NCBI GenBank assembly: GCA_963785725.1
Contig: CAWAWS010000014.1
Location: forward strand, 379,511 to 443,510
Length of the DNA: 64,000 bases
Source: an uncultured delta proteobacterium
GTDB taxonomy: Bacteria > Myxococcota_A > Polyangia > Palsa-1104
Direction of reading: 5' to 3'
Under the pieces are notes generated by a model, which saw only the letters and a list, made by a program, of their open reading frames with translations, ran no database searches and was not told the DNA's origin. Made by a program: the position numbers and the translations under genes. Below, piece by piece: positions 1-64,000 of this stretch. How positions within the stretch are numbered: position 1 is the stretch's first letter; each line of letters begins with the position of its first letter.

Positions 1-670
1 CGGCACGCAGACCTGCCAGGCGCCGGTGACCTCGGGCGCGCAAGGCGACGCCTGCGATCTGCTGCAGGCGATCTCGAGCGTGCCGCCGTGCCAGGCTGGG
101 CTGTTCTGCAAGGTGAACGACACGGCCAACGGCGCCAGCTGCCAACCCAAGATCGCGGCCGGCCAGCCGTGCAACGGCAACGCCACGCTCTCCGCCGACG
201 GCCTCGACGGCCTCGACGACCAGTGCGTCGACGGCACCGCCTGCTTCAGCTTCGACCAGGACAACGCCAACAGCGCCGGCACCTGCGTCCCGTTGGGCGG
301 GCTCGGCGACCAGTGCAAGCTGCTCACCGCGACCCACGGCTCGTGCAAGATCGGCTTCTTCTGCCAGGCGCCTACCGGCAACTTGGTCGGCACCTGCGTC
401 GCGCTGCTTCCCGATGGCCAGTCGTGCGCACAAAACGACGTGTGCGCGGCCTACTCGGATGTCTTGCCGACCGTCTGCATCGCCGACAACGCCGATGCCG
501 GCACCGCCACGACCTGCCAGTCGGCCAAGAGCTTCGGCGACAGCTGCGTGCCCGGCTTCCAAGACGCGCTCTGCTGGCCGGCCGCCGACCCGACGCCGAC
601 GGTGCCGCAGAGCAGCAAGTGCACGCCGACCAGCAACGGCAACGGCGTCTGCGCCCCGATCTGCAACTGA
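1..670 (+). CDS. Cys-rich repeat extracellular protein, 5'-truncated by window edge
   Basis: Frame open from position 2 (GTQTCQAPVTSG...); repeated G-x-x-C...C-x-x-G-x-x-C units; stop TGA at 668-670. Confidence 0.75.
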   Translation, partial: GTQTCQAPVTSGAQGDACDLLQAISSVPPCQAGLFCKVNDTANGASCQPKIAAGQPCNGNATLSADGLDGLDDQCVDGTACFSFDQDNANSAGTCVPLGGLGDQCKLLTATHGSCKIGFFCQAPTGNLVGTCVALLPDGQSCAQNDVCAAYSDVLPTVCIADNADAGTATTCQSAKSFGDSCVPGFQDALCWPAADPTPTVPQSSKCTPTSNGNGVCAPICN

Positions 671-705
671 TTCAGCCGCCTTCCGACCTCGACTAATTCC
701 CTCGA

Positions 706-2850
706 CTACGACGCGGCGAGCGCTGGGCTCGCCGCGGCCTCGTCGTGCACCGGCAGCACCACGGTGAAGGTCGAGCCGACATTGACGCGGCTGCGCACCT
801 CGATCGTGCCGCCGTGGTTCTCGACGATGCGCTGGCTGATCGGCAGGCCGAGCCCGGTGCCTTTGTCCTTCGTCGTGTAAAACGGGATGAACAGGTTCTT
901 AAGCTCCGACGCGACGATTCCCACGCCGGTATCGCGGAAGCGCACTTCCAGGAACTGCGCCGGGCCGCCGCGTCGCCCGCCTTTGCGCAGCGCCGTCGAG
1001 ATCGTCAGCTTGCCGCCGGTCGGCATCGCCTGCACCGCGTTGATCGCCAGGTTCAAGAACACCTGACGCAGCTGCTCGGCGTCGGCGCGGGCGCGCGGCA
1101 GCTCGTCGGCGAGCTGCAAGCTGACCTCGACCGGCGGCGGCGGCGTCTCGGCCGTGTCACCGGGCGCCTGCGGCAGCGGCGGCGGCGTCACCAGCTGCGC
1201 CGACTTGCGCACCACTTCGTTGACGTCGAGCGGCTGCGGCTCACCGCGATAAGGCCGCGCGTAATCCAAGAACTGCGACACGACGCGATTGAGCCGATTG
1301 GCCTCCTCGACGATGATCCCGAGAAACTCGCGCGCTTCGGCGGGCACGCCGTGGCCGTCGTCGCTCGTCGGCGTCAAGAGCTGCGCCGCGCCTTTGATGG
1401 CGCCGAGCGGATTGCGGATCTCGTGCGCGAGACCCGCCGCCATCTCGCCCAGCGCCGCCAAACGATCGCGCTCTTTCATGCGCTCGTAGAGCTTCGAGTT
1501 CTGCATCGTGATCGCCATCTGCGCCGCGACGCCGCGAAAGAGATCGATCTCGTCCGTCGCATACGCTTCGCGCACGCGCTCGTCCTTCAAGCACAAAAGC
1601 CCGATGACTTGGTCGTCGGCGACGATGGGAATGCAGAGCGCCGCGTTCATTTCGTCGAGCGTGCGGGCGATGGCGTCGATCATCTCCGTCTCGGCGCCGG
1701 GCCCGTTGGCGCGCACGGTGTGCTCGCGCTCGAGCTGCTCCATCGACACGACCGTGCCGCGCGTGGCGTTGATGCGCTCGAAGAACGGGCGGCGCGCCGC
1801 GGCGTCGATGCGCTCGACCGGTCGCGGCCCGAGATGGCCGTGCAGCTCGTAACCGCCGCCGTCGGCGTCGACGAGATAGAGCGCCGCGTGCGTCACGCGC
1901 CGCGACTCCTCCAGCGACGAGATCGTGATGCGCACCGCCTCTTTGAGGTCGATGACGTTGGTCAAGACGTGGCGCAAGGCATCGACGCGCGCCTTGAGCT
2001 CGTATTTCTCGCGAAACATCCACTTTTGCACCTGGCCTTCGACGGCCGTGCGCAGCGGATCGAACAAGATGAGGATGACGAACGAGGCCACCAGCGTGTT
2101 GAAGAAGAAGACGCCCGACTGATCGGCGGGAATCCAGGCCACGAGCAGCCCATAAATCGCCGCCAAAATCAGCACGAACGTGGAGATGACGACCATGCGG
2201 CCGAGCAGCTCCGTCAAGTCGAGTAGGCGATAGCGAAACAGCGTCTGCGAGATGAAGTAGAGGTAGACGATCGTCAACACGTTGCCGAGCGCCGGAAACG
2301 GCACGCCGAGGCGCGGCAGGAAGTCGGCGGCGGCGAACCCGATGGCCGCGACGCCGCCGATGAGCAGGTATTTGATGCGGGTCTTCTCGACGCGCGTCAG
2401 GGTCCGCCGGTATTTCCCGTACAGCTCCAGCATCGAGGCGTAGAGCCCGCCGAAGACATAGAGGCCGAGCGCGAGCGTGAACGTGGCCGCGTGATGCACG
2501 CGATAGCGACGGAAGGCGATGGCGTAGCCGATGGCGACGAGGAAGCCGACGGCGCAGGCGATGAGCGGACGCGGCGTGACCGGGCCGCGGCCTTCTTCGG
2601 CCAAGAACACGCGAAAAAAGCGGATCGAGGCGACGGGAATGGCGACGGCGGCGACGAGCGAGACGAAATAGACGGCGTCCCACTCGAGCGTGGCCTGTAG
2701 GAACGTCGTGATGTGCCAGAGACAGAGGACGAAACAAAAGACGGCGAAGAGCCGATACGTACGCTGGCGCCGGTCGCGCAGCACCACCGACGAGCCGATC
2801 GCGAAGCTCACGATGGCCGCGAGCAGCGCCGAAAGCGACTGGATGTTCAC
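706..2850 (-). CDS. Sensor histidine kinase with N-terminal multi-TM region, GAF domain and HisKA/HATPase
   Basis: H-box LAHEIRNPLGAI, N-box QVFLNLAINAVQA, DTGVG, FYTTK and GTGLGL boxes; several hydrophobic N-terminal helices; GAF-like LCIPIVADDQVIGLLCL. Confidence 0.9.
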   Translation of the reverse strand: MNIQSLSALLAAIVSFAIGSSVVLRDRRQRTYRLFAVFCFVLCLWHITTFLQATLEWDAVYFVSLVAAVAIPVASIRFFRVFLAEEGRGPVTPRPLIACAVGFLVAIGYAIAFRRYRVHHAATFTLALGLYVFGGLYASMLELYGKYRRTLTRVEKTRIKYLLIGGVAAIGFAAADFLPRLGVPFPALGNVLTIVYLYFISQTLFRYRLLDLTELLGRMVVISTFVLILAAIYGLLVAWIPADQSGVFFFNTLVASFVILILFDPLRTAVEGQVQKWMFREKYELKARVDALRHVLTNVIDLKEAVRITISSLEESRRVTHAALYLVDADGGGYELHGHLGPRPVERIDAAARRPFFERINATRGTVVSMEQLEREHTVRANGPGAETEMIDAIARTLDEMNAALCIPIVADDQVIGLLCLKDERVREAYATDEIDLFRGVAAQMAITMQNSKLYERMKERDRLAALGEMAAGLAHEIRNPLGAIKGAAQLLTPTSDDGHGVPAEAREFLGIIVEEANRLNRVVSQFLDYARPYRGEPQPLDVNEVVRKSAQLVTPPPLPQAPGDTAETPPPPVEVSLQLADELPRARADAEQLRQVFLNLAINAVQAMPTGGKLTISTALRKGGRRGGPAQFLEVRFRDTGVGIVASELKNLFIPFYTTKDKGTGLGLPISQRIVENHGGTIEVRSRVNVGSTFTVVLPVHDEAAASPALAAS

Positions 2851-2856
2851 AGGTAA

Positions 2857-2888
2857 ATCATAGCATCGCCCTATTCACAGGTTATAAT
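2857..2888. promoter_or_regulatory. Back-to-back -10 elements for the divergent kinase and selA genes
   Basis: TATAAT (+, 2883-2888) 5 nt before GTG 2894; TATGAT (-, 2862-2857) 6 nt before GTG 2850. Confidence 0.5.
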
Positions 2889-2893
2889 GATGG

Positions 2894-4321
2894 GTGAGCA
2901 TGCAACCGCCCGCCGACCTGAACGCGGCGCTACGGCAACTGCCCAAGGTGGATGAGGTGCTCGCTTCGCCGTCGCTGCGCGATCTGCTGGAGCGGGCTCC
3001 TCGTTGGGCGGTGGTGACGGCAGTGCGCGGCCGGATCGAGAAAATGCGCGAGCAGTTCCGCGCCGATATCGCGGCGACGCGGCAAATTGCCGGCGAAATC
3101 GCGGTGAACCCGGCCGAGGTCGCGGCCGACGTCGCGGCGCTGCTGGCGCCGTCGCTGCAGCCGGTCATCAACGCGACGGGCGTGGTGCTGCATACGAACT
3201 TGGGGCGCGCGCCGCTGGCCGAGCGCGCCGTGCAGCGCGTCGTCGACGTGGCGCGCGGCTATTGCAACTTGGAGTATCAGCTCGACGAGCGGCGGCGCGG
3301 CTCGCGGCACGATCATGTCGCGGCGCTGTTGGCGGCGTTGACCGGCGCCGAAGACGCGCTCGTCGTCAACAACTGCGCCGGCGCCGTCTTGTTGGCGCTG
3401 TCGCAGCTGGCGGGCACCTCCTCGCGAGCGCGCGGCGTCGTCGTGTCGCGCGGCGAGCTCGTCGAGATCGGCGGCTCGTTCCGCGTGCCCGACGTCATGC
3501 GCGCGTCCGGCGCCACGCTCGTCGAAGTGGGCACGACCAATCGCACCCACGCGCGCGACTACGAAGGCGCGATCGTCGACGGCGAGACGGCGCTGCTCTT
3601 GAAGGTCCACCGCTCGAACTTCGCCATCGTCGGCTTCACGCACGAGGTGTCGACGGCCGAGCTGGCGACGATCGGACGCGCGCGCAACCTGCCCGTGATG
3701 GTCGACTTGGGCTCGGGCGCGCTCGCCGACCTGCGCGCGGTGACCGACGCCGACGAGCCGCGCGTGCAAGCGGTCGTCGCCGCCGGCGCCGATGTCGTCA
3801 CCTTCAGCGGCGACAAGCTGCTCGGCGGTCCGCAAGCGGGCATCCTCGTCGGCAAGCGCACGCACGTGCAGGCCATGCGGTCGCATCCGCTGCTGCGCGC
3901 GCTGCGGCCCGATAAGCTGACGCTCGCGGCGCTGGAGGCGACGCTCGAGCTCTATCGCGACGGCCACAGCCACGAGATCCCGACGCTGGCGATGCTGGCG
4001 ACGCCCGAGCCGACGCTGCAAGCGCGCGCCGAGACGCTGGCCGCGTTATGCGTGAAGGCGGCGCCGGCGTTGACGTTCACGCCGGCGCGCGTGCGCTCGG
4101 CCGTTGGCGGCGGCGCGCTGCCGACGGTGGAGCCATGGTCGTGGGCGGTCGCCGTCAGCTCCGCAGACGTCTCCGCCGACACGCTCGATGCTCGTTTACG
4201 CGCGGCGAATCCGCCGATCGTCGGCCGAATCGCCGCCGATCGCTTATTGCTCGATGTCAGAACCGTGGGGGATGCACACTTGCCCGTCGTGGCGCGGGCG
4301 TTCGAGGCCAACCTTGGTTAA
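2894..4321 (+). CDS. selA: L-seryl-tRNA(Sec) selenium transferase
   Basis: Motifs VINATGVVLHTNLGRAPL, VSRGELVEIGGSFRVPDVM, EVGTTNRTH, FSGDKLLGGPQAG (PLP lysine). Confidence 0.97.
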   Translation: MSMQPPADLNAALRQLPKVDEVLASPSLRDLLERAPRWAVVTAVRGRIEKMREQFRADIAATRQIAGEIAVNPAEVAADVAALLAPSLQPVINATGVVLHTNLGRAPLAERAVQRVVDVARGYCNLEYQLDERRRGSRHDHVAALLAALTGAEDALVVNNCAGAVLLALSQLAGTSSRARGVVVSRGELVEIGGSFRVPDVMRASGATLVEVGTTNRTHARDYEGAIVDGETALLLKVHRSNFAIVGFTHEVSTAELATIGRARNLPVMVDLGSGALADLRAVTDADEPRVQAVVAAGADVVTFSGDKLLGGPQAGILVGKRTHVQAMRSHPLLRALRPDKLTLAALEATLELYRDGHSHEIPTLAMLATPEPTLQARAETLAALCVKAAPALTFTPARVRSAVGGGALPTVEPWSWAVAVSSADVSADTLDARLRAANPPIVGRIAADRLLLDVRTVGDAHLPVVARAFEANLG

Positions 4322-4913
4322 TTCCAGCGTCCTTGTCCTCAACAAGCATTATCAACCGGTGCATGTCACGTCGGTGAAGCGCGCGTTCGCGCTTCTGTAT
4401 ATCGGCGCGGCGCGGGTGATCGAGCCCGATTTCTCGACGTTCGACTTCACCAGCTGGGCGGATTTGGCGATCGCCGAGCACGAGGTCATCCACACGATCG
4501 GCCGCGCGATCCGCATTCCGCGCGTGATCGTCTTGCAGATGTACGATCGTCTGCCGCGGACGAAGGTGCGCTTCTCGCGCCTCAACATCTACGCCCGCGA
4601 CGACAACACGTGCCAATACTGCGCGCAGAAGCTGCCGCGCACGCACCTCAACCTCGACCACGTCATTCCGCGCGCCCGCGGCGGCCGCACGACGTGGGAG
4701 AACGTCGTCTGCTGCTGCGTGCCCTGCAACTTGAAGAAGGGCGCGAAGCTCGTGCACGAGGCGAACATGAAGCTGCTCAAGAAGCCGGAGCGGCCCAAGT
4801 GGAACCCGAGCTTCCGCGCGCCCGGCGGCCGCATCGCCTATCGCGAATGGCTGCCGTTCATCGGCGTCGTCGATGCCAGCTACTGGAACACCGAGCTCAC
4901 CGACGAAGACTGA
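4314..4913 (+). CDS. HNH endonuclease (McrA-like)
   Basis: VLVLNKHYQP N-terminus, RDDNTCQYC, DHVIPRARGG, WENVVCCCVPCNLKKG; TTG start overlaps the selA stop. Confidence 0.9.
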   Translation: MVNSSVLVLNKHYQPVHVTSVKRAFALLYIGAARVIEPDFSTFDFTSWADLAIAEHEVIHTIGRAIRIPRVIVLQMYDRLPRTKVRFSRLNIYARDDNTCQYCAQKLPRTHLNLDHVIPRARGGRTTWENVVCCCVPCNLKKGAKLVHEANMKLLKKPERPKWNPSFRAPGGRIAYREWLPFIGVVDASYWNTELTDED

Positions 4914-4960
4914 GCGCGCTTCACGTGGGGTTGAACCGTCGCCGTTCGCAGCAGGTCTAA

Positions 4961-5611
4961 ATGAGCCATTTCATCATCGAGCATGATTATGTCGTCGTGC
5001 TGCCGCGGCCGCAGTCGGTCGTCGAATGGGCCGACATCGAAGGCTGGCTCTGCGAGCGCGCCGAGCGTTTATTGCCGCTCCTGACGCCACCCGATCACGT
5101 CGCGCGCGCGCATTCGGGCGAGGCGTGGGCGATCCTCGATCCCGAATACGACTCGGGCCGCATGTGCGTCGAGCTCGAGCGGCCGCTGCGGCTGTCGGAG
5201 CGGACCGACGAAACCGCATATCTCCGCGTCATGCTCGCCGTCGCGGGCACGAGCGCGCCCACGCCGCCCGCCGAGCTCGCGGTCGAAGTCAGCGTCGCGC
5301 AGGAGCTGGAGGTGGCCAAACCCGAGTCGCTGCGCGATCGCGTGGAGCTCGGCGTCGTCATGGGCGGCGCCGCGCTCGCCGCTGTCGCGGCGTTCTGGCT
5401 CGTGACGCGCGCCGACCACGGGCTCGGCCTGGCCGTCACCGCCGCGATCTTCGCCTTCATCGGCGGTTTGATCGGGCTCATCGTCCTCATGCAGCGGCTG
5501 CCCAATCGGGCGCGCACGGAGATGGCCGCCCGCGAGCCGGGTCCGTCGCAGGAGCTGGGCGCGCTGCTGGCCGCGGTGGCGACGCAATATCCACCGCCGG
5601 CGAGCACCTAG
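4961..5611 (+). CDS. Hypothetical membrane protein (two TM helices)
   Basis: 216-aa ORF filling the gap between co-oriented genes, with two hydrophobic segments. Confidence 0.6.
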   Translation: MSHFIIEHDYVVVLPRPQSVVEWADIEGWLCERAERLLPLLTPPDHVARAHSGEAWAILDPEYDSGRMCVELERPLRLSERTDETAYLRVMLAVAGTSAPTPPAELAVEVSVAQELEVAKPESLRDRVELGVVMGGAALAAVAAFWLVTRADHGLGLAVTAAIFAFIGGLIGLIVLMQRLPNRARTEMAAREPGPSQELGALLAAVATQYPPPAST

Positions 5612-5617
5612 CGTCGC

Positions 5618-6202
5618 ATGTGGCAGGTCGACTGGGAGATCGATCGCGAAGCCTACGCCGCCGAGCTGCGCCGCTTCGCGTCTGAGCCGGCCGGCCATCG
5701 TCCGCTCGTCTTCGTCGGCGACAGCTTGACGGCGTGGAGCCGCTTCGACACGCGTATTCCCGGCGCCGTCTTGCGCGGCATCGCCGGCGATCAAGCCGAT
5801 CTCGTGCGCGATCGGCTGGCCGAAGTCGTCACGCGCACGCCGACGCAGCTGTTCCTCATGATCGGGCTCAACGATCTGCAGCGCGCGCATCCGCCGGCGC
5901 AAGTGGCCGACGACATCGCCGCGTCGGTCGACTTCGTGCGCCGACATTCGCCGGCGACGCAGATCGTCGTGCAGAGCGTGCTGCCGTCGACGAGCGCGGA
6001 GCTGCAGGCGCAGATCGTCGCGCTCAATCCGCGCTTGCGGAGGCTGGCGGCCGACCGCGCGCAGACGTGGCTCGACGTGCACGCGCAGTTCCTGCTGCCG
6101 AACGGTCGCGTCCGCCCCGGCCTGCTTCAGCCCGATCATGTGCACCTGACCGAAGCCGGCTACGACGCCTGGCTGACCGCGCTGAAACCGCTGCTGCCGT
6201 AG
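5618..6202 (+). CDS. GDSL/SGNH hydrolase
   Basis: Blocks FVGDSLT, RGIAGD, IGLND and DHVH. Confidence 0.9.
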   Translation: MWQVDWEIDREAYAAELRRFASEPAGHRPLVFVGDSLTAWSRFDTRIPGAVLRGIAGDQADLVRDRLAEVVTRTPTQLFLMIGLNDLQRAHPPAQVADDIAASVDFVRRHSPATQIVVQSVLPSTSAELQAQIVALNPRLRRLAADRAQTWLDVHAQFLLPNGRVRPGLLQPDHVHLTEAGYDAWLTALKPLLP

Positions 6203-6367
6203 GCGTTCGTCGTGGCTCATCGGGTCGTCGCGGCTCGCCGAATCTTCGGGCACGCCGAGATCCACGGGCACGATCGGGCTCAGCGGCGACGGCTTGCACG
6301 GCGGCTCGACGCACGCGATTTGCACGCGAAGCTATGGCGCGAGGCCAATTCGCGATACGCTGGCGTC

Positions 6368-7944
6368 GTGGTCGACGCAGACGAGTCCGAAGACGCGCCT
6401 TCTAGTGAACGCGCGTCCGGCGCCGGAGCCGGCGGCCGTCGCATCATCGCCATCGGCGGCGGCAAAGGCGGCGTCGGCAAATCGCTGCTCGCGGCCAACC
6501 TCGCCATCTACTTGGCGCAGCTCGGCAAGCGCGTCGTGCTCATCGACGCCGACTTGGGCGGCGCCAACTTGCACACCTTCGTCGGCGTCGAGCGCCCGTC
6601 GGTGACGCTGGGCGACTTCTTCGACAAGCGCGTCGCCCGCATCGAAGACTGCGTCGTCGAGACGCCGGTCAAAGGGCTGGGCCTCGTCTCCGGCGAAGGC
6701 GATCCTTTGTGGGCGGCCAATCCGCGCCCGGCGACGAAGAACCGCCTGATCAACCAAGTGCGTGAGATCGATACCGATTACTTGATCTGCGACTTGCCGC
6801 CGGGCTCCGGTTTCATCGCGCTCGACTTCTTCTTGGTGGCGCACTTGGGCGTGCTCGTCGTCGTGCCCGAGCCGACCAGCGTCGAGAACACGTTTCGCTT
6901 CATCAAGTCGGCGTTTTTGCGCCGGCTGCGCGATATCCAGAAGGTCGACAAGCTGCCGGTCGATCGCACGTTCGAGGGCGGCATGCCATCGCCGCTCGAT
7001 CTCTATCACGCGGCCAAAGAGACGGATCCGGCGCTGGCGGCGCGCGTGCTCGAGGAGATCCAGCGCTTTCGCCCGCGCCTGGTCGTCAACCAGACGCGCA
7101 CGCGCGCCGATCTCGACTTGGGCGCGCAGCTGCGCTCGGCCGGCCGGCGTCGCCTCGGCCTCAACATCGATTACTTGGGCCACCTGGAATCGGACGACGC
7201 CGTCTGGCTGGCGGTGCGCAAACGGCGGCCGCTCATCGTCGACTACCCGGAAGCGAAGGTGTCGAAGAACGTCGAGCGCATCGTGCGGCGGCTGTTGGCG
7301 ACGGAGCAGGGCGAGCGCGCCTTCGATCCGCCCAAGCGCACCGAGGAGCAGACACTTTACGAGGTGCTTGGAGATCGATCCCGGCGCCAGCGACGAGGAG
7401 ATTCGCCGCGCGTCGAAGCGCATGCGCGAGATGTACGCCAACGAGTCGATGGTCGTGTGCGGCCTGTACACGCCCGAGCGGCTCGCGGTCGTGCATCAGC
7501 GACTGGAAGAGGCCTACGACACGCTGCTGGACCAAGACAAGCGCAAGACCTACGACATCAAGCTCTTTCCCGATGGCATTCCGGCGCGCGCGGCGGTCGG
7601 CTCGCCGTCGGGCACGACGCCGGTCGTGGCCGGGCCGTCCAAAGACGACACGCCGCTGCGCGTCGACATCCCGGAGCCGATCGTCGACGTCAACACCGAG
7701 ATCACGGGCGAGCTGCTCAAGCAGGTGCGCGAGGCGCGGCACGTAGATCTGGCGACCATCGCGCAGCGCAGTAAAGTCTCGCTGCATCACCTGCGCTCGA
7801 TCGAGGAAGAGAACTGGCGGGTCATGCCGGCGCCGGTCTATCTGCGCGGCTTTTTGGTCGAAATTGCCCGCTTTTTACGGCTCGATCCGACCCAAGTGAC
7901 GCGCAGCTACCTCGCCCGCTACCATAAATCCAAGGCGACTGTAG
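6368..7944 (+). CDS. FlhG/MinD-like P-loop ATPase fused to a J-like domain and a C-terminal HTH; frameshift near 7370, 3' end uncertain (second frame open to 8168)
   Basis: GGKGGVGKS, DADLGGANLHT, VVVPEPTSVEN; TLYEVL continues as EIDPGASDEEIRRA in another frame; C-terminal GELLKQVREARHVDLATIAQRSKV...PAPVYLRGFL (RodZ-type HTH). Confidence 0.8.
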
Positions 7945-7961
7945 CCGACGAGCCGGGCCTG

Positions 7962-7990
7962 TTGAATGTTCGGCGGCCACGTCATAAGAT
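7962..7990 (+). promoter_or_regulatory. sigma70-type promoter, probably leaderless, for the 7997 ORF and rluD
   Basis: TTGAAT-17 nt-TAAGAT, then 6 nt to ATG 7997. Confidence 0.55.
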
Positions 7991-7996
7991 CGCCGT

Positions 7997-8260
7997 ATGC
8001 AGCTCATCGACAAGCCGGATCGCGCCCGCCAACTCGCGCGCGCCATCGCGTCGGACCTCACGCTCTATCACGAGAAAGAGATCGTCGAGGGCATCGAAAA
8101 CGACACGCTTTTCGTCGTCATGCGCGAGCACATCGAGGAGGGCCGGGCGCTGTTCAAGAGCCGCGTGACTCCCGAGATCTATCAATTGAATCTGTATGAT
8201 CGCGCGATCATCGACGTCATGATCAAGAGCAAGGGTCACGTCAAATCCAAGATTTGGTAG
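7997..8260 (+). CDS. Small hypothetical protein (87 aa) upstream of rluD
   Basis: Protein-like composition (ARQLARAIASDLTLYH...); promoter immediately upstream; stop overlaps the rluD start. Confidence 0.8.
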   Translation: MQLIDKPDRARQLARAIASDLTLYHEKEIVEGIENDTLFVVMREHIEEGRALFKSRVTPEIYQLNLYDRAIIDVMIKSKGHVKSKIW

Positions 8261-9204
8261 CGCCGGAATCAAGCGGTTTACGAGCTCACGGTCGACGCGT
8301 CGGGCGAGGGCGAGCGGCTCGACGTCTGGCTGGCGCGACAAGGCTTGCCGTGGTCGCGCTCGCAGATCAGCCGCCGCATCGACGAGGGCGAAGTGCGCGT
8401 CGACGGCCAGACGGCGCGACCGGCGCGCAAGCTGAAGGCCAAAGAGCGCGTCGTGTTCACGCCGCCGCCGATCGTGACGGTCGAAGATCGGCCGGAAAAT
8501 ATCCCGCTCACGGTCCTCTACGAAGATTCGCACCTCATCGTCATCGACAAGCCGGCGGGGATGGTCGTCCATCCGGCGACGTCGCACCAGGCCGGCACGC
8601 TGGTGAACGCGCTGCTCCATCACTGCGGCGATTCGCTGCAGGGCGTCGGCGGCGAGCGGCGGCCGGGCATCGTGCATCGGCTCGACAAGGACACGTCGGG
8701 CGTCATGGTCGTGGCCAAGAACGAGCCGACGTTGGTGGCGCTGCAGACGCTGTTCGCGGCGCACGATCTCGAGCGCAGCTACGTGGCCATCGTCGAAGGG
8801 GTAGTCGCGGAGCAGGGCAGCTTCAAGACGAAATACGGGCGCGATCCCAACGATCGCAAGAAGTTCTCGTCCGAAGTGCAGTCGGGCAAGCGGGCGGTGA
8901 CGCACTGGCGCGTGCGTCGAGCGGCTCGCCGGCGCGACGCTCGTCGAAGTGTCGCTGGAGACGGGGCGGACGCATCAGATTCGCGTGCACTTCTCCGACG
9001 ACGGGCACGCGCTCATCGGCGATCGCACTTACGGGCGGCCGCCGCGCGAGGCGCACGCTGCGCGGCGTCGCGCGTACACTCGGGCGGCAGGCGCTGCATG
9101 CGCGCGTCCTCGGCTTCGTCCATCCGGCGACGGGGCAGAAGATGCGCTGGACGGCGGAGCCGCCCGCCGACTTCGCGACGGCGCTGGCGGCTCTGCGCGG
9201 CTGA
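8254..9204 (+). CDS. rluD: RluA/RluD family pseudouridine synthase; frameshifts near 8280, 8920 and 9058
   Basis: S4-like [59 protein letters not shown] spread over successive frames. Confidence 0.9.
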
Positions 9205-9362
9205 CCGCGATGCGCGGCGCCGCGTTTCGGTCGCGCCCGCCTGATGTGACGCCGCCGACAGGGCGACCAAAGCACGACAGCCTTGTCCGGTTGTCGACGG
9301 CGTGGCGACGGCTTCGCGCCCGCGGTTTGGGCTAACTCCTTGCGGTGACTGCGCTTAGGCGA

Positions 9363-9379
9363 CTGGCATCGCGCCTGCT
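9363..9379 (+). promoter_or_regulatory. Putative sigma54 promoter
   Basis: CTGGCATCGCGCCTGCT fits GG-N10-GC spacing, about 30 nt before ATG 9410 (RBS GGAGGA). Confidence 0.5.
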
Positions 9380-9409
9380 TTGGGCCGGTGGACCATGCCG
9401 GAGGATTCC

Positions 9410-10153
9410 ATGCGCGTCGTCGTTCTCGCTTTGGTTCTATCGCCTGCGCTCGCGTTCGCCCAAGCGCCGGTCGCCGCGCCGCAGCCGATCTTGCCGGCGG
9501 GCATGATTGCCGTGCCGCAGCCGCAGCCGGTGCAGCCGCAGGTGGTTGCCGTGCCGCAGCCGCAGCCGCAAATGGTCGTGCCCGCGCCGCAGGCGGCCGA
9601 GCCGTCCGAATGCGTGACGACGACGACCATTCGCTGCACCGGCGCCGCCGCGCCCTATGCCGTGCCGCGGCCGCAGCCGCCGGCGATCATCGTGCCCGCG
9701 CCGCAGCCGCAGCCGCAGCCGATGATGCGTCCGACGTTGATGCTCGATCCGCACGCCGCCCTCGGCGACGGCTGGCATCTCGAGCAGACGCCCGACGGCG
9801 TCATCTGGCGCACGCGCAAACGCTCGAGCGACTCGCCGGCCGTGTGGGGCACCGGTCTGGCGTTGTGGCTGGGCAGCTACGCCATCGCCGCCGGCGTCGG
9901 CACCAGCAACGGCGACTTCTCGCTGATCGCGTGGTGGCCGATCTTGGGCGCGTTCTTCGCCGCCGCCGGCACCGATTCGACGGGCGGCAAGATTTTGTGG
10001 ACCGCCGACGGCTTGGCGCAGGCCGGCGGCTTCATCGCCTTCCTCGTCGGCTTGGCCGTCGGTCCCGAGAAGATGGAGCGCGAGCCGGTCCTCGTCACGC
10101 CCATCAGCCTCGCCGGCGGCGGCAGCGGCGTCGGCATCATCGGCCGTTTTTGA
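9410..10153 (+). CDS. Exported Pro/Gln-rich protein with C-terminal Gly-rich hydrophobic helices
   Basis: Signal peptide MRVVVLALVLSPALAFA, PQPQP repeats, ends GVGIIGRF. Confidence 0.7.
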   Translation: MRVVVLALVLSPALAFAQAPVAAPQPILPAGMIAVPQPQPVQPQVVAVPQPQPQMVVPAPQAAEPSECVTTTTIRCTGAAAPYAVPRPQPPAIIVPAPQPQPQPMMRPTLMLDPHAALGDGWHLEQTPDGVIWRTRKRSSDSPAVWGTGLALWLGSYAIAAGVGTSNGDFSLIAWWPILGAFFAAAGTDSTGGKILWTADGLAQAGGFIAFLVGLAVGPEKMEREPVLVTPISLAGGGSGVGIIGRF

Positions 10154-10186
10154 GCGTCATCCGCTATCTCCGCTAATATTGACCGC

Positions 10187-10948
10187 ATGATGCTCTCGAC
10201 GTCGCCGCTGTTACGCGGAGTCCGCCACGGCTTCTCCACGCGTCGCGGCGGTGTCTCGACCGGCCGCTTCGCCACGCTGAACCTCGGCGGCAAATGGGGC
10301 GACGATCCGGAAGCGGTGGCGCACAATCGTCGCCGCTTCGCCGCCGCCGGCGGGTTCGACTGGGAGCGGCTGTTCACGGCCAAACAGGTGCACGGCGCGC
10401 GCGTCGCCGTCGTCGTCGAAGGCACGCTGCCCGAGCGCGTGGCCGTCAGCGAGGCCGACGTCGTCGTCACGGCGCAACCGGGCGCGGTCGTAGGCGTTTA
10501 CACGGCCGACTGCGTGCCCATCCTGTTCGCCGACGGCGACGGGCGCGTCGCGGCGGCGCACGCCGGCTGGCGCGGCACGGTGCAAGGCGTGGCCGTCGCT
10601 GCCGTCGAAGCGCTGGTCTCGATCGGCGCCCATCGCGAGTCGCTGCACGCCGCGCTCGGCCCGTCGATCTGCGCGCGCTGCTTCGAGGTCGGCGACGAAG
10701 TGGCGGCCGCGTTCGACGCGCTCGTGCCGTCGGCGGTCGTGCGCGCCCGCGGGCAAAAGCCGCACGTCGACTTGTGGGAAGCCAATCGCCGCCTGCTCGT
10801 CGACGCCGGCGTGCGCGCGGAAGCCATCGACGCCAAGCCGCCGTGCACGATGTGCGAAGCCGAGCGCTACTTCAGCTTTCGCCGCGACGGCAGCGGCATC
10901 GGCCAACAGCTCAGCTTCGTCGCGTCGACAGCGCTCGCAGACGGCTGA
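10187..10948 (+). CDS. pgeF: Peptidoglycan editing factor PgeF / YfiH family
   Basis: HGFSTRRGGVS, QVHG, TADCVPILF, AAHAGWRG, LGPSICARCFEVG, FSFRRD. Confidence 0.93.
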   Translation: MMLSTSPLLRGVRHGFSTRRGGVSTGRFATLNLGGKWGDDPEAVAHNRRRFAAAGGFDWERLFTAKQVHGARVAVVVEGTLPERVAVSEADVVVTAQPGAVVGVYTADCVPILFADGDGRVAAAHAGWRGTVQGVAVAAVEALVSIGAHRESLHAALGPSICARCFEVGDEVAAAFDALVPSAVVRARGQKPHVDLWEANRRLLVDAGVRAEAIDAKPPCTMCEAERYFSFRRDGSGIGQQLSFVASTALADG

Positions 10949-11786
10949 GCCCGAGCGCGTACGACTCCTCGCCCGACGGCAACGGCGGCGTCTCGAGAAA
11001 CGCCGGAATCGCGGCGAACCGCGGGTCATCGACGAGCCGCGCGAACGGTTTGATGCCGATGAGCCCATCGCCGACGACCTCGTGGCGATCGACGCGCGAG
11101 CCGAGCGGCTTCTTCGAGTCGTTCAAGTGGAACGCTTCCAGATGCCGAAGCCCTACGGTCGCATCGAAATCGGCGAACACGCGCTCGTAGCCGCGCGCCG
11201 TCGTCCAATCGACACCCGCCGCCCACAAATGCTGCGTATCCAAGCAGACGCCGAGGCGCTTTTCGCCCGCCTGCGCCAGCATCTCGGCCAGCTCGGCGAA
11301 GCTGCAGCCGACGCACGAGCCTTGTCCGGCCGTCGACTCGAGCAGCAGCCGCACCTTCGGCTTACTGCCGAGCGAGCGACAGATCTGCCGCAGCGCCTCG
11401 GCCACGCGCGCGATGGCGTCGTCCGTCGCGCTGCCGACCGCCGCGCCCGGATGCACGATCACTTGCGCGACGCCGAGCGACTCCGCCCGCGCGCACTCTT
11501 CGTACAACGTCTCCGTCGAGCGCTCCCAGATCTGCGCCGACGTCGCCGCCAAGTTGATGAGATAGGACGCGTGCGCCGCCAACGGCAGCTTGGTGTTCGT
11601 CGTCGCGCCGCGCGCTGTCTTGTGCGCGGCCTTGAAGCGCGCGATGGTCTCCGCGTCGAGCGGCTTGGCCGCCCATTGGCGCGACGAGCGCGTCCATAGT
11701 TGCACGGCGTCACAGCGGTCGCGCGCGGCGCGCTCGAACACGCGGTCGAGACCGCCGGCGACCGACTCGTGCGCCCCTAAAATCAC
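10911..11786 (-). CDS. nfo: Endonuclease IV (AP endonuclease)
   Basis: LGAHESVAGG, HASYLINLA, HPG, LESTAGQG, CLDTQH, HLNDSK, DRH, LETP. Confidence 0.95.
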   Translation of the reverse strand: MILGAHESVAGGLDRVFERAARDRCDAVQLWTRSSRQWAAKPLDAETIARFKAAHKTARGATTNTKLPLAAHASYLINLAATSAQIWERSTETLYEECARAESLGVAQVIVHPGAAVGSATDDAIARVAEALRQICRSLGSKPKVRLLLESTAGQGSCVGCSFAELAEMLAQAGEKRLGVCLDTQHLWAAGVDWTTARGYERVFADFDATVGLRHLEAFHLNDSKKPLGSRVDRHEVVGDGLIGIKPFARLVDDPRFAAIPAFLETPPLPSGEESYALGLSRLRALSTRRS

Positions 11787-11820
11787 GTCGACAAAGCTGC
11801 TGAAAGCGCGACCGCGGAAG

Positions 11821-11840
11821 AAGTAAACGCGTGTTTACTT
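11821..11840. repeat. 8-bp inverted repeat (operator or terminator hairpin) upstream of nfo
   Basis: AAGTAAAC-GCGT-GTTTACTT. Confidence 0.5.
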
Positions 11841-12002
11841 GCTCGCGCGGATGCCCTTCTTGCGGAAGTACGCGCGCAATAATTTGCGGCGATAGACTTC
11901 CCAGCGGGCGACTTCAGCGGAGACGTCGACGGTGAATCCGTAAGGGGTGAACGTCGAGATCCCGTTGCCGAGATCGGTGCAGATGGTGATCCCCTTGTTC
12001 AT
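11835..12002 (-). CDS. Small basic hypothetical protein (55 aa), absent from the ORF track
   Basis: MNKGITICTDLGNGISTFTPYGFTVDVSAEVARWEVYRRKLLRAYFRKKGIRASK; ATGA overlap with the SIR2 gene stop; GC-rich third codon positions. Confidence 0.6.
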   Translation of the reverse strand: MNKGITICTDLGNGISTFTPYGFTVDVSAEVARWEVYRRKLLRAYFRKKGIRASK

Positions 12003-13549
12003 TCGCTGCTCATTATGCGGCCGCGCGATGCGTCACGCAAGAGACCGCAGGCGCCGCTGATGGTCTCGCGCATGAGCGTCCGCATGGCGTTGGGCGGCGC
12101 GCCCTCGGCCAGCGTCGCGTCGGACGACACCAACTGCAGCACGGCGACCGGGATTCCGCCCGCCGCGTAGTCGAAATAAGGCACTGAAATCAACGATCGA
12201 TACCAATCTTGATAGGGCGGCTCACCGGCCGGCGCCTTGGGCATGCTCGGCCGATTGCGCTTGAGCGCCTCGCCGACCACGAGCGCCAGCTCGACCTCCG
12301 GCAGCGTGTGAACGTCGTGACGCGGATCGAACCAGCGCGGCGCTTCGGTGGCGCGGCCCGGCATCGATGACAGCGCGCGGCGATAACGGCCGCCGATCAT
12401 CGGCAAAAACAGGTTGAGCTCGACGCGACCGCTCAAGCCGAGCGACGCCACGATGCGATCGCGATGATAGCCGAGGAGATCGCTGCCGATCTCTTGCAGC
12501 GCCGGATCTTCGAAGTCGACGCCGTCGTAGTTGGCTTGCGCCCACACTTGCCGCAGCTCGCGATGACGGCGATCCCACTCTTCGTCGCTGAAGCGAATGC
12601 GACGCAGCAGGTAATTGAGACCATCCCACGACGCGAGGCGCAGGATCTTGACGCCTTGCTCCTGCCAGAAGCGGTGCTCGTCGTCGTCGAGCATCTCGGC
12701 GGCCCGGTTCATGAGCTCATCGGGACCGGGCGGGCGATGCTGCAGGATGACGAAGTGATCGTGCGATTCGTCGTGCGATTTCTTGTGCTCCGACAGATAG
12801 GCCAAGAGGCGACGCACGTTGGGATCGGTCAGGCTCATGCCGATGATCAGCACCGAGCGCGAGTCGAGCAGGCTCAAGAGCTCGCGATTGGTCCAGGCCG
12901 TGTGCTCGTTCGACAGCCGGTGGTAGTCGAGGTCGGACGCGACGAGGCCGGCCGCGAGCCGTTTCTCCTCGGCGACGCCGGGATGCTCGAACGGGAAATA
13001 GCCGTGTAGATGCACGACGCGCGGGCCGTCCGAGAAGCTGCGCCGGCCGGCATGCACCGCGCGCGGCTTTTGCCCGGTCGCGTTCTTGAGGGCGACTTCG
13101 AGGAGGTCGTCGTAGTTCGTCGTGTGCAGGCAGGGAAACGGCGGCTCGGAGTCGAGCGCCAGTCGCACGAGCGCGTAATGCGACTCGGTGGGCTGGAACT
13201 TGCGCAGCTGCTCGCGCTCGTACATCGCGCCGCGCAGGACGATGTGAAACTCGGCGCCGACCCGCTGGCGCACGAGATCGATCGCCGCCAGCGACTGGCC
13301 TTGCAAGAGCTCGAGATAGGCGCGGCTGATCTCGACCGACTGCGCGGCGCCGCCGGGCGCGTGGCGACCGAGCGCTTGCTCGAGCAGCGCCTGGTTGAAC
13401 GCGGCCCAGCTCGGCAGGCCGATCGGCACCGACAGGCCGGCACCGACGAGAAAGCCGAGGCGGCCGGCGCGATGCTGCTCGCGCACTTCGCGCAGGACGT
13501 CGCGCGCCACGTTCGACAGGAACGCCGGGTTGGCCCGCAGCGGAGGCAT
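11999..13549 (-). CDS. SIR2-like (SIR2_2) domain protein with C-terminal GAF-like domain
   Basis: LVGAGLSVPIGLPSW, TTNYDDLLE, VVHLHG, LIIGMSLTDPNV; tail RSLISVPY...PVAVLQLVS; start taken at ATG 13549 (TAGAGT 8 nt upstream). Confidence 0.85.
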   Translation of the reverse strand: MPPLRANPAFLSNVARDVLREVREQHRAGRLGFLVGAGLSVPIGLPSWAAFNQALLEQALGRHAPGGAAQSVEISRAYLELLQGQSLAAIDLVRQRVGAEFHIVLRGAMYEREQLRKFQPTESHYALVRLALDSEPPFPCLHTTNYDDLLEVALKNATGQKPRAVHAGRRSFSDGPRVVHLHGYFPFEHPGVAEEKRLAAGLVASDLDYHRLSNEHTAWTNRELLSLLDSRSVLIIGMSLTDPNVRRLLAYLSEHKKSHDESHDHFVILQHRPPGPDELMNRAAEMLDDDEHRFWQEQGVKILRLASWDGLNYLLRRIRFSDEEWDRRHRELRQVWAQANYDGVDFEDPALQEIGSDLLGYHRDRIVASLGLSGRVELNLFLPMIGGRYRRALSSMPGRATEAPRWFDPRHDVHTLPEVELALVVGEALKRNRPSMPKAPAGEPPYQDWYRSLISVPYFDYAAGGIPVAVLQLVSSDATLAEGAPPNAMRTLMRETISGACGLLRDASRGRIMSSE

Positions 13550-13737
13550 GGCGCGCGACTCTACCGCAGCTTCCGATCCGGCGCTAACGACGCGGCGGAG
13601 CGTAGGGCGCGACAGTCGGCGGTTGCACCGGCCGCGAAAGTCGGTCCTGCGAACGGCGCGCGGACCGCGAGGGTCGTCGGCTATCGCCGAGGGCGCGCCA
13701 AGCGAGGAACCCGCCGGCGGCACGTCAGCCGCCGTGT

Positions 13738-13848
13738 GAATCGGTCGGCAAACGCGCCGGCCGCGAGAATCGGTCGGCAAACGCGCCGGCCGCGAGAATC
13801 GGTCGGCAAACACGCCGGCCGCAGAATCGGTCGGCAAAATGCCGGCCG
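13738..13848. repeat. Tandem array of four ~29-bp palindromic (REP-like) units
   Basis: GAATCGGTCGGCAAACGCGCCGGCCGCGA at 13738 and 13767, variants at 13796 and 13824; degenerate hairpins back to about 13610. Confidence 0.9.
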
Positions 13849-13903
13849 TTAGCGTTTGCGTCGGCCTACTCAGCCGGCGCGGAATGAGACGAAGTGTTGC
13901 CGG

Positions 13904-14353
13904 CTAGTAGTCGTCGCCGCCGCCGCCGCCGCCGTAACCGCCGCCGCCGCCATAACCACCGCCGCCGCCGTAACCACCGCCGCCTCCGCCGCCACCGCGA
14001 CCGCGACTGCCACCGCCGCCGCCGCCGCGATTGCCGCCGCCGCCGTAACCGCCGCCGCCGCCACCACCGCCGTAGCCGCCGCGACCGCCGCCGCCGCCAC
14101 GTTGCGGCTCGCGCGCTTCATTGACGACGATCGTGCGTCCGCCCAGCGACTGGCCGTTGAGCTCGTTGATCGCCGATTGCGCCTGGTTGTCGTCCGCCAT
14201 CTCGACGAAGGCGAAGCCGCGCGGCCGGCCCGTGTCGCGGTCGGTGACAATCTTCACCTGCCGGACCTCGCGACCTCCGCTCTCGAAAAACTGCTTGATC
14301 GAATCATCGTCCACGTCGTATGGCAAGTTGCCAACATATAGCCTCGTACCCAT
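13904..14353 (-). CDS. RRM RNA-binding protein with Gly-rich tail
   Basis: RNP2 LYVGNL, RNP1 RGFAFVEM, IVVNEAR followed by GGGGY/RGG repeats. Confidence 0.95.
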   Translation of the reverse strand: MGTRLYVGNLPYDVDDDSIKQFFESGGREVRQVKIVTDRDTGRPRGFAFVEMADDNQAQSAINELNGQSLGGRTIVVNEAREPQRGGGGGRGGYGGGGGGGGYGGGGNRGGGGGGSRGRGGGGGGGGYGGGGGYGGGGGYGGGGGGDDY

Positions 14354-14445
14354 CGCGAACCCCTTTCCGATCCCAATCGAGTGACGAATCCTCACGGTCT
14401 GCACCGCCGTGCCGCCCATAGCGCAGACACACGGGATTCAGATCG

Positions 14446-14474
14446 ACGATACGGCTCAAGGTCAATAAAGTCAA
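14446..14474 (-). promoter_or_regulatory. sigma70-type promoter of the RRM gene
   Basis: TTGACT-17 nt-TATCGT on the minus strand. Confidence 0.6.
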
Positions 14475-14645
14475 CGGCGCGCGTGGTCGATCCGCGGCGC
14501 GCGCAGCGGGCAAAAGCGTCGCACCTTCGCCTACTTCGCTCGACGCAGCGCGTTTGCGCGGACGCTTTTGGCTTGCCGGACAATGGGCTACGTCGTGTGC
14601 GCTTGGGCGATCGGGCGCCAGCAATGCTAGAGTAGCGGCGCGCTA

Positions 14646-17075
14646 ATGGACGTTCGCTGCGAGAAGTGCACGACAGTCTACGAGTTCGACGACTCCAAGG
14701 TCGGCGACCAAGGGGTCACCGTCAAATGCACGCAATGCGGCAACCTGTTCAAGGTCAAGCGGCGCGAGGTCACGTCGGAGCTGCCGCTGGCGTCGATGGC
14801 GGCGCGCTCGGCCGCGTACGTGCCGCCGGCGCGTGAGCGGACGCCGACGCCGCCGCCGGTGCATCCGCGCACGACGACGCAGCCGCAGATGCACGCGCGC
14901 ACGCCGACGCCGCCACCGGTGCAGCCGGCAGCCCAGCCGCGCGCGCCGATGCAGCAGCCCGTGCAGCAGCCGCAGCAGCGGCCGGTCGCGACCAATCCCG
15001 AGCGCACGACCGCGCCCGGCGTGCCGTCGCTGCACGCCGAGGTCGTGGCCGCGTCGCGCCCGAAGCCGCCGGCGCAGCCGACGGGCTGGATGCTGCGCAA
15101 AGGCGACTCCGGCGACGTCTTTCGTTTTCGCGAGCTGACGACGCTGCAGCAGTGGATCGTCGAGCGCAAAGTCTCGCGCGACGACGAGATCAGCCGCACC
15201 GGCGATCAGTGGAAGCGCCTCGGCGGCATCGCCGAGCTGGCGTCGTTCTTTCACGTCGTCGAGCAGGCGGAGGCGGTGGCGCGCGCCGAAGGGCCGCGCG
15301 CCGCGGCCGAGGCGGCGAACGCCGCCTACCATCGCAACCAAGACGATCCGGCGCTGGTGACGACGGCGCCGATGGAAGCGCCGAGGCCGATTCCGCCGCC
15401 GAGCCAAGACTTCTCGGGGCCGACGTCGATGGGCGATCCCGTCGACATCGACGAGCCGGCGTTCACGCGCGGGCCGCAGCCGGGGCGGCGAACGAAGATG
15501 ACGCCGCTGCCGCCGCTCGACGACGAGTCGACGGACACCGACTTCGAGACGCGGCCGAGGCGGCGCGGCGGATTGTGGGCCGGGCTGGCGGCGCTGGCGG
15601 CCATCGGCGGCGCCGGCGGTTACGTCGCGCTCTACAAGCAAGACGCCGTGCGCTCGCTGTTCGCCCATCCCGACGCGCGCGCCGACGAGGCCTATCGGCA
15701 GGGGCGCGAGTATTTCCTGCTCGACTCCGATGATGCGTTTCGCAATGCCGTGGCCGCGTTTCAGCGGGCCCGCGCCGTCGATCCCAAGGGCGCGCTGGCG
15801 TTGGCGGGCTTGGCGGAGGTCGACTCGACGTGGGCGCAGTATCTGCGCGACGAAGCCAAGGCGCTCGAGACCGGCGGCGCGTCGGTGCAAGCGGCGACGG
15901 CGGCGCGCACGCTCAAGCGCGAGGCGCAGGCGCACGTCGACGAAGCGTCGAAGCTGACCGCCGACGCGCTCGAGCTCGACTCGGACGCGCCCGAGGTCAA
16001 TCGCGCCATGGCCGACTACCTGCGCGTCGACGGCGCGGCGGCGGCCGAGGTGCAGCGCTATCTGACGCGCGCGACGACGAAGAAGCCGAACGATCCCGAG
16101 AGCGCGTATGTGGCGGGCGCGTTGGCGTTGCGCGATGGGCAGCTCGACGAAGCCAAGGCGAAGCTGACGCAAGCGAACCAGCTGAACCAGACGGCGACGC
16201 AGCACACGCTCTTGCGCGCGTCGATGCTGCTGGCGCGCATCGATGTGTCGACGGGCGACAAGGCGGCGGCGCGCGCGGCGTTGCAGTCGGTGCTGCTGGC
16301 CAATGGGCAGCACGATCGGGCCAAGACGATGCTGGCGGCGCTCGACGGTGAGCCGGCGGTTGCCGGCGCGACGCCGCCGCCGGCGTCGACACCGCCGGCC
16401 GCTCCCGCAGCGAGCGGCGTCGCGGTCGCACCGACGGGCGCGACGGTCGCGCCGACGGCAGCGAATCCGGCGGCGACGACGGCCAAAGCGGACGTCGGCG
16501 GCGACGCGGGCGGCGGCGGCTACGACAAGCTCGTCGCGCAAGGCGATCGGCTGAGCGAGAACGGCCACGCTCGCGAAGCACGCAAGCTGTACGAGAAGGC
16601 GCTGCAGCTGCAGCCGTCGGGATTGGCGGCGATTACCGGGCTCGGCTATTGCGATCTCGACGGCGAGAAGTTCTCGTCTGCGGTCGATCACTTCAAGCAC
16701 GCCTTGTCGCTGCAGGCGAGCTACGGCGAGGCGATCATCGGGCTCGCCGAAGCCTACAAACTGCGCGGCGATAAGCACGAGGCGGTCGGCTGGTACAAGC
16801 AGTACCTCGACAAGCTGCCCAACGGTCCGAAGGCGGCGATGGCGCGCAACAACGTGCGCGACTTGGAGCCGCGCGGGCCGGGCGCGCCGCCGGCGCCGGC
16901 CGAAGAGCTGCCGCATCTGCCGTCACAGGCGACGGCTGTGCCCGCGCCGCCGACCGTCACCGATACGCCCAAGCAGGACGCGCCCAAAGTCGAGCCCGTC
17001 AAGGCGGAAGAGCCGAAGGACGACAAGCCGGTCGCGTTGCCGAAGCTTCCCTCTGGCGACGAGCCGCCACCGTAG
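14646..17075 (+). CDS. MJ0042-type zinc-ribbon, TM and TPR protein
   Basis: MDVRCEKCTTVYEFDD...VKCTQCGNLFKV, Pro-rich linker, LQQWIVERKV...WKRLG (GYF_2-like), one TM helix, periplasmic TPRs. Confidence 0.85.
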   Translation: MDVRCEKCTTVYEFDDSKVGDQGVTVKCTQCGNLFKVKRREVTSELPLASMAARSAAYVPPARERTPTPPPVHPRTTTQPQMHARTPTPPPVQPAAQPRAPMQQPVQQPQQRPVATNPERTTAPGVPSLHAEVVAASRPKPPAQPTGWMLRKGDSGDVFRFRELTTLQQWIVERKVSRDDEISRTGDQWKRLGGIAELASFFHVVEQAEAVARAEGPRAAAEAANAAYHRNQDDPALVTTAPMEAPRPIPPPSQDFSGPTSMGDPVDIDEPAFTRGPQPGRRTKMTPLPPLDDESTDTDFETRPRRRGGLWAGLAALAAIGGAGGYVALYKQDAVRSLFAHPDARADEAYRQGREYFLLDSDDAFRNAVAAFQRARAVDPKGALALAGLAEVDSTWAQYLRDEAKALETGGASVQAATAARTLKREAQAHVDEASKLTADALELDSDAPEVNRAMADYLRVDGAAAAEVQRYLTRATTKKPNDPESAYVAGALALRDGQLDEAKAKLTQANQLNQTATQHTLLRASMLLARIDVSTGDKAAARAALQSVLLANGQHDRAKTMLAALDGEPAVAGATPPPASTPPAAPAASGVAVAPTGATVAPTAANPAATTAKADVGGDAGGGGYDKLVAQGDRLSENGHAREARKLYEKALQLQPSGLAAITGLGYCDLDGEKFSSAVDHFKHALSLQASYGEAIIGLAEAYKLRGDKHEAVGWYKQYLDKLPNGPKAAMARNNVRDLEPRGPGAPPAPAEELPHLPSQATAVPAPPTVTDTPKQDAPKVEPVKAEEPKDDKPVALPKLPSGDEPPP

Positions 17076-17088
17076 GTAAGGTTCACCC

Positions 17089-17400
17089 ATGTCCACCACC
17101 AAGAAGCCGTCGCACGAAGAGGAAGAGTATTTCGCCAAGGAAGACGCCGCTCGCCGTCACGTGCTGGCCGTCGAGCACAAGGCGAAGCTGCAAGCGGAAG
17201 AGGTCGAGGCGCTGAAGAAGGCGCACTGGATGCACTGCCCGAAGTGCGGCTTCACGTTGGAGCCGATCGAGTTCAAGGGCGTCACCATCGACAAGTGCTT
17301 CCACTGCAACGGCACCTGGCTCGACGCCGGTGAGCTGGAGACGCTGGCGGGCAAGGAGTCCGACTTCTTGAACCGCGTCGTCGCCGTCTTCAAACGTTAG
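17089..17400 (+). CDS. zf-TFIIB-type zinc-finger protein
   Basis: EEEYF N-terminus, CPKCG...IDKCFHCNGTWLDAGELE. Confidence 0.85.
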   Translation: MSTTKKPSHEEEEYFAKEDAARRHVLAVEHKAKLQAEEVEALKKAHWMHCPKCGFTLEPIEFKGVTIDKCFHCNGTWLDAGELETLAGKESDFLNRVVAVFKR

Positions 17401-17467
17401 TGTGATTACAGGTTCGCCGCGCCCCGGGCTGGCGCCGATCTAGTCAACTCTGATACCGTAGCCCCGA

Positions 17468-19099
17468 ATGGGGGAGCTCGAACCGCCGTCGCGGCCGAGC
17501 GCCGGATACGCCGCGACCATCCAACGGAGCGGCAAATCCGGCGACTCGGACCCGGCTTATTTGCCCGGCACGCTCTTGGCGGGGCGTTATCGCGTCGTTC
17601 GGCTCCTCGGCGAAGGCGGCATGGGCAGCGTCTACGAGGCCGAGCATTTGGCGCTCGGGCGTCGCGTCGCCATCAAGGTCATGCGCCGCCGTTATGCCGA
17701 CCAGAAGGCGATGGTCGAGCGCTTCGGCGTCGAGGCGCGCTCGGCGTCGAAGGTGGCGCATCCCAACGTCGTGCAGGTGTTCGACTATGGGACGACCGAG
17801 GCGGGCGAAGGGTTCCTCGTCATGGAGCTGCTCGCGGGCGCGCCCTTGTCGGACGTCGTCAAGAAGCAAGGGCCGCTCGAGCTCGGGCGCGTCATCAGCA
17901 TCTTGGCCGAGGTGGCGACGGCGCTGCGGGCGGCGCATCAGTCGGGCATCATTCACCGCGATCTGAAGCCGGCCAACATCTTCCTCACGCGCCTGAACGC
18001 CGACGAGCGCGAGCGTGTACGCGTGCTCGATTTCGGCATGGCCAAGCTGATCGACCTCGGGTCGAACGGCGGCGAGGCGGCCGGCGATTCGCAGACGATG
18101 AACCGCGGCTTGACGGCGGCGGGCGAGATCTTGGGCACGCCCGAATACATGGCGCCCGAGCAGGCGATCGGCGGCGAAGTCGACGCGCGCATCGACGTCT
18201 ATGCGCTCGGCTGCGTCGCGTTCGAGATGTGGACGGGCAGTCCGCCGTTTACCGGATCGAACTACGTGACGGTGCTGGCGAAGCACATGGACGAGCGCGC
18301 GCCGCGGCTGTCGGACACGCGCGATGCGCCGCCGGCGCTCGACCAGCTCATCGCGCGCACGCTGTCGAAGCTGCCCGACGAGCGGCCGGCCGACATGGGC
18401 GCGGTGCTGCAAGCGTTGGCGCGCGTCGCCGAGGACGAAGGCGTGCTGGCGTCAGCATCGCCGTCGCTGCCGTCGCTGGTGCCCCTGCCGTCGGCGGCGC
18501 CGTCGTCGGCGCGCATGGCGTCGGGCCGGCGCGGCATGCTCGGCTTGAAGCGGCGGACGCGCCGGCGGCTCATCAACGGCGCCGTCGTCGTCGGCTGCCT
18601 CGTCTTGGGCGCGCTCGTCGAGCGCCGCTTTGGCCCGCCGCCGCCGCCCGTCGGTCCGGGCACGCTCGTCATCGCGACCACCCCCGCCGGCGCGACGCTG
18701 AAGGTGGACGGCCAGGAGCTCGACGAACGCAGCCCGGCGGTGGCGCATTTGGCGCCGGGTGCGCACGACGTCGAAGCCGTGATGCCCCATTATTTGTCGG
18801 CAAAACGCGCGCAGCTGACGGTCAAGCCGGCGTCGTCGCAGGTGGTGCGCATTCCGTTGGCGCGCGACGTCTACAAGCTCGACGTCTCGAGCGAGCCGGC
18901 GGGCGCGCAGATCTATCTCGACGGCTACGCCATGGGCACGACGCCGATGGCGCTGGAAGTCGATCCTTGGGATCAGCACACGTTGCGGCTGGAGCGCTTG
19001 GGTCGGCGCGCGTGGGAGAAGCTGTTGCCCGCGGGCCAAAGGCCGCAAGAGCTGCACGCCGAGCTGAAGAAACGCGAGGCGGGGGATGTGGACGAGTAG
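17468..19099 (+). CDS. Ser/Thr protein kinase with TM and PEGA domains
   Basis: GEGGMGSVY, VAIK, HRDLKPAN, DFG, GTPEYMAPEQ; TTPAGATLKVDG and SEPAGAQIYLDG PEGA repeats. Confidence 0.95.
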   Translation: MGELEPPSRPSAGYAATIQRSGKSGDSDPAYLPGTLLAGRYRVVRLLGEGGMGSVYEAEHLALGRRVAIKVMRRRYADQKAMVERFGVEARSASKVAHPNVVQVFDYGTTEAGEGFLVMELLAGAPLSDVVKKQGPLELGRVISILAEVATALRAAHQSGIIHRDLKPANIFLTRLNADERERVRVLDFGMAKLIDLGSNGGEAAGDSQTMNRGLTAAGEILGTPEYMAPEQAIGGEVDARIDVYALGCVAFEMWTGSPPFTGSNYVTVLAKHMDERAPRLSDTRDAPPALDQLIARTLSKLPDERPADMGAVLQALARVAEDEGVLASASPSLPSLVPLPSAAPSSARMASGRRGMLGLKRRTRRRLINGAVVVGCLVLGALVERRFGPPPPPVGPGTLVIATTPAGATLKVDGQELDERSPAVAHLAPGAHDVEAVMPHYLSAKRAQLTVKPASSQVVRIPLARDVYKLDVSSEPAGAQIYLDGYAMGTTPMALEVDPWDQHTLRLERLGRRAWEKLLPAGQRPQELHAELKKREAGDVDE

Positions 19100-19853
19100 G
19101 GTCGCGGTCGCGCTCTGTATCCTCAGTGGCGCCAGCATCTCCGTCGCGCGCGCCGATGATGCGCAGGCCAGCCAGCTCATCGAGCGCATGGATCGCGCCG
19201 TCAGCGGCACGGCCAACAAAGTGTGGATCTGCCGCCTGCGCAGCATCGCCGTCGACGGCGACGTGCGCGAAGGCAAGTTCCTCATGTTGCAGAGCGGCAG
19301 CGACAAGCGGCTGTTACGCTTTTTGCAGCCGGCCAACATGCGCAACACGGCGATGCTGACGATGGGCAAAGGCGAGCTCTACGTCTACTTGCCGGCCGAC
19401 AAGCGCGTGCGCCGCCTCGGCACGAGCGCGCTGCATTCGACGTTCTTGGGCGCCGATTTTTACGCCGAGGATTTGGGCGCGGTGAAGCTGCGCGACGAAT
19501 ACGACGGCAAGATCTTGAGCCGCAGCGGCAACGAAGTGCGCCTCGAGCTTACGCCGAAGCATTCGTCGCAGTGGTCGCGCATCGTCGCCGTCGTCGGTGA
19601 CCACGATCTCGTGCCGCGCATGGAGTTCTACGACGCCGCCGGCAAGCTGGCGCGCACGTGGAATCGCACGTACGAGCGGCAGAAGTCGCAGTACGAAGCG
19701 TGGGTGCCGACGCGCATGCTGATGGTCAACGAGCAGACCAAGCACGCCACCGAGCTCGTCGTCGAAGTGGCCGATTCCGATAAGGGCATTCCCGACGATC
19801 TGTTCTCGCTGCGCGCGTTGCAGCGCGGCGACGACCTGCATTACGCGCCGTAG
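19086..19853 (+). CDS. LolA-like outer-membrane lipoprotein-sorting protein
   Basis: Signal peptide; LLRFLQPANMRNTAML, YVYLPADKRVRR, FLGADFYAEDL, DDLFSLRAL. Confidence 0.85.
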   Translation: MWTSRVAVALCILSGASISVARADDAQASQLIERMDRAVSGTANKVWICRLRSIAVDGDVREGKFLMLQSGSDKRLLRFLQPANMRNTAMLTMGKGELYVYLPADKRVRRLGTSALHSTFLGADFYAEDLGAVKLRDEYDGKILSRSGNEVRLELTPKHSSQWSRIVAVVGDHDLVPRMEFYDAAGKLARTWNRTYERQKSQYEAWVPTRMLMVNEQTKHATELVVEVADSDKGIPDDLFSLRALQRGDDLHYAP

Positions 19854-20234
19854 CTATGTCGCGTCGGGCCAGGAGTTGGCGCGCTTTTCCAGCGGACCGC
19901 GCTGCGGCTTGATGATGCAGAAGCGCTGGCCGGTCGGCGCTTCCATCACCCACCAGCGCTTCACGAACGCGATCTTCTTGGCGCCCAACGCTTCCAGCCG
20001 CGTCGCCTCGGCGTCCAAGTCGTCGGCCTCGATGTCGAGGTGCACGCGGCCTTCGTGCGCCACCTTTTGCACGAGCAGGATCGGCTCGTCGTCGTCGTGG
20101 GCGAGCTCGCGATAATTGGGATCGTCCTTGTCCAGGCGCGCCTCGCGGCCGAGCGCCGCCGACCAGAAGCGCGCGGCCGCGTCGAGGTCGCCCGGGCAAT
20201 CGATGACGAAGCTGCTCAATCGGCTCTTGTGCAT
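19854..20234 (-). CDS. VOC/glyoxalase family protein
   Basis: FVIDC, AARFWSAALG, RVHLDIE, WWVMEAPTGQRFCI. Confidence 0.88.
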   Translation of the reverse strand: MHKSRLSSFVIDCPGDLDAAARFWSAALGREARLDKDDPNYRELAHDDDEPILLVQKVAHEGRVHLDIEADDLDAEATRLEALGAKKIAFVKRWWVMEAPTGQRFCIIKPQRGPLEKRANSWPDAT

Positions 20235-20261
20235 GCGGCACTTCCTAAGCACCGTCGAGTG

Positions 20262-20329
20262 AGATTCCGGGGGATGGTGGGCCCGATTTCGCTCGCCGCC
20301 CGCGACTAAGATTCCGGAGGATGGTGGGC
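20262..20329. repeat. 21-bp direct repeat pair in the msrA-VOC intergenic region
   Basis: AGATTCCGG(G/A)GGATGGTGGGC at 20262 and 20309 (20/21 identical). Confidence 0.8.
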
Positions 20330-20402
20330 TCGGCGTAATTTCCCCCGACCGCCCTCCCCACTTATCGCCGTTCGCCGCGCAAAGTTGCGCGTCCCGGCGC
20401 CG

Positions 20403-21050
20403 CTACGCGGTCTTGAGCCCGATCGGGCAGCTGACGCCGGTGCCGCCGATGCCGCAATAGCCGTTGGGATTCTTCGCCAGATACTGCTGGTGATAGTCCT
20501 CGGCGTAATAGAACTCGGGCGCGGCGACGACCTCGGTCGTGATCTTGCCGAACCCCGAGCGCTCTAGCTCCTTTTGATACGCCGCCAGCGACGCCTCGGC
20601 CGCCTGCTTCTGCGCGTCAGAGTGGTAGTAGATCGCGCTGCGGTATTGCGTGCCTTGATCGTTGCCTTGCTGCATGCCCTGCGTCGGGTCGTGCGACTCC
20701 CAGAACACGCGCAACAGCTGATCGTACGCGATCTTCTTGGGATCGTAGACGACGCGCACGACTTCGGCGTGACCGGTCAGGCCGCTGCAGACTTCGCGGT
20801 AGGTCGGGTTGGGCGTGCTGCCGTTTTGGTAGCCGACGGCGGTCGTGTACACGCCCGGCTGCTGCCAGAGCTTGCGCTCGGCGCCCCAGAAGCAGCCGAG
20901 CGCGAAGTCGGCGACTTCGTAACCTTCGGGCCACGGCGGCGACAAGGGCGCGCCGTTGACGAAATGCGTCTTGGGGACGGGCATTTTGTCGGCGCGGCCG
21001 GGCAATGCTTCGGACGGGCTGGGAATGCGCAGCTTCGACGAAAGGGCCAT
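20403..21050 (-). CDS. msrA: Peptide methionine (S)-sulfoxide reductase
   Basis: [46 protein letters not shown]. Confidence 0.97.
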
Positions 21051-21072
21051 GGCGAAGAGCTTAAGTCTTCGG

Positions 21073-21735
21073 CTAAAGCGTCGCCAGCCACTCTTTTAGC
21101 GACGGATAGGCGTAATCGGCGCCGGCTTCTTGGAGCGCGTCGAGCGTGTACCAGCCGGTGGCGACGGCGATGGCGGTGGCGCCCGCGGCGTGCGCGGCCG
21201 CGATGTCGCGCGGCGTGTCGCCGATGACGAAGATCTCCTCGCGCGCGAATTTCCGGCCGTCGCCGCGCTCGTGGCCGCGGGCGATGGCGACGCGCACCAG
21301 CTCGGCGCGTTCGTGCGCGTCCGAGCCGTAGCCGCCGAAGCCGAAGCGGTGCCACAAGTCGCCGCGTTGCAGCTTGATGCGCGCGCCGCTCTCCAAATTG
21401 CCCGTCGCCAGGCCGATGATCGCGCGTCGCGACTCGAGGAGGTCGAGCGTCTCGTGCACCGCGGGCTTGACGTGATAAAGGCCGGCCGCGATCTCGCGCT
21501 CCAAGTGCCGCACGTAGACTTCGAATACCTGTGTCATTTCCGCTTCGGTCGGCTCGCGTCCGTGATGATGGTTCACGACGCTCTGCAAGATCAGCCGATC
21601 GGTCATGCCGTCGAGGCGGATGTGATCGAGCGCGCCCACGATGCCGAGCGCGTCGGCGCAGGCTTGGTCGAACGCGCGTCGGCCCGAGCCGTCGCCGCCG
21701 ATGAGCGTGCCGTCGATGTCGAAGAGGTACATCAT
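21073..21735 (-). CDS. HAD family hydrolase
   Basis: [22 protein letters not shown]. Confidence 0.9.
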
Positions 21736-23207
21736 GCGGCACGCGTGGCCAGCTCGCGGAGCAGCGCGATGAGCCCGGGCAGCGCGTCGTCGCCGGCGGC
21801 CAAGCTCTCGGCGCGATAACGCACGCCCCGCTGCGGCCACACGCCGATCCAGCCGCGACACGCGTCGTGCAAGCGGGCGCGCGTGGCGTCGTCGAGCAGC
21901 TGCGCGTTGAGGCCGCGGCGATCGCGGGTGGCGAAGGCGGCGTCGAACTTGGGCTCGCCGGTCTCGATGGCGGTGCCTTCGGCGCGCGGGCCGAGCTTGC
22001 CGGCGTCGCGGCGCTCGAGCGTGAACGGCGGATCGCGCGGCACCCGCTCACCGACGACGACGTCGACGAGCGTCACTTGCCCGGCGGCGCGCGTCAACGT
22101 CACGGCCACCGGCAGCGCCTCCGACGCCGGCGAATGCACGCGCGCCGTCTCGTAGCCGCTGTTGCCGGTCAGCGTCACTTGCGGCGCACCGACGGCAGCA
22201 GCGGCCCGGCGGACGAGGTTTTCGAACGCCTCGCGGGCCATCGGCGGCTCGGTCGGCCGCACCACCGACTCGAGCAGACACAGGAAGCCGAGACCGCTCA
22301 ACGCCATTTGGAACGGCGCTTGGTAGTCGAGTCCGGCCAGACCGTAGAGCAGGAGGCCATAGCCGCGCAGCCGTTCGGGGCCCGTCGACGAAATCAGCGT
22401 CACGACCGTGTAGGCGAAGGCGCCGAACGCCAAGAGGTAGACCAAGATGGCCCACGACTGCATCGGCAGAGCGACACCGAAGCCGTAGGCGGCGACGCGG
22501 GCCGCGGTCTCCCAATCAGCGCGAATGAGCACGGCCGCGGCGCCGACGAGCGCGGCGGCGATGGCGATGCCGAGCCGCCGGCCGTGGCGGCGCGAGGCGA
22601 AGCAGGGCACGGCGATGACCGAGGCCGCCGCCAGCGTCGCTTGCGCCAGCGCTTCGAGCTCGAGCGGCGTCGAGGTCAGCTCGGGCACGGGCGTCAGCCG
22701 GCGGACGAGCCGAGCCGCGAAGTGCAGCGCCGGCGGCAGGAACAGCACGAACGCGCCCAGCCGAAGGCGCCAGGTCGTGCGCGCGGCGATGAGCGTCATC
22801 GTCGCCAACAGGAACATGAAGGCGAAGCTGAGCTGCAGGTCGAAGTAGACGTCGGCGGGCAGCTCGGCCGCGGCGCCCAGCGACGCCATGATGACGCAGA
22901 CGAAGCCGATCATCGTGAACGAGACGCGGGCGCCGATGCGATAGAGCTTCGAGGCCGTGATGCGCGCCAGCGCCGAGCCGAGGATCATGACCGACAAGAT
23001 GGCGGTCAATTCGTAGACGAAGATGCGGCTGTCGATGAAGATGCGGCGGCCGAGCGTCCGCGTCATCAGCGGATCGATCTCGACGAGATGCCCGGCGATG
23101 CGGTTGATGAGGAGCTCGGCGCCTGCCACTACCGCCAGCAATGCGACGAGCGGAAAGCGCGCCCACGTCGCGGCGCGAGAATCGGATGCAGACACTGGAG
23201 AACTCAT
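21732..23207 (-). CDS. Hypothetical multi-pass membrane protein
   Basis: About ten hydrophobic segments plus a soluble C-terminus; ATGA overlap with the HAD gene. Confidence 0.7.
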   Translation of the reverse strand: MSSPVSASDSRAATWARFPLVALLAVVAGAELLINRIAGHLVEIDPLMTRTLGRRIFIDSRIFVYELTAILSVMILGSALARITASKLYRIGARVSFTMIGFVCVIMASLGAAAELPADVYFDLQLSFAFMFLLATMTLIAARTTWRLRLGAFVLFLPPALHFAARLVRRLTPVPELTSTPLELEALAQATLAAASVIAVPCFASRRHGRRLGIAIAAALVGAAAVLIRADWETAARVAAYGFGVALPMQSWAILVYLLAFGAFAYTVVTLISSTGPERLRGYGLLLYGLAGLDYQAPFQMALSGLGFLCLLESVVRPTEPPMAREAFENLVRRAAAAVGAPQVTLTGNSGYETARVHSPASEALPVAVTLTRAAGQVTLVDVVVGERVPRDPPFTLERRDAGKLGPRAEGTAIETGEPKFDAAFATRDRRGLNAQLLDDATRARLHDACRGWIGVWPQRGVRYRAESLAAGDDALPGLIALLRELATRAA

Positions 23208-23263
23208 ATTAGCAGGGAAACTTGCGTGCAAGGATGTAGCCTCATATCCTACATATACCTACT

Positions 23264-24025
23264 ATGCGTCAACTGGTGGCATGGACAATCGTACTGATGC
23301 TGCTCGGGCTGGCCGGCAAGGCGCAAGCCGAGCGGCTCAAGGTCGTCATCGACGCGGGGCACGGCGGATCGAACACCGGCGCGCCGGCGCGCGCGGCCGG
23401 CTCGTACGAAAAGCGCGTGACCTTGGCGGTGGCACGGCGGCTGGCGGTCGATCTGAAGGCGCGCGGCTTCGACGTCGTCATGACGCGCACGCGCGACGAA
23501 TATCTGACCTTGCGCGAGCGGGTGCGGCGGGCGAACGCGGCCAAGCCCGACGTCTTCATCAGCTTGCACACCAACGCATCGGGCGCGAGCGCGCAGCACG
23601 GCATCGAGACGTGGGTGTTGGCGCGCGACGCCGCCGACGTCGAGGCCCGCCGAGCGGCGACGCGCGAGCCCGACGACGTGCAGGCGCTGCTGGCGGAGCT
23701 CAAGCTGCTCGAGGCCCATCGGCAATCGGGAATGCTGGCGCACGCGGTGCAATCGCAGCTGGTGGCGGCGACGGGCGCGCTCGATCGCGGCGTGCGTCAG
23801 TTCGGCTACGACGTGCTGGCAGGCGTAGAAGCGCCGGCGGTGCTGGTGGAGATGGGCTTCTTGGACCATCCCGTCGAAGGCGCGGCGCTGTTCACGACCT
23901 GGCGGCAGCAGCAGATCGCGACGGCGCTGGCGGCGGCCATCGAGGAGTTCGCCGATGCGCTGCACGGCACGCAAAAGCTGGTAATGTCCTCGGCCCATGC
24001 GACCCGACGGACGACGACCCGATGA
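23264..24025 (+). CDS. N-acetylmuramoyl-L-alanine amidase (Amidase_3)
   Basis: Signal peptide; [31 protein letters not shown]. Confidence 0.92.
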
Positions 24026-24708
24026 ATTGCGCCCGCTGACCATCACGCCCGACTGGCTCAAGGATCCCGAGGGATCGGCGCTCATCCACGCCGGCAATAC
24101 CTGGGTCATCTGCACGGCTTCCGTCGAGGAGCGGGTGCCACCGTTCTTGAAGGACAGCGGCAAAGGTTGGGTCACGGGCGAGTACGGCATGCTGCCGCGA
24201 TCGACGAACACGCGCAACAACCGTCAGACGGGCGGGCGCGGCAAGGAGATCGAGCGGCTCATCGGTCGCGCGTTGCGCGCGTCGATCGACATGACGAAGC
24301 TCGGGCAGCGGACGATCACGATCGACTGCGACGTGCTTGCAGGCCGACGGTGGCACGCGCACGGCGGCGATCACCGGCGGCTATGTGGCGTTGGCGTTGG
24401 CGTGTCGGCGGCTGGTGAAAAAGGGGCTGCTGAAGAAGTCGCCGTTGATCGCGGAAGTGGCGGCGGTGTCGGTCGGCATCATCGATGGCGAGCCGCGGCT
24501 CGATCTGCCGTACGCGGAGGATTCGATCGCCGGCGTCGACATGAACGTCGTGATGACGGGCGACGGCAAGATCGTCGAGCTGCAGGGCACGGCCGAGCAC
24601 GGCACGTTCGATCGCAAGGAGCTCGACACGCTCGTCGACTTGGCGAGCGGCGGTATCGCGCAGCTGGTGGCGGCGCAGCGCGCGGCGATCGAGGCTGCGA
24701 AGCCGTGA
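23997..24708 (+). CDS. rph: Ribonuclease PH; frameshift near 24340
   Basis: [38 protein letters not shown] then [27 protein letters not shown]. Confidence 0.93.
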
Positions 24709-25307
24709 AGATCGTGTTCGCCAGCGGCAATGCGCACAAGGTCGCCGAGATCGCGGCCATGCTGACGCCGCATGGGTTCGAGGTCGTGCGGTTGGCGTTG
24801 ACCGTCGACGAAGACGCGCCGACGTTCGCGGGCAACGCCGAGAAGAAGGCGCGCGCGGCGTTGGCGCAGACGGGGTTGCCGTCGCTGGCGGACGACAGCG
24901 GGCTGGAAGTGGACGCGCTCGACGGCGCGCCCGGCGTGCGTTCGGCGCGCTACGCGCTGGACGGCAGCGTGGCGATCGCAGGTCCCGTCGACGCGGCGAA
25001 CAATCGCAAGCTGCTGGCGGCGTTGGCCGACGTGCCGGACGAGCGGCGGACGGCGCGGTTCCGCTGCGCGCTGGTGTTCGTCGACGGCGAGGGCACGCGG
25101 CTGGCGAGCGACGGCAGCTGCGAGGGCGCGATCGGGCGCGTCGGGCGTGGCGACGGCGGGTTCGGCTACGATCCGCTGTTCGTGTTGGAGGGCGATGGGC
25201 GGACGATGGCGGAGCTGACGGCGGACGAGAAGAACCGCGTGTCGCATCGGGCGCGCGCGTTGGGCAAGATGGCCGAGCTGCTGCGGCAGCGGTACGGCAC
25301 GCCGTAG
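24705..25307 (+). CDS. rdgB: Non-canonical purine NTP pyrophosphatase (RdgB/HAM1)
   Basis: [52 protein letters not shown] overlap with rph. Confidence 0.95.
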
Positions 25308-25327
25308 GCGCGGCTGCCGCTGCCCGT

Positions 25328-25450
25328 GGCCGGTTGCCGACGACGTCGGCTGCCGGCGACGTCGACTGCGGACGACGTCGGTTGCGACGAGGTCGGCTGC
25401 CGGCGAGGTCGGCTGCGGCGGCGTCGGCTGCGGCGAGGTCGGCTGCGGCG
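25328..25450. repeat. Imperfect 15-16-bp tandem repeat, about 7-8 copies
   Basis: Units like GA(C/G)GTCGGCTGC(C)GGC between rdgB and tRNA-Pro. Confidence 0.8.
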
Positions 25451-25563
25451 TGCGTGCGACGATTGGACGCGCCGGTCGAAGCGGCGATCGGCGCCGCACG
25501 CGGGCAAGCGGCGGGGAAAAATTACGTGCAAAAGTCTTCGCTGTAGGCTACTTAGAAGGCTCT

Positions 25564-25640
25564 CGGGGCGTAGCGCAGTCTGGTAGCGCGCCTGGTTTGG
25601 GACCAGGATGCCGCAGGTTCAAATCCTGTCGCCCCGACCA
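25564..25640 (+). tRNA. tRNA-Pro (TGG)
   Basis: Acceptor stem CGGGGCG/CGCCCCG, D-loop TGGTA, anticodon arm CCTGG-TTTGGGA-CCAGG, GGTTCAAATCC T-arm, encoded CCA. Confidence 0.97.
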
Positions 25641-25679
25641 ATTAATTAGACTAATTTCTAAGCAACTTTCTCCACTTCG

Positions 25680-25770
25680 TCAGACGTCCTGGGACGTAGC
25701 TGCAACGGCTGCCGAGCATCGCAATGTTCCGGCGGCCGGCTTGCTATCCTTCGTGCCGCTGATCGCGGCT
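25680..25770 (-). pseudogene. Remnant of a tyrosine-integrase C-terminus
   Basis: Translates RRNIAMLGSRCSYV; DNA is similar to the integrase tail after the second att copy (shared CTGCAACGGC..CCGAGCATCGC). Confidence 0.5.
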
Positions 25771-25844
25771 AAGCTGCCAGCGAGATGCATCTCATTGAAG
25801 TCGCAAGTCGCTGCATATCGATACGAAAGTGCGGATGAGCACGT

Positions 25845-26377
25845 TCACTTGAGGTTGTTATCTATACCGGCCTTCGTATCCGGGTGCAGCCGAATAACCT
25901 CGTCCCGATGCTGACGAACCCAATCGCCATCCACGAACGCGAGCTCCGCAGTAATCTGAGCTGGCTGGCCATTGGGATCCAGCGCCTCCTTTCTCGCCAA
26001 ATCGCGAGCTTCCCCGTCCGTACTGATCAACTTCGCCATGACCCAAAGCAGCCAGAATTCGAGGTCCTTGTCGTCGCCGTTGATGTAGACGCCTTTGAAC
26101 GAGGACGATCGCCTCGGATGAAAGGGAGCACTGCCCTCGTAAGATCCGACTTGGGAGCTGAGTGCAAGAACTGAAGCGCCCTGTATCTCAGCTCGGGATC
26201 TGCATCACCGATTCTTCGGACAATCGCCTCTCCTAGCGCTTGTCCCTGCGGCGTATTCCCAATCCGCTGCCATTCGCGAAGCAGTCCTTCTAGCGGCCCC
26301 GAATCAGTCGACCGCCCGTCGCCGTCCGTTCCAGTCAAGTAGGCTCGGGCCAACTCGTCGATCTGCGCGTCGAGCAT
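25845..26377 (-). CDS. Hypothetical helical protein, putative immunity protein; frameshift near 26100
   Basis: RBS CAGGAG before ATG 26377; MLDAQIDEL...FIRGDR joins FKGVYINGDDKDLEFWLLWVMAKL...; directly downstream of a toxin-like fragment. Confidence 0.55.
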
Positions 26378-26389
26378 GTTTATTGGCTC

Positions 26390-27295
26390 CTGCGTTGTTT
26401 GGTGCCGCCGGGTGCGCACCATCTGCCGGCCCGTTTGCGCTGTCGTGCTTCGGCGCCGCCGGCGCGGTCGGCATCACGAGCGCTCGCTGCTTGAAGTGCT
26501 TGAGCGCCATCGCTTCATGACGGCCTCATAGGTGTTGTTCTTGGTGAGTCCCCAATGCGGATCTTGAGAGTGCTTCCACAGGCGTCGCCCTCCCAGCCCT
26601 GCATCATGCCGTCGAAGGAGGTCGGCTTGAACATCTCGATGCCAGCCGTTTTCAACTCGGCGGGCGGCATATCCAGACGAACTGCGCCATGCGTGTAGTT
26701 CACGTCCTGGTGAATGTAGAGCTGCTCGCGCAGCTTCTCCAGATTCGCTGCGTTGGCCGCAGAGGAGGGGAACCACCAAGTCTCGTCCGCCTTGCCCTTG
26801 AGCACTGCCTCGTTGTTCATGTCACGCGAAGGCTCGAACTTGTTCTCACGCGTTCGCTCGATCAAATCGTCGGCGGTGTTGATGCGATTCGCAGCGACGA
26901 ACGCTCGATTCACGTAGCCATAGTTGAAGATCGAGGGAAGATCGACAACTCGCGAAACACCGTTCGATCCGGCGATGATCTGCTCAGGAACGAGATTTCC
27001 AAGGCAGAGGTATTTCTGTCCGGCCGTCGACACTTCATCCCGCATGGCCTTTGTGAGGTCGCTCGGTCGCGCCTGCGATGAACTGAGGTCGAATCGCCAC
27101 GGCGCGCGGCCGCACTTCGTTCATCAGAGCTTGATACTTCTGCTTGGCGATTCCCGGGTGGCCGCGCAGGCGTCTCCCAGTGTCTCCGCCGCGGGCGCAT
27201 TCGCCCCGGCCGCTCCGCCGGCTTGGCCCTGCGGCTGTGCGGCGTGAGCGCCGTCTTGTGGCTTGCGCTGGATGCGTCCCGCCTGCTGACCTTGA
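26390..27295 (-). pseudogene. 5'-truncated, frameshifted polymorphic-toxin-like gene; boundaries approximate
   Basis: GRIQRK linker then a globular domain with GAVRLD, FKPTSFDG and WGLTKNNTYEAV spread over several frames. Confidence 0.5.
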
Positions 27296-27641
27296 AGAAG
27301 TTCGAAATGCGATTGCGGGCCCACTCTCGATCCCCCAAGACGGCGAATACATGGCGCGCGACTATGTCCTCAAAGGCATGCGCGACTACTGACCGTCGAA
27401 GCGAACGAGTCTGTCACCGGCTATTCCGCGATATCTCGAAGCAAGAATCAGCTCTTGGCGGCCGACTCAATCGTCGACGGCCCACTTGCTCGCAAATTAC
27501 GCTTCGTGCTAACTTTGCTGCAACTTGCCTGTTATTGCGGATACTTATAATCCACGTCACGCAACGAACGAGCTCATTGTCGTTCGGGCGCAGCTAAGAA
27601 ACGCCTCGCCGGGCGCGTATGGTGGCCCTCCCCGAAAGAGA

Positions 27642-28469
27642 GTGCTGCGTTCGTTCATCTTCTTGATCTCCGCGCTGGTGGGGCTCTTGTCGTACGACGC
27701 GAGCGTGTCGGCCAATGAAAGGTCCGAAGCGCGCGAGCACTTCGAGAAGGGTACCAAGGCGTTCGAGCTCGGCGCCTACGACGAGGCCATCGCCGAATAC
27801 TCCGCGGCCTATCGCCTCCGCGACGATCCGGCGTTGCTCTACAACCTCGCCCAGGCGAACCAATCGGGTGGCCACTTGGTCGAGGCGCTCCGTTTCTACC
27901 GGCTCTTTCTCATAAAGGTACCGAACACGCCGAACCGCGCCGAAGTTGAAGACAAGATCGCCGACCTGCAGAAAGCGACAGAACTACAGAAAAGGCCTGC
28001 GGAGGCTGCCCCCCAAGAGCCAAAGCCCTCAGTCACCGTCGCAGCCCCGGAGCCGCCACCTTCCGTCGCGGTGACCGCGTCGCCGCAAGCTTCGCAGGCG
28101 ACAGCACCATCCGACTCCACTGCCACCCGGCCCGGGAACGTGAAGAGGATAGCTGGTATCGTTGTTGGAGTCGTCGGCGTCGGTGCCGTCGTGGGTGGTG
28201 TGGTTTGTGGCGTACTGGCACAAAAAGCGGGCGACAAACTCTCCCAACTCGACCAGTCAAAGCAGACCTTCGACTACAACCAAGAGCGAAACGGCAAAAC
28301 GGACCAGCTTCTCGAGGGAGTTCTTCTCGGAGTGGGCGCGGCAGCGATTGTCGCGGGCACGGTCACATTCATCGTGGGACAGCGCGAAAAGAATCGGTCG
28401 CGTCAGGTCTCTATCGCCCCCATCGCAGGCGCCAATCTCGCGGGTATCCTAGTCAACGGACGGTTCTGA
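27642..28469 (+). CDS. Exported TPR protein with C-terminal Gly-rich hydrophobic helices
   Basis: Signal peptide; AREHFEKG..FELGAYDEAIAEYSAAY, LLYNLAQA; ends ILVNGRF. Confidence 0.85.
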   Translation: MLRSFIFLISALVGLLSYDASVSANERSEAREHFEKGTKAFELGAYDEAIAEYSAAYRLRDDPALLYNLAQANQSGGHLVEALRFYRLFLIKVPNTPNRAEVEDKIADLQKATELQKRPAEAAPQEPKPSVTVAAPEPPPSVAVTASPQASQATAPSDSTATRPGNVKRIAGIVVGVVGVGAVVGGVVCGVLAQKAGDKLSQLDQSKQTFDYNQERNGKTDQLLEGVLLGVGAAAIVAGTVTFIVGQREKNRSRQVSIAPIAGANLAGILVNGRF

Positions 28470-28732
28470 TGCGCTTCCTATTGCTCGGTTCACTGCTCCT
28501 GGCTGCCGGTTGCTTTTCGCCCAAGTACGGGAACGGCGACTTGAAGTGCCAGTCGGGCGCACATCCTTGCCCAGAGGGATTTCAGTGCGCGCCTGACAAC
28601 ACATGCTGGAAGACCGGCTCAGACCTGGGCTCGTCTCATGACATGTCCTCTACTGATATGACGCCTACGGCCGTCGGCAATTGCGTTCTAGACAAAAACC
28701 ATTTAAACGACGGCTGCAGTCTTGCGCCGTGA
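28469..28732 (+). CDS. Small Cys-rich lipoprotein
   Basis: Lipobox LAAG-C, C..G.HPCPEGFQC..DNTCW, DL/DM linker; TGATG coupling to the TPR gene. Confidence 0.75.
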   Translation: MRFLLLGSLLLAAGCFSPKYGNGDLKCQSGAHPCPEGFQCAPDNTCWKTGSDLGSSHDMSSTDMTPTAVGNCVLDKNHLNDGCSLAP

Positions 28733-28739
28733 GGGATCT

Positions 28740-29435
28740 ATGAGTGAGCGAGAGATCGTCGTTCGATTCCGACTCCCAGAATCACCGCGGCAGCGCTGGC
28801 TGTTCGCTATCGTGCTCGTGGTCGTGTGCTTCGGCGCCGCGGTGTACGCAACTGTACCCAACACGTTCGCAGCAGGAGACTTGCTCTCCGCACAAAAGCT
28901 GAACGACAACTTCTCCAATCTCGACGGTCGCATTGCGGCCATCGAGACCGCCTCGGCTCCAGTGCCCTCGGGGACTATCATCGCTTTTGGCGGCACGACC
29001 GCGCCGGCGGGCTATCTGGCCTGCGACGGAGCATCTGTGACCCAGGCGAGCTATCCCGCCTTGTTCGCCGCCATCGGTACAGCGTGGGGCAGCGCCGATG
29101 CAACGCACTTCAACGTGCCGGATCTCCGCGGTCGATTCCCGCGCGGAGATGACCAAGGCGCCGGGGTCGACCCCGACGCAGCCTCGCGTATCGCCTTGGT
29201 CTCCGGCGGAGCAACTGGCAATAACGTCGGTTCGTATCAGCTCGACCAGTTTGCGAGCCACTTCCATACATACAACCGCGCGCCCACTGCGTTCTCTGAG
29301 CAGGTGTCCGGTTCGTCCGTTCTGGGCGGCGCGCAAAGTCCGACCTACGCGCCAGTTGCGGACAAGGTCAATGCAGCAGGTGGCAGCGAGAGCCGCCCGA
29401 AGAATGCGTACGTTCGCTATCTAATTAAGCTCTAG
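28740..29435 (+). CDS. Membrane-anchored or exported phage tail-collar domain protein
   Basis: N-terminal TM, then VPSGTIIAFGG..PAGYLACDG..YPALFAAIGT.WG..FNVPDLRGRFPRG and ESRPKNAYVRYLIK. Confidence 0.9.
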   Translation: MSEREIVVRFRLPESPRQRWLFAIVLVVVCFGAAVYATVPNTFAAGDLLSAQKLNDNFSNLDGRIAAIETASAPVPSGTIIAFGGTTAPAGYLACDGASVTQASYPALFAAIGTAWGSADATHFNVPDLRGRFPRGDDQGAGVDPDAASRIALVSGGATGNNVGSYQLDQFASHFHTYNRAPTAFSEQVSGSSVLGGAQSPTYAPVADKVNAAGGSESRPKNAYVRYLIKL

Positions 29436-29539
29436 TCGACATGCGGGTAGCTCCGCGTCGACTCTGACCGGCTGCTCGCATCCCGAAGACCGATGCTGTC
29501 TTTCCACCACCTCATTCCTTTCTCGCTCGTGATTTAGCC

Positions 29540-31141
29540 ATGCCACGCAAATCGCCGCCGCAACCACTGACAAGGCAGCCGCGCCTAACCAAGACGATCG
29601 TCATCGCCATGGTGTTCGCGGCCGCTTGGGTGCTTTTTGCAACATCTCACTTTGGCGTCGGGCTAACGCCGGATTCTCTAGACTACATCGCCGCCGCCAA
29701 GTCACTAGCCGCCGGCCGGGGCTATCTCAACTCGGATCAGACGTTTTTTTCAGCTTGGCCTCCGCTGCTACCAACTGCATTGGGCGCGCTCAAGATTGCT
29801 GGAGTCGATCCAACCCATGGTGCGCGATATCTAAACGCCCTCTGCCTGGCGTTGATTGTCTGGCAAAGCGCATGTTGGTTTCGCTCTTTCTCACAATCCA
29901 ACGTCGCGCTTCTATTTGGGCTGGGCGCCGTTCTCGTTTCCCGGCCGTTGTTGCGGATATCGCTGCTTGCGTGGACCGAGCCAATGTTCTGTTTGTTTGT
30001 CTTGGTCTTCATCAATCAGATATCGGGATTTCTGAGGACCCGCGCAAACACCAAGCTACTGCTTGCGGGTCTGGCGGCAGGCGCAGCCATGCTGACACGG
30101 TATATCGGCTTCACCTTGATTATTAGCGGCGGAATCTTGCTGCTTCTTGATCGCCGCCGCTCCATACGCGAAAGAATCTTCGCCGCCGCTGCCTTCGGTA
30201 GTCTCTCAGTCCTGACTTACGCGCCCTGGGCGATTCGAAATCTGTCTCGCTCTTTGAGTCCGACGGGTGCCAAACGCGTCTTCGGCTATGACGTGCCAAG
30301 CCTGGCGCAGAATCTCTCGACCACGGGTGACTTCATGACCCGCTGGTTCTTGCCTCCCAACATTCCTCTCGCGTTCCGACTGCCCTTGGGAATTGTGGTC
30401 CTCGCCCTGGTGGTCGCTGTCACTCTGCGTTCTCGCGGCGAGAGCGATAAAACCCGGGACGACGAGCCACTCGCAATCTCCCCGTTCCTTTCCGGGATCA
30501 CGTTTCTGGTCATCTACTTCACAACTCTCATAGCCCTCGCGTGCAGCATTCACTTCGATCCAATACAAGACCGTCTTCTGTCGCCCATTTATGTGCCACT
30601 GATTGGTGTTTTTGTGTTCGCGATCAATCAGGTCGATGCTGCATTGGCTTCGCAGTCGTCCGCTGGGAAGAGCACAGCCCGACTGTTGGCCTCGTCCGTT
30701 GTCGGGCTTTCACTGCTCTATCCGCTCGCGTTCGTTGGGGTCATGACGAGGGAGGCTCTTACCGTGGGCACAGGCGGATACTCGAGCGCCGCTTGGCTGA
30801 GCTCCGACCTGATCGCCTACCTTCGCGCCCACCCCGTTAGCGGGAGCCTTGCGAGTAACTCAGACAATGCCGTGCTTTATTTCACGGACCTTCCTGCATT
30901 TCCGAGCGCAAGTCGCGTGAAGTCCGAGAGCGATCGCGAAGCAATGGGCGCGTGGATCAAGGCTCATCTGCTCGGTACGCAGACTTATCTCGCATGGTTC
31001 AAGCCGCCACTGACGGCAGTCGAATCGGATTACTACCAGCCCGAAGAGTACTCGAAAGTGTTCGACGTCTCCGTGGTTCACACCAGCTCTGACGGAACCC
31101 TCTTCCTTCTGACCACTCGCACCGATCGCATACACGACTAA
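29540..31141 (+). CDS. GT-C fold (ArnT/PMT-like) membrane glycosyltransferase
   Basis: TPDSLDY, WPPLLP, WTEPMF, LTRYIG motifs; many TM helices; lower GC. Confidence 0.75.
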   Translation: MPRKSPPQPLTRQPRLTKTIVIAMVFAAAWVLFATSHFGVGLTPDSLDYIAAAKSLAAGRGYLNSDQTFFSAWPPLLPTALGALKIAGVDPTHGARYLNALCLALIVWQSACWFRSFSQSNVALLFGLGAVLVSRPLLRISLLAWTEPMFCLFVLVFINQISGFLRTRANTKLLLAGLAAGAAMLTRYIGFTLIISGGILLLLDRRRSIRERIFAAAAFGSLSVLTYAPWAIRNLSRSLSPTGAKRVFGYDVPSLAQNLSTTGDFMTRWFLPPNIPLAFRLPLGIVVLALVVAVTLRSRGESDKTRDDEPLAISPFLSGITFLVIYFTTLIALACSIHFDPIQDRLLSPIYVPLIGVFVFAINQVDAALASQSSAGKSTARLLASSVVGLSLLYPLAFVGVMTREALTVGTGGYSSAAWLSSDLIAYLRAHPVSGSLASNSDNAVLYFTDLPAFPSASRVKSESDREAMGAWIKAHLLGTQTYLAWFKPPLTAVESDYYQPEEYSKVFDVSVVHTSSDGTLFLLTTRTDRIHD

Positions 31142-31232
31142 CCAGTCAGCAGATCGGCGACATGCGGGCGCTCATCGGAGCTATCCAAGGGGCGCTTTGA
31201 CGACGTCGCCCACGCATGGTCCCATCCGCGCC

Positions 31233-31540
31233 ATGGGCTCAGCCGCTGCCGATTCCAAGACTTCCAACATCATGAGCCGCGCCGAGATGTCGCGGCTGAT
31301 CGCCAAACGGCTGCAGCGCGACGCCGCGTTGTTGCGTCAGTCGTGGTCGTCGGCGCGCCCGTTCCGCCACTTCGTCGTCGACGATCTGCTGCCGCTCGAG
31401 GTCGGCCGGAAGAGCCGCTCAAGCGACTGGTGCTCAAGGTGAGCGACGGGCTGCTCTTGAACTTCGTGGGCCGCCACTTCCCGTGGTTGACGCAGCTGAC
31501 GAAACACCGCATCAAGACGCCGCCGGCGAAGCAGCCGTAA
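31233..31540 (+). pseudogene. 2OG-Fe(II) oxygenase-like gene with central deletion
   Basis: N-terminal WSSARPFRHFVVDDLLP joined out of frame to a C-terminal RPEEPLKRLVL...; catalytic core absent. Confidence 0.55.
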
Positions 31541-31779
31541 TTGGCGATAAGTTTACGGCGCCGAAACGGGCAGGAACGCCCGTCCGTCCCTAAACACGGT
31601 GGCGTCGCAGTCGCAGCCGCCAACTGGTCGCAGTCAAAGCCTTCCGAGTGGTCATGGCCGCAGCCCCTCGAGTCGTCGCATTCGCAGCCCGCCAAGTCGG
31701 TTCGAGGCAACGCCGGACCGCTCAGCGAATTCCTTCCTTCGCGCCCAGGCCGCTGTCATGCCAGCGCTCGACCCGCTTG

Positions 31780-32030
31780 ATCAAGACTTCTCGCGGTGCT
31801 CGCGCCATCCAGCGATTGGAGATCCGCTCGCTCCACCGCCGTCACGACGCTGTTCGCCGAACGGATACGTCAGTACCCAGGCGACTCCCCACCGGAGGAA
31901 CTGCCGCTCGATCGGATGAAGACGCAGGCGTTGCCGCCCGGCGCTCGTGCTGCTCTGCAGCGTGGTCGCCAGCGCCCAGGTCAAGCTGCGCCGCATCGAA
32001 GGCTGGCCGGACATCGTGCACATGCTTAGC
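31780..32030 (+). mobile_element. IS256-family transposase C-terminal relic
   Basis: RMKTQALP...LVLLCSVVASAQVKLRRIEGWPDI resembles the IS256 C-terminal motif KTQxxLP...ASGQIKLRRIDGW (recalled, not searched). Confidence 0.55.
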
Positions 32031-32104
32031 TGGCACGCATGTCCAATAAGAGGTAGCGTGAGCCCTGGTGCTACATACATGAACCGCTGGTTGCGGAGAT
32101 CCCC

Positions 32105-32473
32105 ATGGTCCAGTCGTCGTTGTCACTCCTGGTCCTCCGGGCGGAGGATCTCGATCGTTCGCTTCGCTTCTATCAAGCGTTGGGGCTGAAGTTTACCGAA
32201 GAGCAGCACGGCAATGGGCCCCTGCACCATGCGTGTCAGCTTGGCGAGGCGGTACTTGAGCTATACCCAGGCAAGCCCGGGAGCGCCCCGGACCGACGGA
32301 GCGGAGGCGCAACTATGATTGGATTCCGCGTGGATTCGCTGTCGCAAACGCTGCTGACGCTGGCCGAGCTGGGAGTCACAGTTCTGACAGCGCCAAGCCC
32401 GTCCTCGACGCCCTCGCGAGCGGTAGTAGAGGATCCTGATGGACGTGCCATCGAGATTCGGGGGAAGGAGTGA
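32105..32473 (+). CDS. VOC/glyoxalase family protein
   Basis: LLVLRAEDLDRSLRFYQALG, EQHGNGPLHH, LELYP, GFRVDS, DPDGRAIE. Confidence 0.85.
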   Translation: MVQSSLSLLVLRAEDLDRSLRFYQALGLKFTEEQHGNGPLHHACQLGEAVLELYPGKPGSAPDRRSGGATMIGFRVDSLSQTLLTLAELGVTVLTAPSPSSTPSRAVVEDPDGRAIEIRGKE

Positions 32474-32825
32474 GGGCAACCGAACCGTGCGATCAATATC
32501 CGAATAGAACGGGCGGATCAGGACGCAGTCAAGCGGACCTTCGGAGCGATAGCCATCCTCCGTGGCATCCAGGCACCGACGGAAAGCTCAATCGGCGTGG
32601 CATCCAAAGGCAACCCAATGTCATCGATCAAAGGTGTTCCGAAAAGGGTTGGGCGTGGCCAAAATCCGGTGCCACGTGGGTGCCACGGCGAGAGCATTTT
32701 GACGAGGTCAGACGGGAAAGACGGAACAAGCGGGGCCGAACACTCGAGCTCTAATACAGCGCCAATGTTAAGGAAACGTCGCAAGCCAGCGTCGCTCCTT
32801 ATCATTTCTAATATCGGGACAACCG

Positions 32826-32855
32826 GGTTCAAATCCTGTCGCCCCGACCAATTAA
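32826..32855 (+). repeat. att site: duplicated 3' end of tRNA-Pro
   Basis: 30/30 identity to 25616-25645. Confidence 0.95.
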
Positions 32856-32866
32856 CTACAGATTGT

Positions 32867-33050
32867 CTAAGTAGCTTTCTCCTTTCGGTCAGGCATCACT
32901 GCAACGGCGCCGAGCATCGCGAAGGTACGGCGGTCGGTGTCGCTCTCTTTCTCGCGGATATTGAGGATCTCGTCCGGGATCTGGCGCGCCTTGGTCGCTG
33001 GCGGACTCGACGTACAGCATCGTTTCGTCGATCCGCTTGTGGGGATCGAC
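32867..33050 (-). pseudogene. Tyrosine-integrase C-terminal remnant (start of island 2)
   Basis: HKRIDETMLYV (H...T..Y catalytic segment), then after a frameshift RQIPDEIL...DTDRRTFAMLG; abuts the att copy. Confidence 0.65.
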
Positions 33051-33255
33051 GGCCCAAACGACCCGATCAACCGCGAGGTTGAGCACTTGTGCCGGGGAAC
33101 CCCGATTTGCCTCCCTCGGGATCGTCAGCCCGAACGGCACGACAACTGCGAGGTCTCGTAGGCGAAGTGCAAGCCGCCGTCATGAATGGCACGACCAACC
33201 TGCGAAGTCGCTGCGTGCGCCCAAATGGCGGGCCAATCGTCGACGCAGTTTGCGA

Positions 33256-33939
33256 TCAACGCGCCAGCGGGAGCGCGCCTTTGCCCAACGTCACCACCGG
33301 CCCCATCGCCGACGGAGTGCTCACCCGAAAGCTCGCCAGGAAATGGTCGAGCTCAGCGAGCGGAGCGCTCGTCTTCTCGGGACAGCTCAGGACGACGACG
33401 ACCGAGACACCGGACGTCCCCGCCCCCTTCGCGCCACCGCGTGTGGCGCGCCGCGTGGTGGCGTGGATTACGGTCACGTCGATCAGTCGATGTGTGCTCG
33501 TGTCTCGTTCGCGCACGACCTCGCGGAGCAGCTCGCGGTTCCACTCCTCGCCGTGGACATCGAGACTGCCGACGAGGTACTGCCGCTCGCCCGCGCTCTG
33601 CTCGTCCTTGCTCCACGGGGTGAGTCCGCAGCCCTTCTCCTCGCAGAACGTCGCCCAGTCCCCCTGCTCGACGAGCGAGACCGGCATGTTCGGGGCTTCG
33701 AGCCGTGTCCGGCTGACCGTGACGAAGCAGCCCGCTTGCGCTTGCTGCTCCGCGATGACCTCGACCGTCCAGTCGTGGTCGGGGTCACCGTACAGCTTGA
33801 GCTTGCGCGGCCGTGTTCCCGAGGCAGCCTGCCACGACGGAGGGACCGCGGCCTCCACACCCTCCGCGAGGCGTTCCGCGCTCGCCGCGAAGGGGCAGCA
33901 GAGCAAGAGTCCGGTAAGCACGACAAATCGCGCGATCAT
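33256..33939 (-). CDS. Hypothetical exported protein
   Basis: Signal peptide MIARFVVLTGLLLCCPFAASA; protein-like composition. Confidence 0.6.
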   Translation of the reverse strand: MIARFVVLTGLLLCCPFAASAERLAEGVEAAVPPSWQAASGTRPRKLKLYGDPDHDWTVEVIAEQQAQAGCFVTVSRTRLEAPNMPVSLVEQGDWATFCEEKGCGLTPWSKDEQSAGERQYLVGSLDVHGEEWNRELLREVVRERDTSTHRLIDVTVIHATTRRATRGGAKGAGTSGVSVVVVLSCPEKTSAPLAELDHFLASFRVSTPSAMGPVVTLGKGALPLAR

Positions 33940-34049
33940 GGACGGTCTCCAGTGAAAGAATGCAGGCATTCACGCGACGTGGGCAAGGGCTCCTTTGGAG
34001 ACGACGAAACATCGTTGTTCTCCCAGCCACCGTTGTCGCGACACACCGG

Positions 34050-34195
34050 AGCAGTACGACTGGCGCCGGCCCCAGCGCGACAGAGCCATGTGGTCGACTC
34101 CCAGCTCGCTGGCGAATTCGCGCGCCGTCAGCCCATTCTCCCGCCATCGCTCGACGTGCTTGGCCCGTAATTTCTCTGCTCGCGCGTGGGCACGC
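34050..34195 (-). mobile_element. IS66 TnpA-like relic
   Basis: ASREI/AKHVERWRENGLTAREFASELGVDHMALSRW, an HTH resembling IS66 accessory TnpA; frameshifted. Confidence 0.55.
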
Positions 34196-34224
34196 AGCGC
34201 CGATGATCCGGCGCGACGAACAGC

Positions 34225-34500
34225 TCACTCGCGTCGTCGTGAAATCAACCCGACGACGGCAACGAAGAGGGTCGCGCCGATGATCGACCATACAATCGGA
34301 AAGCGAGTGTGGCGTAGCTGAAAGACGAACAGCTCGGGTAGTCGCAGCTTGCGCGCGAGCCACACGCCGATGAGGGCGCCGATGAAGCCGAGCGCGATCG
34401 AAGCGAGACAGCCACCGCGCGAGTAGCCGGCGATCGTCTGGCCAATGGCGCCGCAGATCCCGGCGACGAAGAGGAGGATGACGAGATCGAGGACGGACAT
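34225..34500 (-). CDS. GlsB/YeaQ/YmgE family small membrane protein
   Basis: AGICGAIGQ, SIALGFIGALIG, PIVWSIIGA; RBS GAGGTG. Confidence 0.85.
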   Translation of the reverse strand: MSVLDLVILLFVAGICGAIGQTIAGYSRGGCLASIALGFIGALIGVWLARKLRLPELFVFQLRHTRFPIVWSIIGATLFVAVVGLISRRRE

Positions 34501-34897
34501 CGTTCACCTCGTGTAGCCATCGACTCTACCGCAGATTCGCGTTCTTGCCTGTGCGAGGACTCATCCGCTTGACCAGTGGGGACAACCAAGAGAAGTCGTT
34601 CACTGACTGGTTCCAGCGTACCGCGGGCAGGCTCTTAGACACGGAGGTAGCACAGCGCGTATTTGAGATAGGGACGGATTGGGGTTCTACGGACCCCACA
34701 AGCGAGCCGCCGTCTGACGTACGCGAAGACTACGCGTCTGTGTTGAGCTCTCGGTTTCTCCGCAAGACTGAGCGCCCGTCACCCGCGAACGCGCGATTCG
34801 CACCGCGAGATCATGCTCGTGTACGATCTGCGGAATGAGCGCTGAGCTCCGTGCCGCGTGCGGGCCGACACACTGGTGAGCGAGAGGAGCCGACCGG

Positions 34898-35278
34898 ATG
34901 CCCGAAGACAAGGTGTTCACTCCCGGAGCCAACAGGATCTTCGTGTTCGGCTCGAACGCAGCCGGCATTCACGGTGCCGGCGCGGCATTGACGGCCAAGA
35001 AGAAATACGGTGCGCGGCAGCGGGTCGGCGAAGGATTGCAAGGCGCCAGCTACGCCATCCCGACAAAGGATGAGCGAATCAGGACGCTCCCTCTCGACGC
35101 CGTAAGAAATGGGGTCGAGCGCTTCCTGACCTTCGCTCGTAGTCGACCCGATCTAACGTTCTTCGTCACGCGCATTGGCTGCGGATTGGCCGGATACACC
35201 GACGTGGAGATTGGACCGATGTTCATTGGCGCGCCGGATAACTGCGAGCTGCCCGAAGGCTGGGGCTGCCCGCTGTAA
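34898..35278 (+). CDS. A1S_2505-like phage-associated protein
   Basis: IFVFGSNAAGIHGAGAA, GEGLQGASYAIPTK, FFVTRIGCGLAGY, LPEGW. Confidence 0.75.
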   Translation: MPEDKVFTPGANRIFVFGSNAAGIHGAGAALTAKKKYGARQRVGEGLQGASYAIPTKDERIRTLPLDAVRNGVERFLTFARSRPDLTFFVTRIGCGLAGYTDVEIGPMFIGAPDNCELPEGWGCPL

Positions 35279-35430
35279 CGTCAGCCCAGTCAGCGATTTC
35301 TCGTCCTGTGAACGCGCGAATCACGGCGTGACTGGCAATAACATGTCAGAGCGAGTCGCCGACCCAAGCGAAGGCCGTCGATGACGGTCGCAATGGATCC
35401 ACCGACGTGTGCGCGGTTTACACTGCTGCC

Positions 35431-35961
35431 ATGAAATGCTCCGTCTTCATCGCCGCCAGCCTCGACGGCTTCATCGCGCGCACGGACGGCTCCTTCGACT
35501 GGCTCGAGCAGATCGCCCGGCTCGACAAGTATGACAACGGCTACGCGCAGTTCATGGCCACCGTCGACACGCTCGTCCTCGGACGCAACACCTACGACGT
35601 CGTGCGCCGATTCCCGGCGTGGCCCTTCGACGGCAAGCGCTGCCTGGTCCTCACCCATCGCGCCGGCACGAGCGCGCACGGCGAAGAGTTCGTCGCCGGC
35701 TCCGCGCGCGACCTCCTCGAGCGGCTGACGCGCGAGGGCGCCCGTCGCGCCTACATCGACGGCGGCATCGTCGTCCGCCAATTCCTCGACGCCGGCTTGA
35801 TCGACGATCTGACCCTCTCGATCATGCCCATCCTGCTCGGCTCCGGCATTCCGCTGTTCGCGCCCGGCGGCGTCGAGCAGCGACTGACGCTCGACGAGCA
35901 GCGCGCGTGGCCGACCGGCGTCGTGCAGCTGCGCTATTCGCGCGCCGCCAATAACGCTTAG
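35431..35961 (+). CDS. Dihydrofolate reductase-like (RibD_C) protein
   Basis: FIAASLDGFIA, LGRNTY, YIDGG, LIDDL, PILLGSGIPLF. Confidence 0.9.
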   Translation: MKCSVFIAASLDGFIARTDGSFDWLEQIARLDKYDNGYAQFMATVDTLVLGRNTYDVVRRFPAWPFDGKRCLVLTHRAGTSAHGEEFVAGSARDLLERLTREGARRAYIDGGIVVRQFLDAGLIDDLTLSIMPILLGSGIPLFAPGGVEQRLTLDEQRAWPTGVVQLRYSRAANNA

Positions 35962-35974
35962 CGCGACCGAGGAT

Positions 35975-36610
35975 TCAGAAGAACGACTTGGGCGGCCGCG
36001 GCGCCACCGGCGCCTTCAGCGGCGCCGGCGCCGGCGCGGTCGTGACCGGCGGCTGCTCCTTGCCGACGTACAGAATCTTCTGCAGCGCATGATGCCCGGT
36101 CGCGCCCGGCCGCGGTCCCACGCCGCACACCGTCTCGGCCGCGCAGCCGTCATGCTCGAGGTAGTGCACGACGACCCGCGTGAACCCCGCCGACGCCAAC
36201 GTCTGGCGCGCCACCTCGACCCGCTGTCCGACGACGTCCGGCATCGGCGCGCGCGTCGGCGCCGGCGCGCCCGGCGCGGGCCGCGGCGGCTGCACGTAGA
36301 GCGCGATCGGCTCCTGCTTCATCACGTCGGCGCCCGGCCACGGATAGCTGTAGCAAACGACGCCCGCCGCCGCCTGCCGGCCACAATCCTCCTCCCGCCA
36401 GTCGACGAGCCCGAGCTTACCGGCACGTCGCAGCTGCTGCTCGGCCGCCGCCGCGCTGACCCCGCGCAGGTCGGGCATCTTGAAGTGCTGCGGCCCTTCG
36501 AAGCGGCTGTGGCGATAGCCCGGATGCGCACATCCGATCGCGCTCAACGTCAGCACGAGGACGAGACTGCGCGGCAGCGTTCGCGACGATTCTCGCGTCT
36601 GGCGGCTCAT
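35975..36610 (-). CDS. Lipoprotein with two PASTA-like domains
   Basis: Lipobox SAIG-C; MPDLRGVSAAAAEQQLRRAG and MPDVVGQRVEVARQTLASAGF; ATGA overlap with the upstream gene. Confidence 0.75.
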   Translation of the reverse strand: MSRQTRESSRTLPRSLVLVLTLSAIGCAHPGYRHSRFEGPQHFKMPDLRGVSAAAAEQQLRRAGKLGLVDWREEDCGRQAAAGVVCYSYPWPGADVMKQEPIALYVQPPRPAPGAPAPTRAPMPDVVGQRVEVARQTLASAGFTRVVVHYLEHDGCAAETVCGVGPRPGATGHHALQKILYVGKEQPPVTTAPAPAPLKAPVAPRPPKSFF

Positions 36611-37392
36611 TCGACGGCGTCCACCGGGTTCCGGCTCGAGTGCGTCCACATCCACTGGCGCAGGCCGCGCCACTGCGTCTTCCACTCCGGCGCCAGCGCC
36701 GCCGACGGCCGCTCGCCCGCGTGCACGAGCAGGCTGCCGGCCAGCTCCTCGGCGTCGGCGTCGCCGGCCGCGCGCGCCGCGGCGACGCCGCCCATCATCG
36801 CCGCCATGCGCGGCCCGAGCAGCGTGCGCCAATAGAGCCGCCGCGGCTGATGCCGCACGTGACGCTCGCGCTTCCAATCGCCTTCACGCTTGGCCTCCTG
36901 CTCCGGCGACTGCGGCACGCGCGACTGGACGAGGCTCGGCTGCAGCTCGGCCCGCGCCTCCACGTCGGTCGGAAACGGCTGCGCACCGCCGATGAAGAGC
37001 GGCAAACACTCGGCGGCGCGGCGCAACAGCGTCTCCGCCGCCGCCACGAGCGCGTCCTCGCTCGCGCCACCGTCACCGACGCGCGCGATGAACGAAATCT
37101 CCTGCGGCATCAGCCCGGGTGCGCGGCGCCACAGCTGACCGTGCAGATTGAACGTGGCCTCGCTCCACAGCGTCACTTGCGAGCGCTCTTCGTCCGCGAT
37201 GAATTCGTCGAGCTTCGCCGCCGAGAACGGCCGATCGGCGATGCCGGAGTCGCGCTTGCGCATGCCCCACACGCGAGCGGGCGTCACGCCGCTGGCCGCC
37301 AACACGTCGCGCACGATCTGCCCGACGACGCCGCGATGCGCGCTCTCGTGCTCCTCGAACAACACATAGGCGAGCAGCGAATAATGGCTCAT
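36607..37392 (-). CDS. Putative toxin immunity protein
   Basis: No signal peptide; ATGA-coupled to the nuclease toxin gene; RRLYWRTLLGPRMAAMMGG resembles the W-x-T-x-LG...GG motif of DUF3396/TsiV-like immunity proteins. Confidence 0.65.
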   Translation of the reverse strand: MSHYSLLAYVLFEEHESAHRGVVGQIVRDVLAASGVTPARVWGMRKRDSGIADRPFSAAKLDEFIADEERSQVTLWSEATFNLHGQLWRRAPGLMPQEISFIARVGDGGASEDALVAAAETLLRRAAECLPLFIGGAQPFPTDVEARAELQPSLVQSRVPQSPEQEAKREGDWKRERHVRHQPRRLYWRTLLGPRMAAMMGGVAAARAAGDADAEELAGSLLVHAGERPSAALAPEWKTQWRGLRQWMWTHSSRNPVDAVE

Positions 37393-39538
37393 TGCACGCA
37401 CTGATATTCGTTCTCGCACATGCTGTACGTCTTGACCTCGGTGTCTTGAAGGCGATCTTCTTGTCGTCGTCGATGCACTTGGCGTCGGTGAGCTTCTGGA
37501 TCGCGCCGCTGCCGCCGTGATCGTCGTCGGCGCTGCCGCTATTGTCGATGAGATCTTGATAATAGCGCCGGACCAATTCGCGATAGTTATCGAGCTGCCG
37601 ATTGCCTTTATCGATGGCCTTTTGATTGTCGGGTTTGAACTCGTAAATGATGCAGTCGGCGAACACGACGCAGTCGGGGCGTTCGTCACTGCCGGGGAAG
37701 CTCTTATCGGCGACGTCGCAGCCGTCGCTCATGTCGCGGTGCCGCTGCTTGCCGTATTCGATGGCGTGCTGCACGAGCGGATGGTCGGCGCCGCGATAAG
37801 CGCCGGTCTGCGGCAGGCTCTGCAGCTTGTCGTGCACCGCCTTCAAGTCGTCGTATTTACGCTGCGTATCATCGTGCGTGTCGGGATTGTTGAGCGGCAC
37901 TTGCGCCGCCGCCTCGACCGCCGCGTAGCGATCGAGCACCGGCTGAATCGTGCTCTGCATTTGCGCGCGAATGTCGTTGGCGGCGCTGCGGCCGCCGTCT
38001 TTGTCCGGGTCGTCGCCCTCTTCCCAATCGTCGCCGCAGAACGCCGTCCAGATCGACTGCATGCCGTCGCAGTCGACGCGATAGCAGGCGCGCGCGTCGG
38101 CCATCCAGCGATCGGCGAGCGCGATAAAGCCGACTGCGGCATTTTGTCCAGTCTGCGTCATGATGCCGAGCGCGGCGACGACGTCGGGATTGCCGTCGGC
38201 CTGGGCCACGACGTCGCAGCTGGCGTGCGACTGCGCCAGCATGCCTTCCCAATATTGCTCCAGCGCGTCGGCCGACTGCGCCATGGCCGTCGCCACTTCC
38301 TTCCACGAGTCGTCGTCGGGCGCGAACGCTTTGACGGCATCGCGCGCCTTTTTCACCGTGTCCAAGCTGGCCGTCGCGCGCGCCAAAGAATCGACGATAG
38401 GCGCCGCCAGGCTCTTGGCGTTCGTCGTCAGCGTCGTGGCCGCGCCTTTGGGATCGTTCGTATTCTGCAGCGCGTCGTTGATGGCGTTCTGCAGCTGTCG
38501 GCCGGCGCTGTTGCAGGTGTCGCGGCCGTTATCGAGCGTGTGCTGAAACTGCTTGAGCTGCCGGAGCGCGCTCTCGGCGTTCAAGAAGTCCTTCAAGATC
38601 TGCGGCCACTTCGTCAGCATCGTATTGGCCGGCGCATCGGTGCCCGCCAGCGGCGTCAAGTCGGCCAAGTTGGTCTGAATTTGGTTGGCGCGCCCTTCGC
38701 TGCTGGCGATGAGGCCGTCGTCGCTCGACGACGTCGCGTCGGACACGGTGGTGGCCACGCCGCGCACGTTCATGCGCATCGTATCGACGAGCTGATCGCG
38801 CGCCGCCTTCAGATCGCCGAGAAACTTCACGGTCGCCACCAGCGCCGGATGATCGCTGGGCGACAACAGCGGCGTGCACGACCGCGTGTACTCTTGGCGA
38901 TTGCGATCCCACTTCGTCCAGGCGTCGTCGCCGCCACGCTTGAGATTGTCGCGCGCCGTCGACCATGCGCCGTCGCCCCTGAAGTTGCCGGTCGTGTCGT
39001 GGGCGTCGGTCAGCGTCGCGTTCATCGCCTCGGCCGCGTCCCACGTCGGCTTCAGCGGCGCCAGCGCCGACTGCGCCAGCGGCGGCGCTTCGGTCAGGCC
39101 ATTGGTGTTCTTGTCGTCGACATATTTCTTCAGCTGCGCGCGCAGCGCCGCGTCTTGCGCTTGGCAGGTGGCGTCGAAGTTGGCGTATTGATCCTGCGCC
39201 GTCGTCAGCTGCGTGAGCGCGTTCGCCGCCGCCGGGAAGAGCGCCACCTCGTCGCGCCACTGCGACAACAGCGACGCCGCCGCCGAATCCGCGCCTTTGA
39301 CGGCATCGAGCTGGTCGAGCGCGCTCTTGATGTCGTCATTCTTCGCCAGCGCGCCGCTGACATCGGCCGGCAGCCGGCCGGCCAAGTCGTTGAGCAGCGA
39401 CGTCAGCTGCGCCGTCAAGGTCGCGCGCGTTTGCGCATCGGCGTCCTCCTCGGCGCGCGCCGCGCCGTCGGCCGCGAGCAACACCAGCGCGCCCGCCGCC
39501 ACGAGCAAAGCTCCCCTTCGCCCCACTGCATTCGTCAT
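37389..39538 (-). CDS. Secreted helical-repeat protein with C-terminal PD-(D/E)xK (REase-fold) nuclease-like toxin domain; frameshift near 37440
   Basis: Signal peptide ending AARA; YGKQRH...RPDC...IYEFKPDN...GNRQLDNY; the shifted frame ends EVKTYSMCENEYQCVQ* overlapping the next ATG. Confidence 0.8.
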
Positions 39539-39966
39539 TCGTGCAGCAGCTTATCAGTCCAATGACGCTCCCATTGTGATCGAAAACACCGATTCAAATG
39601 GAGCGGATTGAATGCCGATTCGCAAATATCTCGATATCGAAAATAAACCGCAACGCGAATTCGATCAGGAGCTGATTCGATTGTGCGGCGGCGCGATCAT
39701 CGGCCGCAGCGCGAGCGCGCGAAAGTGGGCGCCCGCATACGAAATCGATCGCGTGGCTTACCGTCGCTGGCACCGAGCTGTCCGCACATCGAAATGAGCG
39801 ATTGGACCGACCATTGCGTGTGATTCGAGTCGCATTGGCGTGACTATCTACTTGTGACTCGTATCAAATAACTAGTTTTCCAAATGTAGGAACTGGTGCG
39901 AGCGATCACCGCCTCTGCGAATTAGACCTGTTAGGTTCCTTCCCGAATTCGAATCGGGGGGAACCG

Positions 39967-40857
39967 ATGTTCGCGTCGTCGAGGTCGGGTCGAATTGGCC
40001 TATTGATCGTGGCATTCGCATGTCTGACGGCAACCGCCGACCGCGCTTTCGCGGACGAAACGGCGGCGGCCAAGCTGCATGTCAAACGCGCCAATACCGC
40101 CTTTTATTTGCAGCGCTATGAAGAGGCCGCAAAAGAGTACGAAAAGGCATTCGAGCTCAAAGACGCGCCCGGTCTATTGTTCAATATCGGGCAAGCCTAT
40201 CGACTGAGCGGTCAGCTCGTCAAAGCGTTGGGCGCTTATCGTTCTTACAACGCGCGCGTCCCCGATGCCGAGAATCGCGCCGAGGTCGTCGCGCTCATCG
40301 CCGACGTCAAGAATCGCATCGAGGCGGCGAAGCGCGCCGACGAAGAGCGCGCGGCGGCGGCGGCGCGTGAAGAGGCGGCGCGACAGGCCAAGGCCGATGC
40401 CGATGCGGCGGCTGCTGCGGCCGCGGCGGCCGCGGCGGATCGTCGCGCCGCCGGCGAGCCGGCGGTGGTCGCGCCCGCGCCGATCGTCTACTCGTCGCGC
40501 GACATCGCCCGCGCGCGGCTCTTGCGACGTGTCGGTCTGGGCGTGACCGCGTGCGGCGTAGCCGCGCTCGTCGCCGGCGGCGTCTTCGCCGGCATCACCA
40601 GCAACATCAACGGCAAATTGAACTCGCCCGCGCAACCGAGCAACGGCGGCCGTCCCATCTTCTCCAAGACGCTCGAGGCCAAAGGGCGCACCGACCAGGC
40701 GTTGGAGACGGCGTTCTTCGCCGTCGGCGGCGCCGCCGTCGTCGCCGGCGTCGCGACGCTCATCGTCGGTTCGAAGCGGTTGAAGCGCATGACGTACGCC
40801 GTCGCGCCGGCCATCGGGCCGCATGAAGTCGCCGCCACTCTCAGCCTGCGCTTCTGA
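39967..40857 (+). CDS. Exported TPR protein with C-terminal Gly-rich hydrophobic helices
   Basis: RYEEAAKEYEKAFEL, LLFNIGQAYR; ends TLSLRF. Confidence 0.85.
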   Translation: MFASSRSGRIGLLIVAFACLTATADRAFADETAAAKLHVKRANTAFYLQRYEEAAKEYEKAFELKDAPGLLFNIGQAYRLSGQLVKALGAYRSYNARVPDAENRAEVVALIADVKNRIEAAKRADEERAAAAAREEAARQAKADADAAAAAAAAAAADRRAAGEPAVVAPAPIVYSSRDIARARLLRRVGLGVTACGVAALVAGGVFAGITSNINGKLNSPAQPSNGGRPIFSKTLEAKGRTDQALETAFFAVGGAAVVAGVATLIVGSKRLKRMTYAVAPAIGPHEVAATLSLRF

Positions 40858-40868
40858 GGAGACTGAAA

Positions 40869-43716
40869 ATGACGCTTAATCCTCGTTCAGTCGCGCTTCT
40901 GTGCGGCATTTTGTCGCTCACGGGCTGTATCGACATCAATCCCGCGCCCGGCACCTATTACTGCACGCAGACGTCGCAGTGTCCGTCCAATCAATATTGT
41001 GACATTCCCACCAACTCTTGCGTTCGCAACGGTCAGGTCGTCACGCGGCCCGACATGTCGATGGGCATGGATCTGGAGCCCGCGTGCAACTGCGCGCCGC
41101 CGACGAGCGGCTGCCAGACCGTGAGCTGCGACGACAGCGGCGCCTGCGTCACGTCGCCCGTTCCCGGTGGCACGGTGCTGCCGGCGCGCTTTCAGACGCC
41201 GGGCGATTGCGTGCAGCTCGTCTGCGACGACAACGGCAACTCGACGTCGATCGCCGACACCAGCGACACGCCCAACGTCACCGACTGCCAGACCGCATCG
41301 TGCAGCGGCACGACGCCGGTGACGACCAGCAAAGCGCCGGGCACGCCCTGCGCCGGCGGCGGCGTGTGCAACGACAACGGTCAATGCGGCGGCTGCACGC
41401 CCGCCGACGTCAAGTGCGACAACGACGTGCCGCAGACCTGCACGCCCGACGGCGTGTGGCTGAACGGCCCGCCCTGCGCCTATGCCTGCTCGGCGGGCGC
41501 GTGCGTCGGCGTGTGCGTGCCGCAGACGATGGAGTGCCTCAATAACGCGCCCGCCAGCTGCAACAACTTGGGCCAGTGGACGGCGGGCGCCGCGTGTCCC
41601 GAGGTCTGCAGCGCCGGCGTGTGCGGCGGCTCGTGCACGCCCGGCTCGCATCAGTGCACCGGTAACAACGTGCAAGAGACCTGCGATTCGACCGGCAAAT
41701 GGGGCTCGGATACGCCTTGCCAATACGTCTGCACCGGCGCCGGGCAATGCACCGGTCAATGCGTGCCCGGCACGTCGCAGTGCGGCAGCGCGGTGACGCC
41801 GCAGAGCTGCTCGTCGAGCGGCAGCTGGGTCAGCGGCAGCGACTGCCCGTATGTCTGCAGCGGCGCCGGCGTGTGCAGCGGCGAGTGCAAACCCACGAGC
41901 GCGCGCTGCCTCGACGACGTCACGCCGCAGACCTGCGACGCCACCGGCAAGTGGCAGACCGGCACCGTCTGCCCCGACGCCTGCACCGGCGCCGGCGTGT
42001 GCGGCGGCAACTGCCATCCGGGCGCGCGCCAATGCAGCGGCAAGAACCCGCAGACCTGCGACAGCACCGGCACCTGGCAGAACGATCAGAGCGGCGCTTG
42101 CACCTACGTCTGCAGCGGCGCCGGCGTGTGCGGCGGCTCGTGCAATCCCGGCGACAAGATGTGCAACGGCCTCACGCCCGAGACCTGCTCGTCCGCCGGC
42201 GCGTGGACGCCCGGCACGGTCTGCCCGTACGTCTGCTCGGCCGGCGTCTGCAGCGGCGTCTGCACTCCCAACTCGAGCGCTTGCCTCAACAGCACGACGC
42301 CCGAGAGCTGCGACGCGACCGGCACCTGGCAGCCGAAGCCGGCGTGCACGACCGGCGTCTGCTTGAACGGCAGCTGCAGCGGCACGTGCACGCCCAACAC
42401 CATGACGTGCAACGGCAACATCTCCGAGAAGTGCGACAGCACCGGCAACTATCAGCCGGTGCAGACGTGCGCGTTCGGCTGCACCGGCGCCGGCGTCTGC
42501 AGCGCGCTCGTCGCGCCCACGCCGTCGGTGATCGTCGACGGCTCCGACATCTCGGTCAGCTGGACCGATCCCGGCATCTCCGGCGTCACCTGCCACATGG
42601 AGCGCTCGGCCAACGGCGGCACGACGTGGGCGCAGCCGGCGACCTCGGTCAGCCCGTGCCCGGCCAACGCCAAGACGCCGTGCAACGCCTACGACCCGTG
42701 GCTCTTGCGCGCCAGCTACCTCTACTCGGTCGTCTGCGCCGGCTCGGGCACGACGGCGCGCTCGGCCACCGTCGCCGCCACGCCCGGCATCGAGCTGTGC
42801 GGCACGACCTACACCAAGAACACCTACGTCGTCGACGGCCTCAGCCCGGGCACGGTCAAGACCGAGCGCACCGTCTCGAACGCGCAGTCCAACGCCGGCT
42901 TCACCAACGCCTGGGGCATCGCCGCCGATACGGCAGCCGGCGAGATCTCGGGTCTCCAGCCACGACTCGAACAACATCATGGTCTTTCAGCGCACGGCCG
43001 CCGATCCGACGGGCTTGACCGGCTCGCGCTCGCTCTACGTCTCGCCCGAGGGCGCCACGACGTCGCTGCAGCCGACCAGCATCGCGCTGCTCGGAAACGA
43101 GGTCATCGTCGCCACGCGCGTGTCGCCCTATTATCTGGCCGGCTACCCGCGCACGTTCACGAGCAGCATCGGCACCCCGTCGACGGTCGCGCCCAACTGG
43201 TGGATCAAGGGCACCGCCGCCGGCCTGAACCTGCCGATCTCGCTCGCCACCGACGGCGGCAACCTCATCTACGTCGGCAACGCCGGCTCGCACTCGGTCG
43301 GCGTCTATCACCACGACACGCTGGTGTCGGCGGCGGCCACGAACCACACGGCGCTGCCGGCGGGCACGGTGTCGCTCACCGGCATCAACAATCCGACGGC
43401 CGTGGCGGTCGATCCGACGGCGCGCGAGCTCTTCATCGCCGACGAAGCGGGCGTGCGCATCGACGTCATGAGCGCCGACGCGACCGCGGGCAGCATCAAG
43501 CGCTCGATCACCATCAACGGCTCACCGAGCTGCGGCTTGTCGATGCCGATCGCCATGCGCGTCGACTCGGGGACGCTCTACGTCCTCAACTACGACACCG
43601 GCATCGTCGCCGGCATCAAGAGCACCGCCAGCGACGCCGACTCGGGCGGCGCCGTGGGCACGAAGCTCCTGACCTCGGATTTTGGCAGCGGCGTCGGGCT
43701 CGCCGTCTGCAACTGA
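40869..43716 (+). CDS. Large Cys-rich repeat lipoprotein with FN3-like and beta-propeller-like C-terminus; frameshift near 42950
   Basis: Lipobox LTG-C; nine ~41-aa six-Cys repeats (C.PG..QC....P.TC...G.W...C...C..G.C); ISVSWTD; AWGIAAD, PTAVAVD NHL-like strands. Confidence 0.8.
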
Positions 43717-43754
43717 CGCTTTAGCGACATCAATCGACACACATGGGAGGGGAA

Positions 43755-46085
43755 ATGAGGGTTTTCTCGCAATTGAAGAAGCAGTGGCTGGCGCTGTCGC
43801 TGTTGGCGGCGATGCCGGGCGTGGCGCGCGCCGATCTGAGCGACACCAAGGGGTGTTTCACGCCCGTCGGCGGCATCAACGGCCTGGCGCCCGACATTCG
43901 CTACATCGACAACGGCGGCCTGCTCGACTCGCGCTGGGTCGGCGGCTTCGGCTACGGCTGGGAGACCGGCGGCCTCGGTGAAGGCGAGTTCAAGGCGGTC
44001 AGCGACGGCAACAAGATCTACTTGTCGACGCGCCACTACGTCTTGCAGGACGCGATCGGGGGCAGCGAAGGCGTCCAGGTCGGCTTCGCGTACACGCCGC
44101 CCGGCGCCAGCGTCGCCAACTCGCTCAGCCAGATCATCCGCGTCACGTTCGGCGTCGGCGGTCCCGGCGACACCTACAACACGCCGTCGGCCACCGATCC
44201 GAACACCGGCGCCTTGATCGGCACGCCGCCGCTGACGGCGTCGCTCTATTACAAGATCGGCACCGGCGCGACGACGCCCTGGCAGCCGGCTCCGGTGTCG
44301 TCGGGCGATCCGCTGCAGTGGGTCCTCGACTCGACGCGCATGTTCATCTTGACCGACGCCAACCTGGTGACGACGACGAACCCGAGCGGGCTCTACTACG
44401 TCGTGCAGATGGCGATCCCCATCAAGCACACGATGGAAGCGGATCCGTCGGCGGCGGGCGTTCACTACTGGACGACGCCGGGCGTCTACGCCGACACGAC
44501 GCAGCCGATCAAGTATTGGGCGGACCTCATGCAGACGCTCGATCCGGCGGCGGACGCGGTCATCTTCCGCTCGTGGCCCGATCCGGGCCTGTCGACGCCG
44601 ACTCTGCCGAACTACACGCTGCAGAACCGCGACGGCGCCAGCAGCAGCAACTTGGGCACGCCCGACATCGCGACCTACAGCACGATGCAGTACGGGTCGC
44701 CGGCGGCCGGCACCTGCTCGGGCACCGGCCTCGGCTTCGCCAACACCGACATTCAGGACACGTCGGCGGTCGCCGCCGGTCACTCGGACGGCAACTTGCT
44801 CTTGTACTCGGTCTCGGGCACGACGATCACGCCGTCGCCCAACAACTTCCTCATCAACGTGACGAACTCGTCCACGACGGGCTATACGCCGTCGGACATC
44901 AGCGCCAAATTCTTCATCGCGCCTTACGGCTCGCAGACCGGCTCGGTGTCGGCGGGCGCGTCGGCGTGGGCGCCGCTGTATACGAACCACAACGTCATCC
45001 AGTGCAGCGGCTCGGGCGCGACGCGCAAGTGCGCGACCGAGACGGGCACGCCGATCACGGCCACCTCGTCGTCGACGACGCCGGTGGCCAACGGCAGCTT
45101 CGCCTTGAGCACGACCTCGGCGTGGTCGCCCGATGCCAGCTACCTGTGCGCGGTCGTCGATCAGAACGGCAAACCCTACGACCTCTATCCCAACTTCCCG
45201 ACCTACTGCGCAGGTCAGCCGTGGCTGCCGGCGCAGCAGAACGTCGCCAACCCGACGACGCAGTGGGATGGTCTGCCGTTCCACACCTGCATGCAGGTCG
45301 AGCTCTCGGTGACCGGCTCGGCTTCGGGCGGCGTCATCTTCGCCAACAAGAGCGCCTTCCGTAACATGTACACGGTGCCGGCTTCGGCCTATCGCGAGGC
45401 GGCCATCGTCGACACGCGCGGTCTGCCGAAGATTGCCGGCGCCACGGCGCACGACATCTACCTGTACACCGAGACGCGCAACATGCCGGCCAGCATCCCC
45501 GGCGGCGACTCGGGCCCGGTGACGGTGAAGACGACGTCGAAGGAGCGCAATCCGGCGCCGCCGACGTACAACGACCTCGGCAAGACGATGCCGACCTTCG
45601 CCGTGCACACCTATTGGGACACGGGCAAGACGACGCTCATCAACGGCAAGTCGCTCAAGGTCCTCGAGCCGATGACGTCGTACGGCAACTTCGTGACCCA
45701 CGATTACGCCGGCGAAGGCACGATCTACGGCTGGGACGCGCACCTCGAAGGCGTCACGCAGATCGGCCCGCACACGTACAAAGTGACCGTGCCCAACGAC
45801 GGTCGCGTCTCGGTGACGACGAGCATTCAGGCGTATCCGTCGCCGGTGTGCCCGGGCGTCGCCAACCCCGACGTGACGTCGCTGTTGCAGAGCCTGGCGC
45901 CGGTGCTGGCGACGAACACGACGCTGGTGTCGGGCGTCAACCAGCTGCTGGCCGAGCTGCAGATCAAGTGCGTCGATCTCAACAACCTGTTGCAGACGAT
46001 CGGCGGCCTCAACTGGGGCACGTGGAGCTCGTGGGTGCAGCTGCTCATCAAGGAGATCTTGAGCGCCAGCGGCTGCAAGTGCTGA
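43755..46085 (+). CDS. Large secreted Ser/Thr/Gly-rich hypothetical protein
   Basis: RBS GGAGG, signal peptide ending ARA, strong codon bias, beta-strand-like composition. Confidence 0.8.
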   Translation: MRVFSQLKKQWLALSLLAAMPGVARADLSDTKGCFTPVGGINGLAPDIRYIDNGGLLDSRWVGGFGYGWETGGLGEGEFKAVSDGNKIYLSTRHYVLQDAIGGSEGVQVGFAYTPPGASVANSLSQIIRVTFGVGGPGDTYNTPSATDPNTGALIGTPPLTASLYYKIGTGATTPWQPAPVSSGDPLQWVLDSTRMFILTDANLVTTTNPSGLYYVVQMAIPIKHTMEADPSAAGVHYWTTPGVYADTTQPIKYWADLMQTLDPAADAVIFRSWPDPGLSTPTLPNYTLQNRDGASSSNLGTPDIATYSTMQYGSPAAGTCSGTGLGFANTDIQDTSAVAAGHSDGNLLLYSVSGTTITPSPNNFLINVTNSSTTGYTPSDISAKFFIAPYGSQTGSVSAGASAWAPLYTNHNVIQCSGSGATRKCATETGTPITATSSSTTPVANGSFALSTTSAWSPDASYLCAVVDQNGKPYDLYPNFPTYCAGQPWLPAQQNVANPTTQWDGLPFHTCMQVELSVTGSASGGVIFANKSAFRNMYTVPASAYREAAIVDTRGLPKIAGATAHDIYLYTETRNMPASIPGGDSGPVTVKTTSKERNPAPPTYNDLGKTMPTFAVHTYWDTGKTTLINGKSLKVLEPMTSYGNFVTHDYAGEGTIYGWDAHLEGVTQIGPHTYKVTVPNDGRVSVTTSIQAYPSPVCPGVANPDVTSLLQSLAPVLATNTTLVSGVNQLLAELQIKCVDLNNLLQTIGGLNWGTWSSWVQLLIKEILSASGCKC

Positions 46086-46123
46086 TTGGGCGCGGTTCGG
46101 TAGTCGTTTCGACGTGATATCCT

Positions 46124-46177
46124 GCAGCCGCCGTCCGCCAGTCGAAGACCGGCGCGGACGGCGGCTGCTTTTATTTT
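46124..46177 (+). terminator. Rho-independent terminator
   Basis: 15-bp stem GCAGCCGCCGTCCGC/GCGGACGGCGGCTGC followed by TTTTATTTT. Confidence 0.85.
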
Positions 46178-46206
46178 CGGCTTACGAATGGGGATTTGGG
46201 GGGAGC

Positions 46207-49200
46207 GTGCGCAGCTCATGGTTATGGCTCGTGGTGGCGTTGGGGCTGACGAGCGGTTGCGGCAGCGACAAGAAGGCGGCGCTGGTCAAGCCGGAGTCGG
46301 TGGCGTTGACCGTGTTCCTCGACGCCACGGTCAGCGACGCGCAGGTGGCGACGCTCAAGACGCTCGCGGTCAGCGACGGCAGCAGCAATGCGCCCGCGAC
46401 CTATGATTTGACGGCGACGCCGTTCGTCGCGCGGCAGCTGATGGTGACGTTCAAGGCCGACTCGGCGCTGACGAGCGCGGTGCTCGTCGGGCGCGCGCTC
46501 GACGCCGGCGGCGACAGCGTCGCGCAGGGCCAATCGGCGACGATCGCGCTCACGCCCGGCCAAGCGGTCGCCGGCCAGCTCGTGCTGTCGACGAATCCGC
46601 TGCCGCCGCAGGGTGACATGGGGCCGACGACGACGGCGCTGACGATTACGCCGTCGAGCTTGACGATGGCGCCGGGCGCGATCCAGCCGTTCACGGCCAA
46701 TCTGCCGGTCACCTGGTCGGTCATGGAAGCGGCCGGCGGGCAGATCGACGGCAACGGCAACTACACGGCGCCGGCGCTGCTCGGCACCTACCACGTCGTG
46801 GCGACGACGACCGACGCGCCGACGCGGACCGCCGTCGCCGCCGTCCTCGTCGACGGGCGGCAGGTGCAGCTGGTGGCGGGCGCGCTCGGCGGCAACGGTC
46901 GCGCCGACGGCATCGGCAGCGCCGCGCGTTTTCACACGCCCGGCCAGTTTGCCTACGACGGCGCCGGCCACCTCTACGTCGCCGATTGGCTCAACGAGAC
47001 GATCCGCGTGGTCGACACGACGACCGGTGGCACGACCACGCTCGCCGGCGCGGCCGGGCAGTACGGCACGAGCGACGGCATCGGCGCGGCCGCGCGCTTT
47101 GGCGGCCCGATGGGCCTCGCGCTCGACGGCAAGGGCAACTTGTACGTCGCCGACGACGCCAGCAACGTCATCCGCCGCGTCGAGCTGGCCACGCGCACCG
47201 TCACCACGATCTCGGGCGCGCCGGGCGTCGCCGGTTACGCCGACGGCGCGAGCGCGAAGTATGCCGTGCCCGCGAGCTTGGCCTACGATCCGGCCGGCTT
47301 CCTCTACATCGCCGACTCCAACAACAGCGCCATCCGCAAGCTCGACCTCAGCGACAACGTCGCCAGCACCATCAACAGCGACTTCTTGTTTCCCGTCGGG
47401 CTCGCCTTCGATGGCACGCGCTATCTCTACGTCGCCGACGGCCGCGAAGAGGCCATCGGGCGCGTCGATACCGAGGACGGCTTGTCCACGTCTCTCGTCG
47501 GCGGCGAGGCCGGCTTCCGCGACGGCATCGGCGGCCACCTGTTCAACGTCAACCAGCTGGCGCTCGACGCGAAGAACAACATACTGCACATCGCCGACTT
47601 CCGCGTGCGCACGCTCGATTTGCAGAACCTCGCGCTCGCCACCCAGCAGTTCGAGCACGACGGCATCGGCTACGGCATCGCCATCGACGAGAACGGCGAC
47701 ACGCTGTTCGGCTACGACGACGCCATCATCCGCATCGATTCCGCCGGCGACAACTACACGGTCGTCGCCGGCGTCGAGGCCAACGTGGGCTACGTCGACG
47801 GCACCGGCACGGCCGCGCGCTTCGCCAACCCACGCGCGCTCGCCAGCGACGGCAACGGCGCACTCTTCGCCACCGATCCCGGCAACCAGACGGTGCGCCG
47901 GATCGCGCTGGCGACCGGCCAAACGTCGACGCTCGCCGGCAGCCCGTGGTACGTCGACGCCGACGGCGTCGGCACGGCCGGCCGGCTGCACTATCCGCAG
48001 AACGTCGTCTCCGACGGCAGCGGCACGCTCTACATCATCGAGTCGGACACGGCCACGATCCGCAAGTACGTCATCGCCACCGGCACGCTGACGACGCTCG
48101 CCGGCCGCGCCAATCGCCCCGGCAACGCCGACGGCCCGGGCGCGACCGCGCAGTTCTACGAGCCGATGGGCGCCTGTCTCGACAGCGGCTTCCTCTACGT
48201 CGCCGACTCGCAGAACCAGACGATCCGCCGCGTCGACGTCACCACGGGCGCGGTCACGACCATCGCCGGCATGACCGAGCAGCCGGGCGCCGTCGACACC
48301 ATCGGCGCCAACGCGCAGTTCAACATCCCCGAAGACGTCAAATGCGACGGCGCCGGCCACTTGTACGTCGCCGATTGGCGCAACGACGCCATCCGCCGCG
48401 TCACGCTGTCGGCGACCAACACCGTCGACACGGTCGTCGGCAAGCTGGGCGCCGCCGGCGCGACCAACGGCCTCGGCGGCGCGGCGCGCCTGAACGGGCC
48501 GGTGGCGTTGGCGATCAACGCGACGACGCTGTTCATCGCCGACGGCGTCAATGACAGCATCCGCGAAGCGCGCCTCTCCGACTTCAACGTGACGACGCGC
48601 GCCGCCGGCGTCAGCGGCGGCAACATCACCGGCATCGCCGTCGACGGTGCCAACCTCGTCTACATCAGCAGCGACAAGGCGACGGTGAAATCGGTCGACC
48701 CGAGCGGCGCCATCGCGTTCGTCGCCGGCACGGCCAACGCGCTGCCGACCAACGGTCAAGGCGCCGCCGCCGCGTTCGAGCGGCCGCTCGGCCTATGGCT
48801 CGACGGCGGCGGCCTGTGGCTCGTCGACCACGACGACGGCACCGTCCGCCACATCGATCTGCCGTCGGCGAACGTCACCACCGGCGTCGGCTACGGCTGG
48901 TCGAACGCCGCGCTGACCGGCACCGGCATCGCCGCCAACATCCTGCGCCCACACGGCATCGGGTTCTACGGCGGCGCGCTCTACGTCGGCGACGACGTCG
49001 GCACGGTGCTCGACCAGATCGACCCGACGACGACCATCCTGACCATCGCCGCCGGCCAAGCGAAGCAGGGCGGCTGGGACAGCGGCCCCGTCGCCACGGC
49101 GCACATCGAGAGCGTCTCCAGCGTCATCTTCGACGGCCAAGGCGCGCTCTACATGGGCGACGGCATCGGCTGCACCATTCGCGCGATCGTCAGCGGTCAG

Positions 49201-49692
49201 CTCACGACGCTCGCCGGCATGACCGCCAACGGCAACGGCTCGGTCGGCTCCACCGACGGCACCGGCGCCGCCGCGCGCTTCAACGCGCCCGAAGGCATCG
49301 CGCTCGACGGCAGCGGCAACTTGTACGTCGCCGACTCGTGGAATCATGTCATCCGCAAGGTCGAGCTCGCCACCGGCGTCGTCACCACGCCTTACGGCAA
49401 AGCGGGCGCGCCCGACGCCGTCGACGGCCTCGGCACCGACGCGCGCTTCGACGTGCCGCTCGACGTCGTCTACGACGCCGGCAGCTTGTACGTCGCCGAC
49501 TCCGGCAACGGCGCCATCCGCCGCATCGACCTGACGACGCAGCTAGTGACGACCTACGTCGGTCTATTGGGCCAGCAAGGCGTGATCACCGGCGCGCTGC
49601 CGGCGCGACTGAATCAGCCGCGCGGGCTCATCCAGATCGCGCCCGATCAATGGGCGTTCATCGACGAGCAAGCCATCTTCGTCATTCGTTAG
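46207..49692 (+). CDS. NHL-repeat lipoprotein with Ig-like domain
   Basis: Lipobox TSG-C; many DG.G.AARF..P.G.A.DG.GNLYVAD..N..IR repeats. Confidence 0.9.
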   Translation: MRSSWLWLVVALGLTSGCGSDKKAALVKPESVALTVFLDATVSDAQVATLKTLAVSDGSSNAPATYDLTATPFVARQLMVTFKADSALTSAVLVGRALDAGGDSVAQGQSATIALTPGQAVAGQLVLSTNPLPPQGDMGPTTTALTITPSSLTMAPGAIQPFTANLPVTWSVMEAAGGQIDGNGNYTAPALLGTYHVVATTTDAPTRTAVAAVLVDGRQVQLVAGALGGNGRADGIGSAARFHTPGQFAYDGAGHLYVADWLNETIRVVDTTTGGTTTLAGAAGQYGTSDGIGAAARFGGPMGLALDGKGNLYVADDASNVIRRVELATRTVTTISGAPGVAGYADGASAKYAVPASLAYDPAGFLYIADSNNSAIRKLDLSDNVASTINSDFLFPVGLAFDGTRYLYVADGREEAIGRVDTEDGLSTSLVGGEAGFRDGIGGHLFNVNQLALDAKNNILHIADFRVRTLDLQNLALATQQFEHDGIGYGIAIDENGDTLFGYDDAIIRIDSAGDNYTVVAGVEANVGYVDGTGTAARFANPRALASDGNGALFATDPGNQTVRRIALATGQTSTLAGSPWYVDADGVGTAGRLHYPQNVVSDGSGTLYIIESDTATIRKYVIATGTLTTLAGRANRPGNADGPGATAQFYEPMGACLDSGFLYVADSQNQTIRRVDVTTGAVTTIAGMTEQPGAVDTIGANAQFNIPEDVKCDGAGHLYVADWRNDAIRRVTLSATNTVDTVVGKLGAAGATNGLGGAARLNGPVALAINATTLFIADGVNDSIREARLSDFNVTTRAAGVSGGNITGIAVDGANLVYISSDKATVKSVDPSGAIAFVAGTANALPTNGQGAAAAFERPLGLWLDGGGLWLVDHDDGTVRHIDLPSANVTTGVGYGWSNAALTGTGIAANILRPHGIGFYGGALYVGDDVGTVLDQIDPTTTILTIAAGQAKQGGWDSGPVATAHIESVSSVIFDGQGALYMGDGIGCTIRAIVSGQLTTLAGMTANGNGSVGSTDGTGAAARFNAPEGIALDGSGNLYVADSWNHVIRKVELATGVVTTPYGKAGAPDAVDGLGTDARFDVPLDVVYDAGSLYVADSGNGAIRRIDLTTQLVTTYVGLLGQQGVITGALPARLNQPRGLIQIAPDQWAFIDEQAIFVIR

Positions 49693-49698
49693 CGAGCG

Positions 49699-49730
49699 CG
49701 CGGGCGGCCGAGCGATCGCGGCCGCCCGCG
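49699..49730. terminator. Hairpin between convergent genes
   Basis: 12-bp stem CGCGGGCGGCCG/CGGCCGCCCGCG; no U-tract. Confidence 0.55.
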
Positions 49731-49739
49731 GCAAGGCCG

Positions 49740-51556
49740 TTAGAACAGCTCGGTCTCGAGCGCCATCACCGTCGCCGCGCCTTCGACGATCGCGTCACGC
49801 AGCCCGCCGGCTTGCGTCAGCAGGTGATCGGCAAAGAAGCGCGCCGTCTCGAGCTTCGCGCGGTAGAACGCGCTGTCGGCGCCGCCCGCGTCGAGCTTGG
49901 CGGCCGCGATCGTCGCCGCGCGCGCCATCTGCCAGCCGCCGAGCACGATGCCGGCCAGCTTCAAATAGGGCACCGAGCCGGCGAACACGCCTCTGATGTC
50001 GCTCTTGACGTTGCCGACGATGTAGTCGACACGTCTTCGAAGGCGCGCGCGCCCGCTTCCAGCCGCTTGGCGATCGCCTTCAGCTCGGCGGCGTGCGCCG
50101 GCGACGTCGACTCGGCGAGCGCGCTCACCGTCTGCCGCACCTGCGCCACGATCGCCTTGGCCGTCGCGCCACCGTCGCGCACAGTCTTGCGGCCGATGAG
50201 ATCGTTGGCCTGGATCGCCGTCGTGCCTTCGTAGATCGGCAGGATGCGCGCGTCGCGATATTACTGCGCGGCGCCGGTCTCTTCGATGTAGCCCATGCCG
50301 CCGTGGACCTGCACGCCCAGCGAGCCACCTCGATCGACATCTCGGTGCACCAGCCTTTGACGATCGGCATCAGGAACTCGTAGAACGCCTGCTGCGCTGC
50401 TGCGTCGCCGCGTCGGGCGACTTGTGCACCGAGTCGAGGCCGCCGCCGTGACGTAGGCGAGCGCGCGCATCGCCTCGATCTGCGCGCGCATCGTCAGCAG
50501 CATGCGGCGCACGTCGGGATGGTGGATGATCGTGACCGGCCCCGGCGAGCCGGCCAAGTCGCGCCACTGCACGCGTTCTTTGGCGTACGCGACCGCCTCT
50601 GATACGCGCGCTCGGCGACGCCGATGCCCTGCATGCCGACCGAAAGCGCGCGGCGTTCATCATGATGAACATGTACTCGAGACCGCGGTTCTCCTCGCCG
50701 ACGAGATAGCCGATCGCGCCCGCTTGACCGCCGACGCTGTGGTTGCCGTCGCCGAAGAGCAAGACCGCCGTCGGGCTCGCCTTGATGCCGAGCTTGTGCT
50801 CGATGGACGCGCAGTGCACGTCGTTGCGCGCGCCGAGCGAGCCGTCGGCGTTGACCAGCACCTTCGGCACCATGAACAGCGAGATGCCCTTGACGCCTTC
50901 GGGCGCGTCCGGCGTGCGCGCCAGGACGAGGTGCACGATGTTCTCGGCCATGTCGTGCTCGCCGAACGTGATGAAAATCTTCTGCCCGAAGATGCGGTAG
51001 GTGCCGTCCGCTTGCGGCACCGCGCGCGTCCGCACCTGCGCCAAGTCGGAGCCCGCCTGCGGCTCGGTCAGGTTCATCGTCCCCGTCCACTTGCCCGAGA
51101 TGAAGTTGGCCAAGTAGGTCCGCTTTTGCGCGTCGCTGCCGGCGGTCAGAGCGCCTCGATGGCGCCGTCGGTCAGAAGCGGGCAGAGCGCGAACGACAAG
51201 CAGGCCGAGTTCAACATCTCGATGCACGGCGTGGCGATGAGCTTGGGCAGACCCTGGCCGCCGAACTCGACGTCGTGTTGCACGCCCTGCCAGCCGCCGG
51301 CGCCGTAGCTCTTGAACGCCTCTTTGAAGCCGGCGCTGGTCGTGACGTTGCCGTCGCTCCACACCGGCGGCGCGACGTCGCCGGACCGATTCAAGGGCGC
51401 GATGCGCGCCTCGACGAAGCGCGCGTTCTCCTCGAGCACCGACTGCGCGGCGTCGCTCGTCGCGTCCTCGAAGCCGGGCAGCTGCGTGACGGCGTCGAGG
51501 CCGGCCAGCTCGTTCATCACGAACAACATCTCTTTGATCGGGGCTTTGTAGCTCAT
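49740..51556 (-). pseudogene. Acyl-CoA dehydrogenase (DmdC-like long type) with about seven frameshifts and one in-frame stop; pseudogene or sequencing errors
   Basis: [79 protein letters not shown] in shifting frames. Confidence 0.85.
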
Positions 51557-51617
51557 CGTGCTCGTAGTCTCCGTAGGTTCAACGTGCAATGCAAAAGCGT
51601 TTTTCCACTATTTGGCG

Positions 51618-51911
51618 CTATCTGAACGGGCCTTGCGGCGGGCGGCCTTGAATCAGCTTGGTCTGATATTCCTCGCCGATCGGAATCTTCTCCGGCATGT
51701 GCGCGAACCACTGCGTGTAGCCGCACTTGCGACAGACGTAGAGCATCAGCTTGCCCACCGGATGCTGGCGCAGCTTGCTGGCGATGCCGTCGGTGCGATG
51801 GGTGACGGCCAGCTGCACGGCGCTGTTGTCGCCGAAGCCGAACTCGTTGGGCACCGCTTCGATCGCCTCGTGATGGCCGCACAATGGGCAAACGCCGGTT
51901 CGTAAATCCAT
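51618..51911 (-). CDS. Small zinc-ribbon protein
   Basis: CPLCG...VCRKCGYTQWF; TACGCT 6 nt upstream of ATG. Confidence 0.7.
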   Translation of the reverse strand: MDLRTGVCPLCGHHEAIEAVPNEFGFGDNSAVQLAVTHRTDGIASKLRQHPVGKLMLYVCRKCGYTQWFAHMPEKIPIGEEYQTKLIQGRPPQGPFR

Positions 51912-51981
51912 CGGCGCAGCGTAGCAAAGCGCTGGCCGAAATGTTCAAGACCGCCCGCTCGCAATTGGCCACATTCGTCGC

Positions 51982-53241
51982 ATGAACCAGACGATCTTGA
52001 TTGTCGGCGGCGGTTTGGGCGGCCTCGCGCTCGCGCAAGGCCTACTCGGCAGCGGCTTTACGGTGCGCGTCGTGGAGCGCGATCGGCCGCAGCGTTTGCA
52101 AGGGCGGCGCCTGTCGATCAACAAAATTGGGCTCGAGGCGCTGCGCCAGCTGCTGCCGCAGTCGCGTTTGGCCGAGCTTTCCGCGGTGGAAGTGGCCGAC
52201 CTCGGGCGCGACTTTCATTTCGCGTCGCCGACGCTGCGGCCGCTCGTGCGCTTCGCCGCCGCGCGCGACGGCGTGGGCGCCATCACCGTGCGCCGCGGCG
52301 GCTTGCACGCGCTGTTGGCGCGCGGTCTCGACATCGAGCACGAGCGGCAGCTGGTCGCGCTCGACGAGGACGGCGCCGCCGACGCTCGCGTGGTCGCGCG
52401 CTTCGCCGCGGGGCCGCCGATCGCCGCCGATTATGTCGTCGGCGCCGACGGCATCCGCTCGGTCGTGCGCGCGCAGCTCGCCGCCGCGCGCGCCGGCGAC
52501 CGCGGCGCCGTGCCCGAGCTCGTCATGACCGACATCGTCGTCGTCGGTGGCACCGTCGCGCGCACGGCGGCGCAGGCGGTCGCGCTGCCGCTCTTGCGCG
52601 CCGGCGCCGTGCAGTGCTTGGGCCGCGACGGCACGGCGCTGTTCGTGTCGCGCCTCGTCGACGAAACGGGGCAGTCGCGCGTCTTGTGGGCCTTGGCCCG
52701 CCGCGATCCGACCGTCGATGCGACGGCGCTGCGCGCGCAATCGCGCACGCCGGCCGGCCGCGCCGCGCTGCTCGCCGACGCCATCGCGCGCGTCGAGCGC
52801 GGCGCGTGGCACGCGGCGCTGCGCGACCTCGTGCGCGCCACCGACGGCGACGATGTCGTCGACCCGATCGTCGTCGCCACCACGCGCGTGCCCAAGCCGT
52901 CGGCGCGGACGATGAGCCGCTCGGGTCGCGTGACCCTGCTCGGCGACGCCGCGCACGCCATGCCGCCCTATCGCGGGCTCGGCGCCAACCACGCCTTCGC
53001 CGACGGCGCGCGGCTGGCGACGCTGCTGCGCCGACCGAGCCCCAATTGGCGACGACTGACGCTGACCTACGAGCGCGAAATGCTGGCCCGCGCGCGCATC
53101 GCCGTCGACGAATCGGAGGAGACGGCGCGCCTGTGCACGCTCGGCAATCCCCTCGGCCGCTGGCTGCGCGACGGCGTCTTGCGCGCGATCGGCCTGGTCA
53201 CGCGCGTGCGCCCGCTCGCCGTCGTAGACTCGAGCGTATGA
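51982..53241 (+). CDS. FAD-dependent monooxygenase
   Basis: IVGGGLGGL, VGADGIRS, LLGDAAHAMPP..GLGAN. Confidence 0.9.
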   Translation: MNQTILIVGGGLGGLALAQGLLGSGFTVRVVERDRPQRLQGRRLSINKIGLEALRQLLPQSRLAELSAVEVADLGRDFHFASPTLRPLVRFAAARDGVGAITVRRGGLHALLARGLDIEHERQLVALDEDGAADARVVARFAAGPPIAADYVVGADGIRSVVRAQLAAARAGDRGAVPELVMTDIVVVGGTVARTAAQAVALPLLRAGAVQCLGRDGTALFVSRLVDETGQSRVLWALARRDPTVDATALRAQSRTPAGRAALLADAIARVERGAWHAALRDLVRATDGDDVVDPIVVATTRVPKPSARTMSRSGRVTLLGDAAHAMPPYRGLGANHAFADGARLATLLRRPSPNWRRLTLTYEREMLARARIAVDESEETARLCTLGNPLGRWLRDGVLRAIGLVTRVRPLAVVDSSV

Positions 53242-54065
53242 GCGCGCGCGGCCACTTCAGCGTCTCCGTGCTGCCGGCGGACGCGCGCGTGGCCATCGCC
53301 TGGTTTCATCCGGCGCCGCGCCTTCTGCCGCTCGTCGAATGCTACTGGACGCTCGACGTCGCCGATGCGTCGCCGCCGCACCCGGCCGAAGTGCGCGCGC
53401 TGCCCGATGCGCGCGTCGATCTCGTCTTCGACCTGTCGCCGGACGCGACGACGGGCGCGCCGCGCGCCTGGCTGGCCGGTCCGCGCCAGTCGGCCGACTG
53501 CTATCGCCACACTCGGCCGACGCACCTCCTCGGCGCGACGCTGTTGCCGACGGCGCTCGGGCCGCTCTTCGGCCTCTCGCCGGCCCGCCTGAGCGCCGAC
53601 TGGCACGCGCTCGAGTCGCTGCTCGGCGACCTCGGTCGCGAGCTGACGGCCGCCGTCGCCGCGCTCGCCGGGCGCGACAGTCGCCTGGCGTTCCTCGATG
53701 CCTTCTTGGCCGCGCGGCTCGCCGACGCGCACGTCGATGTGCGCGTGCGCCGCGCCATCGTCGCCGTCGAAGGCGCGGGCGGCGACATCGACGTCGGCAG
53801 CCTGAGCGCGCGCGTCGCCGCCAGCCCGCGCCAGCTGACGCGCCTCTTTCGCGACTGCATGGGCATGGGCCCCAAGCGTTTCGGCCGCATCGTGCGCGCG
53901 CAGGCGGCGCTGCGGCGGCTCGTGCAGGGCGAGACGCCGCTCGCCGACTTGGCCGCCGATCTCGGTTACGCCGACCAGGCTCACCTGACGCGCGAGCTGC
54001 GTCAGCTTTTCGGCGTGGCGCCGGCGCGACTGGCGCGCCAAATTCGCCCGAGCGAAAGCCGGTGA
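53238..54065 (+). CDS. AraC family transcriptional regulator
   Basis: LVECYW, ALPDARVDL, SPRQLTRLF...GPKRF, LAADLGYADQAHLTRE; ATGA overlap. Confidence 0.9.
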   Translation: MSARGHFSVSVLPADARVAIAWFHPAPRLLPLVECYWTLDVADASPPHPAEVRALPDARVDLVFDLSPDATTGAPRAWLAGPRQSADCYRHTRPTHLLGATLLPTALGPLFGLSPARLSADWHALESLLGDLGRELTAAVAALAGRDSRLAFLDAFLAARLADAHVDVRVRRAIVAVEGAGGDIDVGSLSARVAASPRQLTRLFRDCMGMGPKRFGRIVRAQAALRRLVQGETPLADLAADLGYADQAHLTRELRQLFGVAPARLARQIRPSESR

Positions 54066-54298
54066 CGCGACTTACCTTCCCGTGTGACGCGGCTGCTCGC
54101 GCCGAAACCAGGTAGCTGCTAAAATATTCGGGCGCTCACGAATTTGGCGGTGTTTCGCTCACGACGACGCGATTCGACTGCAACCGATCGCCCGAAAACG
54201 GCACCTCATGAGCGTAGCTTTCGATTGTCATCTTGGCTCATTGGGTTCGTCGTCATTTTCGGTCGGGGCAACGCGAACGAACACGGGGAGGGTGCGAC

Positions 54299-56611
54299 GT
54301 GCTGGCGGATTTCCTTGAAGAATCGCGCGCCGAGCTGCTGCGTCGGGTCGAGACGAGCGCCGCAGGCGAGCCGCGATCGCACAAAAAAGCGGCGCAGCTG
54401 CTCGAGCTGTTGGTCACGGCGCTGCGCACCGGGCGCGGACCGCACGCCAGCCGCTGCGAGCTGCAGCTCGGCCTCTCCGCCGACCTGTTCCTGAACGAGA
54501 CGAAGTGGCTCAAAGAGGCGATCTACGCGGTCGTCGACGAGCGGCAGATCGCGGTGACCGCGGGCGAGATGCGCACGCTGGCCGAGTGGTTCGCGGCGTT
54601 GACCGAGCGCGTCTTGCGGCAGCAGAACCGACGCTTTCACAGCATGCTCGACGCCATCCCCGATCACGTGGCGCTGCACTCGCTCGACGGGCAGGCGCTC
54701 TATCTCAACCGCACGGCGCGCGCGAACATCGAGTCGTCGCTGGCCGGTCCGATTCTGCCGGGCATTCCCATGGCGCAGCAGGGCTTTCGACCCGAGGTGC
54801 TCGAGCGCTTCCAGATGGAGTTCGCCACCGCCGAGCGCGGACAGACGCTGACGACCGAGCACGCCTTTCCGACGGCCGACGGGCCGCGTTGGCGCGAGCG
54901 GCACATCAGCCCGGTCATCGGCGAAGGCGGCGTCGTCGAGGCCATCGCCGTCGCCGGCCGCGACATTCACGCGCGCAAGGTGGCCGAGGCGCGCCTGCAG
55001 CTGCTGTCGAAGGTGGGCGAGCTGGCGGAGGCGATGGACTACGAAAGCATCGTCAGCGCCGTGGCGCGCCTGTCGATCCCCGAGCTGGCCGATTGGTGCG
55101 TCGTCGACGTCGTCGAGGACGGGCAGCCGCGCCGCGGCAAGGTCGCGCACCGCGACGCCGCCAAAGCCGCGCTGGCCGAGGAGCTGCTCGGTCAGCGGCC
55201 GTCGAAGCTGCCGCAGAGCCCGAAGTGGCAGCGCCTCTTGGCCGGCGAGTCGTTGATGATGGCCGATCTGTCGGACGAGAAGCTGCGCGTCGGCGGCGCG
55301 CCCGAGAGCTTCCGCATCTTGGTCGCGCGGCTCGAGGCGCGCTCGGTGCTGACGGTGCCGTTCATCGTGCTCGGCAACCTCGTCGCCGTGGCCAACTTCT
55401 TCTTCACGGCCGAGTCGGACCGGCGCCACGGGCTGCAAGACAAGCTGCTCGGCGAAGAGCTGGCGCGACGCGCGGCGCAGATCATCGAGAACGCGCGCTT
55501 GCAGCAGCAGCTGCGGCAGAGCGAGACCCGCTTTCGCGTGGCCTTGGCGCACTCCAATATTTCGGTGTTCGAAGAGGACGTCGATGGTCGCGTGCGCTGG
55601 GTCTACAACCCGCTGTTCGGCGTCGAGGCCGACGATGTCGTGGGCAAGACGGGCGCGGATTTGGCGCTGCGCACCGACTCGGTCGAGCTCAACGAGCTGA
55701 AGCGGCGCGTGCTCGATTCGGGCGAGCGCGTGCGCACGGAGGTGGAGGCGGTCGTGGGCGGCGAGCGGCGCCATCTGCTGCTCAACTACGAGCCGCTGCG
55801 CGACGTGGGCGGGATCGTCGGGCTCATGGGCGCGGCCGTCGACATCACCGAGGCCAAAGCGGCGCAGGAGCAGCTGGCGCAAGAGCTCGGCTTCCGCGAG
55901 CAGCTGATGGGCGTGCTCAGCCACGACCTGCGCAATCCGCTCGGCGCCGTGCTCGGCTTGTCGGGGCTGTTGGCGCTGCAGGACGCGCTGCCGAGCAACA
56001 TGCGCGAGGGTCTCGAGCAGATTCAGCAGTCGGCGCGGCGCATGAACGAGATGATCGAGACGCTGCTCGACGTGACGCGCCTGCGGCAACGGCGCGGCAT
56101 CCCCTTGTCGCGGCAGCAGGTCGACCTCCTCGACCTGAGCCGCAAGGTGGCCGACGAGCTGCGCGCGGCGCATCCCGAGCGTGAGATTCGCGTCGCGGCG
56201 CGCGGCGACGTGTGCGGCCATTGGGATCCGGCGCGCATCGAGCAGGTGGCGTCGAACCTCGTGGCCAACGCGCTGACGCATGGCGCGGCGGCGTCGGCCG
56301 TCGAGCTGACGCTGGCCGGCGAAGACGAGCACGTGCAGCTGGCGGTGACGAACTGCGGGCAGGCGATCGCGCCCGACTTGATCGACCACCTGTTCGAGCC
56401 GTTCCGCCAAGGGCCGGCCGAGCGCGCCAAGCCGCGACCGAGCGGGCTCGGGCTCGGCCTCTTCATCGCGCGCCAGATCGTGCGCTCGCATGGCGGGACG
56501 ATCGCCGTGCGCTCCGACGACGAAGCGACGACGTTTACCGTTCGTCTGCCGCGCGCGGTGGCGACGACGGGGCTGGAAGCGGAGCCGATGGGGACGGGAG
56601 CAGCGGGATGA
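54299..56611 (+). CDS. Cytoplasmic PAS/GAF/PAS sensor histidine kinase
   Basis: LADWCVVD GAF, two PAS-like regions, LSHDLRNPL, NLVANALTH, FEPF, GLGLGLFI. Confidence 0.92.
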   Translation: MLADFLEESRAELLRRVETSAAGEPRSHKKAAQLLELLVTALRTGRGPHASRCELQLGLSADLFLNETKWLKEAIYAVVDERQIAVTAGEMRTLAEWFAALTERVLRQQNRRFHSMLDAIPDHVALHSLDGQALYLNRTARANIESSLAGPILPGIPMAQQGFRPEVLERFQMEFATAERGQTLTTEHAFPTADGPRWRERHISPVIGEGGVVEAIAVAGRDIHARKVAEARLQLLSKVGELAEAMDYESIVSAVARLSIPELADWCVVDVVEDGQPRRGKVAHRDAAKAALAEELLGQRPSKLPQSPKWQRLLAGESLMMADLSDEKLRVGGAPESFRILVARLEARSVLTVPFIVLGNLVAVANFFFTAESDRRHGLQDKLLGEELARRAAQIIENARLQQQLRQSETRFRVALAHSNISVFEEDVDGRVRWVYNPLFGVEADDVVGKTGADLALRTDSVELNELKRRVLDSGERVRTEVEAVVGGERRHLLLNYEPLRDVGGIVGLMGAAVDITEAKAAQEQLAQELGFREQLMGVLSHDLRNPLGAVLGLSGLLALQDALPSNMREGLEQIQQSARRMNEMIETLLDVTRLRQRRGIPLSRQQVDLLDLSRKVADELRAAHPEREIRVAARGDVCGHWDPARIEQVASNLVANALTHGAAASAVELTLAGEDEHVQLAVTNCGQAIAPDLIDHLFEPFRQGPAERAKPRPSGLGLGLFIARQIVRSHGGTIAVRSDDEATTFTVRLPRAVATTGLEAEPMGTGAAG

Positions 56612-57464
56612 CGGCGGCGGCCAGCATCGCCGTCAGATCGCGGGCCAGCGCGTGGTGATCCTCGAGCAGGTCGAGCAGCGTCTCTTCGGCGAGCCGTAAC
56701 GCCGACAGCGGCTGCGTGGCCTCGAGCTGGGTCGTGCGGTTGCGGCCGGCCAACAGCTCGAGCCCACCCAAGCCGAGCGGCTCGTCGTCGTCGTGGCCGC
56801 CGCGCAGGCTGCCGTCGAGCGGAATCAAGAGGCTGTGCGCCGCCTCGCCGCGCCGCCAGATGACGGCCCCGCGGTCGAAGCGCACCTCGCTCGCCTCTTC
56901 GTCGAGCTGCAAGAGCGCGTCGACATAGCCGCGCGCGAACGGCAGCGCCTCCTCCAGCGCCGCGATGCGCTCGACGAGGCCGGGCCGGCGATGCAGCGTG
57001 TGCCGTTCGATGGGCGCCGGCTGAACGCGGCGCGCGTCGACGAGCCAGCCGGCCAGCGCGCGCGTCGTGGCCAGCCAGCTCGGGAAGTGCTCCTCGAGCG
57101 CCTCTTCCAGCGCGCTCGCCGGCAGCTCGAGCACGATCGCGCCATCGATCGTCTCGAGCGTAAACGGCATCGTGTCGCGCGCCAGCCAGGTCAGCTCGAT
57201 GAGCCGCTTGGCGTTGAGGCCGCGCCAACGTCGCCCGTCGCGCACGAGCTCGAAGTTGCCCTGCAGGAGCAGCGGCAGCGTCGCGTGCTCGCCGCGCTCG
57301 TCGAGCGAACGGATGATCGCGCCGGCGCCATATTCCCGGCGTCGACCGAGGCTCGCCAGCGCCACCAGCGCGTCGTCGCCGAGCGCCTCGAAGCCGACCA
57401 TCGTGCGCAGCGCCAGCCGTCGCTCCAGATCGCTGAGCACCAGATCTTTGGCTCTAGGAGACAT
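56535..57464 (-). CDS. Tandem cyclic-nucleotide-binding-like domain protein
   Basis: ERRLALR / ERIAALEE helices, GAVIWRRGEAAHSL, GGLELLAGRNR; RBS GAGGT. Confidence 0.7.
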   Translation of the reverse strand: MSPRAKDLVLSDLERRLALRTMVGFEALGDDALVALASLGRRREYGAGAIIRSLDERGEHATLPLLLQGNFELVRDGRRWRGLNAKRLIELTWLARDTMPFTLETIDGAIVLELPASALEEALEEHFPSWLATTRALAGWLVDARRVQPAPIERHTLHRRPGLVERIAALEEALPFARGYVDALLQLDEEASEVRFDRGAVIWRRGEAAHSLLIPLDGSLRGGHDDDEPLGLGGLELLAGRNRTTQLEATQPLSALRLAEETLLDLLEDHHALARDLTAMLAAAVIPLLPSPSAPLPAPSSPPRAADER

Positions 57465-60079
57465 GACGCACCTCGAGCGCGCGTTCGCGCTGACCGGCGT
57501 ATTCGTCGGCGAGCGCGCGCACGGCCGGGTTGTGGTCGGCGCGCATCGCCGCCAGCGTCTGCGTCAGCTGCGGATGCGGGCCGCTGAAGTCGGGATCGGG
57601 CTCGCGGTCGACGAGCGCCAGCACCGATCGCCGCAAGCTCGGCTCCAGCTGATACTCGAGCAGCTCACGGCTCGACGCCCGCAGCGCGCGATCGCCGTGC
57701 CGCAGGCCTTCGTAGATGTGGTGCAGCTCTTCACCCGGGCGCAACAGATCGAGCAGGCGGAAGAGGCGCTCGCCGGCCAGCCGCGCCTTGCGCGCCAACA
57801 GCGCCTTCAGGAGCGCGCCGGCGGCTGTCGTCGGCTCGCCGGCGAAGCTGTCGCGCCAGCGCTGCAGCGTGCGCGTGCGATCGATGGCCGCGCGCGCCTG
57901 CAGCTTGAGCTCGCTCGTGTCCAGCTTGAGCGACGGCCGATCGCGCCGCATGCGGCCGAGCCCGCGCAGCATCTTGTAGCGCGTGACGCCGTCGCCGACG
58001 TGGCGGCTCAGGCCGTCGAGCAAGATGGCGGCGGCGCGCTCGTTGCCGAAGCGGCTGAGCGTGCGCGGAATGTGGCGGCGCACGTCGCGGTCGAGCGTCG
58101 GATCGACGAGCGCGGCGGCCAAGAAGGCGATGCCGCGGTTGCCGGCGTCGCGGAAGATGTCGCGCGCGGCGTCGCGAACCTGGCGGCGGCCGAGCAGCTC
58201 GAGCGCCAACGGCAGCGCGCGCGGGTCGTCGCATGCGGCCAGCGCGCGGGCGGCGGCGACGCGCAGCTCGGGATCGTCGGCCTCGGCCAGGCGCAGGATG
58301 AGCGGCAGCAGCTCAGCGCGCGGCTGCTCGGCGGCGGCGTGCAGGAGCGCCAGTCGACCTTCGCGCGGACCGCGTTTGGCCAAGCAGCTGCAGCGCCGCG
58401 CGGTCGGCCGCCGTCTGCTTGCCGATGCGCCCGAGCGCGACGAGGCCGGCCGCGCGCACCGGCGCCCGGGCATCGTCGGCCAGGTGACGGAGGCCACGCT
58501 CGTCGTTGAGCCGCGCGGCATAGACCTGCGCCGCCAAGCTGCTCAGCGACGGATCGGTGTGCGACAAGAGCGGCGCCACGCGCGCGGCCAACGTCTTTCG
58601 CCCGCTGCCGGCCAAGAGCTCGAGCACGCGCCGCACCACCGCCGGCGACGGATGCTGCAGGAGCGCGTCGGGGATGAGCGCGACCTTGCCTTGCGCCACC
58701 AACGCGTCGAGCGCCGCCAAGATGCGCGCGTCGTCTTTGCTGTCGAGCATCGCCACCAGCGACTGCAGCGAATGCAGATCGAGCGGATGCGTCGCCGCGT
58801 GATCTTCGAGCCGACCGGCGCGCAGCTGATCGCGGAACGCCTGCACGTAATGGCCGCGCAACCCCCACGCCACCCGCAGGCAGCCGGCGGCGGCGACGAC
58901 GACGACGGCCGCCAGCTCGACCGCGTGCGCGCCGAGCGCGAACGCGCCCAACACCAAAAGCGACGCCACCGCCTGCGCGCTGCGCTGCCCGACGCCGTCG
59001 ACGAGCGTCTTCAGCTTGGCGCGCACCTCGAGCGGCAGCGGCAGATACAAGACCTCGGTGCTGGTGCGATGGACCGAGCTGCGCAGGCTGCCGTCGACGC
59101 TCTTCATCATCAACGCGGCGACGAGGCCGGGCACGAAGACGAAGCCGAGCGCGCTCGCCAACGTCAAGAACGGCAGCAGCAGCACCATGCGATGGGCGCC
59201 GACGCGACGGAACAACAGCGGCGCCACGACGAGCTGCATGATGAGCCCGACGGCGTTGATGACCAGCGTATACATGGCGAAGAACGAGCCCAGCTCGCTG
59301 GCCGGGCGCGACGAGGCGACGGCGCCCTTGAAGATGAAGTCGCCGACCGTCGTGGCGATGGTCGTCAGCGCGACGAGCCAGAAAATGCGGCGGGCATACT
59401 CGGTGCGATAGACGCGGCCGAGCGGCGCCGTCGCCTCCGGCTCGACCGGCACGACAGCCGTGACCGTCGTCAGCCGCCGGCGCAATAGAAACGGGCCGAA
59501 GCCGCTCGCGCCGAGCCCGATGGCGCCGAGGCCGAGGAGCGCGCGCGCGCCTTCGTGGCCGACGATGCGCGCGGCCAAGGCCGAGCCGGCCATCGTGCCC
59601 AGCGCACCGCCGGCGGCGATGAGCGCGAACAGCCGCCGCGCCTCGCGAATGGTCAGCTGCGCGCCGATGAGCGTCCACAGCTGCACCAACATGAGCGTGC
59701 CGGCGACGCCGACGGCTGTGTACAGCGCGTAAAGGCCGAGCGCGCCGCGCGCGCCGAGCGCCCACGACACCAGCATCGCCGCGCCCGTGATCCACAACAC
59801 GAGACCGGTACGCCGACGGCTCGCTTGCCGAGTCAGCGACGGCACGAGCCACGCCAGCAGCGACACCGCCATCGCCGTCGACAGATAGGCCCACGGCAGC
59901 TTGCGCGCCGGCAGGTGCGACAGAAACATCGTATCGCGCGCGGTCTCCAAGAGCGCGTAGCTGCCGAGCACCACGAACAGCGTGACGAACGAGACGACGA
60001 CGTTCCACGTGCGATCGCCGTCGTCCCGCGGCGTGGCCGGCGCCGCTCGGGATTCGCTCGTGGTCGCTGCGGAGGCCAT
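57454..60079 (-). CDS. Npt1/Npt2 (TLC)-like MFS transporter with C-terminal HEAT repeats; frameshifts near 58350-58390
   Basis: LLETARDTMFLSHLP, EARRLFALIAAGG, DGSLRSSVHRTSTEVLYLPLP..R; HEAT-like DPELRVAAARAL. Confidence 0.82.
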
Positions 60080-60259
60080 CACAAATACATGAGCAAATGC
60101 TGTACCGACGCAATCCCCGCGCGGTAACGAGGGTTTGCGTCACTTGCGTGTTGTCTAAACGGGCAGTTGCCGTTCAAAAGGGCGACGCGAAGCCCGCGAA
60201 ACCCGCGCTGCTTGGCTGGCCCGTCGGCTGCAAAGGGCGAGTCGCAAGAGGACAACGTC

Positions 60260-60850
60260 ATGGCGCTCAAGCAGTGGAAGATCGACGCGACCCATTCCAG
60301 CATCACCTTCTTGGTTCGCCACATGCTGGTGTCGCGCATCCACGGCTCCTTCGCGCGCTGGGGCGGCGAGGTTCGCTTCAGCGAGGCCATTCCGGCGGCC
60401 TCGTCGGTGACCGCGCGCATCGAGGCGGCGAGCATCGACACGCGCGTGCCCAAGCGCGACGCGCACCTGCGCTCGGCCGACTTCTTGGATGCCGAGCAGC
60501 ATCCGTTCGTCGACTTTCGCTCGACGGCGGTGGAGTCGGTCGGCGGTCGCAACCTCCTCGTGACCGGCGACTTCACGCTGCGCGGCGTCACCCGCGAGGT
60601 TCAGCTCGAGGTCGAATACTGCGGCCGCGTGCGCGACCCGAGCGGCGCCGAGCGCATCGGCTTTCAGGCGCGCGGCACCATCAGCCGCAAAGCCTACGGC
60701 ATCACCTTCAACCAAGTGCTCGACAGCGGCGGGCTGGCGCTCGGCGACAAGCTGGAGCTGCGCTTCGACATCTCGGCCGTCGAGGTCGAGCGCGCCGTCG
60801 GCGGCGGCGCCGAGGTCGGCCGCCGGCAAGCCGCGGTCGCCTACGTCTGA
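60260..60850 (+). CDS. YceI family protein
   Basis: WKIDATHSSITF.VRH, SIDT...RDAHLRSADF, GDFTLRGVTREV. Confidence 0.92.
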   Translation: MALKQWKIDATHSSITFLVRHMLVSRIHGSFARWGGEVRFSEAIPAASSVTARIEAASIDTRVPKRDAHLRSADFLDAEQHPFVDFRSTAVESVGGRNLLVTGDFTLRGVTREVQLEVEYCGRVRDPSGAERIGFQARGTISRKAYGITFNQVLDSGGLALGDKLELRFDISAVEVERAVGGGAEVGRRQAAVAYV

Positions 60851-61097
60851 GCTGGCGCGCGTCCGCTTTCCACCGTCAGCCGCGCTCGCTCGGCCGCGAA
60901 TCTCGTGACGATTTGCGCGCCCGACGCGGGCGCGGCGTGGCCGGCGCGTTCACGCCGCGGCGCTGCTGTCGCGAATCGCATCAGCAGCGCTGTCACGATT
61001 TCTGACAACGACGGCCGAATTTTGGTCGAATGGGCTTCAAAACAGGCGGAATCAGTCGATGTAACAGGTGGCGCGTCACTTGCTGAAGCGCTCGAAC

Positions 61098-61475
61098 ATG
61101 GACCCAGCACGCCTCCAAGCGCAAGACCATCGCCAGCTGCTCGCGCGGCTCTATGCCGCCGCCGACTCGGTCGAGACCACGCGCAACCTCGTGTCCGAGA
61201 TTCGTCAGGCCGACGCGCTGGCCGATGAGCGGCCCGAGGTGCGCGGCCTGGTCGAGATGGTGGGACGCGCCCGGCAGCTGCTGGCGTCGCTCATCGCCGT
61301 CGAGCGCGCGCCGGCGGCGCCTACATCGGCGGCGGCCACGCGCATGGTGGCGATGGCCGGCGGGCTCTCCGGAAATCGATGGCCAGGCGTCGCGAAATCG
61401 AACGCCGATGCCGGTTTCGACAACGCCGATCGCTCCGAAGTCCGCGGCGCACGGTCGGTACGGAGCTTGCTCTAA
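61098..61475 (+). CDS. Hypothetical protein
   Basis: Helical-looking ORF with GC-rich third positions; start and 3' end uncertain. Confidence 0.45.
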   Translation: MDPARLQAQDHRQLLARLYAAADSVETTRNLVSEIRQADALADERPEVRGLVEMVGRARQLLASLIAVERAPAAPTSAAATRMVAMAGGLSGNRWPGVAKSNADAGFDNADRSEVRGARSVRSLL

Positions 61476-61494
61476 GAGCAAGCAGGTGACGACG

Positions 61495-61662
61495 ATGACT
61501 TCCTTGACCTACGAGCTCTACCGCGCCGGATCGGCCGCGACCGATGCCGGGCTCCACGAATGGCTACGCCACTTCATCCTCGCCGGCGGCCCGCTCGTCG
61601 TCGTGATGGCGCTCGGCCGCAAGCTGCATCTGACGGCCCGCACCGCGACCGCCGCCGCGTAA
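61495..61662 (+). CDS. Small hypothetical membrane peptide (55 aa)
   Basis: CAGGTG RBS-like site; one hydrophobic segment. Confidence 0.4.
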   Translation: MTSLTYELYRAGSAATDAGLHEWLRHFILAGGPLVVVMALGRKLHLTARTATAAA

Positions 61663-61751
61663 GCGCGCCGCGTCCAACCCAAAGAGAGCGGCGACGAGGC
61701 CGCACGAGACGTGAGACGTCGCGCCCGCGCGGCCTTCGCTCGCCGGGCCAG

Positions 61752-61850
61752 CTACTTCTTGGCCTCTTTTTCCTTCTTTTTCTTCTGCTTCTCCGCCGTC
61801 GACAGCTTCGGCTTGTTCTTCTTGTCGGTCTTCACTTGTCCCTTGGCCAT
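61752..61850 (-). CDS. Very small Lys-rich protein (32 aa)
   Basis: MAKGQVKTDKKNKPKLSTAEKQKKKKEKEAKK with GGAGG 8 nt upstream of ATG. Confidence 0.7.
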   Translation of the reverse strand: MAKGQVKTDKKNKPKLSTAEKQKKKKEKEAKK

Positions 61851-61941
61851 GGTCGTTGCCTCCGCGTGGATCTTGGCTGGCTCCGCGCTTTTGAGCAAAT
61901 TCTCCCGTCGCCCCGCGTGTTCGCTAGGATGCGGACCGCAG

Positions 61942-63490
61942 ATGCGGCTCGCTCGGTCTTGCTCGGTCCTCGTCATGACGCTCGGGCTCGTCAGCGCGGG
62001 CGGCTGCGCGCAGCTGCCGCGTCGCGTCGCCGCGCCCTCGCTGGCGCTGCCGATTCGGCCGCACAGCCGCATCGGCCGGCTCTACTCCGACGCGGCGGCG
62101 AGCCATCCCGGTCAATCGGGCTTCGTGGTCCTCGATCGCGCCGATCAGGCGCTCGACGCGCGCGCGGCCGTCATCGAGCTCGCCGACAGCTCCATCGACG
62201 CGCAATATTTCGACTGGGAGTCGGATCGCGTCGGCCAGCTGCTCTATGACGAGATCCTACGCGCGGCCGATCGCGGCGTGCGCGTCAGGCTGCTCATCGA
62301 CGACATTCACGTGCGGCCGCGCGATCGTCCGATCTTGGCGCTCGACGGGCATCCCAACATCGAAGTGCGCATCTTCAATCCGTTCATCGAACGACGCGGC
62401 TCGCGCGCGCTCGAGTGGCTGCGGCGTTTTTCCCACGTCAATCACCGCATGCACAACAAGATGCTCATCGTCGATGGGCAGGCGCTGGTCGTCGGCGGCC
62501 GCAACATCGCCGACAGCTACTTCGGCTTCGACTCCGAGGTCACCTTCCGCGATCTCGACCTGTTGGCCGTCGGGGCGTTGGCGCTCGATGCCGAACAGGC
62601 GTTCGATCTGTATTGGAATAGCCCGTGGGCGTTTCCGATCGGCAACTTACATCGGCACAACTACAAGCCCGAAGAGAGCGCGGTGCTGTTGGCCGAGCTG
62701 CGCAAGACGCTGGCGCGCACCGAGGCCAAGCTGCCGCGGCGCAAGAGCGAGCCGGCCGAGGAGCGGCTCGGTCGGCTCGACGACGACGGCCGCGACATCG
62801 TGTGGGCGCCGGGCGAGCTGGTCTACGATCGGCCGGAGAAGATCGCCGCGCGCAAGCTGCACGAGCCGTCGCCGGCCGCGGCGCGCACGGCGCTCATCGC
62901 CAGCCAGGCGCAGCACGAGCTCGTCGTCGAGGCGGCCTATTTCGTGCCGCCGCAAGAAGCTGACGCTCGTTCACGCGCTCAGGCAGCGCGGCGTCTCCAT
63001 TCGCATCCTCACCAACTCGCTGGCGTCGACGGATTTGGTGCCGGTGCACGCCGAATATGCCAAGTCGCGGCGCGGGCTCGTCGAAGCGGGCGCGCAGCTG
63101 TTCGAGCTCGACGCGTGGGCGGCTTCGCGCTCGTTTTATGTCGCCCCGCCCCGCGCTCGGCTCAGCCTGCACACGAAGGTCGCGGTCATCGATCGCGAGT
63201 GGATCTTCCTCGGCTCGGCCAACTTGGATCCGCGCTCGTCGTTCTTGAATACCGAGGTGGGGATCGCGGTCCGTAGCCCGGCGTTGGCGGAGAAGGTGTT
63301 GGCGGCGATCGCGCGCGACTTCGAGCCGCTCAACAGCTGGCAGGTCGTCGTCGACGACAACCGTCAATTGCGCTGGCACGGCTATCGCGACGGGCGCGCG
63401 CGCTGCTTCAGCCGCGAGCCTGCGGCCAGCTTGGCCCGCCGCGTCGCCGCCGCGTTCTTGGCCGTCTTGCCGCTGCGTCCGCTGCTGTAA
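61942..63490 (+). CDS. Phospholipase D family protein (ClsC-like); frameshift near 62950
   Basis: Lipobox-like SAGG-C; two HKD motifs RMHNKMLIVD and LHTKVAVID; GSANLDPRS.FLNTE. Confidence 0.9.
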
Positions 63491-63493
63491 GGC

Positions 63494-64000
63494 TCAGCAG
63501 CTGACGGTGCCGGGCAGGTAGCAGGTGCCGGCGGTCGATCCGGCGGCGGGGACGCAGCGCGCGGGCGTCGTGCAGCTGGGGCCGTTGACGGTGTCGCAGG
63601 CGGCGCCGTCGGCGGCGTCGGCTTTGCAGACGCCCATCACCGTTGTGCCGACGCTGCCGTAGCACGTGCCTTGCGCGCAATCGACGAAGTCGCCGCCGGC
63701 CGTGACGCCGCAGGCGGCGCCGTCGGCGGCGTATTGGATGCTCGTGCACGTGGCCGACATCGTGTTGCAGTAGATGCCGAGATTGCGGGCGCAGCCGGGG
63801 CCGGTCTTGTTGTCGCAGGCGGCGCCGGCGCTGACGGCGGCGGTCATGCACGTGCCGTTGACCGTCGTCGTCGCGCCGATGCAGGCGAGGCCGGGGCTGC
63901 ACGGCGCCGTGCGGCTGCAGCTCGCGCCGACGATGCCGTCGACGACACACGTCATCGTGTTGGCCACGAACAATACGCAACTGAACGAGTAGACCACATA
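63494..64000 (-). CDS. Cys-rich repeat extracellular protein, 5' end outside the window
   Basis: Repeated GAAC...C..G..C units; frame open to the window edge. Confidence 0.7.
   Translation of the reverse strand, partial: YVVYSFSCVLFVANTMTCVVDGIVGASCSRTAPCSPGLACIGATTTVNGTCMTAAVSAGAACDNKTGPGCARNLGIYCNTMSATCTSIQYAADGAACGVTAGGDFVDCAQGTCYGSVGTTVMGVCKADAADGAACDTVNGPSCTTPARCVPAAGSTAGTCYLPGTVSC

Follow-up and report, generated by a model that had tools for sequence, protein, structure and literature searches.

A putative polymorphic toxin-immunity locus with a helical-repeat scaffold, a REase-like tip and a PASTA lipoprotein gene in an uncultured delta proteobacterium

The window analyzed here is a stretch of 64,000 nucleotides from an uncultured delta proteobacterium (contig CAWAWS010000014.1). 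It contains three adjoining genes with the following features:

37389..39538, minus strand: gene 1 (715 aa by comparison with the intact relative P0004), encoding a secreted protein of helical repeats that carries a Tox-REase-9-like tip
39452..39538, minus strand: SPase I-type signal peptide (residues 1-29), with an A-R-A end and no lipobox
38828..39442, minus strand: helical module 1 (residues 33-237), with the invariant Cys pair C125 and C221; model pLDDT mostly > 70
38168..38815, minus strand: helical module 2 (residues 242-457), with the invariant Cys pair C342 and C441
37793..38167, minus strand: helical linker (residues 458-582), with a conserved DC...W..FC.D motif
37392..37792, minus strand: predicted REase-fold tip, with G596, H600, D622, E633, K635, plus five Cys conserved almost throughout
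37440..37441, minus strand: two bases absent from near-identical relatives, shifting the frame of the final 16 codons
36607..37392, minus strand: gene 2 (261 aa), predicted cytoplasmic immunity protein of clade I1, whose fold is of the TsiV/TsiT (DUF3396/Imm52-like) type
35975..36610, minus strand: gene 3, lipoprotein (Cys27); its two PASTA domains contain Cys, its tail is rich in Pro, and the terminal Phe is conserved

The genes are joined by ATGA overlaps (37392-37389 for genes 1 and 2, 36610-36607 for genes 2 and 3), and GC3 switches frame at both junctions. The coordinates and this frame change confirmed the three-gene arrangement proposed by the first-pass annotation, and its reading of gene 3 as a PASTA lipoprotein agreed with the lipobox Cys27 and the two PASTA domains.

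An indel near 37440 had also been proposed, and it is indeed present in the sequence. As assembled, the gene 1 frame continues into gene 2 rather than reaching the conserved ...C-x-N-x-Y-Q-C tail, in which P0004 (98% identical protein) and four more relatives end. The extra bases near 37441 may be either an assembly error or a strain-specific break. That gene 1 is truly broken, with the locus retained for its immunity gene, is a rather doubtful reading and concerns this genome's copy only. The frameshift deletes the conserved last strand, including the invariant Tyr and Cys, and this genome has a single copy. However, near-identical relatives are intact: besides P0004, the two bases at 37441 are missing from one contig of the independent soil run X1, which spans 532 bases with 12 differences at a depth of 5.2. 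Moreover, the assembly splits other genes across frames too (secretin matches on C13 and C14), and the G033 homologue is frameshifted whereas two database proteins from the same cluster are intact, which is the pattern expected of long-read indel errors.

Gene 1 begins with the cleavable, lipobox-free signal peptide that had been annotated, after which the mature protein has an acidic start (A-D-D-x-S-D-R-R as the consensus of the family). The twin-arginine character suggested for this signal was not conserved. We examined 104 family proteins, of which 77 bear a signal; an RR-type motif (regular-expression heuristic) was present in 3/77, and a lipobox-like pattern also in 3/77. The signal is of Sec type; a Tat route is not supported and was rejected.

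The long helical Cys-containing body described before turned out to be two homologous modules with invariant Cys pairs. Profile comparison detected this repeat (hhalign 99%, E 3e-18), which self-BLAST had missed. The module is a helical, Cys-bearing unit of ~214 aa without an existing name, and family members carry 1-4 copies of it. With the full gene 1 model, Foldseek found nothing at E ≤ 0.001, which does not establish a new fold, and an Atlas search with the scaffold gave no usable match. Matches to ApoLp-III, SMC, and Rad50 in the family were weak and below cut-offs, and we discarded them as coiled-coil noise.

At the C-terminus, the annotated pattern is present (G596-H600 / R-P-D622 / E633-F-K635-P / Q648..Y652), and Pfam Tox-REase-9 (PF15650) matched residues 590-660 with 34.5 bits (cut-off 27.3, E 2.4e-8). 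Among the REase members of the family (n = 84, BLAST-clustered), the catalytic residues are conserved (D in 82, E in 81, K in 80, and H in 83), and 79-83 of them keep the motifs GxxxH, D, and E-x-K-P given in PMC3482391. The tips read EFKP where the printed REase-9 consensus has ELKP, and they present no conserved YxxE, a motif of Tox-REase-9. Support for the REase fold comes from the Pfam match and the motif, since the tip was modelled without confidence (residues 578-638 at pLDDT < 50, the truncated frame having been modelled with an alignment of 6 rows) and its profile had no match to PDB sequences. On this basis, we predict that the tip is a PD-(D/E)xK DNase. Against this, five conserved Cys sit oddly with action in a reducing cytoplasm.

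At the family level, the N-terminal profile (E ≤ 0.001) retrieved 223 clusters at 50% identity. Collecting these homologues had been proposed by the first-pass annotation, and it revealed swapped C-termini and differing downstream genes. The tips are REase-9-like, Ntox16, or none, with five tipless members. In 82 members scanned at E ≤ 0.01, Tox-REase-9 matched 36 and Ntox16 matched 14; most of the former are below the Pfam cut-off (9/36 above), and 11 of the latter exceed it. The Ntox16 tip at L004 scored 54 bits. On the tree of modules 1 and 2 (84 rows), the Ntox16 label changes 8 times, at least 7 of them forced by well-supported branches, and a single Ntox16 clade was rejected (p-AU 7e-86). 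The swap is also visible between close pairs: scaffolds 90% identical with post-module parts at 19% (L078/L062), 85% vs. 22% (L061/L052 second locus), and 83% vs. 24% (L082/L077). The linker (residues 458-582) swaps together with the REase tip.

Some carrier genomes hold several family loci. Orphan cassettes of tip plus immunity gene were found at L020 and L069, a lone orphan tip at L068, and additional immunity genes at L052, L056, L058, L074, and L083; the window locus itself has no orphan cassettes or additional immunity genes. Named relatives outside Myxococcota are labelled Pseudomonadota, Opitutaceae, and Planctomycetaceae, and two metagenome scans did not find family loci. Tipless scaffolds without immunity genes exist, and thus the module may have another job.

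Gene 2 had been proposed as a DUF3396/TsiV-like immunity gene, and its model (pLDDT 86.5) presents a TsiV/DUF3396-type fold. It resembles the immunity protein PA0821 by Foldseek (E 3e-7, TM 0.61) and by structure comparison (Z 16.2, rmsd 3.4, 235 residues aligned), and the second-best structure is a chain of the PA3907-PA3908 complex (Z 10.9). According to PMC10281587 and PMC9635880, both entries contain immunity proteins of PD-(D/E)xK toxins. In the Atlas, gene 2 reached 0.96 to a cluster with 18% TsiV. It scored below the Pfam TsiV cut-off (13.9 vs. 25 bits; best relative 17.7), the immunity profile found nothing among PDB sequences, and Imm54 had no match among 52 downstream proteins.

The gene that follows depends on the tip. 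At REase loci with downstream DNA, 40 of 41 have a TsiV/TsiT-fold protein next, from clades I1, I2, or I3, which are mutually homologous (hhalign 83-96%; controls 0.1%). At Ntox16 loci, DUF6714 comes next in 5/6, so we nominate it as the Ntox16 immunity protein; our literature searches found no paper on DUF6714. The immunity clade changes twice on the tip tree (40 rows), which is the minimum, and four times on the scaffold tree (31 rows). The rank correlation over 21 loci was 0.60 between immunity protein and tip, and 0.11 between immunity protein and scaffold. Gene 2 likely neutralizes the gene 1 tip. Scaffolds with swappable tips, tip-matched downstream genes, and orphan cassettes with additional immunity genes are general marks of polymorphic toxin systems, and this family has all three. 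The additional immunity genes favor competition among relatives; kin discrimination or predation, both suggested at first pass, may be the purpose.

Of 48 tipped loci, 23 have the PASTA lipoprotein gene next to the toxin gene (upstream in 14, downstream in 7, and divergent in 2) and 25 do not; neither of 2 tipless loci has it adjacent. The two genes adjoin in these three arrangements across three families, often with gaps of < 40 bases, and a PASTA domain is fused to one of the DUF6714 immunity proteins. The lipoprotein is in 22/24 carrier genomes vs. 12/57 non-carriers, a co-occurrence that is partly circular because the lipoprotein profile derives from copies next to toxin genes and the two genes share the same four genera. 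Sixteen of 20 further lipoprotein matches have no family toxin nearby. Besides, it follows the scaffold weakly (rho 0.26) and may differ between scaffolds that are 89% identical.

As first annotated, known delivery markers are absent: RHS, PAAR, VgrG, CDI/FHA, DUF4157, LXG, and SitA had no Pfam match in 82 members and no NCBIfam match in 47. This genome encodes TssC; a T6SS route was rejected nonetheless, given the toxin's signal peptide and its lack of a T6SS marker.

Altogether, the three-gene locus very probably encodes a toxin on a 1-4-module scaffold together with its cognate immunity protein, as part of a polymorphic toxin-immunity family. It is likely a bacterial weapon, whose entry route into rivals matches no described delivery system. 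The toxin would leave the cytoplasm through Sec, and disulfides may then form between its paired cysteines in the periplasm. Having no lipid anchor of its own, it would most likely either be tethered to the cell surface through the two-PASTA lipoprotein or exit via a type II system or vesicles. The helical modules might then escort it into a neighboring, mostly related cell without TraAB exchange, where the tip would cut DNA in the cytoplasm unless bound by the cognate TsiV-fold protein. The lipoprotein-anchored route, taken on its own, is a tentative proposal and less likely than not. In its fullest version, it would be a new contact-dependent route in TraA-less Polyangia-type bacteria, with one genome-wide two-PASTA lipoprotein docking or displaying any Sec-exported, disulfide-stapled helical-repeat toxin, the repeats (0.4 to 4 copies) acting as an adjustable escort rod that takes REase or Ntox16 tips across the rival's envelope, and DUF6714 as the Ntox16 immunity protein; this full version we also consider rather unlikely, if possible.

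The same toxin-immunity pairs may instead act through a freely released toxin –by type II secretion or vesicles– that is bacteriocin-like or kills prey, with the lipoprotein as a hitch-hiker that has its own envelope job. We regard this as a serious possibility, somewhat short of an even chance. The cleavable signal without lipobox fits it, as do a GspD above the cut-off in this genome, the labels of relatives outside Myxococcota, and the lipoprotein's absence from 25/48 tipped loci and its occurrence alone elsewhere. However, a hitch-hiker would hardly adjoin the toxin so closely in three arrangements and three families, a DUF6714 immunity protein carries a fused PASTA domain, and extra non-cognate immunity genes point to attack by relatives and not to prey killing alone. 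A secreted, disulfide-stabilized extracellular nuclease for DNA feeding or biofilm remodelling, with gene 2 guarding against mis-sorted enzyme, would suit the Sec signal and the five tip Cys, which fit an oxidizing compartment. We find it improbable, since a feeding enzyme would not be expected to have its tip replaced by the unrelated Ntox16, to occur in orphan cassettes, or to come with allele-matched guards and whole arrays of additional ones.

Least probable, to the point of being very unlikely, is a seventh SitA-like family that uses TraAB outer-membrane exchange, with the lipoprotein replacing the missing lipid anchor. The SitA/SitI (SitB) systems of Myxococcus (PMC8546572, PMC10433427) share much of the logic seen here: an escort-like N-terminus, modular and polymorphic nuclease tips, downstream immunity, an optional accessory envelope gene, several loci per genome, and myxobacterial hosts (class Polyangia here, by a relative's label). 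However, SitA proteins are lipoproteins moved by TraAB, whereas here the family toxins have an SPase I signal without lipobox and the accessory gene encodes a PASTA lipoprotein. Moreover, the TraA N-terminal model matched 0/24 carrier genomes, where a very divergent TraA could escape it, and had no match in this genome (88% complete); it matched 4/81 genomes of family f10, all non-carriers.

Among described toxins, Tox-REase-9 (Zhang et al. 2012, PMC3482391) is alike in Pfam score, GxxxH/D/E-x-K-P core, C-terminal position, and adjacent immunity gene, and T2SS/Sec export is listed for its toxins. In print, it is carried by RHS repeats, HINT, or LXG, is partnered by Imm54, and comes from other phyla; in contrast, here we found an unnamed helical module, TsiV/TsiT-fold immunity, five conserved tip Cys, and no YxxE. 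TseV-TsiV (VRR-Nuc/DUF3396) and TseT-TsiT (PA3907-PA3908) are alike in the predicted fold of gene 2 and in the PD-(D/E)xK toxin class. However, TseV and TseT are T6SS effectors –TseV1-4 of Salmonella bongori have a PAAR-like domain– whereas here a signal peptide is present and PAAR is absent. Ntox16 toxins (PF15523), an alternative tip on the same scaffold, have been listed on carriers of the RHS, T6SS, or PVC type and without an immunity protein, unlike the DUF6714 pairing described here. In our searches, Tox-REase-9 and Ntox16 were each found in PMC3482391 alone. Searches by title and start of abstract, with subscription papers and the supplements of PMC3482391 outside their scope, found no paper on this architecture. 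The first-pass interpretation is largely supported, and the locus represents a putative family of polymorphic toxins and immunity proteins that the papers searched do not describe.

Myxobacterial kin-killing has been described through TraAB exchange, T6SS, or Rhs, and undiscovered systems are considered likely (PMC10433427). With no recognizable delivery machine, a soluble Sec-exported nuclease of this family must cross two membranes by unexplained means. The family has expanded where TraA was not found, and its tips have been swapped repeatedly. Our proposal would give roles to three orphans: the helical module as an escort, DUF6714 as the Ntox16 immunity protein, and the Gram-negative PASTA lipoprotein as a partner.

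The locus family described here very probably consists of a toxin and its cognate immunity protein. In the window, the three genes, two ATGA overlaps and indel reported by the first-pass annotation were all borne out by the sequence:

39538..37389, minus strand: gene 1, secreted helical-repeat protein with a Tox-REase-9-like C-terminal tip (D622/E633/K635), starting at 39538
37392..36607, minus strand: gene 2, predicted immunity protein (clade I1)
36610..35975, minus strand: gene 3, lipoprotein with two PASTA domains

Each gene is present in one copy in its own genome. With Pfam, Tox-REase-9 scored above the cut-off at gene 1 residues 590-660, gene 2 gave a weak TsiV match (E 0.036), and gene 3 contained two PASTA domains.

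The gene 1 reading frame overruns its expected stop. A conserved Cys-bearing C-terminal tail, found in P0004 (98% identical to the gene 1 product) and four further relatives, lies here in a different frame with a stop at 37389, and at 37441 a contig from a separate soil run is two bases shorter. Since other genes of the same assembly are also frame-split, the frameshift seems more likely to be an assembly artefact than a true break in this copy. A Cys-rich repeat lipoprotein-like gene (40869-43724 and 42979-43716, plus strand) shows an apparent frame shift near 42980, perhaps a further assembly indel. Next come the genes of a secreted protein of 780 aa, with no Pfam match, and of a 1192-aa NHL-repeat protein.

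A tRNA-Pro(TGG) at 25564-25640, followed by about 9 kb of reduced G+C (about 26000-35000; 0.58-0.66, against 0.65-0.73 in the preceding kilobases), resembles an island. At the right edge of this stretch sits the toxin locus, whose codon use is nevertheless host-like. Within the low-G+C stretch, a 176-aa ORF without Pfam match (26515-27045, minus strand) may be what is left of a toxin tip.

With a profile covering the first 550 residues of gene 1, a scaffold family of 223 clusters (at 50% identity) was retrieved, the best 150 of them being listed. Its unit is a module of about 214 aa, present in one to four copies per member; gene 1 carries copies at residues 33-237 and 242-457 (hhalign 99%), and the Cys pair within each module is invariant (47/47 rows). 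The gene 1 model is almost entirely helical, with fairly confident modules (mean pLDDT 72.8, pTM 0.43). As had been anticipated, no known carrier domain matched the N-terminus in Pfam (82 proteins) or NCBIfam (47 proteins). A heuristic combining hydrophobicity with motifs assigned an SPase I-type signal to 77 of the 104 proteins that reach 440 aa, many of the others being N-truncated. It did not support the suggested twin-arginine signal for the family: an RR-type motif occurs in 3 of these 77. A minimal member (248 aa; 5986-6732 of locus L093) combines a signal, a partial module and a REase tip; an I2-like gene follows, and a lipoprotein gene lies in divergent orientation.

At the tip level, Tox-REase-9 was detected in 36 of 82 scanned members and Ntox16 in 14 (Pfam, E ≤ 0.01). 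Clustering the last 135 residues by BLAST gave a REase group of 125 rows, 22 Ntox16 and four tipless rows, the rest being mostly fragments. Of 84 database proteins in the REase group, 82, 81 and 80 retain the catalytic D, E and K, respectively, and 81-82 the five tip Cys. Swapped C-termini, for which a test had been proposed earlier, were found: sister scaffolds 90%, 85% and 83% identical have post-module parts only 19%, 22% and 24% identical. On the tree of modules 1+2 (84 rows, excluding single-module, truncated and duplicate rows), the Ntox16 label requires eight changes, at least seven of them forced, and a single Ntox16 clade was rejected (p-AU 7e-86). Tipless scaffolds with two to three or more modules also occur (L023 8285-10582, L022, P0029, P0040, P0011). 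The two tipless loci with DNA context lack both an immunity gene and a lipoprotein nearby; therefore, an independent function of the helical module is conceivable.

We examined 50 loci picked from the best matches (the window, L004, L005, L018-L023 and L051-L090, one holding two), 48 tipped and two tipless. Variation in the downstream genes, also proposed as a test, was evident. Of 42 REase loci, 40 continue into one of three mutually homologous immunity clades (I1 18, including gene 2; I2 19; I3 3), one ends at a contig edge, and one (L070) is followed by an unrelated HEAT-like frame. DUF6714 lies downstream at five of six Ntox16 loci, once fused to PASTA, and was not found at the sixth (L067). 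The clade label needs two changes on the tip tree, the fewest possible, versus four on the scaffold tree. Across 21 loci, immunity identity tracks tip identity (rho 0.60) and not scaffold identity (0.11), figures that kinship inflates. The proposed DUF3396/TsiV-like nature of gene 2 agrees with its model (pLDDT 86.5), which matches PA0821 first and then a chain of the PA3907-PA3908 complex. PA0821 and PA3908 are listed as immunity proteins against nucleases of the VRR-NUC and TOX-REase types (PMC10281587), and PA0821 is linked to TsiV3 (PMC9635880). A hydrophobic N-terminus occurs in 3/18 and 0/19 immunity proteins versus 43/47 toxins, so the immunity proteins are likely cytoplasmic, judging from sequence. 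Eight loci carry orphan tips or extra immunity genes. At the Ntox16 locus L004, the DUF6714-PASTA fusion (10220-10981), an immunity candidate, lies immediately ahead of the PASTA lipoprotein gene. A second toxin-like cluster adjoins this locus (12695-15690): a 515-aa protein with an unrelated C-terminus and a weak papain-like C70 match is followed by a 153-aa gene, and a 319-aa ORF runs convergently.

The two PASTA domains of the lipoprotein contain conserved Cys, its tail is rich in Pro and its last residue is Phe; 16 of 17 aligned copies have a lipobox. It is adjacent at 23 of 48 tipped loci (upstream 14, downstream 7, divergent 2). Among 20 further matches fetched, a family toxin or tip lies alongside in four and is absent in 16. 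Because its identity tracks that of the scaffold weakly (rho 0.26) and does not track that of the tip (0.07), with copies from the same genome 87-94% alike, the lipoprotein fits a shared, non-cognate helper or hitch-hiker. Longer PASTA lipoproteins of about 420-440 aa (L068 6831-8141, L076 5368-6621) have an additional conserved C-terminal domain without Pfam match. Divergent from another PASTA lipoprotein gene lies that of a secreted helical protein (L094 1773-2621; 282 aa, Cys-bearing, no Pfam match), possibly a second cargo family.

Among 41 further genomes of the own order, one carried the toxin family (none of the four from the own genus); it was also found in 4 of 400 genomes drawn from the phylum (no more than three candidates scored per genome), and in 24 of 81 genomes of one family, f10, often at multiple loci. 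Within f10, the lipoprotein occurs in 22/24 carriers versus 12/57 others, a partly circular count. Cluster members are labelled Polyangia, Pseudomonadota, Opitutaceae and Planctomycetaceae, and L005 a Deltaproteobacteria MAG. Going by a relative of the same order, the host of the window would be Polyangia-like.

We rejected SitA as the identity of these toxins because SitA toxins, according to PMC8546572 and PMC10433427, are lipid-anchored and TraAB-dependent, whereas a lipobox-like pattern appears here in 3 of 77 signal-bearing members (heuristic). The TraA model matched 4/81 f10 genomes, none of them carriers, and nothing in the own genome. In f10, TraA (genera g282, g283) and the toxins (g36, g41, g50, g284) occupy separate genera.

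Neither the warheads nor the immunity fold is new; no published account of the scaffold, its PASTA partner or the pairing with DUF6714 turned up. Within the openly accessible literature searched, Tox-REase-9 and Ntox16 are each named solely in PMC3482391, and DUF6714 has no mention. In the accessible part of that paper, Tox-REase-9 has RHS/HINT/LXG carriers and Imm54, in contrast to the helical-module scaffold and I1/I2/I3 immunity here, and Ntox16 has no immunity partner listed, unlike the DUF6714 arrangement. PMC7159879 mentions PASTA in unrelated systems. Among the titles and abstract openings surveyed in the open literature, none concerned the scaffold-tip-immunity architecture.

The own genome encodes GspD and TssC. 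A route anchored by the lipoprotein seems rather unlikely. We propose that the toxin would be exported by Sec and displayed on the surface or released, that the helical modules would escort it, and that the tip would cut DNA inside related cells.
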